Shown here piece by piece: positions 1 to 64,000 of a stretch of 64,000 nucleotides of DNA. The translations under genes were made by a program, and so were the position numbers. The notes below the pieces were generated by a model, which ran no database searches, was not told the DNA's origin, and saw nothing but the letters and a program-made list of their open reading frames with translations. The DNA is from a phage. The DNA lies in the sequence record PZ379176.1, one strand, 5' to 3'. How positions within the stretch are numbered: the first letter of the stretch is position 1; every line of letters begins with the position of its first letter.

Positions 1-145
1 TGGGTCGTCCGAATTTATTTCCCTTTTGAAACTTCCCATTGCTTGGGTTCATACCACGGCCTTCAAGTTCTTCCGTTACTCCGGGTAATCTTCCTGCAAT
101 CTCAGCTACCTGTGCAGGCGTGAGTTCTCCGTTTTCTCCAAACAT
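1..145 (-). CDS. hypothetical protein, N-terminal fragment (gene continues past left edge)
   Basis: Minus-strand ATG at 145..143 opens a frame running off position 1 (MFGENGELTPAQVAEIAGRL...); absent from ORF track because truncated. Confidence 0.35.
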   Translation of the reverse strand, partial: MFGENGELTPAQVAEIAGRLPGVTEELEGRGMNPSNGKFQKGNKFGRP

Positions 146-201
146 TTTATACTCCTTCTACATTATCAACAACACAAAAAGCCTCCCAAGGGAGGCAAAC
201 A

Positions 202-834
202 TTACTTACAATTACTGACGGACAGGTTAAACATCTTACCTAAAGTAACTATCTCACCCTCCCACGGAAGTTCTACACCCTTCTCTTCCTCTAAAAGAAT
301 AGAGCCGTCGACCAAAAATTTTTCGTAGTCTCGCAGTGCGTCGTCTACTAACTCACTCTTGTGAATCCACGTAATTGTTTCTGTACCATCTTCTTCGATT
401 CGAACATCACGATGCCATTCGTCTTTAGAGGTAATGTAATCATGGAGCATTTCATATTCAGCTTCTTCAATCATCTCAATCATTGCACGAGCATAGTCAG
501 GGAGGTGATCATGTTTAGTAGATTCGTATTCAACTACTTCCAGAGTAGATGGTTGTGTTTTAGTTTTAGAATTAGGGCGAGTAGTATGAATCAAATCTAA
601 CATGTTTTTGTTCTCCGTAATATTTGGTTTAAGAATACTTCCACTATACAAATCTTGTACAGCCAATCCTGAGATGTTTCCCATAGTTTCTAAATGTTGT
701 AAGCTACAGCCAGAACGACACAGCTGTGAATTGTAATCGTTAAGGTCCATTGCTTTAGTGTGGAAAGGAGAACCAGAAGGGAAACTACCTCCATAAACAC
801 CTTCCATGTTAACTGCGATTATTTGATTATTCAT
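202..834 (-). CDS. hypothetical protein (210 aa, acidic)
   Basis: ORF track; long open frame; no recognisable motif. Confidence 0.5.
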   Translation of the reverse strand: MNNQIIAVNMEGVYGGSFPSGSPFHTKAMDLNDYNSQLCRSGCSLQHLETMGNISGLAVQDLYSGSILKPNITENKNMLDLIHTTRPNSKTKTQPSTLEVVEYESTKHDHLPDYARAMIEMIEEAEYEMLHDYITSKDEWHRDVRIEEDGTETITWIHKSELVDDALRDYEKFLVDGSILLEEEKGVELPWEGEIVTLGKMFNLSVSNCK

Positions 835-1081
835 CTGTCTCTCCCTTGCTGTAATCTTTATACGTTTCTACTTTGTAAGTGCGGAATGCTCTGAAGAAGA
901 GCCAACCTAAGCTACTCACATCAATTGTAATATCGAAATCTGTTTCATCATCTAAATCAACAAGACGCCCTAGGCACGTAGCTTCCATCCCATCTTCAGA
1001 GTCACTGTTGATTACGAAAGCATATGTCTCCGTTCTGAACCGAGGCACTATCTCTGATAAAAAGTCTAATACTAAATTCAT
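827..1081 (-). CDS. hypothetical protein (84 aa)
   Basis: ORF track; overlaps start of upstream gene by 8 nt, suggesting coupling. Confidence 0.4.
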   Translation of the reverse strand: MNLVLDFLSEIVPRFRTETYAFVINSDSEDGMEATCLGRLVDLDDETDFDITIDVSSLGWLFFRAFRTYKVETYKDYSKGETDE

Positions 1082-2246
1082 AATACTTCTCCTCTGAATA
1101 AGAGTATAAAGGGCACATCATAAGACCTACCCGTAAAGGCCACCCCACATTAACACCCGTGAGAGTACCTGTATTCATTTTCGTAGTCTTCTTCAGAGAA
1201 GCTACCGTATTCATCTTCTGTCATACATCCCTCTGATAAAGTTAAGACATAAAGGGGACTTCACATTAAGGCACTATCATGTTAAGGCCATGTCATTAGT
1301 CATACTTGATACATCTTGCTATAGAGAAGCAGATGAATAAACAGAAGACTATTACTAACCAGAATACCCATTCCATCAAGGCCTATCCACCCACGTACTG
1401 AATCTCAACTTACCACATCCCTTACACTTCCATGTTGATAGGTACAAACCATGTATTCTTTCATCCCCGTAAGCTTTACGAAGAAGATAGTAATTGTGCT
1501 TACACTTCATCCGTCTAAATACTTTAATTAGATTCATTCCATCTCCACATACTTATATATAAGAGTTTAAAATTCTGATTTGACCGAGTGGGGCTAGCCG
1601 CTCGCCGCGCGTTTCCTAAAAAGGGGAGTCCTCATTTAAAAAAGGGTTATTGGCAATGCCTTTACACCTCCTTCCACGTTCCAGCGTTTCCCCGTGCCTA
1701 CTCCCCGTTATTCTTTCCCCGTGTATACCATCCTATTCATTAGCTACCCGTTTATTTAGTTCCCCTTTACTGAGTGAGAGAAAGGCTAGCACTGTATAAA
1801 CTAGTACAGGCACTACCATAAGAGGCTAATAATACCCATAAGTAATAGCCCACATCCCCCATAGTTTGAATGTAAATAGTTTCAATAGTAATGATTATGA
1901 GTGCAATAATGATATATGTATTAATTAAGTGGATGATTGTAATTCTTTTAATAATTGCTTTTATTCTTTTCTTTTTTCAGCGTGCCTTTGTGAGCGTAGC
2001 GAACGTCTTTGATGTTTGAGTTATACAATTATTTAAGTGGTATATTACTACCGCACTATCTGCCTATGTTTCCCCGTGGTCTGTTCTGCGGTTGTTGTAT
2101 CCCCGTTTGTCCTGATCTGTTGGTCTGTTACCCGTAGTGTTATAAAGTAACAATAAGAAGTAAGCTGATTCTCTGAGTATGGAAAGTTTAGTAAATTAAA
2201 TCCCTTTAGTTTTCAGTGAGTTATAGGAAAGTTAGAAAATAAATGG

Positions 2247-2274
2247 TTGACAGCCTTTTCCTTTATTATATAGT
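2247..2274 (+). promoter_or_regulatory. sigma70-like promoter (TTGACA-N16-TATAGT)
   Basis: TTGACA at 2247-2252 and TATAGT at 2269-2274, about 45 nt upstream of the first plus-strand gene. Confidence 0.6.
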
Positions 2275-2318
2275 TGCGATTGTAGTTTGTAGTTTTCATC
2301 AACCATAAGGAATATCAA

Positions 2319-3191
2319 ATGTCTAAAGTAGCGATTAACCACTTGAACAAAGCAAACGAAAGCCTTTCCTCTTTAGGCTTAACCGTTGGTAGTCCTGATG
2401 CGTGGATGGAAAACGAAAGTGCACGTAAAGGATTCAAAAACTCTGTAATGCTGGCTTGCTTGATCATTAACTCTACTGCGAACGCTTTACAGTGTGAAGA
2501 TGAAAGCACGTTCAAAGAGAACGGTTTTACCGATATGCAGGACGCTATTAATTGCTACATTCAAGCAAATTTAGATAGCTGGAATCAGAAGGATTGGCCT
2601 GAGTCATGCCGCGATGTGAAAGCTGAATTATCCCGCTTGTCTGTCATGGTTGAAGCATGGAATAAGAAAAACAAGAAACAGCCAATCAAGCCTACCGTTG
2701 CAAGTAAGATTATGAAGTCTGTTAATCTGGCAAGTTATGCACTGGTTGCAGCGATCGGTGTTAGTGCACTGGTCACATCTCTTTCTGATAAAGCTATCGC
2801 TAGTTCTACTCCTGCAACTGATGCCGCTAGTGTCTTCTCTAGTTCCATCAATAAGGGTTGGATGATTTGCAACGGTGCGGATAGTGATGGAAGTACTATT
2901 GTATTAAAAATGAAGTTTAGCAACGTAACTAATGATGGCGTTCTCTTTCAGTCTAAGACACTAGACAATCAGCCTAACAATGATCTAGTTCTCAAGCGCA
3001 CCGATAGTGACTCGGATATGGTTACATTTGGCACTGTACAACGTTACGAAGACGTTAAAGCTGTAACCAATCTAGTGAGTTATGGCCCGATCAATGAGTC
3101 GATGATTGCTACCACTGTTTACAATAACGCTAATAACGCTGTTTATACCGTTCACGTTAGTTTAGCCAACTGTATTAAGGCTAGTAAGTAA
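2319..3191 (+). CDS. hypothetical early protein with one internal hydrophobic helix
   Basis: ORF track; ATG preceded by AAGGAA; hydrophobic stretch LASYALVAAIGVSALVTSL. Confidence 0.6.
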   Translation: MSKVAINHLNKANESLSSLGLTVGSPDAWMENESARKGFKNSVMLACLIINSTANALQCEDESTFKENGFTDMQDAINCYIQANLDSWNQKDWPESCRDVKAELSRLSVMVEAWNKKNKKQPIKPTVASKIMKSVNLASYALVAAIGVSALVTSLSDKAIASSTPATDAASVFSSSINKGWMICNGADSDGSTIVLKMKFSNVTNDGVLFQSKTLDNQPNNDLVLKRTDSDSDMVTFGTVQRYEDVKAVTNLVSYGPINESMIATTVYNNANNAVYTVHVSLANCIKASK

Positions 3192-3216
3192 ATAACCTAT
3201 TTTCAGGAGTGTAAAA

Positions 3217-3483
3217 ATGGCTATCAAAGAAGTTAAGTTATCAAACGGCTTTTCTTGTTTTGTTGGTGGGCAATCTATCGAGTTTAATACACTTGATGGT
3301 CAGATAATCTTGCCTGTTATCACTTTTTGCAGGATGGAATATCAGCCTCTTAAAGATTGGCTAGCCTTTGCTGATTTCGAAATTACCCGCGATGATTTCA
3401 GATCAATCTATATTGACGGTGATTTGTCGCTGGCTAACCTGCTTAATCATGGTCTGATTGGGGATGATACCAATGGGAAATGA
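3217..3483 (+). CDS. hypothetical protein (88 aa)
   Basis: ORF track; SD-like AGGAG upstream. Confidence 0.5.
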   Translation: MAIKEVKLSNGFSCFVGGQSIEFNTLDGQIILPVITFCRMEYQPLKDWLAFADFEITRDDFRSIYIDGDLSLANLLNHGLIGDDTNGK

Positions 3484-3733
3484 AACTATTGCGTTAATTG
3501 ATACGCATAATTACGGTGGCGTTACATTGTCCTTTGATGAATCAGTCGACGCTGGTTATTTGTCTTTTCTTTCTAAAGGTGAGATACAAAACATACGCTT
3601 TCCTATTGTCTGTTTAGTGCAAGATTATCTAACTGTTGGGAAGTATTTAGCCCAACGCGGGATTCTCCTGTCGCTGGAAGAAGTGGAACAGATTAGCGTA
3701 GCATTTTTTGGCGAGAATAGCAACGATGAATAG
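3464..3733 (+). CDS. hypothetical protein
   Basis: ORF track frame; ATG at 3464 or 3473 overlapping previous stop. Confidence 0.45.
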   Translation: MIPMGNETIALIDTHNYGGVTLSFDESVDAGYLSFLSKGEIQNIRFPIVCLVQDYLTVGKYLAQRGILLSLEEVEQISVAFFGENSNDE

Positions 3734-3828
3734 TGATTATTTTTGGCGTTGCTTGTTTGGTGCGACCTTCCTGCTGTTCATTGCTGATATGCTGTATTCT
3801 TACATTCTCTAACTAAAGGTTTATTATC

Positions 3829-4194
3829 ATGGGTGTTATCAAGTTTGTAGTGAAAGTATTTGTAGGCTTCTTTCTGGTTGTTCTCCTGTTAGGTGTCCTG
3901 CTGTCATCTATGGGTAGCGTTAAGGCTGCAACATTCTCCCCTGATACGGTTGACGGTTTACAGTGTACCTATCTCGTAGAGAATTACGAAACTGGTAAAC
4001 AGTCACCTAAAGTTATTATTTTGCATGTAAATGATTTTGATCATGTGCAATCAGATAACAAAGCTATTCTGCTGGTAAATGAAACTACCGGTAAACAAAT
4101 CACGATAGATCACTTGATGCGCTCATCGTTGACGCTCTTTGATGAGTCCATGAATGAAATTGAGTCCGGTAATGGTCAATGTGTAAATCCATAG
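3829..4194 (+). CDS. predicted secreted or membrane protein (N-terminal hydrophobic signal-like segment)
   Basis: N-terminus MGVIKFVVKVFVGFFLVVLLLGVLLSSMGSVKA; SD AAAGG upstream. Confidence 0.55.
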   Translation: MGVIKFVVKVFVGFFLVVLLLGVLLSSMGSVKAATFSPDTVDGLQCTYLVENYETGKQSPKVIILHVNDFDHVQSDNKAILLVNETTGKQITIDHLMRSSLTLFDESMNEIESGNGQCVNP

Positions 4195-4470
4195 GCTTAA
4201 TCTTTCTCCTGTATTGTGCCGTAGTCATGCCTATGGTCATAATCTATCTGATGCTTTAAATCCTTCCTATAAGCCTCGCTATGAGGCTTTTTCTTTTCTA
4301 AGGTGATTGTATACCTTACTCCCTTTTAGCTCATTGTGATGCGTTATAGGCCGCTTGTTATCGCTTTACAAGCCTTTTCCTATGATGTATCACGTTCGCC
4401 CGCTCTTTTACCTTCCTATAGTGAAAAAGTTTAAAATATTTTGTTTTACCCTATTGCATCCCTCACTGAT

Positions 4471-4479
4471 TAATGTATA
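4471..4479 (+). promoter_or_regulatory. TAATGTATA motif (candidate phage-specific promoter element)
   Basis: Exact 9-mer also found upstream of genes at 36225, 42593 and on the minus strand at 52425-52433. Confidence 0.35.
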
Positions 4480-4579
4480 CTTCATTTCATCGGGTACGAT
4501 GTAAAACATACAAGGCAAGGAAACTTGCCCCGCTCTTTAAAAATCAGGCTAGAAAGTGAAAATATTCTTAAAAAGAGTA

Positions 4580-4608
4580 TTGACACCGAAAACAGCCTGA
4601 TATATAGT
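4580..4608 (+). promoter_or_regulatory. sigma70-like promoter (TTGACA-N17-TATAGT)
   Basis: Near-consensus -35 and -10 hexamers with 17-nt spacer, inside a 2-kb ORF-poor region. Confidence 0.6.
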
Positions 4609-5212
4609 GAGCATAGTCAGCGATGACTTAAAAAATCCCGCTCTTTAAAAATATGATTTGTCTTACGGGTGGCGGCGACGTCATTACTATAAGGCGCTCA
4701 GTTAATCGGTAGAATTGATTCCTGATTCATACGTGACGCAGGCGGACAATAAGCAATATCAATAAGCCTTATTTGTTCGATACTTTCAAAAGATTAATGC
4801 TTGAAAGCGCACTAGATTCCCTGAAAGACAAATCAGACTTATCATCTTGCCCTTTCGCATAGATTCACGCGAGATAAGGGAAAGGAATTAAAAGAAGATG
4901 ATAAAAAGAGTTGCAAACGTGGTTAAAGTAGTCCATACTAACCACAAGTTAGCAAAACATCGCTAACTAGTTCCCAAATCAACGTATCGCGGGAAAGGTG
5001 GCACATAGTGCAGCGATTAGTTCAGGTGTAGGCGGCCTGTTAATGAATCAGTAAGCCTTCAATGTGACAGTGATTAGCAGACACTTTAAAAGGCTAAACG
5101 CTCTTTAACAATATGAGTCATAAGTTAAGCCTCACCGCTTAATCTTCAATCAAATAAAGCTGATTGATATATCCTCCCAATAGCGGGAACGACGAAAAAG
5201 ATTAAAAAGCGG

Positions 5213-5241
5213 TTGACAGCGAAAACAACATGATTCATAAT
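5213..5241 (+). promoter_or_regulatory. sigma70-like promoter (TTGACA-N17-CATAAT)
   Basis: Near-consensus hexamers; spacer shares CGAAAAC with the 4580 promoter. Confidence 0.6.
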
Positions 5242-6162
5242 GAGCACTCACTAAGCAAATCATCGCTTCAGTGAAAAGCGTAACAACGGCTAACAGTTGC
5301 ATAGTGTGAGAAAGCACACTGATAGATTTACCGCTCTTTAATAATTTAAACATTCTCCTATATCGGTTGAATATGCTTGATGATAATAACCATCGGAAAG
5401 CATACCAGATAAAACGGCGTAAAACTCCCTAAATTATCAGGGTAAACAGTTTTACATTCCCTTACTGGAAACGTCACCATTGATAAACGGATTCATTGAG
5501 TACACGCAAAGACTTAAGCTAATCGCCCACGGTTAAGGGTAGCGGCGGTCATCGCTAACATGGTGCTACGGTGAAAGAAGTTAATCAGGGTAGGCAATCC
5601 CGACGAATTAACGCTCAATTGAGAGCGGCGGTGAATGGTTAAAAAGTGGCAAATTGCTATTTAACAATAAGGTTTAGTGTGAACGTTTACGATGTGAACG
5701 GCTTGAGATTCATCTTATGATGAAAGTACATAGTCGGTTTATGTAGTAAACTTGCCGAAAGATATAAAACGTCGGAACATTAGACGGTCAATGACTCTTT
5801 CGCAATAGTATCCCGTAGTGGGCGATGACTAGCGATTGAGAGTTGATATAAAAGGATAGGCGAGAGCGAAAGCAAAGTAAACGATATTGCCGACGGTTAC
5901 AATAACGTAACTAATTAGAGTCGGACGCACTGCCTTATTGTGATGATTGATCATCGCTATCAGGTCGGCTTCGTTTATAGCGACTAATTAAAGATACCAG
6001 ATGAAACATCACGGATAAGGGGGCGGCAAGGTTAACTCCTGATAAGACCGCCCCGCTTACCTATAACTACTTACAATGAGTGGTTATAGTTAAGTCAATA
6101 GTGACTTGAATTGCTCATAGAGAGCGGGGCAATAGCGCCCTTACAATTGAAAGGTGAATATT

Positions 6163-7062
6163 ATGGCTAAAATCTTTACTCTGGTTAACGAATCTGGTTT
6201 TAATGCTCTGGCTAACAATATCCGTAGCAATAATGCAGCGATCAAACAAGATGTTTCTAACTTCCTGTTAGGTCATTTGCAGCACTTTCGTAGCAACGGT
6301 AAGAAGTTAGATGTATTGCAGGCGGCGGTTGACTTCCTGTTAACCGAACGTTTCCGCGATATGGATGTTATTGCCACCGCGATCACTTTCTTAACTCCTA
6401 TCAAGTTTAACACTGATGCGTCAAATGGTCGTAAGAAGTGGATTAATCTGGAAGGTGAAGCGAAAGCTAAAGAAGATGCGAAAGAAGCGCAAATTAAAGC
6501 CAAAATGGAGCAAAACCGTGCCCGCTGGTCAAACGCTTTCGAAAACTTTGCATTAGGTCGTGCAATTGAAGTGGATAATCCTAACTTCTACAAAGGTTGC
6601 AATGACAACGTGGCGGCACACCTGCAAATTCCGGCGAAAAACAAGGAAGATTTTAATCAGGATATTTACGCTTTGGTTGAACGCTTGAATGCAATCCGTA
6701 TTGAAGCCAAATTACTGGCTGATGAGCGCAACGGCGCAACCAGCGATAACACTATCGCCCTGAGTGAAGAAGTTGGGAAGGTTAAAAAGTCCTTTGATTC
6801 ACTCATCAAGAAAATCACGGCCTCGACGGTAGCGATCTCGGATGATTATCTGATGAACGCATCAAGCAAGGAATTAGAATCACTCGATTCATACGCTGAT
6901 GAAATGGAAAAGACTGTTGCAGCTATGCAGGAGAAGTTAGAAAGTCTGCGCGGTCGTATCTCTTCAACGGTTGCTACCCGTACCGAACAAGCGGCGAAAG
7001 CAGAAGAGGAAGAAGTATTGCGTAAAGCGGCTGAAATTATGGCGGCACGTCAGGCGGCATAA
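6163..7062 (+). CDS. hypothetical protein, coiled-coil rich (about 300 aa)
   Basis: ORF track frame; ATG at 6163 with SD AAAGGTGA. Confidence 0.6.
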   Translation: MAKIFTLVNESGFNALANNIRSNNAAIKQDVSNFLLGHLQHFRSNGKKLDVLQAAVDFLLTERFRDMDVIATAITFLTPIKFNTDASNGRKKWINLEGEAKAKEDAKEAQIKAKMEQNRARWSNAFENFALGRAIEVDNPNFYKGCNDNVAAHLQIPAKNKEDFNQDIYALVERLNAIRIEAKLLADERNGATSDNTIALSEEVGKVKKSFDSLIKKITASTVAISDDYLMNASSKELESLDSYADEMEKTVAAMQEKLESLRGRISSTVATRTEQAAKAEEEEVLRKAAEIMAARQAA

Positions 7063-7085
7063 GTAAGACAATTTGAATAAACATA

Positions 7086-7119
7086 AGGCGCTATCTTAAC
7101 GGGTAGCGCCTTTTCTTTT
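7086..7119 (+). terminator. rho-independent terminator
   Basis: Stem AGGCGCTA/TAGCGCCT followed by TTTCTTTT. Confidence 0.6.
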
Positions 7120-7167
7120 ATCAGTGCATTGATTCAGTGCATTAATCAAAGAATTTAATCAAAGGTG

Positions 7168-7392
7168 ATGATCATGTTAATTACGCATACCACGATTTAT
7201 AGGAATCTTGTCAACGGTCAACATTACCGCCTATCTAAAAAGTATGGCGTTGAATGTAAATGTGTTATTACCGGTGAATGGTATCCGTCACCAATGAAGA
7301 TTGAAACGCTGGAACGTGAAGCGATCAGTTATATTATCACGCAAGAAACAACGTTAGGCCGTATCTTAAGAAAGCTGGGATTGAGAAAATGA
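7168..7392 (+). CDS. hypothetical small protein
   Basis: ORF track; SD AAAGGTGA. Confidence 0.4.
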   Translation: MIMLITHTTIYRNLVNGQHYRLSKKYGVECKCVITGEWYPSPMKIETLEREAISYIITQETTLGRILRKLGLRK

Positions 7393-7613
7393 TATTCAGT
7401 AGTAATTTTGGCAAGTGTCCTATTTGTGAGAAACATCGCAGCACGGGAAACCATCGCAAATGTAGTAAGATATTACAGCGCCAACGTGATAACAAACATT
7501 GGGATACTGTACACACTAACCAGCGTAAAGAAGAAGTTAGGAAAATGGCTGTTAAAGCGTCATTTGCTCAATCAACCCGTATTGAACACATTCAAAGGTA
7601 TCAAGCATCATGA
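7389..7613 (+). CDS. hypothetical small protein with Cys/His cluster
   Basis: ORF track; CPICEKH...C; ATGA overlap with previous gene. Confidence 0.4.
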   Translation: MIFSSNFGKCPICEKHRSTGNHRKCSKILQRQRDNKHWDTVHTNQRKEEVRKMAVKASFAQSTRIEHIQRYQAS

Positions 7614-7819
7614 TCACTAACATTTCAGAGTTTAAGAAAGCTCCCTCTCGTCTGTTAGGCCGTCGTGTAGTGTATCTTTATAGCAATAAAGGTAAATGTA
7701 CAACCGGACGAATTACAACGGTGAGTAGTGCCAATAAGAAACTACTAAAATTATGTGTAACTATGGATGACGGTACAATCCTTCTACGTAGTTGGAAATC
7801 GTTTAGTTTACTTGATTAA
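7610..7819 (+). CDS. hypothetical small protein
   Basis: ORF track; start overlaps previous stop. Confidence 0.4.
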   Translation: MITNISEFKKAPSRLLGRRVVYLYSNKGKCTTGRITTVSSANKKLLKLCVTMDDGTILLRSWKSFSLLD

Positions 7820-7888
7820 GTTATTTGTTCAAGCCTATCGACTTGATGGGCTTGCCCGATATAACTTATCACTGGAAGGAATAAGATT

Positions 7889-8332
7889 GTGGCTAAATCT
7901 AAAATCAGCATGAAGGGCGGGCGTTGTTTTGCTATCTCTGAACTAGAGAAAGAGAAACCGAAGGCAACTAATCACGTTAGTAAGCGTAGTTTAAAACGCC
8001 GTGCTGCAAAGGCTGAGGCTGAATCCCATGTTCCTTCCAGTGTGGCAAAACGTGTAGGCCATCGTGTCCATCGTGCTGATGCGTTGTTGTTAGCTGATCA
8101 TAAACGTTCTTTGTTACAGAGCGGGGGCGCTAAAACAGAAGAAGAGAAGAAGTTAGAAATCTTCTGTAATGGTCGCACCCGTGGTAAACAGAAGTTTAAG
8201 GGTAGCACGAAAGACCCTCAGGCATTCCCTAAGACAAGCCAGTGTGCACCTGATGTTTTCTACGCAGATAGTAAACACAAGTGGGGCGTTGAGAAATACA
8301 TTGACCCCATCAAAGAGGCAAGGGTTAAGTAG
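7889..8332 (+). CDS. hypothetical basic protein (147 aa)
   Basis: ORF track; Lys/Arg-rich; GTG start. Confidence 0.45.
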   Translation: MAKSKISMKGGRCFAISELEKEKPKATNHVSKRSLKRRAAKAEAESHVPSSVAKRVGHRVHRADALLLADHKRSLLQSGGAKTEEEKKLEIFCNGRTRGKQKFKGSTKDPQAFPKTSQCAPDVFYADSKHKWGVEKYIDPIKEARVK

Positions 8333-8413
8333 TAGGAATATAGCCCCCTCTTTTAGTACTATGACGCTCTTTCTGTAGCGTCGTGCCCTCTCCCCATTTG
8401 AAGCTTCTGCATA

Positions 8414-8435
8414 GCCGCCTTTGGGCGGCTTTTTG
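8414..8435 (+). terminator. rho-independent terminator
   Basis: GCCGCC-TTTG-GGCGGC then TTTTT. Confidence 0.6.
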
Positions 8436-8442
8436 CGTTACC

Positions 8443-8466
8443 GCCTCCTTAATTGGAGGCTTTTTT
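8443..8466 (+). terminator. rho-independent terminator (second of tandem pair)
   Basis: GCCTCC-ttaatt-GGAGGC then TTTTTT. Confidence 0.6.
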
Positions 8467-8492
8467 GTATCTATTATATAGGAAACCATGAA

Positions 8493-9305
8493 ATGAAAGC
8501 ATTTGCATTGTCAGCTATTCTAGTTTTATCTGCCATTAGTGCCCCATCCTTTGCTCATTCTGACAAATGCTCACACTCTAAACAGTGTGAAGTCCAGCAG
8601 GGGCCGAAAGGTGATAAAGGAGAACAGGGTATTCAAGGCGAACAAGGTCCGAAAGGTGACAAGGGTGATCGCGGAGAGCAGGGCTTAAAAGGTGATACTG
8701 GATCGGCTGGCATCAATGGTAAAGATGGCATCAATGGTAAAGATGGCATTGATGGTAAAGATGGCATTGATGGTAAAGATGGCATCAATGGTAAAGATGG
8801 CATCAATGGTAAAGATGGCATTGATGGTAAAGATGGCATTGATGGTAAAGATGGCGCTCAAGGTGAAAAAGGTGATTCTGGTGCAGATGGTAAGAAAGGC
8901 GAAACTGGCCTAACTGGTGCAGCAGGTTTGAATGGCGTTGACGGATTAAATGGCAAAAATGGTAAAGATGCAGATATGTCTGCCGTTAATGCTAACGCCA
9001 AATCTATCAAAGCTCTGGAACAATCCACCAACAAACGTTTTGCTTCTTTGCAAAAACAAGTAGACCGTAACCGTGATCATGCCTCTGCTGGTATTTCTGG
9101 CGTGGCTGCAATGGCTAACATCCCGCAAGTAAGTCAAGGATCTGCTTTCTCTGTTGGTGCTGGGGTAGGTGCTTACGATGGTGAATCTGCTCTTGCTATT
9201 GGTGTTAGTGCTCGTTTCAATGAAAACGTAGTAACTAAAGCATCAGTGGCAATGACTTCAGAGAGTGACGCTGTTCTGGGCGCTGGTGTAAGTTACGAGT
9301 GGTAA
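8493..9305 (+). CDS. secreted collagen-like repeat protein with YadA-like C-terminal anchor
   Basis: Signal-like N-terminus MKAFALSAILVLSAISAPSFA; long Gly-X-Y tract (GPKGDKGEQG...GINGKDGIDGKDG...); C-terminus ends GAGVSYEW, resembling trimeric-autotransporter anchors. Confidence 0.7.
   Translation: MKAFALSAILVLSAISAPSFAHSDKCSHSKQCEVQQGPKGDKGEQGIQGEQGPKGDKGDRGEQGLKGDTGSAGINGKDGINGKDGIDGKDGIDGKDGINGKDGINGKDGIDGKDGIDGKDGAQGEKGDSGADGKKGETGLTGAAGLNGVDGLNGKNGKDADMSAVNANAKSIKALEQSTNKRFASLQKQVDRNRDHASAGISGVAAMANIPQVSQGSAFSVGAGVGAYDGESALAIGVSARFNENVVTKASVAMTSESDAVLGAGVSYEW
8709..8852 (+). repeat. eight tandem 18-nt repeats (GGCAT[C/T][A/G]ATGGTAAAGAT) inside the collagen-like gene
   Basis: Direct reading: units alternate ATCAAT and ATTGAT in pairs, encoding GINGKD/GIDGKD. 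Confidence 0.9.
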
Positions 9306-9311
9306 GATAGT

Positions 9312-9338
9312 GCCTCTCCCGAAAGGGAGGGGTGTTTC
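9312..9338 (+). terminator. rho-independent terminator
   Basis: CCTCTCCC-gaaa-GGGAGGGG then TGTTTCT. Confidence 0.55.
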
Positions 9339-9415
9339 TATAAGCATCTTTTCGAGGGTGTTTATTGAAACAACAAAACAGGAGGTAGCAAGTTCTGATA
9401 ACAACGGCACAGCTA

Positions 9416-9805
9416 ATGTTGACATTGACTATTTATTATGAGGCAGGGAATCAGCCAACCGCATGTAAGGCTTTAGTTGCGGATACCGTGATAAATAGAA
9501 TGGCCCAACGAAAACTGACCGCTGAACAGGTGATAAGACAAAAGAACCAGTTTGAGTGGATTCCGGTACTATTAAAACAGGAGAAACCTTATAAACGTTA
9601 TGTAAAGCTGATTCGTGATAAAAATCCGATGACTAAGCAAGCCATTGGAGAAAGCGAGCGACTTGCTAAACGTGCCCTTAAGAAGAATTATGTTCCGCTG
9701 TACAGTGGGACTTACTTTCAGAGTAAGAGCGAAGGGGTGCCAAAATGGTATGCCAATCCTATGTATTGTGGTGATTTAGTGTTCGATAATAGCTCTAGGG
9801 AATAA
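9416..9805 (+). CDS. SleB/CwlJ-like cell-wall hydrolase domain protein
   Basis: Motif IYYEAGNQ...ACKALVADTVINRM...QFEW, as in the SleB-type hydrolase family; start uncertain. Confidence 0.5.
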   Translation: MLTLTIYYEAGNQPTACKALVADTVINRMAQRKLTAEQVIRQKNQFEWIPVLLKQEKPYKRYVKLIRDKNPMTKQAIGESERLAKRALKKNYVPLYSGTYFQSKSEGVPKWYANPMYCGDLVFDNSSRE

Positions 9806-10005
9806 TCACTAGTGCCAGATTTGACAAACTAAATTCCTTTATAAACCAACCACTTAGTAAATTTATTGAAAAAGATGGCAGTATTCTGGGACTATGGGTA
9901 ATGCTCTGTATATAGACCCTTTGAAAATTTCTTAGAAAATAAGTTTACTAAATATAACTTACTTAAATAATATTACTTTTAATCTCTGATAAAAGGGTAA
10001 ATAAT

Positions 10006-10302
10006 ATGACTTTAGAAGTATATAAATTCCTTTTTGTAAGCTGTTTAACTATCAGCGTTCTAGGATTTATTATTCTCAGAAACAAAGCAGCAAGCTGGGA
10101 GAGAATGTATAAATCCCTAGTTCGAGTGGATGAGATGTATAATGAGAAAGTTAAAGTAACACTTAACGATCTTATTATGCAAGTAGAGGACAGAAACAAG
10201 CGTCTTCAGAACCTCAACCACGAAGTGTTACGCCTTGCTCGTGCTAATGAAGACTTGCGAGTGGCTATTGCTAAACAGCAGGAGATTAACAATGAAGCAT
10301 GA
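10006..10302 (+). CDS. membrane-anchored coiled-coil protein
   Basis: N-terminal TM helix then heptad-like region. Confidence 0.5.
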   Translation: MTLEVYKFLFVSCLTISVLGFIILRNKAASWERMYKSLVRVDEMYNEKVKVTLNDLIMQVEDRNKRLQNLNHEVLRLARANEDLRVAIAKQQEINNEA

Positions 10303-10549
10303 TATTAATACAGCCCCTGTAGTCAAGCAACTGAAAGACCTGAAGGTGGGGAGTGTTTTTGAAACTGTTCCACCTAAAAATAAAATATATCTTACAGTAA
10401 AGCTAGATTCCTCAACCGTTTATTCAGCTAGTTGGAAGCCTGACGAAAGAGTAGTAGTAGATCTCACTTCGGATAGAATAACAATGTTGAGAAAAGATAC
10501 TGTTGTTCAGGTAGTTGATAATGCTCGACTTACCAATAAGGTGGATTAA
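10292..10549 (+). CDS. small paralog-family protein (member 1)
   Basis: About 80 aa; shared pattern L-x-x-L-K-x-G-[DS]-V-F with 11 other ORFs. Confidence 0.5.
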   Translation: MKHDINTAPVVKQLKDLKVGSVFETVPPKNKIYLTVKLDSSTVYSASWKPDERVVVDLTSDRITMLRKDTVVQVVDNARLTNKVD

Positions 10550-10551
10550 AG

Positions 10552-10788
10552 ATGAAAGTTAATATTAAATCCGATCGTACAATGCTTCGCTTAAATAACA
10601 TGAAGCCGGGCGTTCTATTTGAGCGTAAAGACTCTCTTTATATTAGAACCGACACACTATACGCAGATAACTATGTGAACTGTGTTGATGTGGTAACTGG
10701 AAAGCTCATGCCTTTTAAACGGGATGAAGTCTGCCAAGTACGTAGTGATCTTCACATAACCAACATAGAGGCTAAAGATGAAGATTGA
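10552..10788 (+). CDS. small paralog-family protein (member 2)
   Basis: Same family pattern; tightly packed. Confidence 0.5.
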   Translation: MKVNIKSDRTMLRLNNMKPGVLFERKDSLYIRTDTLYADNYVNCVDVVTGKLMPFKRDEVCQVRSDLHITNIEAKDED

Positions 10789-11029
10789 TCTTGAGATGAA
10801 AGCTAAAGAATTGTGTGTGGGTGATTTGAAACTTGGTGATGTATTCCAAGTTAAGGCAACATGTATTGATTATTACATGATCGTTCAGTTATATACACCA
10901 CATGTGTCAGAGACTGATCTTCGGAATGGTTGTGTAGTGCTCAGTTTAAGCACCAATCAAGTAATGAAGCTAGATTCAAACTTACCTGTTTCAGTTATCC
11001 ATGATGCAGTAATTACCAATCGGAAGTGA
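10778..11029 (+). CDS. small paralog-family protein (member 3)
   Basis: LKLGDVFQVK motif. Confidence 0.5.
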   Translation: MKIDLEMKAKELCVGDLKLGDVFQVKATCIDYYMIVQLYTPHVSETDLRNGCVVLSLSTNQVMKLDSNLPVSVIHDAVITNRK

Positions 11030-11244
11030 ATATGAACATTGAAAAGAAGGTTGTTGACGAGGCTGTTCAGTTACGATCTCTTGAAACACATGATGTATTT
11101 GTGTGGGGAGGCAGTCTGTTTCAGAAATCTGCTTATGCTGTAGAGGGCGGGGTTCGTTGTTTTAATATCTTCAACAATGAGATGCAAATCCTTCCTAACT
11201 TCGCTCATGTTAATAAACTTATCCACCTTTCTATATATCAATAA
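11026..11244 (+). CDS. small paralog-family protein (member 4)
   Basis: LETHDVFVWGG motif; ATGA overlap. Confidence 0.5.
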   Translation: MNMNIEKKVVDEAVQLRSLETHDVFVWGGSLFQKSAYAVEGGVRCFNIFNNEMQILPNFAHVNKLIHLSIYQ

Positions 11245-11254
11245 GGGCAATTAG

Positions 11255-11473
11255 ATGGAAATTAAAGTAGTTGATTATCCTAAATATGCAAATGCAGAGG
11301 ACGTTAAAGGTGGTGATGTTTTCTCTTATGATAAACGTTTCTGGCTGATGCTAGAAGATAAAACCCCTGATGGTTTGTGTAAGGCTGCTAACTTGAGCAG
11401 TGGTTCTGTTGAAGTCTTCGGTCTATCAACCACTGTTATGCCACGACCTGATCTGTGTTTATCCCAAAAGTAA
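11255..11473 (+). CDS. small paralog-family protein (member 5)
   Basis: VKGGDVFSYDKRFWL motif. Confidence 0.5.
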   Translation: MEIKVVDYPKYANAEDVKGGDVFSYDKRFWLMLEDKTPDGLCKAANLSSGSVEVFGLSTTVMPRPDLCLSQK

Positions 11474-11831
11474 CACCGACTTATAGCCCTTGTGTTTATC
11501 AGAGGGCTATGTGAGGGTGTTCCTCATTAACTTATTAATTCAGGCATATGCCACACCGCTAGGGAGAGCTTGCTCGAACATCCGGTGTTAGACTAAAACC
11601 TGTTAATTTTCGAAAGACTTTCCGATATGTAGGGGTACGTATTGGTTTGGGATTCAGGAGACTTCCTAGGGGTAGGAAGTCTTCACCAGTTGGAATAAGA
11701 GATAGCTCTAGAACCTGAACTCTTAGGCAGAGAAGGTCGGCAATGAGTACGCGGTCAGAATTAGCCTCCTGACTAGGGCTATCCCTTATATCAACTGGCA
11801 ATAATGCCTCCACTAACAAAGAGAGATAGGT

Positions 11832-11972
11832 ATGAAAGTATCAACCAAACGTATGAACCGCCCTGAACGTATGGATGCAGTAGCTAATGGTGCTCTGAAA
11901 CTGGAAGGCTTTTGGATTCATGCAATGTCAGCCATCCGTAACAAGCAAGGTAATTGGACGTATAACAGTTAA
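11832..11972 (+). CDS. hypothetical small protein (46 aa)
   Basis: ATG with SD-like GAGAGATAGG; followed by a terminator; below ORF-track size cut-off. Confidence 0.3.
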   Translation: MKVSTKRMNRPERMDAVANGALKLEGFWIHAMSAIRNKQGNWTYNS

Positions 11973-11984
11973 CAAATAAAGAGA

Positions 11985-12014
11985 GGCTGCCTTCGGGCGG
12001 CCTTTGTTGTTTTA
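11985..12014 (+). terminator. rho-independent terminator
   Basis: GGCTGCC-ttcg-GGCGGCC then TTTGTTGTTTT; same type as 41053. Confidence 0.6.
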
Positions 12015-12057
12015 ATTAAGGGACAACTCTTACTTAAACTAACAAGAGGAAGCTAAA

Positions 12058-12234
12058 ATGTCTAAGCAAACAATCAAACATACGCAATCTGGTTACTCTT
12101 ATGTCAACTCTCCTTGCTGCGGTGCTCGTATTAATCTGGTTAAGGAAGAGGTTCGTATCGTTCAGCGTGGCGCTACTGTTGTTCGTTCATGCTGTGTCTG
12201 TGGTAATGATATTTTTATCAAAGGTAAAGTATGA
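12058..12234 (+). CDS. small zinc-ribbon-like protein (58 aa)
   Basis: SD AAGAGGAAG; Cys pairs CC...CCVC; ATGA overlap with next gene. Confidence 0.4.
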   Translation: MSKQTIKHTQSGYSYVNSPCCGARINLVKEEVRIVQRGATVVRSCCVCGNDIFIKGKV

Positions 12235-12455
12235 TTATCGTTCGCTCTGAGCCTAAAGATAACACTTTTGGTAGCCTCCGTAATGGTGATGTGTTCTCTC
12301 TAGAGATAGATGGGGATACAAAACCTCCTTTATATATGAAGGTTATGCACAGACATGCTATCTGTATAAATAATCCTGAAACAAGATTTACGTTTGACAG
12401 AAGTTGTCCTGTCAAATTTTATCAAGCTACCCTAAACGTTAGGAGAGTAGGATGA
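12231..12455 (+). CDS. small paralog-family protein (member 6)
   Basis: LRNGDVFSLE motif. Confidence 0.5.
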   Translation: MIIVRSEPKDNTFGSLRNGDVFSLEIDGDTKPPLYMKVMHRHAICINNPETRFTFDRSCPVKFYQATLNVRRVG

Positions 12456-12703
12456 AAAACTTCCAAGCTGCACCAATAACTAAAGTGATTGCAGTTAATG
12501 ATGTGATGATGGCTGTTCCTCTGAACACTCGTTATATTGCAATTGACAAGATGGGATATGTATGGGCTTGGAAGATCAAGCCTAGTTATAACGCACTGTT
12601 TGATGAGTTTGTTTGTACTGGTACTTACAGTCCTACATTCTTGGGTTTGTTTAGTGAGTTTGATGGTCAGTATAAAATCATCACACTCCCTGCTTGTGCT
12701 TGA
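12452..12703 (+). CDS. small hypothetical protein (possible divergent family member)
   Basis: ORF track; ATGA overlap. Confidence 0.45.
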   Translation: MKNFQAAPITKVIAVNDVMMAVPLNTRYIAIDKMGYVWAWKIKPSYNALFDEFVCTGTYSPTFLGLFSEFDGQYKIITLPACA

Positions 12704-12710
12704 GGTTATT

Positions 12711-12875
12711 ATGTTCAAGTGGTTTAAACGTTTCTTCCATCTCCATGATTGGGAGACAATAAAAGAAGTTCGTTTACACATATATAATGAGATTGGTCAA
12801 ATAGAAGACACAGGTACTCGTTATATACTTCGATGTAAAACATGTGGTCATATCACCAAGCGAGATATGATCTAA
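12711..12875 (+). CDS. hypothetical small protein (54 aa) with C-terminal CxxC
   Basis: ATG at 12711 after GAGG; track ORF 12537 starts in an overlapped frame. Confidence 0.35.
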   Translation: MFKWFKRFFHLHDWETIKEVRLHIYNEIGQIEDTGTRYILRCKTCGHITKRDMI

Positions 12876-12883
12876 ATAATTCT

Positions 12884-12959
12884 GCGCTCTTAGCTCAATG
12901 GATAGAGCAGTAGCCTTCTAAGCTATTGGTTACAGGTTCGAGTCCTGTAGGGCGCACCA
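12884..12959 (+). tRNA. tRNA-Arg (anticodon UCU), CCA encoded
   Basis: Manual cloverleaf: acceptor GCGCTCT/AGGGCGC, D-arm GCTC/GAGC, anticodon loop CTTCTAA, T-arm ACAGG-TTCGAGT-CCTGT, discriminator A + CCA. Confidence 0.85.
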
Positions 12960-13053
12960 CATTTAGGGCTAGTATGGGTGCGGCACCAGAGTTAGTGTAT
13001 CCCTGTTGAGGCAAGTGCTTTTATAACAGTGGGAATTACTTTCTTAGTGAGCT

Positions 13054-13080
13054 TCTGGTTCGATTCCAGATAGTCCACCA
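13054..13080 (+). other. tRNA-like T-arm plus 3-prime acceptor-like sequence without a foldable 5-prime half
   Basis: TCTGG-TTCGATT-CCAGA then TAGTCCACCA; no matching acceptor, D or anticodon arm found upstream. Confidence 0.25.
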
Positions 13081-13099
13081 AATCTAATAGGAGGTAATT

Positions 13100-13399
13100 A
13101 TGAGTTGGGGTGGTGTAATATCCTTAATCTGTATCTTCCTTGTCTGCATAGCCCTTACAGGCTGCGTACAGAGCCGTCCTGATGGATGGTGTGCAGTAGC
13201 AGTGGAAGGTGTTTGTGTTTCTCGCTGGTATAAGGGTGAGAAGATTCCTTCTGGTGAAATTGATATGCGATGGAACGGAGCAACCTGTTCTAATGCTAAC
13301 CCTTCTATCAACGAAGAGAAGTCTACGCCAGACAATGTTGTGATTGATACAGCGTTGTGGTGTGGTGGCTCTGTAACAACAACCGGTAAGGAGTGGTGA
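13100..13399 (+). CDS. predicted lipoprotein
   Basis: SD AGGAGG; signal peptide ending in lipobox-like LTGC (MSWGGVISLICIFLVCIALTGCVQS). Confidence 0.6.
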   Translation: MSWGGVISLICIFLVCIALTGCVQSRPDGWCAVAVEGVCVSRWYKGEKIPSGEIDMRWNGATCSNANPSINEEKSTPDNVVIDTALWCGGSVTTTGKEW

Positions 13400-13400
13400 T

Positions 13401-13598
13401 ATGAATTACACATCCACAAAGGTGTTAATTGATTCAATTAATAGCTCCTCAGAAGCTGTACAGGAGCGTTTAATACAAGATGTTAGCAATGACATTAAGT
13501 TCTTTGTTAAGAGCCGCCTGTTAGGTTCTAAGGCTTATTACAGAGCTAAAGCAGAGCTTACAAAGAGGGTGTTTCTTTTACATGGTTTGGTATATTAA
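13401..13598 (+). CDS. hypothetical small protein
   Basis: ORF track; starts 2 nt after previous stop. Confidence 0.4.
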   Translation: MNYTSTKVLIDSINSSSEAVQERLIQDVSNDIKFFVKSRLLGSKAYYRAKAELTKRVFLLHGLVY

Positions 13599-13607
13599 GG
13601 AACTTAT

Positions 13608-13829
13608 ATGAAACTAGACTCTAAGCAGTCACTTAAAACCGTTGAGCTGTCCACGCTGCCAAACGGAAGTATTTTTGGTCATGATAAACACTTCTGGATT
13701 AAAACAGACATCATAGACGATGGATATATCACCTGTGTCAATCTTTGGAACGGTTCAGTGGATGGTTATCGCCCTAGCGCAAAGGTAGTCCCTCAGCCTG
13801 ATGCTAAGGCTGTAGGTTTAGTTTACTAA
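13608..13829 (+). CDS. small paralog-family protein (member 7)
   Basis: LPNGSIFGHDKHFWI motif. Confidence 0.5.
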   Translation: MKLDSKQSLKTVELSTLPNGSIFGHDKHFWIKTDIIDDGYITCVNLWNGSVDGYRPSAKVVPQPDAKAVGLVY

Positions 13830-13838
13830 GGAGTTCAT

Positions 13839-14012
13839 ATGAGCTGTTATGGTGGCGGTGAAGTGTGTGATGACGACGACATGGAATCCAATGGTACATG
13901 CCCTGACTGTGGGTGTGAGACATTTGATGGAGTGTCAGTATACCCTGCCTGTAGTTACTCACCAGTGATCTGTAAAACATGTGGAGATCAACCTTGTGAC
14001 CAGTCTTGTTAG
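13839..14012 (+). CDS. small Cys-rich protein (57 aa)
   Basis: SD AAGGAG; 11 Cys; below ORF-track cut-off. Confidence 0.35.
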   Translation: MSCYGGGEVCDDDDMESNGTCPDCGCETFDGVSVYPACSYSPVICKTCGDQPCDQSC

Positions 14013-14013
14013 T

Positions 14014-14238
14014 ATGTTAATAGCCTATCTGATAGGATCAGTAGTATCAGGTGTTCTGATTAAGATTATAGATGTTAAAGGTAATCAGTGTTTCAGAGGT
14101 TGGGATGGTGAGCCAGACCTCGGAAAGATAGCAGCTATGGTTTTCTTGTGGCCTATTATTGCTGTACTATTTATAGCACTCGTATCATGGGCTGCTCTTT
14201 GGGATTTCATCCTTCCTAACAAAAAGTATGAGGACTAA
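14014..14238 (+). CDS. small membrane protein (two hydrophobic helices)
   Basis: ORF track frame; ATG at 14014. Confidence 0.45.
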   Translation: MLIAYLIGSVVSGVLIKIIDVKGNQCFRGWDGEPDLGKIAAMVFLWPIIAVLFIALVSWAALWDFILPNKKYED

Positions 14239-14728
14239 TGACTGAAGAATTTTTAAAGTGGTTTGGTGATACCTTCAAAGAGTATCTATTCTCTCCAGAA
14301 GACTTTGAAGAACTGAAAACCTACACTTGGTTGGCTTGGAGAGATAGCCGACGAGAGATGAATAAGTAATATCGTGAAGGATTCTTACGAGAGTCCTTTG
14401 AGATAGGACTTCAGATCTCCTATCAAACTAACATTCATGTAACTAGCCCATAAGGGCGTTACCCTTTAATAACCCAGCCCACTAAGGGGGCGGGAGTTTA
14501 GTGCTGGATTAGCATAACGCTTATTCCTACAAAGGCAACCGATTGTTAGGTCTTACATGCAATATTAATTAATAGGATAAGGGAGGATTCGTCCCCTCCC
14601 CTATTCATAAACTATTAGGAGAGTACATTAGCTGATTAGCTGTGGAAGGTAGGCCGATATCTACAGCGTGGCCCAGAGCTAGTGTACTCCCCAATAACTT
14701 TAGGGTAAATGTGGAACAACCTTTTAAT

Positions 14729-14874
14729 TACAGGTATAGCTTATGGGACTCAGTAATGCAGAGTCTACGGTAAAGCAGTCGCCCGTGGTCGAATGACCGT
14801 ATGCCCATTGGATGCATTCCTTTGGTGATGGCTAGGGAGTCCGAGCGTAGGTTCGAATCCTACACCTGTAACCA
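14729..14874 (+). tRNA. tRNA-like element with canonical T-arm and ACCA end but about 70 nt of extra internal sequence
   Basis: T-arm GTAGG-TTCGAAT-CCTAC (14847-14863), 3-prime ACCTGTA+A+CCA; only complementary 5-prime strand TACAGGT is at 14729-14735; anticodon not resolved. Confidence 0.35.
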
Positions 14875-14902
14875 AATTGAATAATAGCTAATTGGAGGAT
14901 GT

Positions 14903-15214
14903 ATGAAAGCACGAAGAACTATATGGACTCCGATGCAGATTGAAAATCTTCGGAGACTAATCAAAGAGTACTCGGTTCAAGAAGTTGCTCAGATTATGAA
15001 TGTAACGGAGAATGCAGTTAACGCAGCTTGTACTAAATTCGGAATATCAAGAGCTTCAATCCGAGTTAAATGGTCTGAAGAAGAAGACCAGTTCCTTATC
15101 CGTAATGCTGGGTTCATGTCTATTCAGAGAATGGCTGACATGCTCGGTAGAAGTTATGCTGCTGTACAGAACAGAGCATGTATGCACCTTAACATTAGCC
15201 TCAAACTTAAATAG
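14903..15214 (+). CDS. DNA-binding protein with two helix-turn-helix-like repeats
   Basis: Two W-x-E-E-[LD] repeats each followed by HTH-like segment. Confidence 0.45.
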   Translation: MKARRTIWTPMQIENLRRLIKEYSVQEVAQIMNVTENAVNAACTKFGISRASIRVKWSEEEDQFLIRNAGFMSIQRMADMLGRSYAAVQNRACMHLNISLKLK

Positions 15215-15222
15215 GAATCAAT

Positions 15223-15477
15223 ATGAAAGTTAACGAATTGAACAAAACTATCAAGACTGTGAAACTCCACACTCTGAAGAAGGGCGATACCTTCCGGCTG
15301 GAAGAGAACGGTCCAATTCATATGGTCTGTACTGCGGCATCTACTAATTGGGTAGAAGTTGCACGAGATCGAGTCGTGTGTGTCAGACTGGAAGATGGAC
15401 ACTTAAGTGGCCCCGTTGAGGGCATCTCTGTTATTCCTGTTAAGGTTGAAGCTAACGTTATTAAGGATTCTAAATGA
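15223..15477 (+). CDS. small paralog-family protein (member 8)
   Basis: LKKGDTFRLEENG motif. Confidence 0.5.
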   Translation: MKVNELNKTIKTVKLHTLKKGDTFRLEENGPIHMVCTAASTNWVEVARDRVVCVRLEDGHLSGPVEGISVIPVKVEANVIKDSK

Positions 15478-15725
15478 AGATTACCCACAAGAAAGAAGAA
15501 GTGACCACGATTGATCTCAACTCCCTCCCCAGCGGAGCAGTGTTTAAATTCCCTGAGAGTGCTACTCTCTATGTTAAAGGGTCTGTGTCTGAAAGTCCTA
15601 ATGTAACCGTTAACTCTGATCGAACAATTACTCTTCGTCTATCCGATGGTAACGTAACAGCACCTTCTATCTGGTGCCGAGTTGTTCCTGTATCAGCAGA
15701 ACTTTTGGTGGATAATACGCAATGA
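15474..15725 (+). CDS. small paralog-family protein (member 9)
   Basis: LPSGAVFKFPE motif; ATGA overlap. Confidence 0.5.
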   Translation: MKITHKKEEVTTIDLNSLPSGAVFKFPESATLYVKGSVSESPNVTVNSDRTITLRLSDGNVTAPSIWCRVVPVSAELLVDNTQ

Positions 15726-15967
15726 AAATCATCCCAAAGAAAAAGGATAATACGGTACGATTGGAAACAATCATTCCCGGAAACCCTTTCGTGGTTCAGA
15801 ACGGAAGTGCCTCTCCTCAGTATTACATGAGGGTTGAAAATGCTTCTGGTAACATCCGTATAGCCAGTGGTTGGGTTCCTGTGGTAAACCTTTCCACAGG
15901 TGTGTTATCTGTTAAAGGTCTTGATGATCAGGTAGAAATGATTCGTATGTCAGTGGTTCAGGAGTAG
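15722..15967 (+). CDS. small paralog-family protein (member 10)
   Basis: IPGNPFVVQNG motif; overlap. Confidence 0.5.
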   Translation: MKIIPKKKDNTVRLETIIPGNPFVVQNGSASPQYYMRVENASGNIRIASGWVPVVNLSTGVLSVKGLDDQVEMIRMSVVQE

Positions 15968-16221
15968 TGCATATGAGCATTATTAACATTAAAGTTAAAG
16001 ACAAAGAGGAAAAAATCCTCCGCGTCAGAGATCTAAATATGTCAGATGTGTTCACTCTCCAAGAGTGCCAAAATCAAAAGGTTTATATGATGACAGCTAA
16101 AAGCAGGGGTTGTCAACCTGCTGGAGCTGTTAACCTAGGCACTGGAGAACTACGTGTCATCTCTGGTGATATGGTTGTTGGTGAGAAGTTTATTAAGGCT
16201 GAAATCATCTTAACTTCGTAG
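15967..16221 (+). CDS. small paralog-family protein (member 11)
   Basis: LNMSDVFTLQE motif. Confidence 0.5.
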   Translation: MHMSIINIKVKDKEEKILRVRDLNMSDVFTLQECQNQKVYMMTAKSRGCQPAGAVNLGTGELRVISGDMVVGEKFIKAEIILTS

Positions 16222-16453
16222 GGAAAACAAATGAGACGTAAAGCATATTCTTATGACGATATGATTAACCAGAAAGGCTTCGGTCAACGACAGCCTGACG
16301 GTTCAATTATCTGGTTCGTAAACGGACAGAAAAAGGTAGCTAAATAAGCCCTCTTCTCTCCTCCTTTTAGTACTATGACGCCTCTCTGTGGGCGGCCCGA
16401 TTTGCGTAGGGAATTCCCTCTACGCAGCCATAATTTTTTAAGGAATTTCCCCT

Positions 16454-16687
16454 ATGTCTAAAGTAAGCGCAATCGATGCAATCCGTCAACCGTTTCAGTT
16501 CCAATCCAAATCAACCCAAACCTTCAGCGAACCTAAGCAAATTCGCTTGGGTGGTACAGAGAAGACTGTGTTTGATCTGGCTAAAAACAAGAGCGTTACC
16601 GTAGTTGATGGTGGCACTCTGGTTAACGTTTCTCATCGCATCCGCACTGGCAAAACTGCCAAAGATCGTGCTAAGAAAGGTGAGTGA
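16454..16687 (+). CDS. hypothetical protein (77 aa)
   Basis: ORF track; follows hairpin and repeated 17-mer. Confidence 0.45.
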   Translation: MSKVSAIDAIRQPFQFQSKSTQTFSEPKQIRLGGTEKTVFDLAKNKSVTVVDGGTLVNVSHRIRTGKTAKDRAKKGE

Positions 16688-16902
16688 TGATAACACTTGT
16701 GTCTGTAGTTTACAGATTACACTATCGCCTAGATAAAGGAAAATCTTATAAATGCAAGAGTAAGACAGGGAATCTATGCTCTGTAGAGAACAACTCTGGT
16801 CAATGGGTGAATGTTCCTTGTTGCTGGTTCAGGAAAGATTTGACTAGCAAAGAGATTGACGAAATTCTTAGTGATGATTTTGTAAAATCAGGTGATTTTT
16901 AG
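16684..16902 (+). CDS. hypothetical small Cys-containing protein
   Basis: ORF track; ATGA overlap. Confidence 0.4.
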   Translation: MMITLVSVVYRLHYRLDKGKSYKCKSKTGNLCSVENNSGQWVNVPCCWFRKDLTSKEIDEILSDDFVKSGDF

Positions 16903-17137
16903 TTGTAGTAACGCCTATAGCCTTCTTCGGAGGGCTATGTGAGTTATTCTGACTCAACTAACCTAATCTTAATATATTTCCCGTATGGGGCCGATGCTAG
17001 GGAGAGGAACATTCCTCGAACATCCGTCGGATAGATATTTTAAGAGCAGGTTATCCACAGATATTGGGTAATATCTTTTTGTATTTAAAGCTTGACTCTT
17101 TTCGGAGAGTCCTTTTTTAAATTCAACGAGAGGAAAT

Positions 17138-17290
17138 ATGTCTAAATTAGATTTAAAACTGCTAGCAGCAGCGGTAGTGATTTGTGCACTAGCACTGGTA
17201 ACGCAGAGAACATCTGGATTTATTCAGTGTTTCTTTTCTGGGCAATCCACTTATCAGTGGGTTATTGACGAGTGTAAACAACAGGAGTAA
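17138..17290 (+). CDS. small membrane or secreted peptide (50 aa)
   Basis: SD GAGAGGAAA; hydrophobic N-terminus; below track cut-off. Confidence 0.3.
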   Translation: MSKLDLKLLAAAVVICALALVTQRTSGFIQCFFSGQSTYQWVIDECKQQE

Positions 17291-17292
17291 GT

Positions 17293-27045: not shown

Positions 27046-27238
27046 GAAAAGACAGGCTCTTCGGAGACTTGAAGCCAAGTATTTAATGTTACGGTGCAAA
27101 ATCAACCGACATGAACGTTTCGTTGAAGCTGCACAAACCAAAAACTTTGAATCATCAGTGGAGATGTTCAAGACCCAACTTTCTTTTTATAGGAAAGAAC
27201 AGGAACAAGTGTGGGATGAAATTCGTTCGTTCTACTAA
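27035..27238 (+). CDS. hypothetical small protein
   Basis: ORF track; start uncertain. Confidence 0.3.
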   Translation: MNLEKRQALRRLEAKYLMLRCKINRHERFVEAAQTKNFESSVEMFKTQLSFYRKEQEQVWDEIRSFY

Positions 27239-27264
27239 GCTCAAGGATTCCAAGGAGGAAGAGC

Positions 27265-29055
27265 ATGTCAAAGATCATTTTGGGAGACACAGGTTGTAAG
27301 GAATGTATCTCTCATGGTCGTGATAAAACCCACAACCACATGATTCTCTTCCGTAACGAAGAGACTGGTGAGGAGTGGGGAAGTTGTAACCGTTGTGGGA
27401 ATTACGAAGTGTTCGAAAAGGGCACTACACCTACTCCAAACGAGAAGAAAGAGTTATCCCCTGAAGAGTTGAGAGAAGTCTTAGATGATTGCTTAGAGCT
27501 TCCTCAGGGTGAACTTACTCGCCGTTTAATCCCTAAAGCTGTATCAGAGCGGTTTGAGTGTCGTATTGGCCTCAGTCAAACTGATGGTCAGACACCAGAC
27601 AGTTACTTCTTTCCTCGTGAACGTGATGGAAACATTGTCGGATATGAGGTTAAGCTGCTAGATAGTAAGAAGTTCTATTACGTCGGCAGTGTTAAAGAAG
27701 CAGATTTGTTCGGTATGGCACAAGCCCAACGTGGAGATGTGTACAACAAGAAGCTCTTCATTTTTGAAGACCCGCTATCCTGTATGTCAGGTTTCCATGT
27801 CCTTACAGCTTTTACAAATGCAACAAACATTAAACCAGCATGTGTTTCTTTACCGTTCGGTGCAGGTTCAATCTCTTCTGTGTTGTCTCGTAATCGAGAC
27901 TTCGTAAACGGTTTTGAGGAGGTTGTGCTCTGCATGGACAACGATGATGCAGGTGAGATAGCTTTAACAAAAGGTCGTTCTTTATTCCCTCATGTTAAGT
28001 TTGCTCGTATTCCTAAAGGAACTTTCCCATACAACGGTGTGGAGAAAGAGATTAAGGATGCGAATGACATGCTTCTGTCTGGTCGTGGTCAAGAGTTATT
28101 CAACATTCTCAAATATTCAGCAAAGCGGGAATCTCCTGCTGGTGCTGTAACAATCTTTGATTGCCTTGATGATGCTCTGAAGAAAGCGGAGTGGGGTATT
28201 CCCTATCCGTGGAAAACTCTTAATGAGATGACCTTCGGTATTCGATGGGGAGAGGTGGTAGCAATTGGTGGTGGAGTAGGGAGTGGTAAAACACTCATTG
28301 CTCACGAGCTGGTTGCTCATCTGTGCTTAGAGCATGGTTTTAATGGAGGTGGCTTCTTCTTGGAAGAGAAGGTAGGCATGTCTGTTAAGAACATCGCTGG
28401 TAAGTCAGCATCAATTCCTTTCCACCGACCTGATGTTGAATATGATGAGGAGGATTTGCGTAATGAAGCACTTCGTTATGCAGACAAATTCTTCTTGTAT
28501 GACAACTTCGGACAGAACGAATGGGAAGACATTAAACAGTGTATACGTTTCTGGGTAGTTGAAAACCAGTGTAAGTTTATCATCCTTGATAACATTACCG
28601 CTCTGGTGTCTCATTTAACTCCTTCAGAGATTAACACTGAAATCAGTAAGATTGCTTCCGAGCTTGCTGGTATGTGCAAAGAATTAGACTTTACCGCTTT
28701 CGTTCTATCTCACCTTAATGCTCCGGCAGGTGGTGCTCCTCATGAAGAAGGTGGACAGGTACGTGAAGTACAGTTCACTGGCTCTCGTTCTCTTATGCGT
28801 TGGTGTCAGTGTATCATTGGCTTTGAGCGTGACAAGCAAGCTGACGGCTTAGCTAAGAACCTCTCAGTCATTCGATTACTGAAAGAACGTAACTACGGTC
28901 AGACAGGTGTCTGTTATACTAAGTATATCAGTGAAACCGGTAGACTTGTAGAAAGGGAAGACTTTGAAGTTGATGAAGATAATCCATTCGTTTTAACTAA
29001 CGGAGAGGATGCAGCTTCTCTCGTCAACCAAGCAGATGGAGCTTCACCGTGGTAA
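27265..29055 (+). CDS. T7 gp4-type DNA primase-helicase
   Basis: N-terminal zinc ribbon CKEC...CNRCG, TOPRIM-like middle, Walker [10 protein letters not shown] and DnaB-like helicase motifs. Confidence 0.85.
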
Positions 29056-29606
29056 AGAAAAAGAAGAAAGTGTTTGCATTCGATATCGAGAGTAATGCAC
29101 TGTACGATGACATAACTAAAGTATGGTGTATTTATATCTTTGATGTTGAAACTGGTGAAAGGTGGGGCTATCGGCCTCACCAAATTGAAGATGGGATTCG
29201 TAAACTTACAGAAGCAGATGTACTAGTGGGTCATAATATTATTGACTTCGACTTACCTGCTCTGAAAAAGATGTATCCTTCTTTGATTAAATATAATTTT
29301 AACGTCTTTGACACTTTATGTCTTAGTCGATATCTTAAACCTGACCGTATTGGTGACAGTCCTGAGTATCCGAAAGGCGACCCTAGACGTGGCCCAAGAG
29401 GTCATGGTTTGAAGCAATGGGGTGAGTTCTTAGAGGAACTTAAAGGTGACTACGGTGAGCAAGAGGAAGCATGGGATGCTTTCACTGAAGATATGTTTAC
29501 TTATTGTGAACAGGACGTTAACTTAACTGTTAAGGTTTATCTTTTCTTGTGTGAACTCACGGGATTTGACCCTTACGACCCACCTTCATTATATTGGAAA
29601 ATGTAA
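29049..29606 (+). CDS. DNA polymerase 3-prime to 5-prime exonuclease domain (T7 gp5-like N-terminal part) as separate ORF
   Basis: [10 protein letters not shown] and YRPHQ...[17 protein letters not shown] parallel the T7 gp5 N-terminus; GTG start overlaps primase-helicase stop. Confidence 0.8.
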
Positions 29607-29607
29607 A

Positions 29608-30921
29608 ATGATTGTTATCCCGATTAACCAAATTGAAGATAAGGTTGCTCAACAACCTGATATCACTGTTGGTCGTCACTTCATTGAACAATTGATTAAC
29701 AACAACTTGATTCCAGATGGTATCTGTCCCATCATTACTGGTGGGGCTGTTCGTGATGCTGTCCTTAATAACATAGCTCCACATGACATTGATATCTTTA
29801 TTGTCAGAGGACAAACACCAAGAACTCAAAACACTTTCATCCCAACTGATCGTTGGCAAGAGCTTGGACGGGAGATTGAAAGTAATGTGAAGGAATGGCT
29901 AGAGTCACAAGATATTGAATATGCATCACTTCTTGCTGAAGCTACAAACGAATCCTATGCTGGGGGTTCTCAATTAACATTCACTGATATTATTGAGTTT
30001 CAGTGGAATGGGGTTCGTATCCAATTCATGTTTAATTATCCTACTTCTATTGAAGAGGTATTGGATAATTTTCCTATGATGTGCCGTGGTGCGATGACTC
30101 TTGACAACTTATTCATGACTTCTCACGGATATTTGGCTATGACTTCCCCTTGTCCAGTGGTTGTCTATAGTCGTGAAATCAGGTATGTTCACAAGAAGTG
30201 GCCTAACTCACAAGTGTTGAGATTTTCCTCTCCAGCAGTTGCGCATCAATACATGGCCCAAACTCGATATCTTCCCACACCTCAGCCAGTTAGTCATCTA
30301 GTCAATGGATTAGGTCAGGTTTCTCTTATTGAAGATACAACAAGTGCTCTATATTGTGTTAACCAAGACATGAGTCGATTCTTTGGAATCCCTTATGAAG
30401 AGATTCAGATTATGTCTAGTCTTCACGGTTCTGGTCAGATTCATGCGTATTGGTCTGAGGGGTTGACAAATTTAACGACTAACACGGGTGGTGATCTGCT
30501 TGGTCGAGAAGAGGAACCTAACCGACACAATGCAATTGAAGGGGTGTTTGTAGCCCCTGCAATGCGTCGAGCACAAGAGTCACGAAGAGAAAGCCCTACT
30601 CGTAGAACATCTTTTGAAGAAGCTCTTGGTATTACAAGTGATTCTATGGAGCGATGGATGGCTAGACCCTCTCGTGGTCGACCAAACGGCTTAACTGTTA
30701 GCGCACGTCAGTTCTCTGGTCAGGGTTTCGCTGTTGGTGATATCAACGCCCCTTCTCGTGTTATCTGGACTGATGAAGGTATGGAACAAGATTTGGGAGA
30801 TAGTCTCGCTGATCGCTTTATTGCTAACAACCCTGAAGTATTAGAACCTCAAACCCGTACAGTTCGGTTTGCCGATGAAGCGGGTCGTGGAATCTCTTTT
30901 GACATGGAAACAAATAACTAA
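29608..30921 (+). CDS. pol-beta superfamily nucleotidyltransferase (CCA-adding / poly(A) polymerase head-domain-like)
   Basis: ITGGAVRDAVL...HDIDIFIV matches GG-x-VRD and D-x-D head motifs. Confidence 0.55.
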   Translation: MIVIPINQIEDKVAQQPDITVGRHFIEQLINNNLIPDGICPIITGGAVRDAVLNNIAPHDIDIFIVRGQTPRTQNTFIPTDRWQELGREIESNVKEWLESQDIEYASLLAEATNESYAGGSQLTFTDIIEFQWNGVRIQFMFNYPTSIEEVLDNFPMMCRGAMTLDNLFMTSHGYLAMTSPCPVVVYSREIRYVHKKWPNSQVLRFSSPAVAHQYMAQTRYLPTPQPVSHLVNGLGQVSLIEDTTSALYCVNQDMSRFFGIPYEEIQIMSSLHGSGQIHAYWSEGLTNLTTNTGGDLLGREEEPNRHNAIEGVFVAPAMRRAQESRRESPTRRTSFEEALGITSDSMERWMARPSRGRPNGLTVSARQFSGQGFAVGDINAPSRVIWTDEGMEQDLGDSLADRFIANNPEVLEPQTRTVRFADEAGRGISFDMETNN

Positions 30922-30930
30922 GGAATAAGA

Positions 30931-31464
30931 ATGAGTTTACTAGGAAGTATTGAACTGCATGATGTAATTGACAATGGCTATCTGGATGCGGAGCATAAGT
31001 ATGTTAACGCTGCTAGTGTGGATATCCGTATTGGTGATACTATCCTTGTTGAAGAACAGGCTGATGGCATCGTTGATATTGATGCGAAAGAGAATCTTCA
31101 GTGGAAGGAAGTAAAGATTCCTGAAGAGGGTTTGGTTATCACTCCGGGTCAGTTCTTCTTGGCTCACTCTATGGAGGAGTTTAATCTTCCAGATAACATC
31201 TCAAGTCTGTTTGTTCTGCGTTCGTCTATGGCTCGTTGTGGTTTGAACCACCTTCACGCCGGTTGGGCAGATGCAGGATTTAATAGTAGTAAGCTGACAT
31301 TTGAATTCCATAACGTAACCAAGCACCACAGCTTACGAGTTCGTGCTGGTATGCGTGTTGGTCAGATGGTTATGTTTGAGCACTCTCATGCAGGGGAACA
31401 TTCCTACGCAGTGAAGGGTCGTTATAATAACTCTGAAGGTGTGGTTGCATCTAAAGGTGTGTAA
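30931..31464 (+). CDS. dcd: dCTP deaminase
   Basis: ASVDIRIGD and HAGWADAGF motifs typical of the dCTP deaminase/dUTPase fold. Confidence 0.7.
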   Translation: MSLLGSIELHDVIDNGYLDAEHKYVNAASVDIRIGDTILVEEQADGIVDIDAKENLQWKEVKIPEEGLVITPGQFFLAHSMEEFNLPDNISSLFVLRSSMARCGLNHLHAGWADAGFNSSKLTFEFHNVTKHHSLRVRAGMRVGQMVMFEHSHAGEHSYAVKGRYNNSEGVVASKGV

Positions 31465-31662
31465 ATGAAAAAGTGGATTGTTCGTGTACATGATAACACG
31501 ACTGGAGAGTTAGTAGCTGTAGATTTTGTTAAGACTCGAGAGCACGCACGTAGGGTCAAAAATCAATACAAGTCTACTTTTAGACTTAATAAGGTTACAC
31601 TAGGAAAAGCTATCGTGAATAGTGAAGGTGCTTTTTGTGTCAACAGTAAGGTTTATTACTAA
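31465..31662 (+). CDS. small protein, tandem paralog 1 of 3
   Basis: 65 aa ending in YY; similar to next two ORFs. Confidence 0.45.
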   Translation: MKKWIVRVHDNTTGELVAVDFVKTREHARRVKNQYKSTFRLNKVTLGKAIVNSEGAFCVNSKVYY

Positions 31663-31871
31663 TGAGACCAATCACTATGAGAAAATTCTGGTTAGCGAAG
31701 ATTAAGTGGGCATCAGGTGGTATGACTATGACTGCACTCCCTACTCGTCAACAAGCTCGAGATTTTAAAAAGACTATGCTTACTGGTGACGTGGTTAATA
31801 GTATCAGCATCCATAAGGCCAAGGAGTATTCTTCTGGTCGTGTTTATATCAGCGGAAAGGTACATTACTAA
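31662..31871 (+). CDS. small protein, tandem paralog 2 of 3
   Basis: 69 aa ending in HY; TAATG overlap. Confidence 0.45.
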   Translation: MRPITMRKFWLAKIKWASGGMTMTALPTRQQARDFKKTMLTGDVVNSISIHKAKEYSSGRVYISGKVHY

Positions 31872-32080
31872 TGAAAAAGATGTGGGCTATTCATGTTGTT
31901 TGGGATCTTGAGCAACACATGAGAAAAGATAACATCAAATTGTTTGACACTCGCAAAGAGGCTCGTATTGCTAAGAAACAGTTGAAGACTCTGGGCACAA
32001 TAGTAAAAAGCGCTGACATACATCGCTGGTATGAAGACCCTAACACTGGTTCTTTTATGTCTAAAGTAATTTACTACTGA
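31871..32080 (+). CDS. small protein, tandem paralog 3 of 3
   Basis: 69 aa ending in YY; TAATG overlap. Confidence 0.45.
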   Translation: MKKMWAIHVVWDLEQHMRKDNIKLFDTRKEARIAKKQLKTLGTIVKSADIHRWYEDPNTGSFMSKVIYY

Positions 32081-32152
32081 TTGGTAGTAGATATGATAAC
32101 TCTCAAATGTATATAGAGTACAATAAGAATTTGTATTTTACAGGAGAGAGTT

Positions 32153-32482
32153 ATGTTAGATTTGAGTAAAGTGGCCCCGCCCACTGAAGAGATTACAAAA
32201 TCCAAGGTGATGCAACAGTTTTATCATCGTGATATGCTTGGTCGCTTTATCAAGAATCGTGATGTTGTTGCTTGGTCTATTGGTAATCAGGGATATCTGT
32301 TGAAGGTTCTTCAGGTTACAGGTTCAACTGCTAAGCGAGTTAAGGTGTATGACCCTGAAATGGGGCGTTCTAAGTCAGTAGACCCACAGAACTGCATCGT
32401 AATTACCCAGCAGGTAATGGATAATATTGCACGTAACGTTGCTAACTCAGTTGAACTTGATGGAGAAAACCCAAATGCATAA
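32153..32482 (+). CDS. hypothetical protein (109 aa)
   Basis: ORF track; SD GGAGAGAG. Confidence 0.45.
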   Translation: MLDLSKVAPPTEEITKSKVMQQFYHRDMLGRFIKNRDVVAWSIGNQGYLLKVLQVTGSTAKRVKVYDPEMGRSKSVDPQNCIVITQQVMDNIARNVANSVELDGENPNA

Positions 32483-33038
32483 GAATGTTTTTGATTTACC
32501 TGAGATTGGTCGTGACAGCTATAGCATGTTAGACCGGTCCGACCTATCAATCTCTCGCCTTGAAACAATGCAAGGCATGATTAGTGGAAACAGCCTAGAA
32601 CACATCCTGAGCTGCTTACAAGCTAACATGGAACTCTTGCATATCAAAGCTAAAAACTACCACTGGAACGTCTCTGGTGCAGGATTTCAGGGTGTTCATG
32701 GTATGTTTGATGAGCTGGAAGATTACGCACGACAGGTAGGAGATCGTATTGCTGAACGTATGCGTTACCACTGTGTTAAAGTGGATGCTACAGCAGCTAA
32801 TTATCTTTCTCATGCTTGGTTCTCAGAGGGGAATGCTGATCTAGACATGGACGGTATGCTCTCTGATATGTGCATGACCTTGATGTGTATTATTGAGAAG
32901 ATGGATGAGTTTGATGGTGATTTAGCCTCCTACCCTGTCGATCAGAGTATGCTTCAAGAAATTAATGAAGGTCTTGGCAAGTATTGCTACTTCGTCAAGA
33001 GCAACATGTCCCATTCAAGTGGTGACGTGTCTTACTAA
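32460..33038 (+). CDS. Dps-like ferritin-superfamily protein
   Basis: LQANMELLHIKAKNYHWNVSGAGFQGVHGMFDELEDY...DRIAER matches the Dps core signature; start at 32460 or 32475. Confidence 0.6.
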   Translation: MEKTQMHKNVFDLPEIGRDSYSMLDRSDLSISRLETMQGMISGNSLEHILSCLQANMELLHIKAKNYHWNVSGAGFQGVHGMFDELEDYARQVGDRIAERMRYHCVKVDATAANYLSHAWFSEGNADLDMDGMLSDMCMTLMCIIEKMDEFDGDLASYPVDQSMLQEINEGLGKYCYFVKSNMSHSSGDVSY

Positions 33039-33098
33039 AACCTCCGCCCTGTCTCCTAACCCGAGGTGGGGCGAACTTATTTATAAGGATATAGATAT

Positions 33099-33278
33099 AT
33101 GTTATCAGCAATCGTATGGGGTATTTGGGCTATCTTTATCGGTGGTGGTATTTATTGGGCTTCTGGTAAGCTTATTGAAGAAACTCCTGATAAGAAAGGT
33201 GAGATTCAAACAGCATCAACCATCATGGTTATCGTAGCTGTTGTTATCCCATTCCTGCTTCACCTCCTGACTGCATAA
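33099..33278 (+). CDS. small membrane protein (59 aa, two hydrophobic segments)
   Basis: ATG after AAGGA; below track cut-off. Confidence 0.3.
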   Translation: MLSAIVWGIWAIFIGGGIYWASGKLIEETPDKKGEIQTASTIMVIVAVVIPFLLHLLTA

Positions 33279-33286
33279 GGATTTAC

Positions 33287-33562
33287 ATGTCTAAAGTAAT
33301 TAAGTTTTATAGTGATCAGTGTGCTCCATGTAAAGCAATGGCTCCTACCTTTGAGAAGGTTGTTAAGGAGTTTGATGTAGAAGTGGAAGAGATTAACATC
33401 CTTGAAGGTGATGGTCGTGAACAAGCTGTTAAGTATGGTGTACGAAGCATCCCTGCTTTTGTTGTGCCTGACCGTAACAGTGGTGCACACTACAGCCTCT
33501 CCGGTATGCAGACTGAAGCAAACCTGAAAGCATTTTTGGACACAGCCCTGAGAAATAAGTAA
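33287..33562 (+). CDS. thioredoxin-like protein
   Basis: Active site CAPCK and cis-Pro-like SIPAF in thioredoxin-fold spacing. Confidence 0.7.
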   Translation: MSKVIKFYSDQCAPCKAMAPTFEKVVKEFDVEVEEINILEGDGREQAVKYGVRSIPAFVVPDRNSGAHYSLSGMQTEANLKAFLDTALRNK

Positions 33563-33577
33563 TAAGGATATTCACGG

Positions 33578-34234
33578 ATGAATGAACAACTACAAGCAAC
33601 ATTAATCGAAGCTATGGGAAGTGATCGTAGCGTAGTAAACGCAGCTCGAGTTTCCTTTGGCGTAACCCGTGAAGGTGATTTAAATGAACGTGATGAACGT
33701 CTCATCAACTTCCTCGCAAGAGAGAAGCATGTTACCCCATTCCGACACCCGCAAGTCAGTTTCCGATGCAAAGCACCTATCGCAATTGCAAGACAGTTGG
33801 GCAAGCATCAGGTTGGATTCTCGTGGAACGAAATGTCCCGGCGGTATAAAGATGGAGCAGTTGAAGTCTTCATCCCTAAAGAGATTTTTGCGAGACCTTC
33901 GGACCTCCATGCAGGTTCAGGGATTCAACTCATCGACGGAGAGCGAGCTGAAGCATTAATGTTAATTAACGATGCATATGAAGCTTCTCTAGCAGCATAT
34001 GACAAGTTGATTGAGTTTATTGCACCAGAGCAAGCTCGATTTGTTCTTCCTCAGGGGATGATCACTGAGTGGGTGTGGACCGGTTCTTTGTATGGCTGGT
34101 TTGAGTTGTGTCGTCAGCGACTCTCCTCTCACGCTCAATATGAAGTTCGAGTGTTTGCTAAATCTGTAGACGAAGAGATGTCTAAGATCTACCCAATCTC
34201 GTGGGCAGCTCTGAAGAAAACATTGGAGATTTAA
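33578..34234 (+). CDS. thyX: ThyX-like flavin-dependent thymidylate synthase homolog with divergent signature
   Basis: FRHPQVSF...LGKHQVGFSWNEMSRRY resembles the ThyX RHR-x7-S-x-RY region but has KHQ where RHR is expected. Confidence 0.55.
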   Translation: MNEQLQATLIEAMGSDRSVVNAARVSFGVTREGDLNERDERLINFLAREKHVTPFRHPQVSFRCKAPIAIARQLGKHQVGFSWNEMSRRYKDGAVEVFIPKEIFARPSDLHAGSGIQLIDGERAEALMLINDAYEASLAAYDKLIEFIAPEQARFVLPQGMITEWVWTGSLYGWFELCRQRLSSHAQYEVRVFAKSVDEEMSKIYPISWAALKKTLEI

Positions 34235-34380
34235 TATTGGAAGAAGATGACGACGTGTTCTGTACCAAGTGCGGAATGACAGTGGATGATGCATATGACC
34301 CAAGTGTAGAAATTTGTCCATGTTGCGGGGTATGTGAGTATTGCTGTTCTCATAATCCAGAGGATTAGCAGGAATTTCTG

Positions 34381-34614
34381 ATGAAAATCAAACATATTAC
34401 AGATATTCAGGAGGCATTTAGGATGCTTCCTCGAAGAGAGAAGGATAAGATTAAAAAGCTTATTCAAGTTTATGGTCATACATCTAAAGATGATGTAGAC
34501 TATATGCCTTCTACTTTCGTAGAGTGTGGGATTGCTCGCGGTTTCACATTCGACCATAAAGTATTTCAGCAATTCGTTGACCACTGGAGAAAAGATGGAA
34601 AAGAAAGTCTGTAG
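34381..34614 (+). CDS. hypothetical small protein
   Basis: ORF track. Confidence 0.4.
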   Translation: MKIKHITDIQEAFRMLPRREKDKIKKLIQVYGHTSKDDVDYMPSTFVECGIARGFTFDHKVFQQFVDHWRKDGKESL

Positions 34615-34780
34615 CTTCTGTAAGAAAGAGAAACCTATCGCCAACTTCAAACCTAACCCTGTAACCGGTCTGACCCATGTCATGTGCCACTCTTGCAGGA
34701 TATATCTTGAAACAAAGCACACTATCAATAGGTTGCACTATTATCACCCAACAACATTCAAATTTAAGGTTGTGAAATGA
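34595..34780 (+). CDS. small zinc-ribbon-like protein
   Basis: CSFC...CHSC; ATG at 34595 in track frame. Confidence 0.4.
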   Translation: MEKKVCSFCKKEKPIANFKPNPVTGLTHVMCHSCRIYLETKHTINRLHYYHPTTFKFKVVK

Positions 34781-35100
34781 TTGACAGTAATACATTTAGG
34801 ACTTCAAATGGAAGTGAAATAAGTCCCGCTGAAGTAATCAATCGGCATAGAAGGCAATTGATCATCCATTCCTATTTGTATTACTGGTTGGATGACCCTA
34901 TCTGGTCTGATGATAAATGGCAACAAGTTGCTAATGATCTAGTGGAGCTGCAAGCTCTGTATCCAGAACCTACTGGAGTCTTTGACAACGAGTTTAAAGA
35001 TTGGGATGGTTCTACAGGTATGCATCTCCCACATAACGAAGCTGTTGCTTGTATGGCGACAGCTGTTTACAGACTTCATAAAGAGGTTAACGTCGCATGA
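34777..35100 (+). CDS. hypothetical protein (107 aa)
   Basis: ORF track; ATGA overlap. Confidence 0.45.
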   Translation: MIDSNTFRTSNGSEISPAEVINRHRRQLIIHSYLYYWLDDPIWSDDKWQQVANDLVELQALYPEPTGVFDNEFKDWDGSTGMHLPHNEAVACMATAVYRLHKEVNVA

Positions 35101-35297
35101 GCGTAGTTTATGTTCTAGAAAGATACGCTGAAGATCACAACAGTATTGTTGCCATATTTAAACATGCCCCGGATGTTGAGGACATTTTGAATGTGACTCA
35201 CTTAACTGATGTTGATAAAATCAAAGACCTCATCAGGAATGACAATGCCCACATAGGTGACTCTCTGTGGTCTCTTACTGAATGGACATTGTGGTGA
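35097..35297 (+). CDS. hypothetical small protein
   Basis: ORF track; overlap. Confidence 0.4.
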   Translation: MSVVYVLERYAEDHNSIVAIFKHAPDVEDILNVTHLTDVDKIKDLIRNDNAHIGDSLWSLTEWTLW

Positions 35298-35479
35298 AGT
35301 GCTCTAAATGTGAAGGAACAAACCTTCATTTAAGTAACAAGGTTATCAGAGAGCTTGCTAAAGGCTCTCCAACCAAAGGGAAGAACAAACGATTTACTAA
35401 CGTCAGGGTTTATACAGCAATCTGTAAAGACTGCTTAACTACTGAGTGTCATTACGAAGAAATTGGAGAGCGTAAATGA
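35282..35479 (+). CDS. small zinc-ribbon-like protein
   Basis: CSKCEG...CKDC. Confidence 0.4.
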   Translation: MDIVVKCSKCEGTNLHLSNKVIRELAKGSPTKGKNKRFTNVRVYTAICKDCLTTECHYEEIGERK

Positions 35480-36213
35480 GTCGTCGTCAATCACGGAAAG
35501 AATCACGGAAAGACCTTCGTCGGGAAGCACTTGTTACTCGTAAAGGTAAGCGAGAGTATGAAGAGGTGGTTTTAGCAAAGCCTGTAGTCCCTCAGAACCA
35601 GTTTCAGTCTGAGCTACTCAATGCTATTAAGACTAAACAAGTTGTGTTCACAGACGCTCCTGCGGGCTGTGGTAAGACCTTTGTAATCACTTCCACAGTT
35701 ATTGATGCACTGAAGAGCGGTAAGATTCAGAAGATCATTCTGAGTCGCCCTTCGGTTGGCATGGGCAACTCTCTTGGGTTACTTCCGGGAGGAATGCGTG
35801 AGAAGTTTGAACCATACCTGATGCCTATCATTGATGTTATTACTCAGCGATATGGTAAGGGATTCTATGAATGCCAAATCGGAAATGGTAACATTGAGTT
35901 TGTACCTCTGGAATATCTCCGTGGTCGTTCTTTCAATGATGCTATTGTTATTGTTGATGAGTTCCAGAACACAACTAAGGATGAAGCCTTCTCCATCATG
36001 ACTCGATTGGGAGAAACCTCTCAATTGTTCTGTATGGGTGATACAAACCAGCATGATATGCGTGGTCGCGAGAGTGGTCTAACTTGGGCTACTAACTTTA
36101 TTGATGAACACGATCTGTATGAGTTTGCTGAGATTGTAGATGGTGAATCAGATGATATTGTTCGTTCTGGTTTCTGTAAGGCGATTGTTAAAGCAATGGA
36201 AAAGAAAGCTTAA
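35476..36213 (+). CDS. phoH: PhoH-like P-loop ATPase
   Basis: Walker A APAGCGKTF and downstream IVDEFQN / MGDTNQ motifs. Confidence 0.75.
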   Translation: MSRRQSRKESRKDLRREALVTRKGKREYEEVVLAKPVVPQNQFQSELLNAIKTKQVVFTDAPAGCGKTFVITSTVIDALKSGKIQKIILSRPSVGMGNSLGLLPGGMREKFEPYLMPIIDVITQRYGKGFYECQIGNGNIEFVPLEYLRGRSFNDAIVIVDEFQNTTKDEAFSIMTRLGETSQLFCMGDTNQHDMRGRESGLTWATNFIDEHDLYEFAEIVDGESDDIVRSGFCKAIVKAMEKKA

Positions 36214-36224
36214 ACAGTAACTTA

Positions 36225-36233
36225 TAATGTATA
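36225..36233 (+). promoter_or_regulatory. TAATGTATA motif (candidate phage-specific promoter element)
   Basis: Exact 9-mer 37 nt upstream of ATG 36270. Confidence 0.4.
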
Positions 36234-36269
36234 CTCCTTAGTGTACACTGATATATTAAGGAGTTCTAA

Positions 36270-36584
36270 ATGGCAGATCATGTAGGAAAGAGAGATTATG
36301 CACAAGAAAGACGTACCGCAATTGCCCGTGGTGAAACAGGCGTTGGGAGCAAGAGCGGAGATGCTCAGCGCCACCGTGCACGTCGCATCGTTGAAAAGCG
36401 CGATGGAAAAGCTGCTGTCAGAGGTAAAGACGTTGGACACAAACGAGCTGTCAAGTCTGGAGGCTCTAATGCGTCAAGCAACTTACGTGTTGAATCAGTC
36501 AGCTCAAACCGTTCAAACGGCGGCAAAAGTGGTGATCGAGCTGGAAAAGCAGCTGGAGCACGCAAAGGAGCTTTAAGCTCATAA
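36270..36584 (+). CDS. basic low-complexity protein (Arg/Gly/Lys/Ser-rich)
   Basis: Strong SD TAAGGAG 8 nt upstream; AT-rich third positions; an alternative frame (36298-36576) is also open. Confidence 0.4.
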   Translation: MADHVGKRDYAQERRTAIARGETGVGSKSGDAQRHRARRIVEKRDGKAAVRGKDVGHKRAVKSGGSNASSNLRVESVSSNRSNGGKSGDRAGKAAGARKGALSS

Positions 36585-36594
36585 AGAGGTTATA

Positions 36595-36888
36595 GTGTCA
36601 GCAGAAACAAAAAGATGTACAATTCACACTTATTGTAAATTCTGTAAAGCAGAGGGTGTAAAAAGAGTTGCAACTTTAATGACCAAGTATTCTCCAAGTA
36701 GAGGATACAGGGACCACTATAAGCACTACTCTTGTAGTGATCACTCCTATCTATTAGAAGATACAGACCCGAATAGAACAAGGAGAGAGCATAACATTGA
36801 CCTGAGAGCTACTCTCAAGGAAATGAAAAATAACTCTCGAAACAACCATTACACTGAAGCTGACTATCAAACTTGGCTTCGTCTCTAG
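36595..36888 (+). CDS. hypothetical protein with Cys/His cluster
   Basis: ORF track; CTIHTYCKFC. Confidence 0.4.
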   Translation: MSAETKRCTIHTYCKFCKAEGVKRVATLMTKYSPSRGYRDHYKHYSCSDHSYLLEDTDPNRTRREHNIDLRATLKEMKNNSRNNHYTEADYQTWLRL

Positions 36889-36957
36889 AACAAAGGCTGC
36901 CTAATCAGGTGGCCTTTTCTTTTATATAAACCAAATTAAACTTCTTAGGTAATAAAT

Positions 36958-37212
36958 ATGTCTATTGTAAAAATCGTAAATATCATTGATGTAACTCGTA
37001 CCGGTAAAACTATCAGTTGGAAATTCACCAATAAGCATAGAGGTTCAGAGAACATCATTCGTTCTATGATTCAACAAAACCCAAATACAGCTCGCACTAA
37101 CGTACTCCTTCGAGGAGCTGATGGAAAATTTATCTCTTATAAGAATAAGAACGTAGAAAAATCTTTCCGTGTTGCAGTAGAAAATCTCATCCCATTCCCT
37201 AAAGGAGTTTAA
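36958..37212 (+). CDS. small protein, tandem paralog 1 of 2
   Basis: Shares GKFISYK...LIPFPKG with next ORF. Confidence 0.45.
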   Translation: MSIVKIVNIIDVTRTGKTISWKFTNKHRGSENIIRSMIQQNPNTARTNVLLRGADGKFISYKNKNVEKSFRVAVENLIPFPKGV

Positions 37213-37213
37213 T

Positions 37214-37498
37214 ATGAATAAGTTAGCTATGGTTCAAATTCGGGACACATACCCTAACCGCCCGGAGCAGAAACCGCGTACTTGGTCTTATCTGTTAGCT
37301 GAAAGTAAGACTATTGACAAATACGCTGTAGGGATTGATGCTATTCCAACTAGTATCACATTGCTCCCTCACAAAACAGCCAGAACCCATGTGATGTTAC
37401 GTGATAGCAAAGGTAAGTTTATCTCTTATCGTGATTCACGAATCAATAATGAGATTAAATCTGCTATGGAATTTTTGATGCCATTCCCAAGAGGTTGA
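37214..37498 (+). CDS. small protein, tandem paralog 2 of 2
   Basis: Shares GKFISYR...LMPFPRG with previous ORF. Confidence 0.45.
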   Translation: MNKLAMVQIRDTYPNRPEQKPRTWSYLLAESKTIDKYAVGIDAIPTSITLLPHKTARTHVMLRDSKGKFISYRDSRINNEIKSAMEFLMPFPRG

Positions 37499-37661
37499 GT
37501 GATGAAAGAATACATTTACGTAGGACAGCGCTGGTTCGGCGATGAATGGGAAGGCGGATACAGCGTTGTGAAAGCTTTTAAGTCGGAAGAAGATGCCAAG
37601 TCATGGGTCTTAAAAGACGATGTTGGCGAGAGAACTTACATTGAAGTAGAGGTGGAGTAGG

Positions 37662-38084
37662 ATGCCATTACCAGCTAGATATCCAAACCGTTTCTTAGTT
37701 CTCAAGTGGGATGATATCGAAATGAATCTCACTGAACATGAACTGGATTTGTTCCATGAATTATTATCAGAAATTCGCTCTGGTATTCCTGAACGTCAGT
37801 ATGTGGTTATCAGTGATAAACACCCTCAAGAGTTTGAAGAGGCTTGGGGTATGAAGCTGGCTTATATTCAGAGAGCTATTCAAGAAAGAGAAGAAGTTGC
37901 CAATCAGAGGGTTGTGGCTCATTTAGTACGAGAGCAACCTCGTGAAGCTAGGGCTAACCATGCACCACCTCCACCCCCTCCTTGGACAGTTGTCAACGGG
38001 ACGGTTAGGGCTTATAGTGATGAAGCTACCATGTTGAATGTAGTAGAAGATAACCAAGCCTTTACAGATTTACTTTACCAATAA
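37662..38084 (+). CDS. hypothetical protein (140 aa) with proline run
   Basis: ORF track; HAPPPPPPW. Confidence 0.45.
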   Translation: MPLPARYPNRFLVLKWDDIEMNLTEHELDLFHELLSEIRSGIPERQYVVISDKHPQEFEEAWGMKLAYIQRAIQEREEVANQRVVAHLVREQPREARANHAPPPPPPWTVVNGTVRAYSDEATMLNVVEDNQAFTDLLYQ

Positions 38085-38100
38085 TTTAAAGGAGTATAAA

Positions 38101-39944
38101 GTGAGCAACCCGGACGCTCTTCCATTTTTGACAGAGATGACTGTCGCTGATATAATCTCTAAGCAAGCAAAGCACGGAGTGAGTTTCAACCGAAGAAATG
38201 CTCGGTGGTATGTTCACCTCCTTAAAGAGATTATTGTTAATATTGACAGAGAGTTGATTCCTCTCTTACCTAAGATGAGATTAGATGGCTCTACTTACAT
38301 GAAGCCATTTAAGAAGTCTGGAGCTTTACAGAAGTGGCCTCAAGCCTATTGTGATAGGGTTGGGCTGAAAAGAGAAGATATTGGTGGAGCTTTCACCTGC
38401 GTCGAATACGTAGACTTTGACCCATCGAAAGATGCACGAGTTAAAGAAGCTCTTATGGATGAGGGTTTTCTTCCTCCAGAGTTTAACGTATCTAAGAAGC
38501 CTTGGAATACTTTCGAAATTAAGAAAGATATGCGAAAGTATGGAACATACCAAGCATGGTATACTGCTTGGATGCGAGGTAATGCTAAGCAAAAGCAGAC
38601 AGCCGAGATGGTTGACGCTGATATTAAGAAGTTCTTAGAAAAGCATTTCAGGTTTAAAACTAAGAACTATATGAAGGCTTACGTATTTGGTTTGGGATTA
38701 AACCCGAATCGCCGTAATCCTGTAACGTTTGATGAGATTAAGAAAGCACTAGCCACATCAAACAAGTGGCCTACAGCTCCTACAAACCTCGAGGAGACTC
38801 TTGAAGAAGGGTTAGGGGTGAGCTAGGGAGTGTCGGAAGTTTGCTTAAGAGACGCGTTGTAGCGGCTCACAGGCTAGGTCTTATCAGTGGACTCATAGCA
38901 AAGGAACGCGAAGATGGTAAACTTTCGGCAGAAGCTAACAGCTGCGCTACGCCGACTTTTCGATTCAAACATCGTATCGTGGTTAATATTCCCTCCCGTG
39001 GTCTGTTTGGTCACGAGTGTCGCAGTTTGTTTGAGTCTGACTATAACTCAGACAGTGATCACTCTCGTCCTTTCGTTATTACTAACGTTGTTCCTGATGG
39101 TTGTTATATACGAAAAGGTACTAACGTAATTTACGAGAAAGGTAAGCCGGGGAAGAAAGATAAACCTATAGGTGCTTACAAATATTACATACCCGCTGGT
39201 AAAGAAGTATTCTTAGGGTATGATGGTTCTGGACTTGAACTTCGTATGCTCGCTCACTACCTCATTAAAGAGTGTAGGGATATGCTTGCTGAGGCAATTG
39301 AAGAGAACAACCCAGCTAAGAAAGCTCTGGCAGAACGTGGTTTAGCTTCTGCTATTATGTATCGTGATATTCTCCTTGAAGGTGATATCCACTCCCACAA
39401 CCAGAAACTTGCTGGTCTTCCTACTCGTGACAACGCTAAGACGTTTATCTACGCATTCAACTATGGTGCTGGTGATGCTAAGCTTGGTTCAATTGTAGGT
39501 GGTGGGGCTGACGAAGGTTCAGTGATGCGAGCACGTTTCTTAGCAGAGAACCCATGTATTGCAATCCTCATTGATCGTATGACAGAGAAAGCTGCTCAAG
39601 GATACTTGATTGGAGTTGATGGTCGTAAGATTACAATGAGACGGGATGCCACTGGTAAGGTTATGGTTCATAAAGCCCTTAACACACTCCTGCAATGTGC
39701 TGGTGCTGTTGTTATGAAATATGCTATGATGTTCCTTAACAAGTGGATTGAGAAAGATAAGGTTCGTTGTGCTAAGGTAATTGATATGCACGATGAAGGT
39801 CAATTCTCAGTAAACCGTAATGATGTACAGAAACTCAAAGAGCACACCGAGCTTTGTGTTAAGAAAGCTGGCGAGTATCTGAATATGGAATGTCCTCTGG
39901 CATCTGATTGTCAGATTGGACTTAACTGGATGCATACACACTAA
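38101..39944 (+). CDS. DNA polymerase, polymerase domain (T7 gp5-like palm/fingers), interrupted by a frame break near 38805-38826
   Basis: SKQAKHGVSFN; EDGK...FRFKHRIVVNIPSRGLFGHECRSLF; DGSGLELRMLAHY; LPTRDNAKTFIYAFNYGAGDAKLG; MHDEGQF parallel T7 gp5; GTG start with SD AAAGGAG. Confidence 0.8.
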
Positions 39945-40008
39945 GGTGAGTGATGAAAGAAACCAATATCATCTACAGAACATTGAGATGTTTAGCTAAA
40001 GAGAGGGG

Positions 40009-40317
40009 ATGGAGGATTTCCTCCTCCAATATTATGAAATAGCTAAGACTGGAATTTATCCAAAATGGTTTAGTGAAGATCAAGGATTATGCTTCAACTT
40101 TCGCTGTTATAAGAGGTATTACTATTTCACAAAGCATTTAGATATTGACGACATGAAGAATATGTTTAATCAAGAAAAGTTTTTTGACCCAACATACCCA
40201 TTCGGATGTGATCAATATTTTAGAGATAGGGAAAACGGGGCACATCATAAGAATCCAAAACGACGTGCTTGGATTAAAGATACACTGAAAACTCTATATA
40301 ATATTGAGGTTGAGTGA
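40009..40317 (+). CDS. hypothetical protein (102 aa)
   Basis: ORF track. Confidence 0.4.
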   Translation: MEDFLLQYYEIAKTGIYPKWFSEDQGLCFNFRCYKRYYYFTKHLDIDDMKNMFNQEKFFDPTYPFGCDQYFRDRENGAHHKNPKRRAWIKDTLKTLYNIEVE

Positions 40318-40508
40318 TGAGTGTTCGTGGTTATTATGAATCTTGGGCCGTCTTCAGTGGTGGCTCCACTCTCGTAGCGTTAAATGGTCAACTGTGTATC
40401 TTTGAGACAGAGAACTTAGCAATAACCAAAGCAGCAGAGCTAGTTCGAAAGTTTCCAAACAAGACATTCACAGTTAAAATGATAGAAGTACCTGCATTGG
40501 TAGAGTGA
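40314..40508 (+). CDS. hypothetical small protein
   Basis: ORF track; ATGA overlap. Confidence 0.4.
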   Translation: MMSVRGYYESWAVFSGGSTLVALNGQLCIFETENLAITKAAELVRKFPNKTFTVKMIEVPALVE

Positions 40509-40691
40509 ATAAATAAGACGAATGAACTATTCTTATTGATTGGTTCGTAACAAGGAGATTGAAGTGGAAGAGATGCCATCGGATTGGTGTTATCGTCAGA
40601 GCGCCATCTGTAATGAACAAGGTCGTCTTGATGAGGCTGAGTTCTATCTAGAGCTAGCCGAACTGTGGAAAGAACGAGAGGAGAAAGAGTG

Positions 40692-40859
40692 ATGGAAGGT
40701 ATTTACCGTAAACCGCCTCCAAAATATAACATCCTTTATACTGATGCAACAGGCGAGTTTAGAAGTGTGTTAGTTTACACGGATGAAGAACGAAACCAAA
40801 TGGTTGCTGCTATTGAAGCCAATGGTGGTACAATCATGCGAATTTATAACATAACATAA
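40692..40859 (+). CDS. hypothetical small protein
   Basis: ATG at 40692 in track frame. Confidence 0.35.
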   Translation: MEGIYRKPPPKYNILYTDATGEFRSVLVYTDEERNQMVAAIEANGGTIMRIYNIT

Positions 40860-41052
40860 GGAATATCAATGACTGCTTCTGAATTAAAAGAAACCCTATC
40901 CACTGAAGAAGGTAAAGCTTTCTTCTTATCTCAAGTACACTCTATGGGTAAAGATGCCCTTCGCCAAGCAGTCGTTGAGCTTACTGGTGTAGTGATTGAC
41001 TTGAGTATTGAAAACGAAACACTTGAAGCTAAAGTGAACAGTTAAATAAGAA

Positions 41053-41076
41053 GCTGCCTTCGGGCGGCTTTTCTTG
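41053..41076 (+). terminator. rho-independent terminator
   Basis: GCTGCC-ttcg-GGCGGC then TTTTCTTG. Confidence 0.55.
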
Positions 41077-41484
41077 TCTAAAGGATTTGACATGAATATT
41101 GGTTTAGATTACGATGACACTTACACCTCAGATAAAAAGCTGTGGCGCTCTGTGGTGGCATTAATGCAAGAAAAGGGCTACGATGTACGCTTTGTAACTT
41201 ATCGCTTTGCAGAGCCTAATGGGTACGATAACCACGACATTAAGATTGATGCAGAGTGTTTGCAGATTCCTATTATCTTTTGTAATGGTGTGCAGAAGGA
41301 TGAGGTCTGTCGACAGCTAGGTTTCTTCGTCGATATCTGGATTGACGACTTCCCTGTTGGAATCCCCAAAAAGGACCACCTAGACGGTATGCTGAAGGGC
41401 GTAAGACTTAATGACCTTAGGGCAGCACCTCCTGTAGAAATAGCCGCTCCTGTGTACTCTGAAGAGCCTTTGGTGATTCGATGA
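41074..41484 (+). CDS. HAD-like hydrolase candidate
   Basis: N-terminal D-x-D-x-T (IGLDYDDTYT); otherwise unassigned. Confidence 0.35.
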   Translation: MSKGFDMNIGLDYDDTYTSDKKLWRSVVALMQEKGYDVRFVTYRFAEPNGYDNHDIKIDAECLQIPIIFCNGVQKDEVCRQLGFFVDIWIDDFPVGIPKKDHLDGMLKGVRLNDLRAAPPVEIAAPVYSEEPLVIR

Positions 41485-41644
41485 AGAAATATAGTGTATG
41501 GATTAACGAGGAAGAAGAAGGTTTTGATGAAGCTGGAGGGTGGGTGAATATCCTAAACACCGACGACATAGAAGAGGCCGAGAAGTGCGCCCTAAACTAC
41601 AACTCTGGGTATTATGAAAGAAATTGGGAATATGAGGAAGAAGT

Positions 41645-41866
41645 ATGATTTGGGTTCACACTTATAGAATTGGGAAGAAAGGGCTTACTACTATTCACAC
41701 ATCTGAAGATAGTGCTAAAGCATCTCAGGCTGTACTGAAAGGAAAGATCACACCTTATGTAGTCGCTGAAGAAAAGAAGAATCCTCCAGTTCTGGAATAC
41801 TTAGGAACAGGTAAACCTTACACAGCACTGGATGTTATTAACAACAAACAAGGAGATGTGGCATAA
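41645..41866 (+). CDS. hypothetical small protein
   Basis: ORF track. Confidence 0.35.
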   Translation: MIWVHTYRIGKKGLTTIHTSEDSAKASQAVLKGKITPYVVAEEKKNPPVLEYLGTGKPYTALDVINNKQGDVA

Positions 41867-41868
41867 AA

Positions 41869-42084
41869 ATGGAATACATTGATAAATACTCAAGTGAAGA
41901 TTCAACAAACGCTGAAGTTTTATTTATACTAAAAACAGACTGTCTTGAACATGGTCAACTTATCAATTTCATTGAGTTAGCAAAACTTAAAGAAGAGATA
42001 GATCAACTGTATAGCGATGAGCAGTCTCGTTTGTTATCACTGTCCCTTCTCGGAGATCTTACCTGTGATGGATGTACTATCTAA
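41869..42084 (+). CDS. hypothetical small protein
   Basis: ORF track. Confidence 0.35.
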   Translation: MEYIDKYSSEDSTNAEVLFILKTDCLEHGQLINFIELAKLKEEIDQLYSDEQSRLLSLSLLGDLTCDGCTI

Positions 42085-42244
42085 CTCTGAGAAAAAGAAG
42101 ATCTCAGTATTTAAAGAACCTGTAGTTTATAAAGACTCTATCAGAGATCAATATAATGAGATGTTAAAGAAACAAGCTGATTCTAATCTTCGTTATCAGA
42201 GGATAATAGAACAAACTAACTTTAAAGGTTTACTTGAATGGTAA
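42068..42244 (+). CDS. hypothetical small protein
   Basis: ATG at 42068 in track frame. Confidence 0.3.
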   Translation: MDVLSNSEKKKISVFKEPVVYKDSIRDQYNEMLKKQADSNLRYQRIIEQTNFKGLLEW

Positions 42245-42345
42245 CTTATATCCTTTACTTTTTAGCTTTCTTAGGAATAATCTTTTTATCTATTATTCTT
42301 GAATTTGGTTTAAGTAGGTTAGTTAATTATTTAGGTAATAAGTAA
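42238..42345 (+). CDS. 35-aa hydrophobic peptide (single TM helix)
   Basis: MVTYILYFLAFLGIIFLSIILEFGL...; ATGGTAA overlap with previous stop. Confidence 0.25.
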   Translation: MVTYILYFLAFLGIIFLSIILEFGLSRLVNYLGNK

Positions 42346-42592
42346 TTAATATTCTTTTAAATAGAGAATCAAAGTCCCTAGGAGTCCCTACAACCTAAAT
42401 CAAGGATTCCTTAATTCTCTATTTTTATCTCGCAGGTGGCTCCTGCCCTTCGGTACTTGCAAGGGATTCTGTGAATTGCCCAATATACAAGCCTGCAATA
42501 ACTTTATCAGCTATACAATATATACATTACTAGTGTGTTATATCTACTACCAAAGATACTTATATTATATAGTACTCTTATCGGTATAAGCG

Positions 42593-42601
42593 TAATGTAT
42601 A
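42593..42601 (+). promoter_or_regulatory. TAATGTATA motif (candidate phage-specific promoter element)
   Basis: Exact 9-mer 60 nt upstream of ATG 42661; inverted copy at 42521-42529. Confidence 0.4.
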
Positions 42602-42660
42602 CTATACATAACCGCTCAAAGAGAGCAACAATCTTTCAAATTAAATAAGGAAATTAAAAT

Positions 42661-43407
42661 ATGTCTATGATTCCAACTATCGCAACTGCTTCCCGTAAAT
42701 CCAACTACGATGTAATCCCTGATGGTGAATACGAAGCACGTATCGTTCGTGTAGTAGGTTTGGGTGTTCACAATCGTGACCCTTGGATTGACCCGAAGAC
42801 CAAAGCAGTAACTCCTAAGAATCCGGCTTTCCGTATGGATTTAGCTTTCGAGCTGATTGGTGTTGATGCTACTGGTAAAGATTCCGATGGTAAGGCATTA
42901 GAACCACGTCCAGCTTGCCAGTTCAAGAGCTATGATGTAAACCCACGAGCTAAGAACTCTGGTATTCTTGATCTTTGCAAAATGATTGACCCAAGTATTC
43001 AAGCACTGAAAGGTGATCTGTCTTGGTTCAAGGATGTTCTGTTAGGTCAGCCTGTTAACATTCTGGTTAACTCTTATACTAACAAATCTGGTGAAGTTAA
43101 AAACTCCATCAAGACCATTTCTCCAATCCCAACCAAATATCGTGCAGCAGTTGGTGAAGCTCGTAGTCCTCTGGTATTCTTCGAACCGTATGCTGAAACC
43201 GATGAGAACGTAGCATCCTATCAACTGATGTTCCCGTTCCAGCGCAACCTGCTTACTCAAGCTAATGACGCTAAGAACATGCCTCTGGCTGGTCGTGAAA
43301 TTACTCGTGCTTCTGAAACAGAGCAGAAAGAAGCTACTCCTTCAATCCCTACGATTGATAAAGAGCCTGCTTCTACTTACGAAGACGACAACGATAGCCC
43401 ATTCTAA
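42661..43407 (+). CDS. hypothetical abundant-type protein; possible ssDNA-binding protein
   Basis: Acidic C-terminal tail ending in Phe (EDDNDSPF), reminiscent of the T7 gp2.5 tail; core not recognisable by eye. Confidence 0.3.
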   Translation: MSMIPTIATASRKSNYDVIPDGEYEARIVRVVGLGVHNRDPWIDPKTKAVTPKNPAFRMDLAFELIGVDATGKDSDGKALEPRPACQFKSYDVNPRAKNSGILDLCKMIDPSIQALKGDLSWFKDVLLGQPVNILVNSYTNKSGEVKNSIKTISPIPTKYRAAVGEARSPLVFFEPYAETDENVASYQLMFPFQRNLLTQANDAKNMPLAGREITRASETEQKEATPSIPTIDKEPASTYEDDNDSPF

Positions 43408-43428
43408 TAACTCTCCTTGTTATAGCTT

Positions 43429-43452
43429 AGCCACCTCCGGGTGGCTTTTTTC
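43429..43452 (+). terminator. rho-independent terminator
   Basis: AGCCACC-tccg-GGTGGCT then TTTTTT. Confidence 0.55.
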
Positions 43453-43464
43453 GTTGGAGACAAC

Positions 43465-43815
43465 ATGCAAAACACATTAAGTGATAACTTAGGGTTTATC
43501 GTTTTCTCAGCTCTTGTATTCTTTGGTGGTATGAAGTTTAACGAATATCAAACAGACAGCAGTAATCTGGACAAAGAGAAGCACCAGCAAGAGTTAGAGA
43601 TTGAAAGAAGTAGAGCAGCTGATGAAGTTGCTCAGAGAGTTCTTACCGGTTTATCTAACTGGAAGAAGAACACGGAAACCGTTTATAAAGAGATGCATTA
43701 TGAGAAAACTAAACCAGTTTTTTATAATGTCTGCGCTAGTGATGAGTATGTCAGCTTGTTCAACGAGCGACAACAGCAGGCAATCAATGCCCTTACCAAC
43801 AAACCTAAAAGCTGA
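43465..43815 (+). CDS. i-spanin (Rz-like)
   Basis: N-terminal TM helix then coiled-coil; contains the start of an out-of-frame lipoprotein ORF. Confidence 0.55.
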   Translation: MQNTLSDNLGFIVFSALVFFGGMKFNEYQTDSSNLDKEKHQQELEIERSRAADEVAQRVLTGLSNWKKNTETVYKEMHYEKTKPVFYNVCASDEYVSLFNERQQQAINALTNKPKS

Positions 43816-43959
43816 ATGTAGGGTTGACCTGCCTCTTTTAGAAAGTGCTCAAGGAAAAGCATTAGCCACTACGTTGGAGTGGTATCAGGACCAGTACACA
43901 GAATGTGCTGCCAATCACAATGGATTGTTAGAAGCTCTGAAAGAGCGTGGAATAGAATA

Positions 43960-43960
<1 letters not shown>
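43700..43960 (+). CDS. o-spanin (Rz1-like lipoprotein), overlapping the Rz 3-prime end
   Basis: Signal peptide ending SAC then Pro-rich mature region; begins inside the Rz ORF in another frame. Confidence 0.55.
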
Positions 43961-45452
<1,492 letters not shown>

Positions 45453-45456
<4 letters not shown>

Positions 45457-45983
45457 ATAAGTTTAACCTTATGGAAGAAGAGATTGCTGATCTGTGTCAC
45501 AAATTAAGAGATAAGACCAGAACGATTTCTATGTTACGTGCAGTTATTGATAGCTATCGTAAATCTGTTGAAGAAATCTCTTCGTGTTCTGCTGATACAG
45601 AAATTCGGTATGCAATGAAAAGGTTGATAGTAAAGCCGCCAGTAGGTGAAGAGTATCCAATTTATTCCTCTGTTCCTGTAGTCAGTTTTAAGCCTACAAC
45701 TGAACAAACCAGCAAAAGAAGTCCAGCTTTAGACACTATGGTTGGGGGTGCACACTATAACCCTGAATCTAAAATCATTCAGCCTGTTGAGTTTTACCAT
45801 GCAAACCCTCAGTTGAACTTCCAACAAACCAATATGATCAAATACGCTTATCGACACAAAGATAAGAATAAGGTTCAGGATTTGTTGAAGGTTGTTCACT
45901 ACGCCCTTCTTGAGTGTGGGTTTGAATACCCTGAAGAGTATGATAACTTCCGCAATGAAATCCGTAAGCTGTTAGGAGAATAA
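45453..45983 (+). CDS. hypothetical protein (possible DUF3310-like C-terminus)
   Basis: GGAHYNPE...IKYAYRHKDKN...DLLKVVHYALL; from memory only. Confidence 0.3.
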
Positions 45984-45984
45984 T

Positions 45985-46803
45985 ATGGAAGACGTTAAGC
46001 TCCCTGAGGTAGCTATAGTGGATGCTGACGTTCTTCGATATGAAGTGGGTGCTCTTACTCAGGAGCATCCCTTTCTTGACACAGGACGTGTTCCAGTTGA
46101 TTATAATTTCATGATTGAACGACTTCAGTACAAGATTGATACAATTATAGCTCGCTCAGGATGTAGTAAGGTTGTGTTCTACTTCAGCGAAGGTGGTAAT
46201 TTCCGTTTCGATGTTGCTAAGCAGCAAGATTACAAAGCAAATAGACCTCCCGGAGAAAGACCTTTTCACTGGCAAAACGTTGGTGATTATATTAAAGGTA
46301 AGTATGAATACATAGATGTATTTGGGAGAGAGGCTGATGATGCACTAGCTGAAAGGCAACGTAGAGATAAGAATACTATCATCTGTACTAGAGACAAGGA
46401 TTTGTTGATAACTCCCGGATGGCATTATCGTTGGGCTTGTGGAGAAAGACAGAAAGAGGTTCCTCCTCACTACGTATCTGATTTAGTTTCATGGCAAAAT
46501 TTCTTCTATCAGATGCTGGTTGGAGATGGTACAGATAATATCCCCGGATGTGGAGAACGTAAAGAAGTTATGTGGGGTGGTAAGCTCCAGCTTCGACGTC
46601 AAGGAATAGGGAAGAAAGCAGCAGCTAAACTATTGGCTGGTGTTACAGATAAGTGGACCATGTATCATATAGTACGAATGGAATATTATAAGAAGTTCGA
46701 TACTGAAGATGAAGAGAAGATGCTTGAGAATGCTCGGCTGCTCTTTGTTGGTCAGACTCCGGAAGACCTGTTCGACTGGACATGGTTAGATAAATCTTGG
46801 TAA
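45985..46803 (+). CDS. 5-prime to 3-prime exonuclease / flap endonuclease (FEN-like)
   Basis: YKANR, EADDALA, TRDKDLL and GDGTDNIPG motifs. Confidence 0.7.
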   Translation: MEDVKLPEVAIVDADVLRYEVGALTQEHPFLDTGRVPVDYNFMIERLQYKIDTIIARSGCSKVVFYFSEGGNFRFDVAKQQDYKANRPPGERPFHWQNVGDYIKGKYEYIDVFGREADDALAERQRRDKNTIICTRDKDLLITPGWHYRWACGERQKEVPPHYVSDLVSWQNFFYQMLVGDGTDNIPGCGERKEVMWGGKLQLRRQGIGKKAAAKLLAGVTDKWTMYHIVRMEYYKKFDTEDEEKMLENARLLFVGQTPEDLFDWTWLDKSW

Positions 46804-46816
46804 TAAGGATATTATA

Positions 46817-46996
46817 ATGGGTAAATTTGATTATCGTTCATATGATGAAAACTCCTCCAACCGTGAATCTCGTAAAGACCAAAAGATTAAACATCAACTG
46901 TTTGATCAGAGAACTGGTCGTATTCCTCGTGAGGGTAAGGTGAGTCATCGTGTAAACAAACGAGTTTGGGAAGAAGCTGATTATGGCGAAGTCTGA
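46817..46996 (+). CDS. hypothetical small protein (59 aa)
   Basis: ATG after AAGGA; below track cut-off. Confidence 0.3.
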   Translation: MGKFDYRSYDENSSNRESRKDQKIKHQLFDQRTGRIPREGKVSHRVNKRVWEEADYGEV

Positions 46997-47384
46997 GAAG
47001 ACTCGCTGTAGTGGAATGTGGACTGAAGCTCGTTACAACTCTTTCATCAAGTCAGGGATTCGTTCTCTGACTAGAAAGTGGAAGCCTATGTTCGATGCAC
47101 TAGCAGACGCCAAGACAGAGCAGAAGATTAATCCAAAGACAGGAAGACTGGCAATGCACTTTAAGTGTGCCATGTGTGGTTCTGACCACCCTGTAAAGGA
47201 TATGGCTATTGACCACATAGAGCCTATAGTTCCCTTAGATCATGAAGCAACTTGGGATGAAATCATCTCTCGTGCTCTGTGTGAGAAAGAAGGTTTTCAG
47301 GTTCTGTGTAAAGACCCTTGTCATAAGATTAAAACAAAAGAAGAGAATGATGCAAGAAAACAATTCAAAAAAGGAAATGAGTGA
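46983..47384 (+). CDS. HNH endonuclease
   Basis: CAMCG...DHIEPI...H...CH..K arrangement. Confidence 0.65.
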   Translation: MAKSEKTRCSGMWTEARYNSFIKSGIRSLTRKWKPMFDALADAKTEQKINPKTGRLAMHFKCAMCGSDHPVKDMAIDHIEPIVPLDHEATWDEIISRALCEKEGFQVLCKDPCHKIKTKEENDARKQFKKGNE

Positions 47385-47604
47385 TGATCAAAAATCTACG
47401 CAACAAGTGCTTCGCTTTCGCTATCGCAATTGGAGAGGCGAGGTTGCTGACCGGTCCGTTATTCCACTCCGAACCTCCGTTGCTAGCTCCCGTTTTCATA
47501 ACGGTGGCAAACCTTGTTGGATTATGACAGCAATTGATGTAGAGAAAGATGAGATTCGAGAGTTCAAACTCTCTGACATTATTCAGTATTACGATTTAAT
47601 CTAG
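47377..47604 (+). CDS. hypothetical small protein
   Basis: ATG 47377 overlapping HNH stop; track frame. Confidence 0.35.
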   Translation: MSDDQKSTQQVLRFRYRNWRGEVADRSVIPLRTSVASSRFHNGGKPCWIMTAIDVEKDEIREFKLSDIIQYYDLI

Positions 47605-47931
47605 GAACTGACATGATCACACAATCAGATAAAAATAAACTCTTCGACTTAATCCACGACCTATTAGAAGCTCAGAGCTTTATCGACAATGCCGATACTT
47701 GGGAGATGGAAGCAGCTGGAAAAGCTTTTGATGAAAGTGAAGAGAAACTTACTAATTTTATAAACACAATCTAGGGGGGTTATATGAATGAAGAAGTTGT
47801 TATTCTTGGAAGTAAATCAGATTGGTTCTACGGAGGCATCTCAGGGTGCTTTGAAGATGAACGTCCAGACCTCTGAAGAAAATTGGGATGTATGACGAAT
47901 TTGATGGTTTTTAAAACTTAGAAACAAACAA

Positions 47932-47963
47932 AGCCCCTTCCTTTCGGTTGGGGCTTTTCTTTT
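47932..47963. terminator. bidirectional rho-independent terminator between convergent blocks
   Basis: AGCCCC...GGGGCT hairpin flanked by T-runs on both strands. Confidence 0.6.
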
Positions 47964-47964
47964 A

Positions 47965-50900
47965 TCACTCCTTAGGTCGAACTCTTACACGGAGTCTCGA
48001 TTGACGCTTACTGCGTTCAAGCTTCTCTGACAATGAGCCACGTTTAATCTTCGGCTTCCCTTCGTCATTAAACTTCTCCAAGAACTGCAAGTACTCAGTA
48101 CGATTCGTTGTCTTGTAAGAAGGAATCTTAATATCAGGGTTCTCTTCAATTACACGTCTCATCTTCGCTACATCATCCCTACCAAGCAACTTACTCTTAG
48201 CCTGTTCAGCTGTAGAACCAAAGATCTTCTCCAGTGCTCTGGATTTGTTACCACCTGCGGAAGAAGCACCAAGTTTAGCAATGGCAGAGTAATCATCAGC
48301 ACTAAACCAAGCTACCGGATTATCACCATACTTCTTCTTGTTTTCAGCAGCAGTCTGCAATGCACGTACAAAGCGACGGTTGTTACCAGCCTTATCTGCA
48401 CCATGAACCCTGTCTAAAACTTCAGCCACACTAGCCAACTCATCCAAGCTCTTCCCACTCAAGAAAGCTTTCTCTACTTTATCAGCAAAAACCTCTTCCT
48501 GTTGTTTAATGCTTTCCAAGATATCAGAATTTGCTTGAGATCTTTCATCATCAGGCAGAGCAGAACGAATCTTCTCCATCTCCAACTCTTCCTCTTGCAG
48601 TTTCTTAATATCAGAGTCAACCTTCTGAGCCTCCTCAATAGCCTTCCTAGTATCCGCATCCAAGTTATCAAGTTTACCTTCAGTATCTCCAGTAACCTTA
48701 ACAATCTCTTTCTCGATAGGAGTCATTGATTCGTACTTCTTAGCGAACTTCTCAACATCAGCCTCAATACGAGAGCGAGCATTCTGATGTTCAGTTGGAG
48801 TCATAGGCTTCTCGAGAAGTGCATAACGGTTATCCATATAGGAACCAGCAAACGCTTCAGCATCCTCTCTAGATATGCCCTTATCTTCCATAGTACGCAT
48901 CAGGCGGCGATGAATATCATCACGTTGACGTTGTACTGCCATAAGATCATTCTCACGCTCTTGGGCCGCTTTAAGCTCTTCACTGCGCTTAACTCTCTTG
49001 TCCACATCAAACTTGCGGTTCATCTCTTCCGCTTGCTCATACATCTTGTTCCACTTAGCCTGACGAGCATCTTCCTCTGCATCAGTTAAACGACGCTGAC
49101 GATCAAGGTAGTCTGACTCGGCGTTATGGATACGTTCAATGTAACTACGGAACTTCTCTGGAGGAACTGGAGAGTTCTTATCGTGGTGAGCAGCCAACTG
49201 TTTCAGTGTACGAGATTCCTGAGCCTCACGAACAGGTTTAGGTAAACCTTCCATCATCTTCTCAATCTCACTCTTCTGAGCTGCAATAGCCTCTAGAGTT
49301 TTACGTTCATTCTCAACAGCAGCTTTAGCATCCGAACGAGCCTGAGCCTTTTTCCTGAGTGTAGCAAGACGTTCTTCACGAGCCTGTAAATGCTTAGCAG
49401 CAGCTTCGTACTGAGAGTTCTTGTTAGCTTTGTTGAAGGCATTCACTTCTCTGTTATAGGTGTTAATAAACCCATCCCAAATATCCTTCATCTGACCAAC
49501 TTCCAAAGCCTCTTCCCTACCAGCCTTCTCTGAAGATTTAAACTTTCCATCTACAAAGTCATTCATCAATTTACGCATAGCGTCTTTCTGAGCAGGACGT
49601 AAAGGTTCTGCATCAATCAAAGTATCAATCTCAGACTGAAGCTCTTTCTTCTGGTCAACCAGCTTAGGAGCATTCTTGTTATCGAAAGCTTTATTCTCTT
49701 CTAGAGCTTGTTGGTACAGTCTATCAAACTCATCTTCACGCTGCTTCTGATACAACCTTTCAGCACGACGTTTCAGACTATCCAAGTTAGTTACGTTCCC
49801 ACCTAAACCTTTCTCTTCAGCACGTAATGCCTTAGTAGCAATGTCTTCTGGCAGACCACGTTCTTTAACCCATTCAGCAAAGTTAGTTCGTACAGTGTTG
49901 TTCTTAGCAGTAGCAATACCTTGCTGAGAAGCCAGCTGGTTACGAGCCATTTCTTCATGACGTTCAGTGTTGATAGCATTATCTTCCTGACGAATACGAC
50001 GCATCAGTTCCTTAGGATCACCTTTATAGGCCAAGAAGTTTTCAGCAGTAGCTTTAGCTTTAGCAGCCTTAGAGTACAGAGAACGAGCAAAACGTTCTGC
50101 ACGATCTTTAGTAGCCTGACGAGCAGCACTAGACATAGCAGCTAAACGTTCTACACCACTTGCCGGTTTAACGTCCTGTACAGCTTCCTTAGGAGCTTTA
50201 GGAGCACGAGCAGGTAATGGCTCAGCTTTGACTGTTGGTTCCTCTACGGTTGGTTCTGGAGCCTGTGCGGCCTCTTCTTGAGCACGTTGCTGTTCCATTG
50301 CACGACGCTCCTCTAGAGGGTTACGAGCAGGGAGAGGTTCAGCCTGTGGAGTTTGTTCGACCGGAGCTTCTTGAGCAGCCAATGCCTCTTCTTCAGCGCG
50401 ACGCTGTTCAGCCTGACGGATAGCGCGTCTTTGCGCAACTAAATCACGAGCTGTAAGAGGAGTTTCTTGAGGAGCAGAAGAAGGAAGATTTTCTTCCGTC
50501 ACAGTACTAGAAGAAGGCTCCCGAACCGGTTCGGTTTCCACGTCATTTTGCGTCTTAAATTTAATGTCATCAACAACTGGTTCTTCTTCCATTTTAGCAC
50601 GAGCTTCATCAGCAGTAGATTTAGCACGAGCAACTTCCAAATCACCACGAGCAAGAGAGCGGATAGCTTCGCTGTTAGATTCTTGTTGCTTAACACGTTG
50701 AGAGCGAGCACGCTGAGAAGAGAAGCGATTCAGAGCATACTTAGCAGCACCAAGAGTGTTCATTACCAGACTAGGTGAAGAAGCCTCACGGAATCCATCA
50801 TCAGTCAGGGAAGTCCAACCACGGTCTTGATTGCTCATGAACTTAGCTGTATTGTTCAGAGTGTAAGCATCTTGAATAGGATTAAAACCTTCAGGCATAC

Positions 50901-52386
50901 CTTTCAGTTTCTTCAACCCACCAATAGCTTTCTTCATCTCTGGAGAAACATTATCAGCCATCTTCTGTAGTTCAGCAGCTTTCTCTACAAAGTTGTTAAA
51001 GTCTTCACCATCACGAGCTTTGAATCGATTTGCTTCATTATAGAAAGTCTTGTAAGCATCAATGAAGTCACGGTCGGCTTGTGTACGATTCTTAATATCA
51101 ATCGGACTACCAGTAAAATCACCAGAAGCTCGGAGAGAGGTTAATTCACGGTCTAGATTATCTAGAACATCTGTAAGAGCTTTCGTGTTGTCTTTGGTGT
51201 AGTCAGCCATTGCATCCTTCATAGCAACAGCCTGCTTCTGGTTGTGCTCGTTATCAGCGAATGCTTTACCACGAGTCTTAGCAGGAGAAGCTAAAGGGTT
51301 GAGGCCCGGAATGTTGGAATGTTCTTTCTGAACGGAAGCAGCTTTCTCAGCACGAGCTTGGTCAGTATTAAGAATACGCTGAGCGGCAGGAGAATCTACA
51401 GCAACAGCATCTGTAATACGGAATCCATTCTCATCCAGAAGGTTCAGAGCAGAAGCAGCGTTAGCAGTTTCAGCTTTAGAGTAAGCTTCTTTCAATTCAT
51501 CAATATTCTTAGCACTACGAATCAGTTCATCATCAGCAGCAATATCGGTCTTCGCATACTCTGGAGTGTTCTTGAAGACAGCAGAATCCGGACGGCTAAT
51601 CAAACCATGAACCCCACCAACTGCACCACCGAATGCAGCACCCATAGCACCTTCTTCGATAGCACCCTCTAATACATTAGCAAAGGTTGTATCATCTCCA
51701 TGCTTGTTCTGAGCTTCAGCAGCACCTACAAGAGCACCACCTTTAGCACCAGCCACTGCGTTAGTAGCAACGTTCTGACCAATACGTCCAAGTGTGGACT
51801 CAGCTGTACCAACAGCGCCCGGAAGGATTCTCTGAGCCGCATAGTTAGCACCACCAACCAAGGCTGCATCTAGAATAGATTTATCTTCCCCCTCTTCAGG
51901 GGTTTGGTCTGCATATGCACGACCTGTCTCACGACCTGCGATGATAGCAGCAGCAGCCAATGGGTTAGCAACAGTCATACCAATATCACCAGCAACGCCA
52001 GCATACTGACCTACAGTTTTACCAATCCCATCCTCAATCTTATCCATACGTTCTTTCAGAAGATTCTGAGAGTTCTCTTGGATACGCTTACCATAACTAG
52101 TTTGTGCTCCAGCTAGATTCTCACCAATCTCAACTAAACCACCAATACCTTTAGCAGCACTAGCTGCAATATTTGCACCACCAGATTGAAGAGCATTTGA
52201 CACACCTTGAGCAAACTCACCTATAGCACCACGTTCTTCTTGTTGTGGTTGTGCTACTGGCTGTTCCTCAGGAATAGAGCCACCTGCTGCCTTATATTGT
52301 TCTCTCATTTGAGCTTGTTGCTCCGGAGAGGCATTCAGATACGCAGGAGCTTTGGAAGCTTCTTCCCACGGTTTAATGTTAGCCAT
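47965..52386 (-). CDS. large internal virion (core/ejection-type) protein, about 1470 aa
   Basis: Gly/Ala-rich hydrophobic N-terminal segments then long Ala/Glu/Lys/Arg coiled-coil; likely start ATG 52386 with SD AGGAG. Confidence 0.55.
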   Translation of the reverse strand: MANIKPWEEASKAPAYLNASPEQQAQMREQYKAAGGSIPEEQPVAQPQQEERGAIGEFAQGVSNALQSGGANIAASAAKGIGGLVEIGENLAGAQTSYGKRIQENSQNLLKERMDKIEDGIGKTVGQYAGVAGDIGMTVANPLAAAAIIAGRETGRAYADQTPEEGEDKSILDAALVGGANYAAQRILPGAVGTAESTLGRIGQNVATNAVAGAKGGALVGAAEAQNKHGDDTTFANVLEGAIEEGAMGAAFGGAVGGVHGLISRPDSAVFKNTPEYAKTDIAADDELIRSAKNIDELKEAYSKAETANAASALNLLDENGFRITDAVAVDSPAAQRILNTDQARAEKAASVQKEHSNIPGLNPLASPAKTRGKAFADNEHNQKQAVAMKDAMADYTKDNTKALTDVLDNLDRELTSLRASGDFTGSPIDIKNRTQADRDFIDAYKTFYNEANRFKARDGEDFNNFVEKAAELQKMADNVSPEMKKAIGGLKKLKGMPEGFNPIQDAYTLNNTAKFMSNQDRGWTSLTDDGFREASSPSLVMNTLGAAKYALNRFSSQRARSQRVKQQESNSEAIRSLARGDLEVARAKSTADEARAKMEEEPVVDDIKFKTQNDVETEPVREPSSSTVTEENLPSSAPQETPLTARDLVAQRRAIRQAEQRRAEEEALAAQEAPVEQTPQAEPLPARNPLEERRAMEQQRAQEEAAQAPEPTVEEPTVKAEPLPARAPKAPKEAVQDVKPASGVERLAAMSSAARQATKDRAERFARSLYSKAAKAKATAENFLAYKGDPKELMRRIRQEDNAINTERHEEMARNQLASQQGIATAKNNTVRTNFAEWVKERGLPEDIATKALRAEEKGLGGNVTNLDSLKRRAERLYQKQREDEFDRLYQQALEENKAFDNKNAPKLVDQKKELQSEIDTLIDAEPLRPAQKDAMRKLMNDFVDGKFKSSEKAGREEALEVGQMKDIWDGFINTYNREVNAFNKANKNSQYEAAAKHLQAREERLATLRKKAQARSDAKAAVENERKTLEAIAAQKSEIEKMMEGLPKPVREAQESRTLKQLAAHHDKNSPVPPEKFRSYIERIHNAESDYLDRQRRLTDAEEDARQAKWNKMYEQAEEMNRKFDVDKRVKRSEELKAAQERENDLMAVQRQRDDIHRRLMRTMEDKGISREDAEAFAGSYMDNRYALLEKPMTPTEHQNARSRIEADVEKFAKKYESMTPIEKEIVKVTGDTEGKLDNLDADTRKAIEEAQKVDSDIKKLQEEELEMEKIRSALPDDERSQANSDILESIKQQEEVFADKVEKAFLSGKSLDELASVAEVLDRVHGADKAGNNRRFVRALQTAAENKKKYGDNPVAWFSADDYSAIAKLGASSAGGNKSRALEKIFGSTAEQAKSKLLGRDDVAKMRRVIEENPDIKIPSYKTTNRTEYLQFLEKFNDEGKPKIKRGSLSEKLERSKRQSRLRVRVRPKE

Positions 52387-52424
52387 AACGTCTCCTTTTA
52401 TAAATAAAAATGTCCTACCCCCTA

Positions 52425-52433
52425 TATACATTA
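52425..52433 (-). promoter_or_regulatory. TAATGTATA motif on minus strand (candidate late promoter element)
   Basis: TATACATTA on plus strand, about 40 nt upstream of ATG 52386. Confidence 0.4.
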
Positions 52434-52453
52434 TAGAAGGCAGGACTTAGGTC

Positions 52454-54109
52454 TTATTGAGTGAACCAGCTCGTATCTTCAACAGCTGATAGAGCACCAT
52501 TAAGCTTAGGATTGGTTGCTGCACCACCAACCGCTTCTTCTGCTTGTTCAGAGAAAACACCTAGAGGGTCATAGAAACCACCAGAAGGGATTGCACGGTT
52601 GACCAATGCAGTAGCTCTCTTCTTATCCATACCAGAACCAATGTAAGCTTCAATCGTAGCTCTCTTAGCATCAGCAACACCTTTCATTGCAGAGGTATGA
52701 CCAACGTTAGCTTGCTTACGAGCATAAGCAAGAGCAGAATCAGTAGGACGCCATCCAGACTTCAGTGCAAACTTGTTGCCAACACGAACGAAGATTGACG
52801 GGTCTTCTGCAAAGTGCCCCAAGTCTTCTTCGGTAAGAGAACGAGTAGCACCGATTTCAGCCCTTGCGGAGTTCATGATAGCTTGCATGTAAGCAGAACG
52901 AGCTGTCTGATAGTCTTTATCCTTAACAGCCTTATCAGCCAAATCCAAGTCTTTATTAGACTGGTTAAACAGGCCACCTTTCTCTGCCCACTGCTTAGCA
53001 ACCGTACCTTCAGCTGTATTCTGAGCAAGACGAACTTCTTTCGGGTTAAAGTTAAAACTCTGAGCAGCTTGTTCAGCACGTTCAGCCTTGACTTGATCAC
53101 GATACCCAATCAACTCTTTCTGACGTTCAAAGTTCATATTAGCCCTTTCTTCAGCAGCACGACGAGTTTCCTCAGCACGCTCACGCATAGTCTGCTCTTG
53201 AATCTGTTGACGTCTATCCCATTCAGCATTTTGTCGTTCTTCACGAGCAGCATACAGCGCTTCTTTCTGAGCAGGGTCTACAGCTCTCATCTTCAGTAGA
53301 GACGGGTCTCCGTTAGCAATAGCAGCTGCAATCGAGTCTTGAGAGAAGCCTTGTTCAATCAGAGCATCACGGTTAGCTTCCAGTTGCTTCTTAGTCTCAT
53401 CTTGATTAGCCATTCCCTGACCAATCTGGAAAGCTTCAATAGGAGACTTACCTGACATAATGGAAAGACCTACACCCATCAAACCTGTGTAGAAACTGGA
53501 GTTTTGGTAGAATGGTTCTTTCTGTAGTTTGTTCCAAGCTTCCGAAGGGTCTTTAGCTTTCGCAACTTGCAAGATATCGTTGTTAACACGTTCCTGATCT
53601 TTAGCACGAGTAGCAGCAGCCATTCCATCACCAGTGTCTTGTCCTTGAGCAAGAGTATTAATCACACCCTGTGCCTGTTCCACCTGAGAAGGAGTAAACT
53701 CCATAGGACCAGCTTCTAGTGGTTTAGGAGGAGGTGTTACCGGAAGAGGGCCACTAGGCATAAGCCCAGCATCCTGTAAACCTTGATCAGTGGATAGGTT
53801 AGGATTAGCTGATACAGGGGCCGGTGCTCCAATATCAATACCCTGAAGACTGGTAGGAGTTCCTTGATTCTGCTGTTCCATAAGACGTTGCTGGAATCCC
53901 GGATTAACCATAGCATTCTGATCTTCCTCTGCCTGAGAGACAAGACCCGCAAGAGATGAAGGTACAGCAGGACGTTGATACATAGAAATATCTGCTGTCT
54001 GAGTAGGTCTAGCCATATAAGGAGAGGCCGAAGCCGCTCCCGGATTAACACCATAGAAAGTATTTCTCGGGTCACGACTTCTGACCTGAGCGTAAGTTGT
54101 CTGTTGCAT
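52454..54109 (-). CDS. internal virion protein (551 aa)
   Basis: ORF track; Pro/Gln-rich N-part, charged helical centre. Confidence 0.5.
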   Translation of the reverse strand: MQQTTYAQVRSRDPRNTFYGVNPGAASASPYMARPTQTADISMYQRPAVPSSLAGLVSQAEEDQNAMVNPGFQQRLMEQQNQGTPTSLQGIDIGAPAPVSANPNLSTDQGLQDAGLMPSGPLPVTPPPKPLEAGPMEFTPSQVEQAQGVINTLAQGQDTGDGMAAATRAKDQERVNNDILQVAKAKDPSEAWNKLQKEPFYQNSSFYTGLMGVGLSIMSGKSPIEAFQIGQGMANQDETKKQLEANRDALIEQGFSQDSIAAAIANGDPSLLKMRAVDPAQKEALYAAREERQNAEWDRRQQIQEQTMRERAEETRRAAEERANMNFERQKELIGYRDQVKAERAEQAAQSFNFNPKEVRLAQNTAEGTVAKQWAEKGGLFNQSNKDLDLADKAVKDKDYQTARSAYMQAIMNSARAEIGATRSLTEEDLGHFAEDPSIFVRVGNKFALKSGWRPTDSALAYARKQANVGHTSAMKGVADAKRATIEAYIGSGMDKKRATALVNRAIPSGGFYDPLGVFSEQAEEAVGGAATNPKLNGALSAVEDTSWFTQ

Positions 54110-54122
54110 ATTTATCTCCTAA

Positions 54123-55091
54123 TTAAGTACTAGCCAACCCACCGATTACACCCCCAGCTAATGCACCCCAAGGTCCAAAGGAAGAGCCACCTGCTGCACC
54201 ACTCATAGCTCCACCAAGGAAACCACCTTTGCCACCAGATGTTTTAGTAGTTGTAGTTTGTCCGAGAGCACCGTTAAGTACACCTGCTGCACCGAGTTGG
54301 TTATTGATATCTTGCCATCCCCAATTAGCTGCGTTCTGAGCATTCTGGTAGGCATTATCATATTCATTCTGTTGTTGCTGTTGTTGCTGCAACCCTGCAT
54401 TCCATTGATTCATTATTTGCTGTTGAGACAAATTAGCACCCTGCTGACCTAGGTTAGAAAGGTTAGAACCAATATTAGAAAGACCAGAGAGAGCAGCTGC
54501 CTGATTCTGTCTATTACCAGAGAGGATGCTTTCAGCTTGGCTGATAGCCGAGTTATATGCACTATTGGTAATATCTGTTGCTTGCCCTTGCATCTGATTC
54601 AGAGCATCACCTTGGGCAAAAGATTTAGCCATACGAGCACCTGAACCCTGCTGACCAGCATACTGTTGAGCTAACTGAGGAAGAGCATTACGTGCCAAGT
54701 TCTGTTGAACCTGTTCATTATTAGCTGTAATGGCTGCTTGCACAGCGTCATCATCATACAGTTGACCAGCGAGAGCACCAATCTGTTCTCCAGTAATCCC
54801 ACCTTGTCCAGAGAGGCTCTGATAGCCTTTATAGGCATTATCCAGATACCCTAACCCTTGACCTGCTGCATCCATGTATTGCTGTGAGAGAGTGCCCAAA
54901 GCGCCAGATTGTGCTAGGTTATTAAGTGCCTCTGTCTGATTGTTATTAAACCCTACATTGTCACGATAGACATAATCCCCTGAACTAGTATTACCAATCT
55001 GTTGGTTAAGCTGGTCAATATACTGTTGAATGTATTCAGGGCGAATCATTTGGGAAGTAGTTTTACTACCCCCGCCTCCGAAAAGTCCCAT
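54123..55091 (-). CDS. Gln/Asn/Gly-rich low-complexity virion protein (paralog 1)
   Basis: Q/N-rich with QQQQQQQ run and Gly-rich C-terminus; resembles adjacent ORF. Confidence 0.5.
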   Translation of the reverse strand: MGLFGGGGSKTTSQMIRPEYIQQYIDQLNQQIGNTSSGDYVYRDNVGFNNNQTEALNNLAQSGALGTLSQQYMDAAGQGLGYLDNAYKGYQSLSGQGGITGEQIGALAGQLYDDDAVQAAITANNEQVQQNLARNALPQLAQQYAGQQGSGARMAKSFAQGDALNQMQGQATDITNSAYNSAISQAESILSGNRQNQAAALSGLSNIGSNLSNLGQQGANLSQQQIMNQWNAGLQQQQQQQNEYDNAYQNAQNAANWGWQDINNQLGAAGVLNGALGQTTTTKTSGGKGGFLGGAMSGAAGGSSFGPWGALAGGVIGGLAST

Positions 55092-55103
55092 ATCAAATCT
55101 CCT

Positions 55104-56156
55104 TTAGTTTGCTCCAAATGCCCCTAAGACACCACCTAAGATATTACTACCTGCTGTGGATAACCAGTTAGACTGACCTCTCTGTTGAGAAAGATTAGAA
55201 CCACCAATCATAGGACCAGCCATTCCAGATTGCCCACCTGAGTTGTTATAGGAACTCCAAGCATTCTGAGTCTGTTGATTAGGAGAGAAAGCACCCATAC
55301 GACCTGCAATACCTAATCCAGTGATACCAGCACCTAGGAGCTGTTGTCCAGTATTAACCCCCGGAGCAGCATTCTTAATCGTGTACCCAGCCATTGGGCT
55401 TACACTATTTAATACATTAAGTTGGTTGTTAAGCTGATTCCACCCATACTGTTGAGAGCCAATAGCGTTCTGCCAATTAATATCAGCTTGAGCTTGGGCT
55501 TGTTGCTGTTGTAGATTACCAGCCATGAGTTGATTCTGGATAGCTTGTTGAGTTGCCTGAACACCTTGAGCACCAAGATTGAGATTCTGTCCAGCCAATC
55601 CTGACTGAGCACCAAGTAAGCCCCTCTGGAAGTTTTGGTCTTGTTGAAGAGCACTGATTCCCATATTCTTGCCACTGATAGTACGAGCTAAGTTTGTATT
55701 AGCACTGTTCAGAGCAGCACCTTGAGCAGCAGCTCTACGGAGAGAGCCTGAATCAGAACCATTTCCGAGGGATACATTGGAAGCTGCCTTACTAGTCGCT
55801 TGAGCAAGAGCTGAGTTATTCAATCCTTTACTAAAGTTATTAACACCATCAGCAGTTAGACCACCACCATTGACAATATTCTGATACTGCTGTGCAAGAG
55901 AATTTAATTGGTCCAACCCTTGCTGTGTACGAGGCGTGTACATATCAGCCAATTGCTTCTGAGTAGTAGAAGCTGCTAAGTTGTTCAGAGCACCCTGTTG
56001 GTTGCCATTAAACCCAGCCAGTTGTTGGGAGATGAATCCCGGATCGTTGTTCTGCATATTCTGAGCATTAGCAACAATCTGCTTCAGCAGGGCATCAACC
56101 TGAGAGGAAGGGGCCACTGTGGTTTTGCTAGAAGCTGATTTTCCAAATAAAGACAT
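55104..56156 (-). CDS. Gln/Asn/Gly-rich low-complexity virion protein (paralog 2)
   Basis: Similar composition and Gly-rich C-terminus. Confidence 0.5.
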   Translation of the reverse strand: MSLFGKSASSKTTVAPSSQVDALLKQIVANAQNMQNNDPGFISQQLAGFNGNQQGALNNLAASTTQKQLADMYTPRTQQGLDQLNSLAQQYQNIVNGGGLTADGVNNFSKGLNNSALAQATSKAASNVSLGNGSDSGSLRRAAAQGAALNSANTNLARTISGKNMGISALQQDQNFQRGLLGAQSGLAGQNLNLGAQGVQATQQAIQNQLMAGNLQQQQAQAQADINWQNAIGSQQYGWNQLNNQLNVLNSVSPMAGYTIKNAAPGVNTGQQLLGAGITGLGIAGRMGAFSPNQQTQNAWSSYNNSGGQSGMAGPMIGGSNLSQQRGQSNWLSTAGSNILGGVLGAFGAN

Positions 56157-56175
56157 AAGTCCTCCTTAAAGATTA

Positions 56176-56958
56176 TTACTTTACACCAATGCTAGCCAAA
56201 CGTCTGAGCACTGCTTGTGTTTGTGGACTGTACTGAGAACCTGCTGCATGTGGTGCACTTGCCCTCTGAACTGTTTGAGAAGTCGGAGGTTTACCAGCAA
56301 GCATAGCAGCTACACCTAATACTGCATTACCAAAGTTCTGTTGAGGCTTCTGATCTTCCCCTTCCTGCACTTCATCAGAGTAAAACTCTACTGGATTTCC
56401 TCCTAAAGCACCTGTCTTAGAAGCAGTAATGTCTGCCTGAGTTGGAGCTTGTGCGGCTTTCTCTCTATCTAACAAGTCAGGACTAAACTGATTGACTGGT
56501 TGAACAGCTTGCAAAGCTCCAACAGGGTTAGCAATCTGAGAAGCTGCATCACCATAGAAAGGAAGAAAGTGTTTATTGTTCATGGAGTCAAGAGCTTGTG
56601 GAGTAAATCCCTTTTTACCAGCGAACATTTGCTTAGCACCACCGATACCTTCTGAGTAACCAACCATTGCTTTCTTAACATCACCATTAAAAGCCTTTAA
56701 GTTATCTCGAATATAACGAGCACCCATATCAATATTCTTTGCTGGGTCAAGTCTGTCTTCTAGTTTGTAGCCGTAGTCTTTAGCCAACCCTTTACTGATC
56801 TGCATTAAACCTACAGGACCAGTTCCAGAAGCCACTGTAGGACGACCACTAGACTCCCTTTGGATTACAGCATGAATCAAAGCAGCAGGAATCCCATACT
56901 TCTTTGAAGCCTGTTGAACCATTGGGTCTAGTTCTTCAATACCCATCTTAATTGCCAT
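56176..56958 (-). CDS. soluble lytic transglycosylase (SLT) domain protein
   Basis: IHAVIQRESSGRP...GLMQISKGLAKDYGY matches the SLT catalytic-Glu region. Confidence 0.7.
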   Translation of the reverse strand: MAIKMGIEELDPMVQQASKKYGIPAALIHAVIQRESSGRPTVASGTGPVGLMQISKGLAKDYGYKLEDRLDPAKNIDMGARYIRDNLKAFNGDVKKAMVGYSEGIGGAKQMFAGKKGFTPQALDSMNNKHFLPFYGDAASQIANPVGALQAVQPVNQFSPDLLDREKAAQAPTQADITASKTGALGGNPVEFYSDEVQEGEDQKPQQNFGNAVLGVAAMLAGKPPTSQTVQRASAPHAAGSQYSPQTQAVLRRLASIGVK

Positions 56959-56970
56959 AATATCTCCTTG

Positions 56971-58002
56971 TTATAGTCCAGCAAAAACCTTAGCTGCATT
57001 TATTACAGGAACTGATAAATTAACTACAGTATCAGCTCCTAGGTCGTAATTTTGATCCCACTGAAACAGATATCTTCCATAGCCAGTTCCTATGCTAGAG
57101 CCACTCATTGTGTGAGATCTCATTTGCTGATATCTCCACCCACTACCTCGACCTTTTATTGCACCTATTCCAGAAGTAAGAGGTATCATAGGATATGCCA
57201 TACCAGTGTTGCCCCCTCCCGAACCAATAAAATTGTCTACAGTGAAAGGTGTTCTATTAGTAGAGAAGACACATTGAGTTGTCCCAGGAGAATATATGTT
57301 TAACCCACCATTATGCTCAGGAACACCAGCTCCGTTACAGAACACAGCGACTCTAACAAAGACAGAACCACCTTCGTTAGTGTTACCATTGACATAAGGC
57401 CTATTCTGATAGACTCGAATAACCCTATCATCAGATGTGTAAGATAAACCGATCCCTCCATCAGACCAATTAGCAAACACAACAGCATTGGTCATATTGA
57501 ACCCACCAATATTTGGTATCTGAAGGGAGTTGTTTATGGTCCCCTGCCAAGCCCAAATACATTGACCAACAACCCCACTATCAGAGATTGAGAAATAATC
57601 TGCTGTATTTGAGAAAGTGATTCCATAGTTTCTGTCAGCTCTAGGCCATATTTGGTATACGTTGAACCCACAGTCAAATAGTGGGTTACTACCGGGATTC
57701 TGGTTCAGAGTCACCCTAAAAGATGAGTTATTTTCTACATAGATGTTATTTACACAATAAACATCAGGGACTAAGTTAGGAGGGACTTCCCATTGCCAGC
57801 ATAGAGAACCAGTAGGAACAATAACTATCTGACCGCTACCATCCCATCCACTAATAGGGAAAGATCTCCCTGCTCCGTTAAAGTTAAAACTCCCTCTTAT
57901 ACTATTTTTGAACTGAGGGAAAGTGCTTCCACTGTCTATAAAAAGAGGGGCTGGTGTAGCTGGTCCCGGCCCTACTGGTTGTGTCCAAATTCCATATGCC
58001 AT
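56971..58002 (-). CDS. virion structural protein (343 aa)
   Basis: ORF track; Gly/Asn/Ser-rich; position in late block. Confidence 0.5.
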   Translation of the reverse strand: MAYGIWTQPVGPGPATPAPLFIDSGSTFPQFKNSIRGSFNFNGAGRSFPISGWDGSGQIVIVPTGSLCWQWEVPPNLVPDVYCVNNIYVENNSSFRVTLNQNPGSNPLFDCGFNVYQIWPRADRNYGITFSNTADYFSISDSGVVGQCIWAWQGTINNSLQIPNIGGFNMTNAVVFANWSDGGIGLSYTSDDRVIRVYQNRPYVNGNTNEGGSVFVRVAVFCNGAGVPEHNGGLNIYSPGTTQCVFSTNRTPFTVDNFIGSGGGNTGMAYPMIPLTSGIGAIKGRGSGWRYQQMRSHTMSGSSIGTGYGRYLFQWDQNYDLGADTVVNLSVPVINAAKVFAGL

Positions 58003-58003
58003 A

Positions 58004-59038
58004 TCACCAACTCCCTATCCTAATTCTCAGAGCACCACTTCCATCGTAGAAGTCTATCCTGTTTCCATTCATCCACAACTGTGCCCCACCTGTACCACCC
58101 ATAACAAAATCACCACCAACAGTAAGTCTCCAGTTAGAACCCCACATAGAACCAGCAGTAATCTTATCCGCTGATAAGTTCTGAATCTGAGCATTGGAGA
58201 TAGATACGTTATCAATCTGTGCCCATTGGATTCTAGCGTTAGCAATCTGGGCTGTTGTGATGTTGACGTTCTTTATGTCAGCGAATTCCATCCTAGCTCT
58301 ACCACCCTCAAACACAAAAGGTGTGTTACCAGAGTTGCCATCACCAACAATAAACTTGTTAGCTGTTACTTGGAATTGACTGTTTGTTCCGTTGTTAGTT
58401 AACTTGACCCCAGCATATCTTCCGTTTACTGTAGAGTTAACTCCCCATGTAGCTTCATACTCAGAAAGCTTCATATACTGAGAGAGGCTTCCGTTAATAT
58501 TTTGAATCTCTGTCTGAACTAAAGCAATCTCTTGACCTTGGTCGTTGACAATACCTTCTACCGTTTGAATCTTAGTTGTGTTACCCTCAATACTTGTTTT
58601 AAAGCCAGATACAGTGCTTTCTAATTTTACAGGAGGTTGAACAGAATTATCCCAAATATCTTCAGTGGAGAGATTCCCCATCTGTGTTTGGATATCGGCA
58701 ATAGCTGTCTCTATCTCTGTAGTAATTCTATTCTCAAGCTCATCAAATTGTAAGTTCATCGCATGAAGAGCTTTGATACGAACATCAATCTCATCGTGAA
58801 TCTCATCAATAGCTTGGAACATTTGGTTAGTAGCTGTGCTGACTTTCTGTAGCTCGTCATATACGGCTACGTTATATGTTTCTGTGTCCTGTACATTATT
58901 GAGAAACCCAACGTTGTACGGGAGTGTGGTGTTATTACGACCAGTGTTCTTACGAAAACCACCTGCACCCATAAGTTCCTCCAAAACAATAAAAGGGGCA
59001 CGAAGCCCCTTGTTGTTATCTCCGTCCGCCAACAGCAA
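58004..59038 (-). CDS. tail fibre or host-specificity-like protein (344 aa)
   Basis: Coiled-coil N-part then repetitive Asn/Gly/Thr-rich C-part. Confidence 0.45.
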   Translation of the reverse strand: MLLADGDNNKGLRAPFIVLEELMGAGGFRKNTGRNNTTLPYNVGFLNNVQDTETYNVAVYDELQKVSTATNQMFQAIDEIHDEIDVRIKALHAMNLQFDELENRITTEIETAIADIQTQMGNLSTEDIWDNSVQPPVKLESTVSGFKTSIEGNTTKIQTVEGIVNDQGQEIALVQTEIQNINGSLSQYMKLSEYEATWGVNSTVNGRYAGVKLTNNGTNSQFQVTANKFIVGDGNSGNTPFVFEGGRARMEFADIKNVNITTAQIANARIQWAQIDNVSISNAQIQNLSADKITAGSMWGSNWRLTVGGDFVMGGTGGAQLWMNGNRIDFYDGSGALRIRIGSW

Positions 59039-61835
59039 ACTCTATCGTTAACCCATTGATAGCAGCATTACTGTTAACATCATTATCTATAACATTATAG
59101 AAAAGGTATGGATGGTTCAGTCTCACTGAGACATGCCTGTCAACACCAATCGTATAAGTCTTAGACGTGTGTGGGTGTCCATATTCATTTGAGAATTGAC
59201 TACCTCCAGCTTCAAAGGTATAAGTACCTGAGCCAGTTGTCTGAGGACGGAATCTGTTAATATGCTTCTGATTCCACTCATTCGTCACATTATCAAAATC
59301 TATACCAGTCCTCTCCAATCTCATCTCCAGAGGTTTCTCTATAACAGTATCATTTAGCCTGTCATAGAAATAATCAAGAGCCCCTACATCCACTTGATAG
59401 AATCCCCTCAAGAACGAGCCTACTATCGTAACCCTCTGCCTAAAGTTTGTTGCATCCTTTCTCCAAACAAGTTCTTTGATAGATGGGTCATCCCAAGTGA
59501 TCTCTTGGAAGTCAGACCAGATTGGACCTCTCTCTAAAACAGGAGGGTCAACCAGACCGATACACTGAGCATAAGGGATAGTACGGAAAGACCAAGTATC
59601 AAACTCATAATTCCATACAGCAGCTTTAGTACAAGCGAAGCTTTCTTTCGGCTCTCCCGGACCTACATAGAGAACCCAAACTTCTTTCTTATCCTGATGC
59701 AAGTGTACTCGAGTTGCTAGAGGGTTAACCAGACACACCTCGTTAATCAGCATGTTCTTGACACGGTTAGATGCAATTGACTTCTTGGTTGCACCATTGT
59801 GTAAGATTACATCGTTCTGAGTAACTACGAAGTGACTGCCTTCTACTTCAACCACACACTCAGGAGCAAGGATACCAGAGTCGTTAAAGAGCTTCTTGAA
59901 CATTAGAGGTTGGTACGTGTTATTAGTCGGAGAACCAATATACGTTTCAAACTCTGTATAAACAAACAAGTAATCTTTAAGAGGTAGGATATCAATCAAG
60001 CTGCCGTTAGAGTCAGCTAAATCAATGTAACCAGCATATCCGTTCTCTAGAGCCTGAGTCTGCCCTACAATGTTAGAAGCCAAGTCCGAAGACACAACTC
60101 TATCATAGGCAAAGTCATCCCACAGTGTAGGAGCTTTGTTCTCGTTGGCAAAGTTAGACCAACGAAGACGAAGTGGATAGTTAGTGGTAACACCAGAAGC
60201 ATTAGCCTCTCTCATATTCAGAGCAAAAAGACGGTTGTTAAAAGATCTCACTCTTTCACATTTCCAGTTAAACTTCTTGACTGAAGGGTTTCCATCATTA
60301 TCAACAACTGTTTGCTCACCCCATCCCGGAAGGTCTACAAAGTATTCTGATTCGAATTCTTTTACCTGAGGAGTTTCATAGTGAGTTGTAGCAACTGCAC
60401 AGTTAGAGATAACAGCGTGATACCAAGGGTAGTCATCAAAAGCATCGTAATCCTTCTGAGTCATTTGGCTGACAGTACATGTTACAGTAATCTCCCCTTT
60501 ACGAAGAGCAACCAGTTTGATAGATTTACCAGTAACTGAAGTTGTAGAAACATAACCAGTCTTATCAACAGACCACTGATAAGAATAATCACCTTCTGGG
60601 GAAGCTGTAGCTGTAATAACTATTTCCTCACCAACATCAAGAGAAGCGCTGACAACATCTAAGGTTACGGATGACAAAGGAGTTGCGAACAAAGAAGCTC
60701 TTGCAAAACCCTCAATATCATTTACGTTAGAATAGTCGTAAAAGCTGTTACCTTCGTACATACCAGATGTGTCAATACCAGACATAGGCTCAGCAAAATA
60801 AACCGTCTCTTCACTTTCAGAAGGAGTTACTACTTCTTCCTCTTGTGATTCAATTGGTTCTGATGCAGGTGCAGCAAATGCCATAGCACTTGTTCTCATC
60901 GCCCTTCCAGCTAAATCTACTCGTACAGTACAGACAGCAACCCTATTACCTTCTTCAGTGGTAGCTGTAATCTCAGTAAACCCAGCGAGTAGAGCGTTGA
61001 CCGTCCCTTGTGTACTGGTCCCTGATACTGTTGCAATATTTGGATTAGAAGAGGTCCAAGTAATGTTTTGATTAGGGGCGTTAGCGGGAGAAAGGGTAGC
61101 AGTTAAGATGTATTGAGAACCTCTACTAACTATCACATCTGACTGACTTAAAGTGATACTGTCAATCTGAGGAATGGAAACAACCTCACAAGAAGCAGTC
61201 TTCGTTCCATTATCAGCAGTGATTGTTACATTGCCCTCACCATTAGCAGTAATAACAGCAGTTAGGGAATTAGCGTTAGGGGTTACGGATACAATAGAAG
61301 CATTATTGCTGGACCAAGTTACAGGGGTTTTACCAGTAACAGCTGTAAGAGTGGTAGTCCCTCCTTTACGGATAGTAACAGCATCTTGACTCAAGAAGAT
61401 GCCTGAATCGCCATCTATAATGTTAACAGCAATCTGAGCCACTACAGAATCATCAGCAGTAGATATGGTTACTACAAGATTACCCTCTCTCTCAAAAGAT
61501 GTTAGAGTAGCAAGTTTAGAATCACTAGGGTCTACTGTAACACTCCCATAGGTTGAATTACTAACCTCCCAAACAAGATCGGTATTGTTAGCATCAGCAG
61601 GAAGAAGAGAAACTTCTAGATTCTTAGTCTGATTGAAGTTCATTGAGATAGTTGATTCTTTAGGAACGATTTGAGAAACGACTGGATAAATCTTAATTGA
61701 GGCAGAAGCCTTTTTAGTGACTGTAGCAACCTTACGGCTAATATCAGTCAAGCTTTCATCTGTCAGTTTATATAACTTCTTATCTGTACCTACAATAAGA
61801 AAGCTATTACCTGCGCTATAATAATCGAAAGGCAT
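59016..61835 (-). CDS. large structural protein with about four Ig-like (Big_2-type) domains
   Basis: Repeated about 80-aa units of Ig-like type; large C-terminal beta-rich region. Confidence 0.55.
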   Translation of the reverse strand: MPFDYYSAGNSFLIVGTDKKLYKLTDESLTDISRKVATVTKKASASIKIYPVVSQIVPKESTISMNFNQTKNLEVSLLPADANNTDLVWEVSNSTYGSVTVDPSDSKLATLTSFEREGNLVVTISTADDSVVAQIAVNIIDGDSGIFLSQDAVTIRKGGTTTLTAVTGKTPVTWSSNNASIVSVTPNANSLTAVITANGEGNVTITADNGTKTASCEVVSIPQIDSITLSQSDVIVSRGSQYILTATLSPANAPNQNITWTSSNPNIATVSGTSTQGTVNALLAGFTEITATTEEGNRVAVCTVRVDLAGRAMRTSAMAFAAPASEPIESQEEEVVTPSESEETVYFAEPMSGIDTSGMYEGNSFYDYSNVNDIEGFARASLFATPLSSVTLDVVSASLDVGEEIVITATASPEGDYSYQWSVDKTGYVSTTSVTGKSIKLVALRKGEITVTCTVSQMTQKDYDAFDDYPWYHAVISNCAVATTHYETPQVKEFESEYFVDLPGWGEQTVVDNDGNPSVKKFNWKCERVRSFNNRLFALNMREANASGVTTNYPLRLRWSNFANENKAPTLWDDFAYDRVVSSDLASNIVGQTQALENGYAGYIDLADSNGSLIDILPLKDYLFVYTEFETYIGSPTNNTYQPLMFKKLFNDSGILAPECVVEVEGSHFVVTQNDVILHNGATKKSIASNRVKNMLINEVCLVNPLATRVHLHQDKKEVWVLYVGPGEPKESFACTKAAVWNYEFDTWSFRTIPYAQCIGLVDPPVLERGPIWSDFQEITWDDPSIKELVWRKDATNFRQRVTIVGSFLRGFYQVDVGALDYFYDRLNDTVIEKPLEMRLERTGIDFDNVTNEWNQKHINRFRPQTTGSGTYTFEAGGSQFSNEYGHPHTSKTYTIGVDRHVSVRLNHPYLFYNVIDNDVNSNAAINGLTIEFAVGGRR

Positions 61836-61873
61836 AGAAACGAAAGACAGAGGGGTTAAATCCTTATCTTCAT

Positions 61874-62032
61874 CTACATAAGAAAGAGGGGCATTGCCCC
61901 CGTCTTAAATACTCTCTGCTCAACAAATCGAGCATTTATAGCATTAGTGAAAGCATTAGGAGCTAAGTCTGTCGGAGCCTGATCAGCGATAACGCCTACA
62001 GCACCTAACGACTTTATTGGATACAGCGCCAT
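61874..62032 (-). CDS. hypothetical small protein (52 aa)
   Basis: ATG with AGGAGG SD between tail-fibre and Ig-domain genes; below track cut-off. Confidence 0.25.
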   Translation of the reverse strand: MALYPIKSLGAVGVIADQAPTDLAPNAFTNAINARFVEQRVFKTGAMPLFLM

Positions 62033-62041
62033 AATTCCTCC

Positions 62042-62845
62042 TTAGCTAATACGTCTCCAAATGTGAGCCGCTCTGAATGGTGGCAAAGTATTAATAGGTT
62101 GACGAGAGATATCATCACGACCAAGACTTACACTACCAGAGATTGTATGAGTGTGAGTATCATTATCAGTTCTCTGACTATATCCACCACCCGGACTATA
62201 CCAGTTTGGCGAGCTGTTATGACCACTAGCATCTCCACGACCAAATACCATATTGTGACTGTGAGTATTACTGGATAGAGAGAAGCTGGAGCCATTAACT
62301 GTCATCAAAGGTACGTTCTCAGTTCGAATAGTATTGAAGACACGACCACCAGTACCACCTGCTTGGAACTCAACTCTCTGAGCATTAGGAACAGAGCCAT
62401 CGGGGTTTACTACACCAGTACCCATAATGACACCAGTCACTTTAGCCCAAGAACCAAATCCTAAGGAGATAGAATCACCGGGGTTAATGTCTTCTTCAGT
62501 GATATAGTAAGAACCAATTCGATAGAGCTTATTCTCCATCCAGTTCTTCATGAACGCTTCCATCTGACCTTTAGTAACAACATCCTTGTCACCAGTCCCC
62601 GGAGTGACGTTCTTAATCATTAGACCACCAACATCCATTGCATCGCCAGTAAACTTAAGCTTCTCTGACATAATCTTAAAGGTGTCAGAATCTATATCAA
62701 CTGGCTCTGTAACATTGGGGAATGTGTTCTGTAGTGTTTGTTTAATGAGGCGGATTTGAGCCGCCCCTTCGTAGATGTAATCTCTATCTCTAGGATAGAG
62801 TGGGTTTAAATCGGTAATAACTACCGCATTAGTTTCGATAGCCAA
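62042..62845 (-). CDS. tail fibre protein (collar-domain type)
   Basis: MIKNVTPGTGDKDVVTKGQ and C-terminal PPFRAAHIWRRI. Confidence 0.6.
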   Translation of the reverse strand: MAIETNAVVITDLNPLYPRDRDYIYEGAAQIRLIKQTLQNTFPNVTEPVDIDSDTFKIMSEKLKFTGDAMDVGGLMIKNVTPGTGDKDVVTKGQMEAFMKNWMENKLYRIGSYYITEEDINPGDSISLGFGSWAKVTGVIMGTGVVNPDGSVPNAQRVEFQAGGTGGRVFNTIRTENVPLMTVNGSSFSLSSNTHSHNMVFGRGDASGHNSSPNWYSPGGGYSQRTDNDTHTHTISGSVSLGRDDISRQPINTLPPFRAAHIWRRIS

Positions 62846-62857
62846 ACGGCACCTCCA

Positions 62858-63349
62858 TTAATATTTACCTTCGGTATAAAGATTAGCTTCTGCAACTCTT
62901 CTGTTATGAAGACCCTGACTTCTCTGCTTCTCTCCCTTGACCGTTATTTTATCCCAACGAAGAAATTCGGAATAAACATCCCCCTTAACATCTCCATTGA
63001 TTACTTTCCTTAACTTAGATGTGCTCAAAGCACCACTGCCAACGTTGAAGTTGAAAGAAGTGAGTGCATCAAACTCATGAACTAGCAAAGGAACCTTTAT
63101 GTTCTTCTGAGTAGCACGAACAGAGTCTTGTGTGTCTCTATCTAGCAGAGCTAGACAATCCTCTATAGAATACGTTAATCCTTGTCTAACCGGATAACCA
63201 TTCATATCACGCGTAGCCCCTACACATATAGTCCAGATACCTGCGGAATCTTTATAAGCCTTGGTTCTCATACCCTCATGCTTCATGATGAATTCCATTC
63301 CAGCTGGGCTTAAGTTTAGTTGTACAGGTGGCAATGCGGCGTTATCCAT
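62858..63349 (-). CDS. GH24 (T4-lysozyme-like) lysozyme
   Basis: E-x8-D-x5-T triad in HEGMRTKAYKDSAGIWTICVG; no signal sequence. Confidence 0.75.
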   Translation of the reverse strand: MDNAALPPVQLNLSPAGMEFIMKHEGMRTKAYKDSAGIWTICVGATRDMNGYPVRQGLTYSIEDCLALLDRDTQDSVRATQKNIKVPLLVHEFDALTSFNFNVGSGALSTSKLRKVINGDVKGDVYSEFLRWDKITVKGEKQRSQGLHNRRVAEANLYTEGKY

Positions 63350-63378
63350 TTCTAACCTCCTTTTGTGGTCCCTTTAAA

Positions 63379-63597
63379 TTAAGGTAGTATCTTTCTCAGA
63401 GCGTTAGATTCAGCATCAGGACAAATAACAACTAGATTATTTTGAATGGTTCGCTGCTTACATTGAGAACTAAGTTTCTCTACTGGAGCAGGTGCTGTAA
63501 CTAATGGATGAACTGCGCTTACAGGGATTGCAGTAGATACCACGACTCCTGCACCTAAACAAACTAAACCATATACAGCTTGTTTCATCATTTTCAT
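63379..63597 (-). CDS. small membrane-anchored or secreted protein (72 aa), possibly lysis-associated
   Basis: Single N-terminal hydrophobic segment; immediately upstream of lysozyme. Confidence 0.4.
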   Translation of the reverse strand: MKMMKQAVYGLVCLGAGVVVSTAIPVSAVHPLVTAPAPVEKLSSQCKQRTIQNNLVVICPDAESNALRKILP

Positions 63598-63661
63598 TTG
63601 AGTGTCTCCTATAAATTAACCTCTTGGGATATATTAGTTTCATTACCTATTCACTAGTTTA

Positions 63662-63686
63662 ACTTCTAAAAGCCCCCGAAGGGGCA
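63662..63686 (-). terminator. rho-independent terminator (minus strand)
   Basis: GCCCC-ttcg-GGGGGC then TTTT on minus strand, after the stop at 63692. Confidence 0.5.
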
Positions 63687-63691
63687 ATCCT

Positions 63692-64000
63692 TTACTTAGC
63701 AGCCAGTTGAGCTTCTAACTCTTCTACACGCTTCAGCAAATTCTGAACAACCTGCATAGTGTCAAGTAGCATAGGAGTTGTGTCTAACTCTTTCTGCTCT
63801 TTCATAGAATCGCCGTTTCCAGTTCCGGGATACTTACGAGTCTTGACATACAGAGGTTCTACCGTCTCTGCCTGCTGTGCAATGATACCACGACGAGATC
63901 GATTCTTCTCATCATCGTTGTAAACAAAGGATTTGAACTTCAGTCCTTTTATTACTTCAATAGCTCTTTCTGCATCAATATCAACAATGTTATGTTTCAG
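63692..64000 (-). CDS. tail fibre / tailspike C-terminal intramolecular chaperone (peptidase S74-type) domain, partial
   Basis: Minus-strand translation ...DIDAERAIEVIKGLKFKSFVYNDDEKNRSRRGIIAQQAETVEPLYV...LKRVEELEAQLAAK* matches the endosialidase-chaperone pattern; open to window edge. Confidence 0.6.
   Translation of the reverse strand: MKHNIVDIDAERAIEVIKGLKFKSFVYNDDEKNRSRRGIIAQQAETVEPLYVKTRKYPGTGNGDSMKEQKELDTTPMLLDTMQVVQNLLKRVEELEAQLAAK

Follow-up and report, generated by a model that had tools for sequence, protein, structure and literature searches.

The inferred genome ends of a phiEco32-like phage and an array of oriented CCCGT boxes around its terminal repeat

Gene setting and genome ends

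Near the start of the 64-kb stretch of DNA analysed here (the window), a set of leftward genes meets a set of rightward genes, and the gene order of the window is that of phiEco32 in reverse. The region around this locus is matched at 80-98% identity by 96 Kuravirus-type phage records, nearly all of ~76-78-kb podophages of E. coli or Shigella that belong to Kuravirus and sister genera (Gordonclarkvirinae). These relatives were drawn from GenBank phage records; a scan of IMG/VR with a 290-aa early protein gave three loci only. The locus lies between phi32_1-type leftward small genes and a homologue of phi32_128, next to the TerS-TerL-portal module, and comprises the following genes and end-related features.

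1-1081, minus strand: homologues of phi32_4/5, which precede the putative TerS, TerL and portal genes
2-145, minus strand: first 48 codons of the putative small terminase (TerS, phi32_6 homologue), the rest of the gene lying beyond the window
1376-1537, minus strand: small conserved ORF, homologue of phi32_1 (PHROG 7696, E=1e-15)
1582-1611: GC-rich island GACCGAGTGGGGCTAGCCGCTCGCCGCGCG, 80% GC versus 42% in the window
1593-1598: GCTAGC with an inferred cut at 1595/1596, the predicted right end of the mature genome, after the record ends of phiEco32, SU10 and NC-B
1596-1787: predicted direct terminal repeat (DTR), a single collapsed copy of 192 bp, from alignment to the ends of phiEco32
1617-1646, plus strand: direct repeat TAAAAAGGGG - 10 nt - TAAAAAAGGG in a conserved block of the DTR, read from the sequence
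1785-1790: GCTAGC with an inferred cut at 1787/1788, the predicted left end of the mature genome, after phiEco32, KM01 and ES17
2319-3191, plus strand: first rightward early gene, homologue of phi32_128 by gene-order match to phiEco32

The divergence of leftward and rightward genes described here in the initial annotation is correct. The 1.1-kb gap that it placed between them is partly coding, as it contains the conserved ORF 1376-1537, and what stands of it is a non-coding stretch of ~780 bp (1538-2318). The ORFs neighbouring the locus have no Pfam match, and their PHROG matches are to families of unknown function only; small ORFs here that bear the name 'ABC transporter', 'polymerase' or 'terminase' have no support for it (no Pfam match, uninformative PHROGs).

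The leftward and rightward gene sets, adjacent in the window, are found at opposite ends of the linear phiEco32 genome, from which it follows that the window, as assembled, is circularly permuted and spans the genome ends. By homology, it is a circularly collapsed Kuravirus (phiEco32-like) genome. An exact repeat of 193 bp opens and closes the phiEco32 record; position 1 of the record (left end) aligns to window position 1787 and its last base (right end) to 1596, and both ends align over the full 1596-1787 at about 80-88% identity. Within the 64-kb window there is one copy of this interval, the repeat having been collapsed to a single copy because the assembly is circularly permuted. The records of other relatives have their boundaries at the same places: those of SU10 and NC-B stop at the equivalent of 1596, that of 4E8, in which the DTR is annotated, stops within a few bases of it, and 1787/1788 corresponds to the start of the KM01 record and to the end of the ES17 record.

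The 193-bp DTR of phiEco32 was mapped experimentally (PMC4281155, PMC9965538), sequencing reads of SU10 showed sharp, blunt genome ends (PMC4281155), and for YF01 long reads together with similarity searches gave DTRs of 192-193 bp in 30 phages (PMC9965538), so that this length is on record for phiEco32, SU10, YF01 and 30 members of the group (PMC4281155, PMC9965538). The packaging model published for the phiEco32, SU10 and YF01 group is a T7-like concatemer with blunt ends, and the published description of the DTR covers its length, its identity among phages, a conserved stretch at about positions 130-170 and a T-tract repeat (PMC4281155, PMC9965538). The interval in the window is homologous to these repeats (~88% identity, 192 versus 193 bp), lies like them between homologues of phi32_1 and phi32_128, and has in common with them an internal CCCTTTTTTA repeat, which was described for SU10 (PMC4281155) and equals the direct repeat at 1617-1646. 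Judged by the ends of its relatives, the locus is almost certainly the packaged-genome terminus and DTR of a phiEco32-like phage. Packaging or terminal-repeat signals had been among the functions suggested for the short repeats at this locus, and the alignment of the phiEco32 ends to 1787 and 1596, together with the other records that start or end there, bears that suggestion out: the termini, as far as relatives place them, map here and not elsewhere, and the repeats are conserved in relatives.

In the alignment of relatives GGCT/AG is kept at both boundaries, except that the left-end boundary reads GGCC/AG in 4E8 and EP335; GCTAGC has only seven occurrences in the 64 kb. The GC-rich stretch noticed earlier is real, at 1582-1611 rather than 1583-1612, one base off, and is the most GC-rich 30-mer of the 64 kb and the sole one to reach 22/30 G+C. 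It straddles the DTR boundary that matches the right genome end; the initial annotation had not recognised it as a DTR boundary and cut site. The ~85-bp block that includes the island (1577-1659) is the best-conserved part of the region, at 86% across all relatives, and the SU7-like Bas87 and NC-B have 78% identity in this block versus 41% in the DTR interior. Privateervirus, which belongs to a different family, has a similar block, TCCCCCTTTTACGAAA..GAGCGTGCTAGC, in the equivalent divergent gap, where the homologous TCCCCCTTTTA..GCGTGCTAGC block is surrounded by oriented ACTATG words. Homology strongly argues that the island and the adjacent GGGGAGTCCTCATTT / TAAAAAAGGG block form the conserved core of the right-end site. 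A hairpin at the island was considered and set aside, the DNA fold of 1572-1625 being no better than those of shuffled sequences (z=0.72), and no known RNA family was found in 900-2500 (Rfam, E<=1).

Oriented CCCGT boxes in and around the terminal repeat

Ten copies of a short word, [A/C]CCCGT, are distributed over the locus, four of them inside the DTR and three on each side of it, and all are on the plus strand.

1129-1160, plus strand: two ACCCGT boxes, at 1129 and 1155, left of the DTR and kept in relatives
1465-1470, plus strand: conserved CCCCGT box within the minus-strand ORF 1376-1537
1690-1751, plus strand: box cluster 1, inside the DTR, with CCCCGT at 1690, 1703 and 1717 and ACCCGT at 1746 (spacing 13, 14 and 29 bp)
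2072-2135, plus strand: box cluster 2, 285-345 bp right of the DTR, with CCCCGT at 2072 and 2101 and ACCCGT at 2130 (spacing 29 and 29 bp)

The seven copies reported in the initial annotation are all present, the one at 1746 lying outside the range of 1690-1730 given for the first cluster. Three boxes had been missed, namely ACCCGT at 1129 and 1155 and CCCCGT at 1465; the conservation of the box at 1465 may come merely from its position in a coding sequence. In cluster 2, GGTCTGTT and TGCGG elements are interspersed among the boxes.

Within 1100-2140, [A/C]CCCGT occurs 10 times on the plus strand versus 0.15 expected (Poisson P ~1e-15) and not once on the minus strand, and the densest other 1-kb stretch in the window holds at most two copies. 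In an unbiased k-mer scan of 1082-2318, CCCGT is the top 5-mer (10 versus 0.37 expected) and TCCCCGT is found 6 times versus ~0 expected. Window-wide there is no excess of CCCCGT (9 copies versus 9.02 expected from shuffles); the excess is local and strand-specific. A similar concentration is seen in bases 1-40000 of phiEco32, where seven of the ten top-strand copies fall within the first 650 bp.

In all relatives the boxes occupy homologous positions, with the strand unchanged. Among close Kuraviruses, conservation is 100% in the CCCGT columns and 88% in the other columns of the DTR interior; the corresponding values for the diverged 4E8 and EP335 are 88% in box columns versus 51% in their flanks within the DTR, and 73% versus 31% in cluster 2. 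The spacing in 4E8 is 32, 28 and 30 bp in the first cluster and 15, 27 and 30 bp in the second, compared with 13, 14 and 29 bp and 29 and 29 bp in the window, and spacings of ~14-15 and 28-32 bp recur across lineages. The consensus across diverged relatives is approximately Y-n-[C/A]-CCCGT-[G>T>A], with the information contained in ~8 bp.

The word itself differs by genus, being CCCCGT in Kuravirus and Nieuwekanaalvirus, ACCCAT in Suseptimavirus and ACTATG in Privateervirus. An unbiased scan of SU7-like phages returned oriented (T)ACCCAT instead of CCCGT; Bas87 has ten copies of ACCCAT at the same three places, left of, inside and right of the DTR, and Privateervirus has oriented ACTATG 10-12 times around its GCTAGC block in the equivalent 1.7-kb gap. 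A layout that is common to DTR podophages while its word changes is the pattern expected of sites whose reader co-evolves with them, and the boxes are probably protein-binding sites under selection. A role at the RNA level is unlikely, since rightward transcripts would carry the boxes in sense and leftward transcripts in antisense. The binding sites of two host factors, the NarL heptamer TACYYMT and the TorR box CTGTTC, were set aside as partial matches.

Candidate readers and competing roles of the boxes

Three further features bear on what might bind the boxes and to what end.

2038-2046, plus strand: extended -10-like element TGgTATATT just upstream of cluster 2, a match to the consensus only
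2247-2274, plus strand: putative sigma-70-type promoter TTGACA-16-TATAGT for the gene at 2319-3191 (11/12 consensus matches)
14903-15214, plus strand: 103-aa protein with two tandem helix-turn-helix (HTH) repeats, a candidate box reader, from Pfam, PHROG and a structure model

The whole genomes of 4E8 and SU7 were compared against the window. About 20 small early ORFs are common to CCCCGT-type genomes and missing from SU7; the product of 14903-15214 has the only DNA-binding signature among the co-varying ORFs scanned, ten others having no match in Pfam. It matches Pfam Sigma70_r4_2 (E=3e-7, above the family cut-off) and PHROG 323, 'transcriptional regulator, D5-like' (E=3e-28), and is modelled as two three-helix bundles (pLDDT 75). 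A fold search gave no match at E<=0.001 (best E=0.024), and its top matches, insignificant and suggestive only, are bipartite DNA binders of tandem homeodomain, Myb, Reb1 and Tc3 type. The gene is found in 76 records and the SU7-type (ACCCAT) DTR interior in 20, which together appear to make up all 96 records whose putative TerS is >=90% identical; not one of these 20 is among the 60 of the 76 gene matches that were listed, and tblastn found no homologue, even at E<=10, in SU7 (whole genome) or in bases 40000-77516 of Bas87. In SU7 a 137-aa ORF takes the place of the gene. KBNP1711, a CACGGGG-type phage, has the gene. Against a role as reader, phiEco32 has the same boxes, yet its copy of the protein is only 64% identical. 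The 103-aa tandem-HTH protein is the best current candidate for a reader of the boxes in these phages. Its co-variation with box type probably reflects a single clade-level event, some 20 other small early ORFs following the same pattern of presence and absence, and since SU7-type phages have boxes and no homologue of the protein, another reader must exist there.

The main rival reading, live though rather unlikely, makes this protein a 'D5-like' regulator for which the boxes are operators, switching the end-proximal promoters, in which case packaging would need none of them; regulator binding sites had also been among the suggestions of the initial annotation. The details of that account are held at the same low level: early transcription might be shut off or roadblocked at both genome ends, and the gp36-type late promoter before the packaging genes might be modulated. 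The positions of several boxes are suggestive in this respect. TAATGT, the core motif of gp36-type late promoters, stands on the minus strand at 1147-1152, between the boxes at 1129 and 1155, and in SU10 a tAATGTAt promoter was placed between CDS 3 and 4 (PMC4281155). Cluster 2 lies between the extended -10 element, of which GTATATT is kept in Kuravirus, 4E8 and EP335 and a related TGGTAATTT is found in the SU7 group, and the early promoter TTGACA-16-TATAGT, at the homologous place of which a promoter is annotated in the SU10 and 4E8 records. A short, asymmetric box of ~8 bp would also suit a monomeric bipartite HTH protein, and the regulator gene co-occurs with genome ends of the CCCGT type, a co-variation that probably reflects a single evolutionary event. 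However, the four boxes in the DTR overlap no recognisable promoter, and neither the other early promoter region (~4200-6150) nor the rest of the window has a box cluster. The same layout is found in SU7-type phages, in which tblastn detected no homologue of the regulator (SU7 and the searched part of Bas87), and the same arrangement in and around the DTR is found in T7, in which we know of no homologue of the 103-aa protein.

Two other readings invoke a different binding protein. That the putative small terminase itself reads the boxes, in the manner of gpNu1 or the P1 pacase, is improbable. The boxes do flank the cut sites on both sides, and the Privateervirus TerS-like proteins, in a lineage with different boxes, are only ~50% identical; the protein encoded just upstream of TerL in YF01 was reported to have HMM-level similarity to the TerS of PaP3 (PMC9965538). 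However, the putative TerS is >90% identical across box types, with no co-variation in specificity, and between 4E8 (CCCCGT) and SU7 (ACCCAT) the N-terminal 60 residues differ by K38R alone; a DNA-binding domain in it has no sequence support from Pfam (no match) or the PDB (no significant match). Because TerS is nearly identical where the boxes switch sequence, the reader is probably another protein, and the conserved terminase would more plausibly read the conserved GC-rich block than the variable boxes. Iterons, suggested for the repeats in the initial annotation, are poorly supported, and we consider it highly improbable that the boxes belong to a replication origin at which an initiator binds the two clusters and melts the AT-rich tract between them (1850-1980). 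This tract has 26-29% GC, the cumulative GC skew has its minimum at ~1800-1900, and the boxes repeat directly, all in one orientation, as iterons would; the skew minimum falls where transcription changes direction, and this accounts for it just as well. Each box carries its information in ~8 bp, versus 17-22 bp for classical iterons, and no initiator-like gene is recognisable among the neighbouring ORFs by Pfam and PHROG. Moreover, four boxes are inside the DTR and three lie to its left, far from the AT-rich tract, this spacer is poorly conserved in relatives, and the boxes track genome ends rather than replication genes.

A possible end-marking role and its parallels

A role of the boxes in packaging or end processing, rather than in promoter control, has in our estimation just short of an even chance. 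In the mechanism favoured here, terminase would cut the concatemer at the two GCT/AGC sites, 192 bp apart (1595/1596 and 1787/1788), and the interval between them would be duplicated, which puts a DTR on both genome ends; these two steps are strongly supported by homology. Terminase would recognise the conserved GC-rich block, and the ten oriented boxes would bind a phage-encoded sequence-specific DNA-binding protein, which on the junction would form a unique, polar nucleoprotein mark that gives terminase its specificity and direction. Such a mark would supply specificity because GCTAGC alone occurs seven times in the window. The reading as a whole, of a concatemer junction whose oriented boxes are bound by a phage protein as a mark for packaging or end processing, is evenly poised between being right and wrong.

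The closest parallel is T7, in which the CCTAAAG arrays occupy the analogous position. Checked directly, the T7 genome has CCTAAAG three times in its 160-bp DTR, eight times just inside the left DTR and twice before the right DTR, all on one strand. The two phages thus have in common precisely cut DTR genomes, a word of 6-8 bp in a single orientation, present in the DTR and in the unique DNA inside both ends, and the heptamer ATCTGTT near the arrays. They differ in that the words CCTAAAG and CCCCGT are unrelated, the spacing unit is ~13 bp in T7 versus ~14-15 or 29 bp in the phage of the window, and the outer arrays of the latter are further from the DTR. Transcription in Kuraviruses relies on the RNA polymerase of the host with a phage sigma factor, not on a T7-type polymerase, so that the polymerase-pause coupling of T7 cannot apply to them directly. 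To our knowledge, no function has been established to date for the CCTAAAG arrays, and the analogy therefore carries architecture, not mechanism.

Other systems are comparable in part. In lambda, gpNu1 reads the R sites of cosB, and in P1 the pacase reads pac hexamers, four and three on either side of the cut; as at the present locus, a defined cleavage site has a short element in several copies on its flanks, and these copies are unique in the genome. The phage of the window differs in having two cuts 192 bp apart with the interval duplicated, in boxes that are spread over ~1 kb, and in a putative TerS that does not co-vary with them. The iterons of plasmid and phage origins resemble the boxes as direct repeats of one orientation beside an AT-rich tract, whereas the boxes are much shorter, are without a recognisable initiator and are tied to genome ends.

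The terminus and DTR are already known for Kuravirus, and the box array is of a known, T7-like kind. Within the SU10 and YF01 literature (PMC4281155, PMC9965538) there is no description of oriented CCCGT boxes, of box clusters outside the DTR, of a shared GCT/AG(C) cut context, of a box swap or of a co-varying HTH gene; Savalia 2008 and Pavlova 2012 are beyond this scope, and an earlier description is possible. A broader, speculative and on balance unlikely extension is that oriented box arrays and a small lineage-specific DNA-binding protein constitute a dedicated end-marking complex on the genomes of DTR phages. It would be an equally doubtful step to regard this complex as loosely telomere- or centromere-like, by analogy to bipartite Myb- or homeodomain-like HTH proteins on repeated words at chromosome ends. 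It is no less conjectural that box and reader switch together between genera, from CCCCGT to ACCCAT to ACTATG to the CCTAAAG of T7. If such a complex were real, it would also give a function to the long-unexplained terminal arrays of T7.

Far less is understood of packaging with short exact DTRs, which involves recognition of the junction, a double cut and duplication of the repeat, than of the cos and headful modes (PMC13595956). The Kuravirus-type locus offers clean material for its study, with two cuts in the same GCT/AG context and a strongly conserved core block, and direct experiments are made possible by the natural exchange of the whole set of boxes between sister genera whose terminase proteins remained the same. 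In practical terms, the locus shows where Kuravirus genomes should be opened and the DTR restored. Many database records are, like the window, circularly permuted with the repeat collapsed.

Terminal repeats and gap boxes of related phages

The left end of the SU7 record (L021 1-240) opens with the same AGCCTTTC as phiEco32, and GAGAGGCT|AGG follows at about 230. Together, these sequence features suggest that the direct terminal repeat (DTR) of SU7 is about 230 bp long and not the 53 bp cited in the YF01 paper, which notes caution by the SU7 authors over the latter length (PMC9965538). Two further groups of features belong to the relatives:

L025 3324-5054: 1.7-kb divergent gap upstream of a TerS-like gene, Cronobacter phage 009
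L026 3292-5024: 1.7-kb divergent gap upstream of a TerS-like gene, Proteus phage P59
L031 24427-24840: 137-aa ORF of SU7 (SU7_91)
L033 22276-22689: 137-aa ORF of Bas87 (Bas87_0089)

In both Privateervirus genomes (009 and P59), the gap holds 10-12 oriented ACTATG boxes spaced by about 15 or 30 bp (23-24 occurrences of ACTAT), which flank a block similar to the Kuravirus DTR-end core, GCTAGC included. This block may mark the termini of Privateer, which were published as a 'novel ends type' (PMC7881722). The 137-aa ORF of the SU7-type phages sits roughly at the position of the Kuravirus tandem-HTH regulator, and has a weak ProQ/FinO match (E=1e-5, below the family cut-off); it may be a replacement reader of the boxes, or it may be unrelated.

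Minor repeats in and around the terminal repeat

2112-2135: gATCTGTTggTCTGTTACCCGT, bearing ATCTGTT, in the second cluster of CCCGT boxes
1135-1153 and 1250-1269, minus: repeated unit TTAATGTG(R)(R)G..CCTTTA, found by a repeat search of the window
1620-1636: AATGAGGACTCCCCTTT, degenerate third copy of the TTAATGTG-type unit, inside the DTR
1617-1646: direct repeat TAAAAAGGGG / TAAAAAAGGG, with T-tracts

ATCTGTT is known as the heptamer of the class II pause/termination signal of T7 RNA polymerase, and in the T7 sequence it begins at nucleotide 161, directly 3' of the 160-bp DTR. Unlike T7, Kuravirus-type phages encode no T7-type polymerase, yet GGTCTGTT is conserved across relatives; the heptamer shared with T7 may be a coincidence. 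Both copies of the minus-strand unit contain TAATGT (1147-1152 and 1263-1268); this hexamer forms the core of tAATGTAtA, the promoter motif published for gp36. T-tracts homologous to those of the direct repeat vary by one base in length among SU10 reads, and the left copy of the DTR is heterogeneous in a different way from the right copy (PMC4281155).

AT-rich tract and neighbouring small ORFs

1850-1980: tract of very high AT content (26-29% GC) in the interval from the DTR to the second box cluster
1376-1537, minus: conserved 53-aa ORF, phi32_1 homologue (PHROG 7696)
202-834 (minus), 3217-3483 (plus) and 3829-4194 (plus): small ORFs labelled 'ABC transporter', 'polymerase' and 'terminase' by PHROG/GenBank

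The cumulative GC-skew of the window reaches its minimum at about 1800-1900, and the AT-rich tract shows low conservation among relatives. The 53-aa ORF, within which one CCCCGT box falls (1465), has a CxH...CxxC pattern suggestive of a small zinc ribbon. A Pfam search gave no support for the labels of the other small ORFs, which are probably propagated annotation artefacts; the 121-aa product labelled 'terminase' carries a hydrophobic segment at its N-terminal end and resembles a membrane or secreted protein.

Follow-up and report, generated by a model that had tools for sequence, protein, structure and literature searches.

Phage phiEco32 is a model of phage control over the host RNA polymerase, encoding both a sigma factor (gp36) and an inhibitor of sigma70 (gp79). 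The antitermination region of the ribosomal RNA (rrn) operons of Escherichia coli consists of a boxB hairpin, boxA and boxC and works with NusB/NusE, NusA and NusG, and additionally with SuhB and S4. Complexes of the rrn type are effective against Rho and poor against intrinsic terminators. Large structured non-coding RNAs associated with phages are represented by GOLLD and ROOL. The rrn BoxA binds NusB:NusE with a Kd of 5-8 nM and the lambda type with 80-90 nM (PMC2800207), and BoxA also shields untranslated CRISPR arrays from Rho (PMC7665894). In phiEco32 and SU10, three sigma70 promoters located in the spacer treated here have been assigned to the early class (PMC4281155), whereas the gp36-sigma consensus of phiEco32 is tAATGTATA, 6-8 nt upstream of the start site (PMC4331800, PMC4281155). 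Phage 7-11, a relative, is suspected by the authors of its study to use some undefined means of antitermination, a question they explicitly left open (PMC8948821). Genome papers on kuraviruses say nothing about the spacer beyond its promoters (PMC4281155), and about 2.5% of the phiEco32 genome has so far been an unannotated "spacer with three promoters". Neither boxA nor a non-coding RNA was found in the phiEco32 and Kuravirus literature, a search that did not cover the primary papers Savalia 2008 and Pavlova 2012, and no RNA-seq or 5'-end mapping of any kuravirus spacer was found in the literature searched.

The non-coding spacer

The window, a stretch of 64,000 nt (64 kb) of phage DNA (PZ379176.1), represents a Kuravirus genome (phiEco32 group) with 99.9% identity to Shigella phage ShigP1 and matches to about 99 records of the Kuravirus group. 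Its spacer (positions 4195-6162) is located between the homologues of phi32_125 and phi32_124, the latter here termed gp124. This spacer is non-coding, and the first-pass annotation was right in seeing no convincing open reading frame: the longest one within 4195-6162 comprises 67 aa on the minus strand, and the variable sites among 19 relatives lack a 3-nt periodicity (p>0.2 in every 180-nt window). The adjacent coding sequence (6163-7062) exhibits 86, 56 and 251 variable sites by codon position in the same 19 relatives (p=3e-37), and codon periodicity begins sharply at this gene. The segment 5095-6162 shows zero indels among the relatives and an identity of about 0.90, compared with about 0.86 in the gp124 coding sequence. 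The spacer harbors no tRNA or tmRNA, and its GC content equals that of the flanks without an AT-rich dip. Taken together with the elements described below, the spacer probably forms the start of the main early operon, transcribed but not translated, built like a host rRNA operon and made Rho-resistant by boxA.

Promoters, boxA copies and adjoining hairpins

The transcription elements in and around the spacer are the following.

2247..2275, + strand: upstream sigma70-type promoter TTGACA-17-TATAGT, from a regex map; conserved in relatives
4271..4299, + strand: intrinsic terminator, AAGCCTCGCTATGAGGCTT then TTTCTTTTCT, closing the upstream unit; annotated as terminator in SU10, SU7 and 4E8
4471..4479, + strand: TAATGTATA, gp36-sigma middle/late promoter motif, exact consensus match
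4514..4529, + strand: hairpin GGCAAG-GAAA-CTTGCC directly 5' of boxA1, in a boxB-like position
4531..4544, + strand: boxA1, CGCTCTTTAAAAAT, matching the E. coli rrnH 16S-23S spacer boxA
4580..4608, + strand: P1, sigma70 early promoter TTGACA-17-TATAGT, 11/12 consensus matches, A-rich tract upstream
4615..4628, + strand: predicted 5'-terminal hairpin AGTCA-GCGA-TGACT, with compensatory ATTCA-GCGA-TGAAT in relatives
4639..4652, + strand: boxA2, CGCTCTTTAAAAAT, about 25 nt past the predicted P1 start
4911..4939, + strand: Px, candidate weak promoter TTGCAA-17-CATACT inferred from sequence, 8/12 matches, A-rich tract upstream
4947-4968, + strand: hairpin AGTTAGC-AAAACATC-GCTAACT after Px, paralogous to the hairpin after P2
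5099..5112, + strand: boxA3, CGCTCTTTAACAAT, matching the core of the E. coli rrnH leader boxA
5213..5241, + strand: P2, sigma70 early promoter TTGACA-17-CATAAT, 11/12 consensus matches, predicted start about 5248
5302..5321, + strand: hairpin 5' of boxA4 (helix 3), five covarying stem variants in relatives
5332..5345, + strand: boxA4, CGCTCTTTAATAAT, about 85 nt past the predicted P2 start
5655..5668, + strand: boxA-like TGCTATTTAACAAT, a one-mismatch copy (GCTATTTAACAAT), near-invariant in close relatives
6151..6165, + strand: Shine-Dalgarno sequence (AAGGTG) and ATG of the phi32_124 homologue, from sequence, open reading frames and periodicity onset
7085..7122, + strand: strong intrinsic terminator, 12-bp stem then TTCTTTTATC, 23 nt past the gp124 stop; annotated in relatives

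The promoter at 2247 serves a first small early unit, the homologues of phi32_128-125 (2319-4194), and is not followed by a boxA. The first-pass annotation had already recognized two near-consensus promoters with related spacers (4580, 5213), and both stood up to scrutiny: P1, with a predicted start at about 4615, and P2 are paralogous with 82% identity over 34 nt, and P2 is found in nearly all 19 mapped relatives. Their hexamers, the 17-nt spacing, their conservation and the reports from the phage family all point to sigma70 early promoters. Promoter-like matches as such are no more numerous in the region than expected at random (8 versus 9.5 ± 2.9), and the weight rests on the quality and conservation of P1 and P2 instead. 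A third sigma70 promoter is located just upstream of the site equivalent to 4471 in phiEco32, SU10, WFI101126 and EK010, where TTGACA is present and the -10 element was assigned by eye. The copy of TAATGTATA at 4471, one of five exact copies in the 64-kb window, was likewise correctly noted before, though it is kept in part of the clade only, namely in the lineage of the window, Bas90, ECBP2 and KBNP1711.

The iterated motif CGCTCTTTAA[A/C/T]AAT occurs in four exact copies at 4531, 4639, 5099 and 5332, as previously listed; all of them lie on the + strand and are restricted to the spacer. With at most one mismatch, six copies are present in the 64 kb compared with 0.81 ± 0.79 expected, a number that none of 100 shuffles reaches. 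The motif is identical to the rrn boxA of E. coli, the loading site of NusB/NusE, as seen in the comparison with K-12 rrnH, whose boxA reads TGCTCTTTAACAAT in the leader and TGCTCTTTAAAAAT in the 16S-23S spacer. The four copies (GCTCTTTAA[A/C/T]AAT) match the E. coli consensus GCUCUUUAACAA, whereas the 5655 copy deviates from it. The first-pass annotation did not identify the motif as boxA. Each of the four boxAs is located downstream of a promoter or promoter-like motif; boxA1 is preceded by the lineage-specific gp36-type motif only and boxA3 by a weak candidate promoter only. The 5655 copy carries a C-to-A change equivalent to lambda boxA16, which lowers NusB:NusE binding about 40-fold (PMC2800207), and it is predicted to be paired in the helices 5644-5662 and 5664-5673/5932-5941. 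This copy probably serves the RNA structure and not Nus binding.

Motif conservation in relatives had been proposed as a check, and boxA is kept in all 19 mapped Kuravirus-group relatives (5-6 copies in 18, four in SU10) as well as in nine distant loci. Eight of the latter harbor 2-3 copies, about 900, 1125 and 1400 nt away from the start codon of gp124; a single copy is found in L050, whose locus is truncated at the 5' end. The boxA4 core CCGCTCTTTAA is invariant across 20 aligned sequences. Its distance to the gp124 ATG amounts to 828-830 nt in kuraviruses and suseptimaviruses, and that of the last boxA to gp124 to 870-936 nt in the distant clade. At the early end of phage 7-11, boxA was not found. 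The comparison shows that the boxA repeats mark recombination joints at which phages exchange promoter modules.

Most boxAs are preceded by a hairpin of phage-variable sequence. The hairpins 5' of boxA (126 sites, 77 contexts) have a mean minimum free energy of -5.4 kcal/mol, compared with -3.5 kcal/mol for random 33-mers from the spacer (p=6e-10). One example is the hairpin at 5302-5321, whose stems are AGTGTG/CACACT, AGCGTG/CACGCT, AACGTG/CACGTT, GAGGTG/CACCTC and GAAGTG/CACTTC; another is the 4514-4529 hairpin, whose position is occupied by unrelated hairpins in other phages. The enrichment and the covarying boxA4 stem document that the rrn-like feature of a boxB-like hairpin 5' of boxA is present.

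The large structured RNA

The RNA elements of the spacer are the following.

4653..4836, + strand: module A, an optional RNA domain of about 190 nt with the closing stem ATGATTTGTCTT/AAGACAAATCA
5345..5643, + strand: domain I, with the closing long-range helix 5345-5358/5630-5643
5541..5549, + strand: AGCGGCGGT copy 1, an invariant segment of domain I
5624..5632, + strand: AGCGGCGGT copy 2, adjoining hairpin 5612-5627
5664..5941, + strand: domain II, with the closing helix 5664-5673/5932-5941
5942..6141, + strand: 3' series of covarying hairpins (5942-5955, 5963-5985, 6020-6054, 6061-6089, 6091-6108, 6113-6125, 6126-6141)

The RNA of about 0.8 kb (5345-6141) comprises 239 consensus base pairs with 99.1% of cells paired in the close relatives. 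Double (compensatory) changes affect 77 of the 239 pairs, compared with 32.6 ± 3.4 in shuffles (0 of 500) and 9-14 with slid partners. The + strand folds with -242 kcal/mol and its reverse complement with -165 kcal/mol, and the 800-nt core has a z of -5.8 against shuffles. The pairing cells contain 524 G.U and 14 A.C combinations; because G.U is tolerated and A.C is not, selection acts on the pairing of the + strand RNA. Held-out close relatives keep 97.5-99.2% of the pairs. The nine distant uncultivated homologues, which were scored on a sequence-only, structure-blind alignment, keep 72-86% of the pairs versus 31-47% in slid controls, with 14-59 compensatory changes each. The closing helix of domain I is 92% paired in the distant relatives and contains 16 compensatory cells, and well-supported helices of domain II are 5684-5690/5877-5883, 5699-5736, 5751-5756/5859-5864 and 5890-5924. 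The + strand RNA structure in the spacer is real. The first-pass annotation did not see a large structured RNA as the main content of the region, but its proposal of an early non-coding RNA locus is supported by the non-coding test, the covarying + strand RNA and the early sigma70 promoters (PMC4281155).

When folded on their own, four distant sequences give a sparse consensus (81 pairs, 21 of them identical to the main structure) that is less informative than single-sequence folds. The blocks at 4841-5250 fold with -47 kcal/mol forward and -49 kcal/mol reverse, at a variation too low for a structure test. RNAalifold also predicted a candidate long-range helix between ATTTACC in the 5' flank of boxA4 and GGTGAAT at the Shine-Dalgarno sequence of gp124. 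It is kept in the close relatives, including a G.U-to-A-U change; the distant relatives are only 62% paired at this helix, with two compensatory cells and inconsistent duplexes. The motif [A/T]GCGGCGG[T/C], of which "several" copies had been reported, occurs in two exact copies (5541, 5624) in the whole window versus 0.30 expected (at least two in 4 of 100 shuffles), and the remaining ones are looser matches.

Module A is missing in many relatives, the deletion beginning directly past boxA2, and the GU-rich run TGTCTTACGGGTGG after boxA2, where a G/U-rich boxC-like element would lie, forms the 5' strand of its stem. The unclassified 65-kb phage PJNS034 has the module too, its closing stem altered by compensatory changes. 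A homologue of the large RNA in PJNS034 or TacPo2 was rejected, since the matches are limited to boxA. No Rfam family, GOLLD, ROOL, 6S, group I/II introns, tmRNA and RNase P included, was found for 3500-7000 (cmscan, both strands, 4227 families, E<=1), the sole match being a chance 5.8S inside the upstream gene, and E. coli genomes are without a counterpart of the large RNA.

The gene gp124 always adjoins the large RNA, and both are equally clade-restricted. Its product lacks Pfam domains scoring above the curated cut-off, and the only PHROG match has unknown function; the AlphaFold model (pLDDT 70) has no fold match in the PDB (best E=1.9) and gives no hint of RNA binding. Our leading guess is that the large RNA has a function of its own, either as a gp124 partner or by binding a host factor, and that the purpose of the boxAs is to let this RNA be made. 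Somewhat more specifically, and tentatively, the RNA of about 0.8 kb with its optional module A may constitute a new family of large coliphage ncRNAs that acts in its own right, in a ribonucleoprotein with gp124 or by binding or mimicking a host component, for example a defence or RNA-metabolism factor early in infection. If so, the phage would have copied the whole production line of an rRNA operon, with tandem UP-type promoters, boxB/boxA and chaperoning by Nus factors, thereby making the RNA fast and correctly folded.

Early transcription and comparison with known systems

We propose that the host sigma70 RNA polymerase would initiate at the tandem promoters P1 (4580) and P2 (5213) and perhaps at a third one between them, the weak Px (about 4911). 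Within about 25-150 nt of each start, the nascent RNA would then expose a hairpin and, behind it, a boxA of the rrn type (GCUCUUUAA[A/C/U]AAU). NusB-NusE(S10) at boxA, together with NusA and NusG, would turn the polymerase into a Rho-resistant, fast-elongating complex able to cross 0.9-1.5 kb of ribosome-free RNA, i.e. the optional module of about 190 nt and the structured RNA of about 0.8 kb, before it reaches gp124 and the terminator-rich early operon. The loading of Nus factors at the boxAs and the resulting antitermination, as well as the positions of the start sites, are what we infer from the sequence. Antitermination would be needed because at least 915 nt of the leader go untranslated and because the DNA beyond it is enriched in + strand terminators (34 versus 13.4 ± 3.9 expected), further ones along the early operon being located at 8413, 8443 and 11982. 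Speaking against the proposal, the leader is a poor Rho substrate in itself, since it is highly structured and G-rich, not C-rich (GC skew +0.1 to +0.2). Terminator 7085 may still stop most transcripts, given the poor performance of rrn-type complexes at intrinsic terminators, and the benefit for the downstream genes is accordingly uncertain.

The same boxA copies could also act in trans, as excess boxA transcripts have been reported to compete for a host factor. A decoy of this kind would soak up NusB/NusE (S10) and deprive the host rrn operons of antitermination, thus shutting down host ribosome synthesis or freeing resources for the phage. Four high-affinity boxAs per transcript (Kd of 5-8 nM versus 80-90 nM for the lambda type; PMC2800207), their location behind strong promoters and the retention of 5-6 copies by all but one of the 19 mapped relatives would suit this role. 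However, the boxAs are placed as cis sites, soon after a promoter or promoter-like motif and ahead of a long untranslated RNA, and the distance of the last one to gp124 is near-constant; moreover, 2-3 copies suffice in the distant relatives and one in T7, and the conserved 0.8-kb structure is left unexplained. The earlier idea of a decoy or titration region keeps some plausibility because the iterated motif is a host-factor site, but the layout fits cis antitermination better, and we consider a decoy unlikely, while noting that the two roles are not mutually exclusive. An improbable variant of a cis role is that of lambda-like nut sites, in which a phage antiterminator would read the hairpin-boxA units and license read-through of intrinsic terminators, which Nus factors alone handle poorly. 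The N analogue would perhaps be found among the small first products of the 2319-4194 unit. In favor of this, that small immediate-early unit is directly upstream and has a promoter and a terminator to itself, boxA is accompanied by hairpins, and strong intrinsic terminators follow gp124. But the order is hairpin-boxA as in rrn, reversed compared with boxA-boxB in lambda, and the loops vary freely between phages (GAAA, AACGAA, TTA, GAG, GATGTT and others), which disfavors a sequence-specific reader. The proteins encoded upstream are acidic or of membrane type, without Pfam match or obvious arginine-rich motif; as candidates for an N-like factor they found no support in Pfam/PHROG family searches. 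A strong rrn-type boxA, in addition, requires no N.

A replication origin had been suggested for this region, where transcription from the strong promoters might provide the primer; transcription-primed origins adjoin promoters in T7 and T4, and the long gene-free stretch coincides with a local dip of the cumulative GC skew at about 4400-5400. This dip is small compared with the larger change near 1800, where the gene orientation flips, and the spacer contains no iterons, tandem repeats or DnaA boxes and has the GC content of its flanks. The conservation pattern is that of a base-paired + strand RNA, and the proposal of an origin, for which we found no support, is very unlikely to hold, although an origin that overlaps the promoters is conceivable. 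Even less credible is a spacer packed with short translated reading frames missed by gene callers. Short hypothetical coding sequences have been annotated in CHD5UKE1 (10), EK5 (7) and MN05 (one, on the minus strand), but most records annotate nothing here, the substitutions obey base-pairing rules, and no 180-nt window displays a 3-nt substitution periodicity, a test insensitive to a single micro-ORF of less than 30 codons.

Host-type boxA signals would add Nus-factor antitermination to the phage transcription programme and provide a testable answer to the question of how early transcription crosses a long untranslated stretch. The large RNA appears to be among the few covariation-supported large structured RNAs known in a cultivable, genetically tractable coliphage. 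Because the BASEL collection includes close relatives (Bas86, Bas88, Bas90-93), deletions and host range can be tested at once against defined defence systems.

GOLLD and ROOL, with which the RNA was compared via the Rfam scan only, are likewise phage-borne, longer than 500 nt and rich in covarying helices, including long-range ones, but the coliphage RNA is fused to an mRNA and preceded by boxAs. In the CRISPR arrays of Salmonella and many other genera (PMC7665894), boxA also heads a long untranslated transcript against Rho; there it is a single boxA in a host locus, and the product is a repeat array, not a folded multi-domain RNA. Lambda nutL and nutR resemble the spacer in having boxA and a hairpin in the early transcript just past the early promoters, with terminators downstream. 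They differ in the weaker boxA of the CGCUCUUA type (80-90 versus 5-8 nM; PMC2800207), in the order boxA then boxB and in a conserved boxB loop read by N, whereas the hairpins studied here are variable and no N-like protein was found. T7 shares tandem strong sigma70 early promoters near the genome end, which lie in an ORF-free stretch of about 0.9 kb and are followed by an rrn-type boxA, CGCTCTTTAACAAT at nt 813, just past the early promoters A1-A3 and before gene 0.3. T7 has one boxA for three promoters and about 110 nt from boxA to the first gene, compared with four boxAs and a 0.8-kb structured RNA ahead of the first gene in this phage. The E. coli rrn operons have the identical boxA sequence, the order of hairpin then boxA and a boxA repeated along the transcript; these elements follow tandem strong sigma70 promoters with A-rich upstream tracts, and what they yield is likewise an extended, highly structured RNA that is not translated and contains long-range helices. 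The phage, by comparison, has a boxA downstream of each promoter or promoter-like motif, and its RNA is non-ribosomal, matches neither Rfam nor E. coli and is followed by protein genes.

A conserved non-coding spacer upstream of gp124

The 1,968-bp spacer (window 4195-6162) matches about 99 records of Escherichia and Shigella phages belonging to the Kuravirus group (subfamily Gordonclarkvirinae); it shares 99.9% identity with Shigella phage ShigP1 and 93% with phiEco32. Its flanking genes are homologues of phiEco32 genes 125 and 124, the latter (gp124) being encoded at 6163-7062, and annotation is absent from the spacer in nearly all matching records. The poverty in ORFs noticed in the first-pass annotation was borne out, the longest spacer ORF comprising 67 aa. 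The spacer was aligned together with the gene that follows it, using the sequences of 19 relatives. Variable sites of the gene starting at 6163 are distributed 86/56/251 over the codon positions (p=3e-37), and none of the scanned 180-nt spacer windows exhibits a 3-nt periodicity of variable sites (p>0.2). The absence of ORFs beyond 67 aa and of periodicity until its onset at 6163 documents that the spacer is truly non-coding; hidden small genes are contradicted by this substitution pattern. The spacer is under constraint although it is non-coding: positions 5095-6162 are indel-free with ~90% identity among relatives, compared to ~86% for the next gene, and positions 4195-5094 form a mosaic with indels. 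No supporting signal was found in the spacer for the proposed replication origin.

In the surroundings (window 1-2300), gene orientation switches from minus before ~2000 to plus from 2319, and a consensus sigma70 promoter is located at 2247. Because the gene-128 end represents the right end of the linear phiEco32 genome, the window seems to span the physical genome ends, in a permuted or concatemer-derived assembly. Two small early proteins carry labels that look like annotation artefacts, namely 'terminase' (PHROGs and several GenBank records) for the 121-aa protein at 3829-4194, which has a hydrophobic signal-like N-terminal segment, and 'polymerase' for the 88-aa protein at 3217-3483. A single tRNA-Arg(TCT) gene (12884-12959) is in line with what has been reported for phiEco32-like phages.

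Promoters and boxA copies

Three sigma70 promoters in the spacer and a terminator past the upstream gene have been reported for phiEco32 and SU10 (PMC4281155). The near-consensus promoters at 4580 and 5213 proved to be real and paralogous to each other, and the TAATGTATA copy was located at 4471; the AGCGGCGGT motifs described as several are present, but only two copies are exact, both within the spacer. At the position of the third phiEco32 promoter, the window phage has lost the -35 box, and TAATGTATA is located nearby. The order of elements is as follows.

Elements of the 5' half of the spacer (plus-strand coordinates)
4271, terminator of the upstream gene
4471, lineage-specific gp36-type motif, then a hairpin and boxA1 (4531)
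4580, promoter P1, then a 5' hairpin and boxA2 (4639)
4653-4836, module A, an optional structured module of ~190 nt, after boxA2
~4911, Px, a weak inferred promoter, then a hairpin paralogous to the post-P2 hairpin and boxA3 (5099)
5213, promoter P2, then two hairpins and boxA4 (5332)

The four CGCTCTTTAA[A/C/T]AAT copies are exact, lie on the plus strand throughout and are far above chance. Judged by sequence, this iterated motif is the host boxA: the rrnH operon of E. coli K-12 reads TGCTCTTTAACAAT in the leader and TGCTCTTTAAAAAT in the 16S-23S spacer, and phage T7 harbors CGCTCTTTAACAAT at nt 813, directly past early promoters A1-A3. NusB:NusE binds to boxA RNA, with an affinity of 5-8 nM for the rrn type versus 80-90 nM for the lambda type, and the boxA16 C-to-A change weakens binding ~40-fold (PMC2800207). 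A fifth, one-mismatch copy at 5655 (GCTATTTAACAAT) was left out of our count of putative Nus sites, because of exactly this change and its predicted base pairing.

Motif conservation was retrieved in the 19 mapped Kuravirus-group relatives, which harbor five to six boxA copies (18 phages) or four (one phage), always on the plus strand, while the intervening modules are swapped, duplicated or deleted. In relatives without module A (L003, L009, L017), the deletion starts right past boxA2 (window 4652/4841 junction), and promoter modules seem to be reshuffled by recombination at the repeated boxAs with their flanks, which would serve as joints. The region directly 5' of boxA usually forms a hairpin that differs from phage to phage (mean folding energy -5.4 kcal/mol versus -3.5 in random spacer segments; p=6e-10; 126 sites, 77 contexts).

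A gp36-type motif cluster at 42512-42611 occupies both strands, comprising TAATGTATA at 42521 (-), a second exact copy at 42593 (+) and two copies with one mismatch; it looks like a putative divergent middle/late promoter region.

The large structured RNA and its distribution

RNAalifold analysis of 20 sequences revealed 239 pairs in the 3' kilobase. Compensatory double changes occur in 77 of these, compared to 32.6±3.4 in shuffles (0/500) and 9-14 with slid partners. In a controlled count, 99.1% of the cells are paired, while shuffles reach 93.8±0.2% and slid partners 33-46%; the 800-nt core alone differs from shuffles with z=-5.8, and 12 held-out close relatives retain 97.5-99.2% of the pairs. 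The 3' kilobase is thus a large structured RNA. The folding energies (-242 kcal/mol for the plus strand, -165 for the reverse complement) and the excess of G.U (524) over A.C (14) among paired cells show that selection acts on the plus-strand RNA and not on the DNA.

Parts of the RNA defined by the best-supported helices (plus strand)
5345-5358/5630-5643, closing helix of domain I
5664-5673/5932-5941, closing helix of domain II
up to 6141, row of 3' hairpins

The segment 5792-5806 (GACTCTTTCGCAAT), located within predicted helices, resembles a degenerate boxA and is kept in nearly all aligned relatives; in phage PJNS034, whose leader after the last promoter comprises ~480 nt, GACTCTTTAACAAT occupies a similar position within the leader.

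Searching for proteins similar to gp124 retrieved homologues of 47-70% identity on uncultivated contigs. All seven of the nine loci with enough upstream sequence (two are truncated) show a gene-free stretch before the gp124 homologue, either ~3 kb without a called gene (five loci) or ~1.4 kb past a few small called genes (two loci). Perfect rrn-type boxAs on the plus strand are present in all nine: eight loci have two to three, whose distances to the start codon are ~870-936, 1100-1146 and 1350-1500 nt, and in the 5'-truncated locus the only copy lies at 887 nt. In four inspected loci each boxA is preceded by its own hairpin, and TTGACA promoter motifs lie upstream of the boxAs. The large RNA was detected by nhmmer in all four loci searched (E 1e-103 to 1e-22). 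A sequence-only profile alignment of the nine loci retains 72-86% of the 239 consensus pairs, versus 31-47% in slid controls, with 14-59 compensatory changes per locus, and independent folds of four loci recover many of the same pairs. On contigs of this clade, which reach 96 kb, the gene-free gap preceding the gp124 homologue is longer still, at ~3 kb (L042, L043, L045, L047, L052: ~560-980 to 4000; also L049, L051), and includes ~1.5 kb before the first boxA.

In PJNS034, an unclassified phage of 65 kb, the ORF-free spacer holds a consensus promoter and two perfect boxAs enclosing module A, whose closing stem shows compensatory changes; Pantoea phage TacPo2 has a single perfect boxA in its spacer. 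The large RNA is present in neither of them, and the early end of Salmonella phage 7-11 is devoid of boxAs. The ORF-free spacers of PJNS034 (host E. coli; L020 3000-4821) and TacPo2 (host Pantoea, likewise ~65 kb and unclassified; L040 1500-3123) comprise 1.6-1.8 kb and are 72% identical.

We regard the large RNA as a new family. An Rfam search yielded no family match to the region at E<=1, and no counterpart occurs among 5,426 E. coli genomes. Its partner gp124, for which neither a sequence-family match nor a PDB fold match was found, is restricted to the same clade. Constant length, strict conservation, putative early strong expression and the constant partnership with gp124 suggest that the large RNA has its own function. 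It may act in cis, on gp124 stability or translation, or in trans.

Proposed antitermination and alternative readings

Rho preys naturally on long untranslated transcripts. Nus complexes nucleated by boxA protect rRNA in E. coli and CRISPR arrays in many bacteria (PMC7665894). In the spacer, the strongest boxA form follows every early promoter or promoter-like motif and precedes a highly folded RNA of at least 915 nt that would carry no ribosomes. The boxAs would let the host polymerase finish the large RNA and then run on into gp124 and the early operon. Plus-strand terminator-like sites are enriched in the early operon (34 versus 13.4±3.9 expected; 6100-26000), the first lying 23 nt past the gp124 stop codon.

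Strong intrinsic terminators within the early operon (two of them in tandem)
7085-7112, +
8413-8430, +
8443-8460, +
11982-12005, +

BoxA-aided transcription through the large RNA into the early operon is the parsimonious reading of these arrangements. The rrn complex is also described as an RNA-folding chaperone (PMC8632103), which would fit the 300-nt-range helices of the large RNA. The boxAs may possibly act as a decoy for Nus factors, as the first-pass annotation had considered for a host factor, and such a role might operate alongside antitermination. An N-like phage factor reading the boxA-adjacent hairpins is unlikely, because these hairpins vary freely between phages.

The early sigma70 promoters of the spacer, boxA biology and the T7 boxA are already known; neither the large structured RNA nor the occurrence of boxA in phiEco32-like phages was found in the literature searched, which lay outside the two primary phiEco32 papers, so that this negative calls for some caution. 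The whole may be regarded as an rrn-type antitermination unit preceding a non-coding phage RNA. The spacer shares the order of hairpin and then boxA with rrn operons, whereas in lambda boxA precedes boxB.

Follow-up and report, generated by a model that had tools for sequence, protein, structure and literature searches.

Why does a 17-nucleotide sequence recur, letter for letter, behind two genes of a phage? The window analysed here, a stretch of 64,000 nucleotides (record PZ379176.1) from a phiEco32-like Kuravirus, carries TTTTAGTACTATGACGC on the + strand at 8351-8367 (copy 1) and at 16365-16381 (copy 2), both within the early operon. The initial annotation took the repeat for a conserved signal, perhaps a processing site, a protein-binding site or a promoter. 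Our analysis brings us close to the second of these, in a more specific form: both copies are probably recognition sites of a phage nickase, a site-specific enzyme that makes localized single-strand interruptions in DNA.

Setting of the repeat in the early operon

Both copies were recovered as exact matches on the + strand. Copy 1 lies between the phi32_120 and phi32_119 homologs and begins 18 nt past the TAG (8330-8332) that ends ORF 7889-8332, the phi32_120 homolog. Copy 2 lies between the phi32_94 and phi32_93 homologs and begins 17 nt past the TAA (16345-16347) of the 38-codon phi32_94 homolog. The placement after a stop codon described initially therefore stands, at distances slightly shorter than the 20-35 nt first given, and the CCTC-rich sequence reported ahead of the repeats corresponds to pyrimidine-rich tracts 5' of both copies (AGCCCCCTC and AGCCCTCTTCTCTCCTCC). 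With small indels permitted, the two loci stay alike for about 20 nt beyond the 17-mer (GACGC(C)TCT..CTGT..GCG).

The hairpins said to follow the repeats are also present, a small one at each copy and then terminator-like ones. At copy 1, the small hairpin GACGCT-N8-AGCGTC (8363-8382, + strand; DNA fold -5.7 kcal/mol, z = -4.3) is kept in relatives. At copy 2, it is imperfect (GACGCC-N8-GGCGGC, 16377-16396, + strand), and its counterpart in phage WFI101126 is perfect (GACGCC/GGCGTC). The 5' arm of these hairpins, GACGC, falls within the 17-mer and forms its 3' end. Copy 2 is then followed by a terminator-like hairpin at 16402-16427 (+ strand) with an offset T run at about 16441-16449. Two hairpins resembling intrinsic terminators, each with a T run after it, stand 3' of copy 1 at 8413-8430 and 8443-8460 (+ strand); they are part of the context, outside the repeat proper, and the counterpart of the first carries a terminator annotation in WFI101126. 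The small hairpins themselves were considered as intrinsic terminators and rejected, as they have no T run in Kuravirus and separate terminators lie 30-60 nt downstream.

A search of the genome and its relatives for the 17-mer, as initially suggested, returned a diverged third copy in the window and a retained core in the relatives. With up to three mismatches, three sites were found in the window versus 0.16 expected by chance, and none of 100 shuffles reached three. The third copy, TTCTAGTACTGTGACGG (50496-50512, - strand; three mismatches), is located inside a 1488-aa late ORF (47965-52431, phi32_26 homolog). Its core, TACTGTGACG (50506 to 50497), is read as T-ACT-GTG-ACG. Each of the four aligned phages (KBNP1711, 101114UKE3, Bas88 and the window) preserves this 10-mer at four synonymous positions, in a protein stretch that is poorly conserved.

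The core of the repeat matches the tf-type nick motif

The core of the intergenic copies, TACTATGACG, occupies 8357-8366 and 16371-16380 on the + strand, and across three genera of the subfamily the only invariant part is TACT(A/G)TGACG. The Kuravirus element reads TTTTAG-TACTATGACGC, with TACTGTGACGC at phiEco32 site 1. The elements of KBNP1711 are TTGCAAC-TACTGTGACGT and TTCAAC-TACTGTGACGC, and those of IME267 are GTCAAC-TACTATGACGC and TTTAGC-TACTATGACGC. Homology to relatives breaks at the element: alignments begin at 8335-8351 in XT73, LAMP and Ptacy1479, those with Suseptimavirus records stop at about 16387, and WFI101126 and Paul carry an additional gene inserted directly 5' of site 1.

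That phage genomes can carry site-specific nicks has been known for some 50 years, from T5 and later from phiKMV- and tf-like phages. The nick sites of T5 (R/GCGCRGG) and of phiKMV-like phages (CGACNNNNNCCTACTCCGG) are likewise short and conserved; found mainly on one strand, they show where virion DNA has ligatable nicks, but both their sequences and their phage lineages are unrelated to those of the window. The tf type is the one that the core matches. In tf, 14 ligase-repairable nicks found in more than 90% of molecules share the consensus 5'-TACT/RTGMC-3' (Glukhov et al. 2012, PMC3517423). In Pseudomonas phage Rembedalsseter, WACTRTGAC marks 13 breaks mapped by nanopore sequencing, and this motif is enriched in 60 related phages (PMC11780129). 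Matches to TACT/RTGMC or WACTRTGAC in the window lie at 8357-8365 and 16371-16379 (TACTATGAC) and at 50506-50498 on the - strand (TACTGTGAC). Since position 10 is G in 12 of the 14 tf sites, the window core matches at 10 of 10 positions; the A/G variation among phiEco32-group sites falls at the R of the consensus, position 5, where tf/LUZ24-like phages also tolerate either base (PMC3517423).

The likeness to tf extends beyond the motif. The two phages share a replication and amidoligase module (47% identity for the primase-helicase and 47% for the DNA polymerase, together with both exonucleases and the amidoligase cluster), as well as homologous terminase, capsid and small HNH-like proteins, and in both phages the sites cluster in the early region. 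Two of the mapped tf nick sites are antisense to local genes, which indicates that the tf motif acts on DNA. In contrast, tf/LUZ24-like phages have 9-14 nick sites and the window three predicted ones, all tf nicks are on one strand whereas the window sites are on both, and only the window, from a phage of E. coli, has two intergenic sites with a conserved 5' TTTTAG and a 3' hairpin.

Counts of TACTRTGACG were compared with expectations from Markov simulations. The 10-mer occurs three times in the window (0.18 expected) and three times in phiEco32 (0.19), versus 10 copies in tf (0.17) and, among distant relatives, 11 in Salmonella phage 7-11 (0.30; 10 of the 11 on one strand) and five in Photobacterium phage PhCF1.2 (0.20; a single strand only). 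There is none in Erwinia phage Pecta, which is outside the group. The 9-mer TACTRTGMC is not enriched in the window (3 vs 1.85 expected), so the significance is carried by the 10-mer and its conservation. Aeromonas phage LAh_6 carries the variant TACGGTGAC, with eight copies of ttacTACGGTGAC, six of them on one strand, which shows that within a lineage the motif changes as one unit. The motif splits between strands 2:1 in Kuravirus, 12:1 in 7-11, 6:0 in PhCF1.2 and, for the variant, 6:2 in LAh_6. Over-representation and strand bias, diagnostic of the motif in Rembedalsseter and its 60 relatives, are thus seen here in 7-11 and PhCF1.2. That survey took the 250 phages closest to one Pseudomonas phage and described the enriched cluster as Pseudomonas phages (PMC11780129), so the E. 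coli, Salmonella, Photobacterium and Aeromonas lineages appear, as far as can be told, to extend the surveyed range.

Given the match of its core to the tf-type nick motif, the 17-mer most likely serves as a recognition site for a nicking enzyme rather than as a promoter. It would be the Kuravirus version of a clade-wide 5'-TACT(A/G)TGACG-3' recognized by a phage-encoded, site- and strand-specific nickase. In replicated or packaged DNA, the motif strand would be cut between TACT and RTG to leave a ligatable nick. By analogy with tf, nicks are predicted at 8360/8361 and 16374/16375 on the + strand, in intergenic positions of the early-gene coding strand, and at 50503/50502 on the - strand, the late-gene coding strand. 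We infer from these likenesses that nicks occur in the window phage, at these exact positions; a literature search for phiEco32-like phages returned no report of physical nicks. The intergenic copies also share TTTTAG, the pyrimidine tract and the hairpin, so that a simple 10-bp recognition site is insufficient to explain them. The 5' TTTTAG and the hairpin that starts from GACG are a genus-specific context, which may extend recognition or add an intergenic role.

Other readings of the repeat

The site could instead be bound by a conserved phage protein and not be nicked here, serving as a replication, packaging/ejection or recombination signal, with the Pseudomonas nicks a lineage-specific consequence. 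Conservation and clade-wide distribution suit binding and nicking equally, the low number of Kuravirus sites and their spread over two strands differ from tf, and TAGTACTA inside the 17-mer is an 8-bp palindrome. However, this palindrome is broken at phiEco32 site 1 (TAGTACTG) and absent in other genera. In addition, the tested sites proved to be nicked in two independent phages with the motif (14/14 in tf, 13/13 in Rembedalsseter), and the best-conserved core protein, the candidate enzyme considered below, is a putative HNH-type nuclease. Binding without nicking is thus rather unlikely.

A role in RNA also appears unlikely. On this reading, single-stranded UUUUAGUACUAU and the stem-loop after it would, within the early polycistronic transcript, be cut by an endonuclease during processing, stabilise the 3' end or bind a regulator of readthrough at the terminators just beyond. 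The three Gordonclarkvirinae sites all lie in the sense direction, and every copy has a hairpin in constant register, starting at the G of GACG, despite a variable 3' arm (GACGC/GCGTC, GACGCC/GGCGTC, GACGGAA/TTCCGTC); each intergenic copy has a stop codon just ahead of it and terminator hairpins just behind. Yet the invariant part is the 10-mer and not the hairpin, and in tf the same 10-mer is a mapped DNA nick site, in two cases antisense. The motif is mostly intragenic in 7-11, tf and PhCF1.2, where hairpins do not generally accompany it, and site 2 of IME267 has no terminator downstream. Rfam 15 (E <= 1) gave no match at either site, the only match in the window being tRNA-Arg at 12884-12956, and nothing specifically favours the processing site proposed initially.

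The promoter also proposed for the repeat would use TACTAT as a -10-like element for sigma-70 or the gp36 holoenzyme and yield transcripts of about 65 nt that end at the terminators. TACTAT is identical to TATAAT at four of six positions, including A-11 and T-7, and a T-run terminator does lie about 65 nt downstream of both copies; the phiKMV nick consensus, too, was reportedly mistaken for a promoter at first. Nevertheless, a sigma-70 scan, for -35 and -10 hexamers 16-18 bp apart or for an extended -10 (TGn), found no pair and no TG extension at 8330-8370 or 16345-16385, and placed real early promoters at 4580 and 5213. The gp36 promoter is a single element, tAATGTAtA (PMC8948821), positioned 6-8 bp 5' of the start site. 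It is absent at or near either intergenic site, and matches to TAATGTATA lie at 4471, 36225, 42521, 42593 and 52425. The six mapped gp36 promoters precede genes 6, 13, 26, 40, 58 and 68, with none at 119 or 93 (PMC4331800, PMC8948821). These middle/late promoters of phiEco32 are, like the repeat, short, conserved, intergenic and present in few copies of the same genome, but their sequence does not match the 17-mer. Moreover, pyrimidines occupy the expected start positions, terminators stand directly downstream, phiEco32 site 1 reads TACTGT, the 7-11 sites do not coincide with mapped gp47 promoters, and the core in relatives is mostly within coding sequence (PMC11780129). Overall, a promoter is very improbable.

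Finally, a chance or historical repeat without function, such as the remnant of a duplicated intergenic spacer, would fit the presence of only two exact copies with somewhat similar flanks, but is effectively refuted by the low chance expectation even at three mismatches, by a core that three genera retain at either locus despite diverging flanks, and by its reappearance at the third, intragenic locus, all of which bear out the conserved functional signal of the initial annotation.

A candidate nickase and the reach of the motif

For the nickase that would act at these sites, the likeliest candidate is a 104-aa basic protein, the phi32_58 homolog (36270-36584, + strand), with a DH...GG.N...NL...N (HNH/HNN) signature. 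It is better conserved than any other core protein compared. It resembles the small HNH nicking endonucleases Gme HNH (4h9d), GVE2 HNH (5h0o) and I-HmuI (1u3e), which cut one strand of DNA, in what appear to be a beta-beta-alpha-metal core and a DH...N...N catalytic pattern. The gp36 promoter element TAATGTATA is found just 5' of its gene (36225-36233, + strand), implying middle-phase expression, and a gp36 promoter is listed upstream of gene 58 in phiEco32 (PMC4331800). The protein's distribution coincides with the clade as a whole, and co-occurrence therefore fails to tell it apart from other core genes. In the LAh_6 homolog, NLAVRPAS replaces the NLRV(R/E)S-type motif of most relatives. A literature search gave no report of the enzyme behind the tf-type motif. 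Tentatively, the phi32_58-family HNH/HNN protein could be the localized-nick enzyme of a large clade of Pseudomonas, Escherichia, Salmonella, Photobacterium and Aeromonas podophages, co-evolving with its 10-bp site; the sites would then be TACT/RTGACG in most lineages and TACG/GTGAC in LAh_6.

If the repeat is indeed a nick site, the tf-type system would reach well past Pseudomonas phages, to the abundant, therapy-relevant phiEco32-like coliphages and to 7-11-like Salmonella, marine and Aeromonas phages. With three sites, an easy E. coli host and just one small nuclease as candidate, Kuraviruses would offer an unusually simple test case, making phiEco32-like phages tractable for learning the purpose of phage genome nicks. 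The sites may also give strand-specific breaks in nanopore reads and assemblies, and promoter should not be the default annotation for the conserved intergenic repeats of this phage group.

Copies of the element and their conservation

Two exact copies of TTTTAGTACTATGACGC were found by a search of the window, at 8351-8367 (copy 1) and 16365-16381 (copy 2), both on the plus strand. When up to three mismatches were allowed, a third match, TTCTAGTACTGTGACGG, was identified on the minus strand at 50496-50512. At this threshold, 0.16 matches are expected by chance in total, and three were never attained in shuffles. Copy 1 is separated by 18 nt from the preceding stop codon, which closes ORF 7889-8332; for copy 2 the gap is 17 nt, counted from the stop codon at 16345-16347 that closes an ORF of 38 codons. 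Upstream of both plus-strand copies are pyrimidine-rich tracts. Small hairpins (8363-8382 and 16377-16396) follow, whose 5' arm, GACGC, is formed by the 17-mer's 3' end. Terminator-like hairpins are located further downstream, at 8413-8430 and 8443-8460 for copy 1 and at 16402-16427 for copy 2. Hence, the initial annotation was right in describing identical 17-mers placed after stop codons, preceded by CCTC-rich sequence and followed by hairpins.

At 92-99% identity, the window aligns with phiEco32-like coliphages (Kuravirus, Gordonclarkvirinae); its orientation is opposite to that of NC_010324. The two intergenic copies lie between the phi32_120 and phi32_119 homologs and between the phi32_94 and phi32_93 homologs, within an early, sigma-70-transcribed operon that has strong early promoters upstream of the copies, at 4580 and 5213 (promoter scan; PMC4281155). 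A search of relatives, as the initial annotation had proposed, showed that the 17-mer is kept at both loci in Kuravirus, even where the upstream gene differs; in WFI101126 and Paul, an additional small gene precedes the element. Site 1 of phiEco32 reads TACTGTGACGC. In other genera only the core is retained: the KBNP1711 elements are TTGCAAC-TACTGTGACGT and TTCAAC-TACTGTGACGC, and those of IME267 are GTCAAC-TACTATGACGC and TTTAGC-TACTATGACGC. Since the flanks differ between genera and the core is constant, the invariant part is TACT(A/G)TGACG. In addition, alignments with XT73, LAMP and Ptacy1479 start at window 8335-8351 and those with Suseptimavirus stop at about 16387. This tendency of relatives' alignments to begin or end at the element places it on mosaic junctions.

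Exactly three copies of the motif exist in the whole phiEco32 genome: the intergenic pair, at 63,070 and 70,592 on one strand, and a copy at 27,941 on the other, which lies within gene 26 and corresponds to the third copy of the window. At this third site the motif (codons T-ACT-GTG-ACG) is preserved at four synonymous positions by the window phage as well as by KBNP1711, 101114UKE3 (Suseptimavirus) and Bas88, in the midst of sequence that is only 72-79% identical and encodes variable amino acids. Such conservation argues, from sequence comparison, for selection acting on the DNA itself. Overall, we conclude that the 17-mer repeat is real and functional.

Several other features of the window were recorded. 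Immediately past site 1 and its first terminator, segment 8440-9305 holds another terminator and then a different gene with a signal-peptide-like N-terminus (MKAFALSAILVLSAISAPSFA), whereas the phiEco32 counterpart (comparison record L001, 930-1732) carries gene 119 (adhesin/tail protein); a variable cassette therefore adjoins the element. The interval 14370-14900, corresponding to the phi32_101-phi32_100 gap, is a stretch of about 530 nt that looks highly structured and lacks an ORF, with a tRNA-like T-arm at its 3' end (GGTTCGAATCC near 14850); neither ARAGORN nor Rfam detected a tRNA or other RNA in it. Between 16900 and 17130 lies an intergenic spacer, about 230 nt long, in which AGCCTTCTTCGGAGGGCT forms a stable hairpin and a terminator spans 17094-17111. 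Finally, two homopolymer runs, at 38805-38823 and around 25297, are one base shorter than in phiEco32: GGGG replaces GGGGG in the DNA polymerase gene, and CCCCC replaces CCCCCC in that for ATP-grasp. Both genes are broken into two overlapping frames as a result. Errors of sequencing or assembly are the probable cause, not biology.

Correspondence with phage nick sites

In Pseudomonas putida phage tf, all 14 single-strand interruptions were mapped at 5'-TACT/RTGMC-3', where the slash marks the cut (PMC3517423). These nicks are confined to one strand and repairable by ligase, the two that were quantified are both present in >90% of molecules, and LUZ24-like relatives mostly carry TACTATGAC (PMC3517423). 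Point changes at core positions 1, 3 and 4 abolish nicking in tf. Nanopore sequencing of phage Rembedalsseter showed 13 strand-specific breaks at WACTRTGAC, a motif enriched on a single strand among 60 related Pseudomonas phages (PMC11780129). The core of the window equals the tf nick consensus. As position 10 is a G in 12 of the 14 sites of the tf sequence, the phiEco32-type core matches at 10 positions out of 10, and the consensus is degenerate at the very position where the core naturally varies between A and G. Moreover, tf and the present phage are deeply related. Their primase-helicases and DNA polymerases each share 47% identity, both exonucleases and the terminase, capsid and tail proteins are homologous, and a COOH-NH2 ligase/amidoligase/glutamine amidotransferase/ATP-grasp cluster is common to both. 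We consider it most likely, with moderate confidence, that the repeat is a tf/LUZ24-type recognition site for a nickase, of which this phage has three. A literature search returned no reports of nicks in phiEco32-like phages.

The motif was then surveyed against Markov simulations. TACTRTGACG occurs three times in the window versus 0.18 expected; the 9-mer TACTRTGMC by itself is not enriched there. In Salmonella phage 7-11 (NC_015938), TACTRTGMC occurs 13 times; 12 sites are on the strand coding early and middle genes (e.g., minus-strand positions 88039, 87012, 86028, 85070, 83748, 79975 and 75918), and 11 of the 13 are TACTRTGACG, versus 0.30 expected. These sites cluster in the early region and, like those of KBNP1711 and IME267, are mostly preceded by AAC or CAC; we found no earlier description of them. 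The six sites of Photobacterium phage PhCF1.2 share one strand, and TAC precedes each of them. In Aeromonas phage LAh_6, the canonical motif is absent and the top over-represented strand-biased 9-mer is ACTACGGTG. This genome contains eight copies of a variant, ttacTACGGTGAC, versus <1 expected (e.g., minus-strand positions 95601, 94310, 91136, 86222, 83486 and 74146), in which position 4, directly 5' of the predicted cut, is G and not T. No copy of the motif occurs in Erwinia phage Pecta, which does not belong to the group. In several relatives, annotation gives the motif's RTG as the start codon of the following gene, which puts the predicted cut exactly at the gene start: tf_04, tf_15 and tf_41 (tf 2103, 5268 and 20795), and gene 83463-83744 of 7-11 (record position 83744).

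Alternative roles of the element

Every Gordonclarkvirinae copy runs into a hairpin beginning at the G of GACG, with a 3' arm that varies by locus; such hairpins are not general at the tf, 7-11 and PhCF1.2 sites. Also genus-specific are the pyrimidine tracts upstream and the shared TTTTAG, which reads TTCTAG at the third site. Together with the hairpin, these features may extend recognition, or the intergenic copies may have a second function, such as one at the RNA level beside the terminators. An RNA-level role of the element is a minority alternative, and an Rfam search matched no family. Protein binding without nicking is another minority alternative.

The initial annotation's suggestion of a promoter is unsupported. 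The element recognised by gp36, a sigma factor encoded by the phage, is tAATGTAtA and precedes genes 6, 13, 26, 40, 58 and 68 (PMC8948821, PMC4331800); neither intergenic copy resembles this element, and a sigma-70 promoter scan gave nothing at either of them. Sigma-70 hexamers, extended -10, gp36, T7/SP6-like and reverse-strand readings were all examined and none fits. The 7-11 sites do not coincide with the mapped gp47 promoters of that phage, and the 7-11 promoter motifs predicted by Guzina and Djordjevic (TGATGT) are unrelated. Separately, four TAATGTATA-like elements are grouped where GC skew flattens, at 42512-42520, 42521-42529 and 42603-42611 on the minus strand and 42593-42601 on the plus strand, and may be divergent gp36 promoters.

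Further readings were rejected: boxA/nut-like antitermination, as the boxA-like CGCTCTTT of the site 1 hairpin is not kept at site 2 or in other genera; a mini-ORF starting from the motif ATG/GTG, which has no ribosome-binding site and no conserved length; and, by inference only, a primase-recognition origin of the nick, for which GTC does occur on the complementary strand but T7-type priming would begin 3 nt from the mapped tf nick. Magill et al. (2017), considered as a link between nicks and local heterogeneity, does not mention nicks. Match coordinates gave nothing convincing in the way of database records starting at the motif, which would be an assembly footprint of nicks.

A candidate nickase

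With the repeat taken as a nickase recognition site, the candidate enzyme is the product of 36270-36584, a basic protein of 104 residues homologous to phi32_58. It is the most conserved core protein common to phiEco32, tf, 7-11, PhCF1.2 and LAh_6 (58-69% identity), better conserved than DNA polymerase across these Escherichia, Pseudomonas, Salmonella, Photobacterium and Aeromonas phages. A gp36 promoter element at 36225 lies immediately 5' of the gene. The protein has no Pfam match and belongs to PHROG 4590, listed as 'unknown function'. Alignment of 40 homologs showed an invariant RGETG...RHRARR together with the pattern (V)DH-x6-GG-x6-NL-x7-N, as is typical for HNH/HNN nucleases. The AlphaFold2 model has an overall pLDDT of 70, rising to about 80 within the core, and contains the two strands and helix of a beta-beta-alpha-metal-type fold; the usual zinc-binding cysteines are lacking. 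Homologs occur in 254 phage records, some annotated as HNH endonuclease, from LUZ24/tf-like, phiEco32-like, 7-11-like, GAP52-like, Proteus, Aeromonas and Vibrio groups. This distribution is that of the clade defined by DNA polymerase; phyletic separation from other core genes failed and co-occurrence cannot single out this protein. A T7 endonuclease I-like protein, present in tf and 7-11, was rejected as the nickase since phiEco32 has no homolog; PhCF1.2 and LAh_6 also have genes annotated 'endonuclease'.

The LAh_6 ortholog carries NLAVRPAS in place of the NLRV(R/E)S-type motif of most relatives. This difference possibly reflects a change in specificity, and the putative target site of the LAh_6 enzyme would be TACGGTGAC.

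Follow-up and report, generated by a model that had tools for sequence, protein, structure and literature searches.

Introduction

The type Vc trimeric autotransporter adhesins (TAAs) YadA, Hia and AtaA share a signal peptide, a coiled-coil helix that runs into an anchor of four strands per chain, and an aromatic residue at the C-terminal end; a head is usual in these proteins without being a requirement. Phage-borne members on the E. coli surface are found in the Eib proteins, which carry heads on coiled-coil stalks and are encoded by temperate lambdoid prophages that act through lysogenic conversion; they reportedly bind immunoglobulins, and a structure of EibD is said to have been determined. 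Lambda lom and bor, prophage morons in the sense of the Juhala and Hendrix definition, also encode outer-membrane proteins. Among collagen-like proteins, Scl1/Scl2 of Streptococcus and Lcl of Legionella have a Gly-X-Y tract in which charged residues, and not hydroxyproline, provide the stability, are displayed on the surface and are polymorphic in repeat number; their anchoring depends on LPXTG/sortase or type II secretion, and their trimers are nucleated by an N-terminal V domain.

A further family, of phage proteins that join collagen to a YadA-type anchor, has received only annotation-level remarks on function in the literature, and we found no experiment on any of its members. One of them, phi32_119 of coliphage phiEco32, was labelled 'agglutinating adhesin' in 2008 (ABY52920, EU330206), and a remark on it as a yadA homologue followed in 2013 (PMC3728262). 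Here, we analysed a window of 64,000 nt of phage DNA (PZ379176.1), which is that of a Kuravirus, a virulent podovirus among the phiEco32-like coliphages. Judged by sequence, one open reading frame of the window is an allele of phi32_119, so that the identity of the protein was already known from the earlier annotation. What is new here is the range of 0 to 8 repeat units, the two swapped N-terminal types, the distribution over 15 of 78 records, the slots that are empty or hold a helix-turn-helix (HTH) gene, and the counterparts in N4-like and jumbo phages.

Results

A collagen stalk on a predicted YadA-like anchor

A sequence-only reading of the window had proposed a secreted collagen-like protein with a YadA-type anchor, and this was borne out by concordant results from Pfam, PDB, AlphaFold2, Foldseek and signal-peptide tests (Table 1). 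The N-terminus consists of MK, a 15-aa hydrophobic core (Kyte-Doolittle maximum 2.6 over 11 aa) and an SFA/HS cleavage pattern, from which a rule-based test predicts a Sec-type signal peptide; similar starts occur in 114 of the best 120 of the 2243 homologues found. The long Gly-X-Y tract that had been claimed was confirmed by a Pfam Collagen match (E=6e-22). It is rich in K, D, E, N and Q (X position: K10, I9, D5, E5; Y position: D14, K7, N7, Q5) and contains only two Pro, with charged and polar residues in place of hydroxyproline. As a triple helix, it would be about 35 nm long. Matches to NCBIfam collagen-like families were partial (E ~1e-20) and far under the family cut-offs.

Table 1. Position and basis of the features of the locus (window coordinates)
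Feature	Position	Strand	Basis and details
Sigma-70-like site, near consensus	4580-4608	+	scan; TTGACA-17-TATAGT
Sigma-70-like site, near consensus	5213-5241	+	scan; TTGACA-17-CATAAT
Hairpin 1	8413-8430	+	pattern scan and fold; intrinsic-terminator-like, U run to 8435
Hairpin 2	8443-8460	+	GCCUCC-UUAAUU-GGAGGC, U6 at 8461-8466; second terminator-like site directly before the gene
Shine-Dalgarno (SD) AGGAA	8480-8484	+	read from the sequence; 8 nt before ATG
CDS, predicted collagen-stalk trimeric autotransporter	8493-9305	+	ATG 8493, stop 9303-9305, 270 aa
Predicted Sec-type signal peptide, aa 1-21	8493-8555	+	rule-based test; MKAFALSAILVLSAISAPSFA / HS
Distal tip, aa 22-36	8556-8600	+	allele and homologue comparison; HSDKCSHSKQCEVQQ, Cys26 and Cys32
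Collagen-like tract, aa 37-159	8601-8969	+	Pfam Collagen, PDB collagen matches; 41 uninterrupted Gly-X-Y triplets
Array of eight 18-nt units	8709-8852	+	sequence, TRF; perfect 72-nt tandem duplication
Long alpha-helix, aa 163-208 (46 residues)	8979-9116	+	AlphaFold2, pLDDT ~70-90; aligned to YadA 2LME and Hia 2GR7
YadA-like anchor, aa 211-270	9123-9302	+	Pfam PF03895, Foldseek; ends Trp270
Downstream hairpin, GAAA loop	9313-9330	+	-18.3 kcal/mol, z = -3.7; then GGUGUUUCU

The C-terminus ending in ...GAGVSYEW, which had been likened to that of YadA, falls within a YadA_anchor match that spans the whole profile (positions 1-60 of 60, E=2.2e-19), and PDB sequence matches were obtained with YadA (2LME, E=2.7e-8) and also with Hia. 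In the AlphaFold2 model, the anchor has four strands per chain (219-228, 231-241, 246-255 and 261-268; pLDDT 80-90) preceded by a helix, and the top five PDB matches by Foldseek were the anchors of Hia, AtaA and YadA (TM 0.66-0.85; rmsd 1.7-2.8 A in four of these). This monomer model has pLDDT below 50 for aa 1-158 and is uninformative for the collagen part, and only its helix and anchor were used. We read the helix of the model as a coiled-coil neck that enters the barrel and passes through its pore. The C-terminal aromatic residue, a beta-signal for BAM, is provided by ...VSYEW, and 119 of the best 120 homologues end in W.

Pfam detected only Collagen and YadA_anchor in the protein, and no TAA head, neck or other adhesive or passenger domain. 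The passenger thus consists of the Gly-X-Y triplets and the helix, both of which are trimer-forming motifs, and it is from these motifs that a trimer is predicted; by homology, the protein would trimerise, be exported and be displayed on the surface. In contrast to YadA, Hia and AtaA, its stalk would be a triple helix of the collagen type where theirs is a coiled coil, it has only 270 aa and it is encoded by a virulent phage. Unlike Scl1/Scl2 and Lcl, with which it shares the charged tract, the repeat-number polymorphism and a predicted surface display, it would be held by an outer-membrane barrel, and its trimer would be nucleated by the C-terminal coiled coil and barrel. The best explanation overall is that the gene probably encodes a minimal trimeric autotransporter (type Vc), the entire passenger of which is a collagen triple helix.

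A different product is suggested by database names: the best PHROG matches are annotated 'tail protein' and 'adhesin' (phrog_26246, E=4e-90; phrog_17426), and RefSeq lists phi32_119 and its homologues as 'tail protein' or 'tail fibers protein'. Phage fibres often contain collagen tracts, and a YadA-domain protein was detected in cyanophage virions (PMC9146016), so that the gene could specify a virion component, namely a collagen-like tail fibre or tail protein. We regard this as very improbable, given that a predicted cleavable signal peptide and a full beta-barrel anchor ending in Trp are export features, while virions assemble in the cytoplasm. Moreover, the gene is located in the early cluster, a long way from the structural genes (PMC4281155), and it is absent from most kuraviruses and from SU10, the virion structure of which has been solved (PMC11990801); for want of the gene, the SU10 proteome is uninformative on this point. 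The 'tail' label seems to go back to the collagen repeats and to start codons set too far upstream, by which the signal peptide is hidden; the GenBank start codon of phi32_119 is over-extended in this way.

The repeat array and the distal tip vary among alleles

The array had been described as eight perfect 18-nt repeats. Eight units are present, but they are of two variants, four of GGCATCAATGGTAAAGAT (GINGKD) and four of GGCATTGATGGTAAAGAT (GIDGKD), which alternate in pairs as N N D D N N D D; TRF counted 8.2 copies with 95% matches. The proposed length variability was confirmed by allele comparison, since the unit number is 0, 2, 5, 6 or 8 among alleles whose 3' halves are identical or almost so. 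The last 450 nt are identical in the window, EcP-vB and ShigP1, which carry eight units, six units and an array with an N-gap, respectively, and are likewise identical in EK5, phiEc_1 and MN03, with two, five and at least seven units. Among 10 alleles, this segment (the last 150 residues) differs by 0-12 nt and 0-5 aa. The changes in array length are in frame without exception, and the frame is open in all carriers where the assembly permits a call (eight ORFs are complete; the MN03 record is cut off and that of ShigP1 contains the N-gap). The array is also the point at which three database records break and at which a fourth contains a run of N.

No other part of the protein varies as much as the distal tip. 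The two cysteines of the tip probably pair to close a small loop, and 102 of the best 120 homologues have exactly two Cys at the tip, at spacings of 5, 6 or 8 aa. The loop reads SHSKQ in the window and TIFKP, LIFKP or SIFKP in metagenomic alleles. The N-terminal module as a whole occurs in two swapped types, A and B; the window is of type A, and the type B tip is CGVGQSTNGC. The comparison with phiEco32 illustrates both kinds of change. In the last 450 nt, phi32_119 differs from the window gene at three nucleotide positions and at no residue, whereas its signal peptide, tip, first collagen part and second upstream hairpin are all replaced; the tip is KSGNNGNGNGGCGVGQSTNGCGIGDWF in phiEco32 against HSDKCSHSKQCEVQQ in the window, and the hexapeptide units number two against eight.

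The gene occupies a polymorphic slot

In phiEco32, phi32_119 takes the same slot as the window gene, between the homologues of phi32_120 and phi32_117. Across 78 Kuravirus records, the gene is present in 15 and missing from 63, so that any benefit must be conditional. The slot contained the gene, an HTH gene or nothing in the kuraviruses examined, and the phages with the HTH gene keep a fossil of the 3' end of the collagen-anchor gene, indicating replacement. It is thus an accessory gene, well conserved where present and lost or replaced in most relatives. SU10, ES17 and Bas91 are viable phages that lack it, and Bas90 carries it.

The description of the locus as a 'moron-like cassette' fits in part. 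An extra gene between conserved neighbours, flanking terminator-like hairpins, presence/absence polymorphism and a predicted outer-membrane product are shared with lambda lom and bor; however, the window gene lacks its own promoter, a deviating composition and a lysogenic carrier, and the first of its upstream hairpins belongs to the phage backbone. A foreign base composition was rejected because the GC content of the gene (0.44-0.46) falls in the range of its flanks (0.38-0.47). The suggested 'lysogen-like conversion' does not apply, since the carrier phage is virulent. As for a source, blastn gave no match, chromosomal or prophage, in 5,426 complete E. coli genomes, and plasmids yielded only distant anchors such as Saa (at most 57% identity over the anchor); collagen+YadA relatives exist on bacterial chromosomes.

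These bacterial relatives, the retention in so few records and the 3'-end fossil would all agree with a decaying passenger, acquired once from a bacterial TAA, of no current benefit and now being lost. We consider this unlikely. The reading frame is open in the callable carriers, few residues change in the last 150, the array changes stay in frame, no DNA relative that might have been a recent donor is present in the 5,426 E. coli genomes, and the same architecture recurs in several unrelated lineages of virulent phages.

The neighbours of the gene are small early genes, and the one downstream (9416-9805) matches Hydrolase_2 (PF07486). TAA overproduction stresses the envelope, and a lysis or envelope accessory, in which the barrel or fibre weakens or permeabilises the outer membrane alongside the adjacent cell-wall hydrolase homologue, was therefore weighed. 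It appears scarcely credible, because the hydrolase gene is kept in all kuraviruses examined, with or without the collagen-anchor gene, and because the pore of a TAA barrel is plugged by its own helices. Furthermore, since SU10 lacks the gene, lysis does not depend on it.

Transcription is predicted to read through tandem hairpins

Hairpin 1 was kept in 12 of 12 kuraviruses compared, including empty-slot and HTH-gene phages, indicating that it ends the upstream genes (homologues of phi32_123-120) and is part of the backbone rather than of the cassette. The sequence of hairpin 2 is specific to the type A allele, and type B, HTH and empty-slot phages have a different hairpin, CCCCGGCUACGGCUGGGG followed by U6, at this place. 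The 71-nt upstream hairpin region folds at -30.3 kcal/mol (z = -5.1), and none of 200 shuffles folded as well. The downstream hairpin is retained behind the adhesin-type and HTH cargos and deleted in empty-slot phages, and is the right border of the exchangeable cargo; it is the weaker terminator candidate because its stem is followed by GGUGUUUCU instead of a clean U tract. A bracketing of the gene by terminators, as had been put forward, therefore holds for the tandem hairpins upstream, with the qualifications that the first is backbone and the downstream U tract is weak. No Rfam match to a structured RNA was obtained at E<=1 in 7000-10200.

The SD element is common to both kinds of cargo, and its position implies that the mRNA starts upstream of it and that transcription reads through the hairpins. 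A pattern scan of 7800-9900 returned no sigma-70-like promoter, so that the interval from the hairpins to the ATG has none either. By eye, the best candidate was TTGGAG-16-TATATA, which was rejected, as it fails the -10 rules and its start would fall after the SD. For the phage sigma factor gp36 (tAATGTAtA), no site with at most one mismatch lies near the gene, and the window contains 20 such sites against 20.5 expected by chance. A gp36-type element precedes the SD (TATTATATA in the window, two mismatches; TACTGTATA in phiEco32, one mismatch) and was discarded as a working promoter, because transcription starting 6-8 nt further on would leave the SD out of the mRNA (cf. PMC8948821).

The two near-consensus sigma-70-like sites further upstream (Table 1) are the likely source of read-through transcripts. 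Published layouts have the early promoters at the beginning of this cluster of genes (PMC4281155, PMC8948821), and we infer early expression of the gene solely from its place there. With tandem terminators directly upstream, very little protein might be made.

The architecture recurs in unrelated virulent phages

Collagen and YadA_anchor occurred together in 119 of the 120 best homologues, and the triplet count ranged from 12 to 58 across these 120, other phage proteins included. The Ithacavirus phages FSL SP-058/076 and TR2 and the jumbo phages GAP32 and fHe-Yen9-04 encode proteins of the same architecture with a two-Cys tip and 45-65% identity in the anchor, and their genes lie outside the structural modules, as in the window; they differ in larger N-terminal domains (~50-120 aa) and other collagen lengths. 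In the N4-like FSL SP-076 (Ithacavirus, Schitoviridae), the neighbours of the homologue are genes for RNA polymerase subunits and dUTPase, and not tail genes (PMC3728262). Some of the phage homologues lie near tellurite-resistance-type genes. Compared with the Eib proteins, which are likewise phage-borne, the window gene has an obligately lytic carrier.

Discussion

Following the established biogenesis of trimeric autotransporters, we propose that host RNA polymerase would start at early promoters and pass the leaky tandem hairpins (8413-8466), and that the SD-led mRNA would be translated into a protein routed through Sec by its signal peptide. Three C-terminal four-strand units would then be assembled by BAM into a 12-strand outer-membrane barrel, and the three helices would thread the pore and form a coiled coil, which would nucleate the zippering of the 41 triplets from the C- to the N-terminus outside the cell. 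The end product would be a rod of about 35 nm with the Cys26-Cys32 loop at its distal end. Given that the array is in frame, unequal recombination or slippage could alter this rod by about 1.7 nm per unit.

Tentatively, we suggest that the protein may be an adhesin of the infected cell, sticking it to neighbours or surfaces, in which case the burst would be released beside new hosts. Kuraviruses need O-antigen-bearing hosts, the O-antigen being their receptor (PMC11990801), and the length of the rod may be tuned to reach beyond the O-antigen layer.

The main rival to this role is surface shielding, or superinfection exclusion, which we hold to be possible but rather doubtful. Here, 35-nm rods would coat the infected cell and the debris left after lysis and sterically cover the O-antigen or receptors in the outer membrane; competing phages would thereby be excluded and progeny would not be wasted on debris, by the same logic as the receptor block of T5 Llp. 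In its favour, the gene is located in the early region, the predicted product is an exported protein with an outer-membrane anchor, the length of the rod suffices to rise above the O-antigen that serves these phages as receptor (PMC11990801), and the family recurs in unrelated virulent phages (Kuravirus, N4-like Ithacavirus, jumbo). However, a shield requires dense expression, yet two terminator hairpins stand upstream and the gene has no promoter of its own. A passive shield also leaves the hypervariable, module-swapped distal tip unexplained, and most kuraviruses manage without the gene. The absence of a PADLOC match argues against a shield as well, and membership of a defence system was rejected on the same result. 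Between the two roles, an adhesin is the more likely on indirect arguments, in view of the variable, module-swapped tip, the two terminators, which argue against a dense coat, and the O-antigen hosts. A link to persistent or carrier-state infection was considered separately and dropped, as the one study found reported no persistent members of the Gordonclarkvirinae.

Several practical points follow. Pipeline labels such as 'tail protein' or 'tail fiber', together with over-extended starts, mislead analyses of host range and receptor-binding proteins, and the repeat causes breaks or gaps when these phages, which are candidates for therapy, are assembled from short reads. The locus is convenient for testing, as the BASEL collection has a natural carrier (Bas90) and a natural non-carrier (Bas91), alleles are available with 0 to 8 units, and there are two tip types.

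The findings raise the question of why obligately lytic phages of several unrelated lineages keep a predicted exported outer-membrane fibre. As a speculation of low confidence, small collagen-stalk autotransporters could be widespread 'virocell surface' genes, exchanged among unrelated virulent enterobacterial phages (Kuravirus, Ithacavirus, jumbo) and rebuilding the surface of the infected cell within the brief lytic cycle. The rebuilt surface would glue the infected cell to fresh hosts or block rival phages; the fast-evolving repeat would set the fibre length against the O-antigen, and the swappable Cys-loop tip would set specificity. If this were true, lytic phages would manipulate the cell-to-cell contact of their hosts, a trait so far tied to lysogenic conversion.

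Identity and architecture of the adhesin gene

The window belongs to a Kuravirus, a phiEco32-like virulent podovirus, and its adhesin gene is homologous to phi32_119 of phiEco32, which entered the databases in 2008 under the name 'agglutinating adhesin'. Given this name, the listing of phiEco32 in a 2013 paper as one of the phages that have a yadA homologue (PMC3728262), and the annotation 'YadA-like protein' in the nearest relatives, the identity was already known at the annotation level, and the gene counts as an accessory gene of phiEco32-like phages that is known and annotated but uncharacterised. RefSeq and PHROG-derived labels read 'tail protein', which is likely a mis-annotation. We also observed that the deposited starts of phi32_119 (L001:3135-3932, phiEco32) and Bas90_0117 (L005:1181-2098, Bas90) lie too far upstream, so that both coding sequences run through the terminator hairpins. 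The start that is conserved, ATGAAAGCA, follows an AGGAA Shine-Dalgarno (SD) sequence and gives a phiEco32 product of 226 aa; the over-extended start hides the signal peptide and may be one reason for the 'tail protein' calls.

Coordinates of the adhesin gene and of features around it
Feature	Position	Strand	Description
Candidate early promoter	4580-4608	+	near-consensus sigma-70-like site
Candidate early promoter	5213-5241	+	near-consensus sigma-70-like site
Strong terminator-like hairpin	7085-7112	+	12 bp and U tract; 3′ of phi32_124 homologue
Hairpin 1	8413-8430	+	terminator-like, then U run
Hairpin 2	8443-8460	+	terminator-like, then U run
Adhesin CDS	ATG 8493 to stop 9303-9305	+	270 aa
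Downstream hairpin	9313-9330	+	stable, GAAA loop, poor U tract
phi32_117 homologue, downstream neighbour	9416-9805	+	129 aa; Hydrolase_2 PF07486 (SleB/CwlJ-type cell-wall hydrolase), E=1.7e-7

In the window, the AGGAA lies 8 nt 5′ of the ATG. A mini-ORF of two codons (ATG AAA TGA, 8488-8496) overlaps the true start codon (ATGAAATGAAAGC) and is kept in both adhesin allele types; it is probably untranslated because its ATG is only 3 nt from the SD. The protein begins with a basic start, a hydrophobic core of 15 residues and the cleavage motif SFA↓H. A 15-residue segment carrying Cys26 and Cys32 precedes a collagen tract (aa 37-159) of 41 Gly-X-Y triplets without interruption, which is rich in K, D, E, N and Q, contains only two prolines and is predicted to span ~35 nm as a triple helix. 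Pfam gave two above-threshold matches, Collagen (E=6e-22) and YadA_anchor (E=2.2e-19), the latter over the entire 60-position profile at aa 211-270, and nothing for a head; a collagen rod ending in a tiny Cys-loop tip makes up the whole passenger.

A sequence search of the PDB matched collagens at aa 36-160, the YadA anchor 2LME at aa 181-270 (E=2.7e-8) and the Hia anchor at aa 167-270. An AlphaFold2 monomer model, built on an alignment of 24 sequences, was unreliable over the collagen part, as expected for a monomer, and showed a helix at 163-208 (46 residues) followed by four beta-strands with pLDDT 80-90. The best five Foldseek matches in the PDB were all trimeric-autotransporter anchors (Hia, AtaA, YadA; TM 0.66-0.85). 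The signal peptide, the long Gly-X-Y tract and the C-terminal YadA-type anchor proposed by the sequence-only reading were thus all recovered, and its picture of a collagen-like protein on such an anchor was correct. With a signal peptide, a helix leading into a four-strand anchor and a terminal Trp, all sequence-level hallmarks of a type Vc autotransporter are present, although the head domain is missing.

By the established type Vc biogenesis, the protein would be exported via Sec, three chains would form a 12-strand barrel with assistance from BAM, the three helices would thread the barrel pore, and the passenger would fold C-to-N outside the cell. The C-terminal coiled coil would lend itself to nucleating the C-to-N zippering of the collagen helix. 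Autotransporter passengers tolerate cysteines when these are closely spaced.

Repeat polymorphism of the collagen tract

The array at 8709-8852 contains eight 18-nt units, as had been noticed from the DNA, yet these are not identical: two kinds, GGCATCAATGGTAAAGAT and GGCATTGATGGTAAAGAT, encoding GINGKD (N) or GIDGKD (D), are arranged as N N D D N N D D, and the array is therefore a perfect 72-nt tandem duplication. Among the alleles, hexapeptide units number 0 in KM01, 2 in phiEco32 and EK5, 5 in phiEc_1, 6 in Ec3-ASingh and EcP-vB, 8 in the window and Bas90, and at least 7 in MN03. The last 450 nt of the gene show no difference among the window, EcP-vB and ShigP1, which differ in unit number and order, nor among EK5, phiEc_1 and MN03, with 2, 5 and at least 7 units. 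In ShigP1 (L006), the slot-flanking genes are 100% identical to the window and the array is different, with 95 Ns. The length variation suspected earlier, here 0 to 8 units beside identical or nearly identical 3′ portions, is thus real and fast. All array changes between alleles are in frame, indicating length tuning and not on/off switching. Over the last 450 nt, the ten alleles compared differ by only 0-12 nt and 0-5 aa, which indicates that the non-repeat part is under constraint.

A break was directly seen inside the array in the MN03 record (L007), and the MN03, PGN6866 and FS2B records end at, or within ~250 nt of, the gene's 3′ portion. Short-read assembly of these phages seems to fail at the repeat, and the unit numbers in deposited records may therefore be unreliable.

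The slot carries alternative cargos

The slot, bounded by the homologues of phi32_120 and phi32_117, was compared across 12 kuraviruses and showed four states: an adhesin with a type A N-terminus (window, EcP-vB, ShigP1) or a type B N-terminus (phiEco32, EK5, phiEc_1, Ec3-ASingh, Bas90, KM01, MN03), an HTH_37/XRE-like gene (SGF2, 172-1), and an empty slot (Bas91, by direct comparison). In SU10 and ES17 the flanks alone match, in the same way as in Bas91. Across the phage collection, the upstream gene was found in 78 records and the anchor in 15. The HTH gene (101-108 aa, Pfam HTH_37 E=2e-17; L004:3242-3547 in Shigella phage SGF2, also in 172-1, L012) shares with the adhesin a leader with SD and the downstream GAAA hairpin. 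Behind it, the HTH phages retain ~20 nt of the adhesin 3′ end (GGTGTAAGTTAC...), and in 172-1 the HTH ORF runs into this remnant (...GDGVSYK, then stop), indicating that in this lineage the adhesin came first and was then replaced.

The phi32_117 homologue, located in the early region apart from the lysis genes, has been retained by all kuraviruses compared, with ~98.5-100% nt identity. Bas91_0115 (L003:3122-3256, 'tail protein', 44 aa) lies across the scar that the deletion left in the empty slot, where hairpin 2 is joined directly to AAAACAGGAGG, and is very likely a spurious ORF. Just as questionable is the 43-aa ORF at 9310-9441 (phi32_118), which overlaps with the downstream hairpin.

Expression

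The upstream hairpin region folds at -30.3 kcal/mol (z = -5.1). Bracketing by terminators, as first proposed, holds upstream, where both hairpins have U runs, and less well downstream, where the hairpin is a weaker terminator candidate. Hairpin 1 is kept in all four slot states, and therefore terminates the upstream genes rather than belonging to a cassette. There was no sigma-70-like promoter between the upstream hairpins and the ATG. The sequence before the SD weakly resembles the phage-sigma element tAATGTAtA (2 mismatches), from which transcription starts 6-8 nt downstream (PMC8948821); such a start would remove the SD, and one-mismatch sites in the window are no commoner than expected by chance. 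Early promoters sit at the head of this gene cluster in the published layout (PMC4281155, PMC8948821). Expression would thus be best explained by read-through from early promoters, and transcripts from 4580-5241 would then have three hairpins to pass, including that at 7085-7112. The term moron-like cassette therefore fits the polymorphic cargo (adhesin, HTH gene or none) but not a gene of unremarkable GC content in a virulent phage, with a backbone terminator and no sigma-70-like promoter of its own.

In type B, HTH and empty-slot phages, ~90 extra nt lie between the two terminator hairpins (phiEco32, L001:3110-3235), corresponding to the gap at 8436-8442; in the window they have been replaced by the type A allele. 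This stretch folds as a long hairpin of ~18 bp (whole region -52.4 kcal/mol, z = -4.4) and could be an RNase III site or a small RNA.

Homologues in other phages and bacteria

Searching 5.8 billion proteins gave 2243 matches. Both Collagen and YadA_anchor are carried by 119 of the 120 listed, and many of the homologues listed lie on contigs of ~70-73 kb. Among the best 120 of the 2243, we found a signal-peptide-like start in 114, a C-terminal W in 119, exactly two Cys near the tip (spaced 5, 6 or 8 residues) in 102, and 12 to 58 triplets. Annotated phage relatives are the N4-like Ithacavirus FSL SP-058, FSL SP-076 and TR2, the jumbo phages GAP32 and fHe-Yen9-04, and others. In FSL SP-076, the homologue (L017:3728-4690) adjoins RNA polymerase subunits and a dUTPase, with terB 1.5 kb away. 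Tellurite-resistance-type genes also lie close to a homologue on a 71.7-kb metagenomic contig (L015:8001-9161 and neighbours: TerC, TelA, TerD, vWA-TerF), a co-occurrence already remarked for SP-058/076 (PMC3728262).

A chromosomal location was seen for at least one relative: in an enterobacterial assembly (L013:8001-9260), a 419-aa collagen and YadA_anchor protein, whose N-terminal domain is larger and lacks the Cys pair, is encoded between the arginine deiminase (arc) operon and pyrBI/argR/valS, so collagen-stalk autotransporters exist in bacteria too. No DNA relative of the adhesin gene was found in 5,426 complete E. coli genomes, and plasmids gave distant anchors only, such as Saa.

Putative role

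The putative role that we favour is that of an infected-cell adhesin. Of all parts, the distal tip varies most and is module-swapped, as a binding surface would be, with loops SHSKQ, TIFKP and LIFKP in addition to types A and B. Bacterial Lcl and Scl are collagen-like surface proteins with repeat polymorphism, and their action in adhesion and aggregation also points to this role. The main rival, a shield or superinfection-exclusion layer, would as a steric coat need dense expression, which the two upstream terminators disfavour. The length variation of the favoured adhesin would fit projection past O-antigen chains of differing length; kuraviruses need O-antigen-bearing hosts (PMC11990801).

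Taken together, to the known identity of the gene our analysis adds a collagen-only passenger, a repeat polymorphism put into numbers, two tip modules, a replacement fossil in HTH-carrying phages, a likely mis-annotation as tail protein, and the recurrence of the same architecture across unrelated virulent phages.

Follow-up and report, generated by a model that had tools for sequence, protein, structure and literature searches.

A conserved early-region gene of phiEco32-like phages encodes a SleB/CwlJ-type protein that may act as an accessory endolysin

Among known systems, the spore-cortex lytic enzymes SleB and CwlJ of Bacillus (PF07486; SleB structures 4f55 and 4fet) come closest to the phage protein analysed here, gp117, which shares with them the catalytic-domain fold, the placement of the catalytic glutamate where helix alpha-1 ends and the NR and QF(S/E)W motifs. 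CwlJ consists of a single domain, like gp117, whereas SleB carries a signal peptide and an N-terminal peptidoglycan-binding domain, both of which are absent from the phage protein. Moreover, gp117 differs from both in a helical insertion of about 30 residues, in reading EAGNQ for EARGE and GDLVF for the C-terminal GxHxFY, and in belonging to a phage rather than to a germination context, with a host murein that is devoid of muramic delta-lactam. SleB itself requires this lactam, which E. coli murein does not contain. In terms of mechanism, SleB is a lytic transglycosylase that depends on one essential catalytic glutamate (PMC12331253, PMC11148199). The same combination of a SleB-like fold and one essential glutamate damages E. 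coli murein in the case of the type VI secretion (T6SS) effector T6EC3, which is lethal to E. coli when present in the periplasm and ceases to be so upon an E-to-Q change (PMC11148199). T6EC3, unlike gp117, is secreted and has a cognate immunity protein, and the two are likened on the basis of fold and glutamate, not of sequence.

Within the phages, the nearest comparison is offered by the Grimontviridae podophages of the elongated-head (C3) type (7-11, GAP52, Privateer and SE131), whose homologues are 31-36% identical to gp117 and annotated as endolysin. Those of Privateer (gp098), GAP52 (gp023) and 7-11 are single-domain proteins of 140-141 aa with, as in gp117, a hydrophobic helix alpha-1 at the very start, and their genes, like that of gp117, are on the leftward non-structural arm with the COOH.NH2-ligase cluster downstream of them. 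They represent the only annotated endolysin of their phages and keep the GxHxF motif, whereas the Kuravirus protein exists alongside a holin-GH24 cassette and its gene has a degenerate start codon. The Privateer paper describes the homologue as the only endolysin of the phage and states that a holin could not be identified; the SU10 paper reports that the holin and lysozyme genes of the kuraviruses are absent from 7-11 and GAP52. The immediate neighbours of the Grimontviridae homologues also lack a transmembrane segment that would mark a holin. Two genes downstream of the SleB-type endolysin, GAP52 encodes a 182-aa predicted lipoprotein (gp025, L006 5621-6169; MRKIAIIGACIGSMFLLGC...), which could be a lysis-related outer-membrane component. 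A combination of a PF00959 lysozyme and a separate PF07486 'lytic protein' is likewise found in the E. coli phages iGC_PHA_EC001 and LNA4 (Phapecoctavirus). These are unrelated myoviruses, however, and their PF07486 proteins are unlike gp117 in having about 190 aa and an N-terminal extension of some 70 residues.

The DNA analysed (the window, 64,000 nucleotides, record PZ379176.1) was described in an earlier note as that of a 'Gram-negative-style phage'. Megablast and tblastn searches specify this further: the window comes from an E. coli phage of the phiEco32-like Kuravirus group (Gordonclarkvirinae) and is reversed with respect to the phiEco32 record. The reading frame that the note had placed at the locus is exact, running over 129 codons from ATG to TAA, and corresponds to gene 117 (Table 1). 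It does not form part of the structural module, but lies in the early region, surrounded by host-takeover genes; the right-end genes of phiEco32 and SU10 are described as early class in the literature. The product has a mass of about 15 kDa and a calculated pI of 9.7, and is free-standing, without fusion or adaptor. It is 100% identical across many records, where it is mostly labelled 'hypothetical protein' and once 'cell wall hydrolase'.

Table 1. Coordinates in the window of gene 117, its surroundings and the other genes discussed
Feature	Position	Strand	Description
gp119 adhesin gene	8493..9305	+	signal peptide, collagen G-X-Y repeats, YadA-like membrane anchor
Intrinsic-terminator-like hairpin	9313..9340	+	CCTCTCCC-GAAA-GGGAGGGG followed by T-rich tail; between adhesin gene and gene 117
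Shine-Dalgarno AGGAGG	9380..9385	+	9 nt before CTG 9395, 30 nt before ATG 9416
Full conserved frame of gene 117	9395..9805	+	in-frame CTG start, 136 codons plus stop
Gene 117 ORF (phi32_117 in phiEco32)	9416..9805	+	ATG..TAA, 129 aa plus stop; single Hydrolase_2 (SleB/CwlJ-type) domain
Putative catalytic Glu codon GAG	9440..9442	+	E9 in the 129-aa form, E16 in the 136-aa form
Sigma-70-like promoter of gp116	9944..9971	+	3' limit of the gene 117 unit
gp116	10006..10302	+	98 aa; N-terminal transmembrane helix (about 3-27), coiled-coil-like tail; no Pfam match
SLT-domain transglycosylase	56176..56958	-	among the ejection-protein genes
Canonical endolysin	62858..63349	-	PF00959 phage lysozyme (GH24), T4-type
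Holin	63379..63597	-	late lysis cassette; by position and homology to Bas90_0010; no Pfam match

The translation contains the motifs IYYEAGNQ, ALVADTVINRM and QFEW, from which the earlier note had proposed a SleB/CwlJ-like enzyme. This proposal is borne out by a Pfam match, by a profile match to known structures and by the predicted fold. The HMM search that had been put forward as a check gave a match of residues 13-114 to PF07486 (Hydrolase_2) of 32.2 bits (E 1.7e-7), above the gathering cut-off of 27 bits, and no other Pfam domain was matched; a search of NCBIfam returned nothing meaningful. In the PHROGs collection the protein matches phrog_12974, a family without assigned function, over its full length (E 1.7e-89) and, weakly, an endolysin family. 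Searches of the PDB with the single sequence or with a narrow profile of eight sequences did not retrieve SleB, whereas a family profile built from 42 sequences did so clearly (4f55, E 5e-19; 4fet, E 2e-18). The family is small, as only 122 relatives at E < 1e-3 were recovered when 1.84 billion representatives were scanned exhaustively with HMMER. Most of these are single-domain proteins of 120-150 aa that open directly with a hydrophobic helix and continue with Y-x-E-[AS]-[RG], and the cluster of the GAP52 type is among the six closest clusters.

Only two residues, E16 and R35 (numbering of the 136-aa form, see below), are invariant in the alignment of 42 sequences, while at least 90% conservation is seen for N34, V46, Q52, F53 and A91. 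The invariant E16 aligns with the glutamate of the YGESRGE motif of SleB in 4f55 and 4fet. The EAGNQ variant of the EARGE motif recurs elsewhere in the family. The C-terminal motif has become CGDLVF in the Kuravirus clade, with the histidine replaced by leucine, whereas most other members keep it. The AlphaFold2 model of gp117 (pLDDT 91.9, pTM 0.88) retrieved SleB (4f55 and 4fet) as its sole matches in the PDB with Foldseek, at probability 1.0, TM-scores of 0.58-0.64 and 16-17% identity. The TM-score stays at about 0.6 because of the helical insertion, which comprises some 30 residues at approximately residues 55-94. Among the predicted viral structures of BFVD, the matches of the model were phage entries named 'cell wall hydrolase SleB' or 'endolysin', with the identical protein of SU10 on top. 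The profile evidence places gp117 in the SleB/CwlJ family with its putative catalytic glutamate retained, and the predicted fold is of the SleB catalytic-domain type. By analogy, gp117 would be a lytic transglycosylase of this family that is muralytic on E. coli murein.

The start of the gene deserves separate attention. Its context was considered weak in the earlier note, and indeed ATG 9416 is without a Shine-Dalgarno sequence of its own, the sole strong one being found 30 nt upstream. This AGGAGG is followed by an in-frame stop codon (TAG 9386), then by GTT CTG ATA ACA ACG GCA CAG CTA and then by the ATG. The CTG at 9395 aligns with the TTG start, located behind GGAGG, of a 136-aa product in four metagenomic relatives that are syntenic and about 70% identical. 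In a comparison of 23 distinct loci, comprising these four and 19 from E. coli/Shigella phages or metagenomes, the Shine-Dalgarno sequence, the CTG and the open frame were kept in all 19 of the latter; in the Suseptimavirus/4E8 clade the Shine-Dalgarno sequence reads GGGGG. In that same clade the position of the ATG is occupied by CTT, so that only the CTG, or a TTG one codon further on that lacks a Shine-Dalgarno sequence, is available. Within the seven codons from CTG to ATG there are four variable sites (ACA/ACG, ACG/ACA, GCA/GCC and CTA/CTG), all of them synonymous third positions; the stretch directly upstream of the Shine-Dalgarno sequence is unalignable between clades. In addition, the seven residues added by the CTG start, LITTAQL, resemble the LLT[TS][AS]AL of the relatives and make up the N-terminal half of helix alpha-1 according to the AlphaFold model, where residues 4-17 make up one helix and the first ten residues have a pLDDT of 93. 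These comparisons suggest that the conserved product probably has 136 rather than 129 aa, and that it would be translated from the CTG or, in the phiEco32 clade, partly from a newly gained ATG. Initiation at CTG is very inefficient in E. coli.

The records differ considerably in the length they assign to the product, namely 101, 110, 128, 129 or 136 aa. The BASEL records of Bas86 and Bas89 annotate the CTG start and 136 aa. In SU7, KBNP1711, UKE3, EK010 and O18-011 the homologue is annotated from an internal methionine with 101 or 110 aa, and these versions therefore lose helix alpha-1 together with the catalytic glutamate; the BFVD model of the 101-aa version superposes poorly (TM 0.28). The start of gene 117 is overlapped by phi32_118 (9310..9441, + strand, 43 aa), which was considered as a partner in translational coupling and discarded. 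Most of it is terminator-hairpin sequence, it is not conserved in the SU7/4E8 clade, and it is probably spurious rather than a gene.

Gene 117 is widely kept. Homologues of at least 80% identity occur in 99 phage records, exactly the count obtained for the GH24 endolysin, which is the behaviour of a core gene. None of these 99 records has a broken frame. For 13 alleles, taken from phages of E. coli and from metagenomes, pairwise Nei-Gojobori comparison gave dN/dS values of 0.03-0.29 for every pair with dS > 0.05. As judged from these alignments, gene 117 is a core gene under purifying selection. Disrupted alleles were encountered in L105 and P0015 (frameshift) and in TH42 (loss of the stop codon); these may be sequencing errors, since they come from an UNVERIFIED record (TH42) and from metagenome assemblies.

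The transcriptional context of the gene points to low expression. Gene 117 starts about 55 nt past the terminator-like hairpin that separates it from the adhesin gene; other clades have a stronger terminator, a hairpin plus T6, at the same place, and terminators are annotated in SU7 and 4E8. Two further terminator-like hairpins, at 8413-8460, precede the gene upstream of gene 117. The interval from the terminator to gene 117 yielded no sigma-70 promoter, and the next one, for which promoters are annotated at the equivalent position in SU7 and 4E8, belongs to gp116. Likewise, a promoter for the phage sigma factor gp36 (TAATGTATA) is absent from the + strand within 4.9 kb upstream of gene 117. 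Matches to TAATGTATA are no more numerous in the window than expected by chance. A near-perfect one is located just upstream of the holin gene (63610..63618, - strand), and a perfect one in a large early intergenic spacer, directed at the early genes (4471..4479, + strand). Given the upstream terminator, the lack of a detected promoter of its own and the change of the Shine-Dalgarno-linked start from TTG to CTG, the expression of gp117 is probably low.

As was pointed out in the earlier note, the gene is far from the lysis genes, the holin and PF00959 endolysin genes being some 53 kb away. The same phage also encodes an SLT-domain protein, likely the entry-stage murein cutter, and one of its close relatives has an annotated spanin, spanins having been described for phiEco32. 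With a holin, a GH24 endolysin and spanins already present, a role of gp117 in lysis would be redundant. A comparison with a canonical endolysin is instructive here. Judged by its sequence, gp117 is a soluble protein of a muralytic family without a secretion signal, as expected of an endolysin that depends on a holin, whereas its gene, instead of being part of a late cassette, is not adjacent to the holin, lies in the early region and has no gp36-type promoter. A leader is indeed absent. Neither a signal peptide nor a transmembrane or signal-anchor-release (SAR) segment was detected in gp117, the maximal Kyte-Doolittle mean over 19 residues being 0.61 as compared to 2.07 for a P1 Lyz sequence. 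A SAR endolysin was rejected on the same grounds, as only 15 residues precede the glutamate and AlphaFold packs the helix into the domain. Without an export segment the murein is out of reach of gp117 unaided, and a protein that stays in the cytoplasm would need the holin.

Taken together, we consider it somewhat more probable than all other possibilities combined that gp117 is a leaderless SleB-type lytic transglycosylase that serves, at a low level, as an accessory or fail-safe endolysin after the holin has acted, and that this function is probably ancestral. The protein would be made in the cytoplasm from early-region transcripts, probably in small amounts considering the changed start codon, and the opening of the inner membrane by the holin would provide its sole route to the murein; this dependence on the holin is what the lack of an export signal leads us to infer. 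There it would act beside the GH24 lysozyme as a second endolysin. If gp117 works as SleB does, the invariant glutamate that ends helix alpha-1 would protonate the glycosidic bond between MurNAc and GlcNAc, after which the C6 hydroxyl of MurNAc would close the 1,6-anhydro ring. Several points weigh against this reading, namely the two altered family motifs with the loss of a histidine, the TM-score to SleB of only about 0.6, the early position away from the holin, the redundancy with the existing lysis set, the need of SleB for muramic delta-lactam and the poor initiation at CTG. A bolder version, that the E. coli Gordonclarkvirinae deliberately keep this core enzyme, with its CTG start behind a strong Shine-Dalgarno sequence and past a terminator, at a trace dose as an ancestral endolysin, for use as a fail-safe lysin or in an unrecognised early function that has nothing to do with the late lysis cassette, appears to us rather unlikely.

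The history that goes with the accessory-endolysin reading is supported by the lineage of 7-11, GAP52 and Privateer, which has no holin-lysozyme pair and in which the homologue is the sole annotated endolysin. The SleB-type enzyme is, on this sequence comparison, probably the older, ancestral lysin of the C3 podophages. The distribution suggests that the kuraviruses later gained a holin-GH24 cassette among their late genes and did not lose the SleB-type lysin.

The earlier note had combined the family assignment and the early location far from the lysis cassette, which both stand, with a possible role in entry or early remodelling of the host, which is not supported. Other phages do have large virion proteins with a SleB-type domain, for instance Atu_ph03 (1191 aa, BFVD), yet gp117 is a free-standing protein of 15 kDa without leader, transmembrane or SAR segment, encoded in the early region outside the structural module. 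The 34 proteins detected by mass spectrometry in SU10 phage preparations, several of which are non-structural, hold no early-region product of about 15 kDa, as judged by region and size. In addition, a dedicated SLT-domain protein is already present among the ejection proteins, and the distant homologues in the related C3 podophages are annotated as endolysin. An enzyme that is virion-associated or acts on the murein at entry is thus very improbable. Even less credible is a partnership with the upstream YadA-/collagen-like autotransporter gp119, for which gp117 would open the murein during assembly of the adhesin. The two genes are adjacent and on the same strand, but they are separated by a terminator, gp117 has no export signal, and gene 117 is found in all clades whereas 4E8, SU7, Bas86/89 and the metagenomic relatives lack the adhesin.

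More consideration is required for the possibility that the SleB-like fold was kept for a role outside lysis, early in infection, with the cytoplasm or the inner membrane as its site. The protein could then have murein precursors or products of murein recycling as ligands or substrates, or have a regulatory function like that of T7 lysozyme towards T7 RNA polymerase. Such a role would fit the position among the host-takeover genes of the early region, the strong purifying selection despite a complete lysis set, the divergence of two family motifs and the very low dosage that the start codon suggests. It is less easily reconciled with the retention of the catalytic glutamate and of the whole fold, with the absence of a partner or an extra domain, and with the homologues in the sister phages being the only candidate endolysin there. 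Early synthesis of an endolysin is, moreover, common (T7 gp3.5, T4 e), which weakens the argument from position. On balance we regard a repurposed protein as unlikely, at about the level of the trace-dose proposal above. A further view, that gene 117 is a vestige of a former endolysin that became redundant upon acquisition of the holin-lysozyme cassette and is now barely expressed, could explain why every E. coli phage examined has CTG in place of the ancestral TTG start, why terminators are located directly upstream and a promoter of its own was not found, and why disrupted alleles (L105, P0015, TH42) are occasionally seen. However, the dN/dS of around 0.1, the frame that is intact in every phage record of at least 80% identity and the conserved Shine-Dalgarno sequence speak against a decaying gene, and the disrupted alleles are themselves open to the explanation by sequencing error. 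We consider a vestige improbable, clearly more so than a repurposed protein.

The SleB label as such is already public. The identical protein of SU10 is listed as 'Cell wall hydrolase SleB domain-containing protein' (UniProt A0A0B4N207), and 'cell wall hydrolase' is used in GenBank PV574017. What is mildly new is limited to the conserved CTG start linked to the Shine-Dalgarno sequence, with its consequences for annotation, and to the likely history as an ancestral endolysin. Gene 117 is an ordinary feature that carries little weight for biology at large. For annotation it is of direct use that many Kuravirus-like records lose the catalytic glutamate (the 101- and 110-aa versions) or read hypothetical, whereas the comparisons favour 136 aa. 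Those who mine phages for enzybiotics may note that kuraviruses carry a second, putative muralytic enzyme. With respect to the evolution of lysis modules in the C3 podophages, the data suggest that an older SleB-type lysin was replaced by a holin-GH24 cassette and is nevertheless still kept.

Some observations were made on the neighbouring genes. The upstream gene product gp119 is an adhesin of the trimeric-autotransporter type in the early region of a lytic phage, flanked by terminators on both sides (8413-8460 and 9313-9340) in the manner of a moron. Its repeats are encoded by a tandem array of 18 nt (8.2 copies, 8708-8855), the length of the repeat region differs from phage to phage, and the protein is labelled 'tail protein' or 'agglutinating adhesin' in the databases. 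Downstream, gp116 is called 'DNA helicase' in several records, which looks like an annotation error. It is followed by small ORFs of 72-85 aa (10292-10549, 10552-10788, 10778-11029, 11026-11244 and 11255-11473, within 10235..11473 on the + strand) that share a similar pattern, with '...G(D/S)VF...' towards the N-terminus and '...N' towards the C-terminus, which suggests a tandemly duplicated family of early genes.
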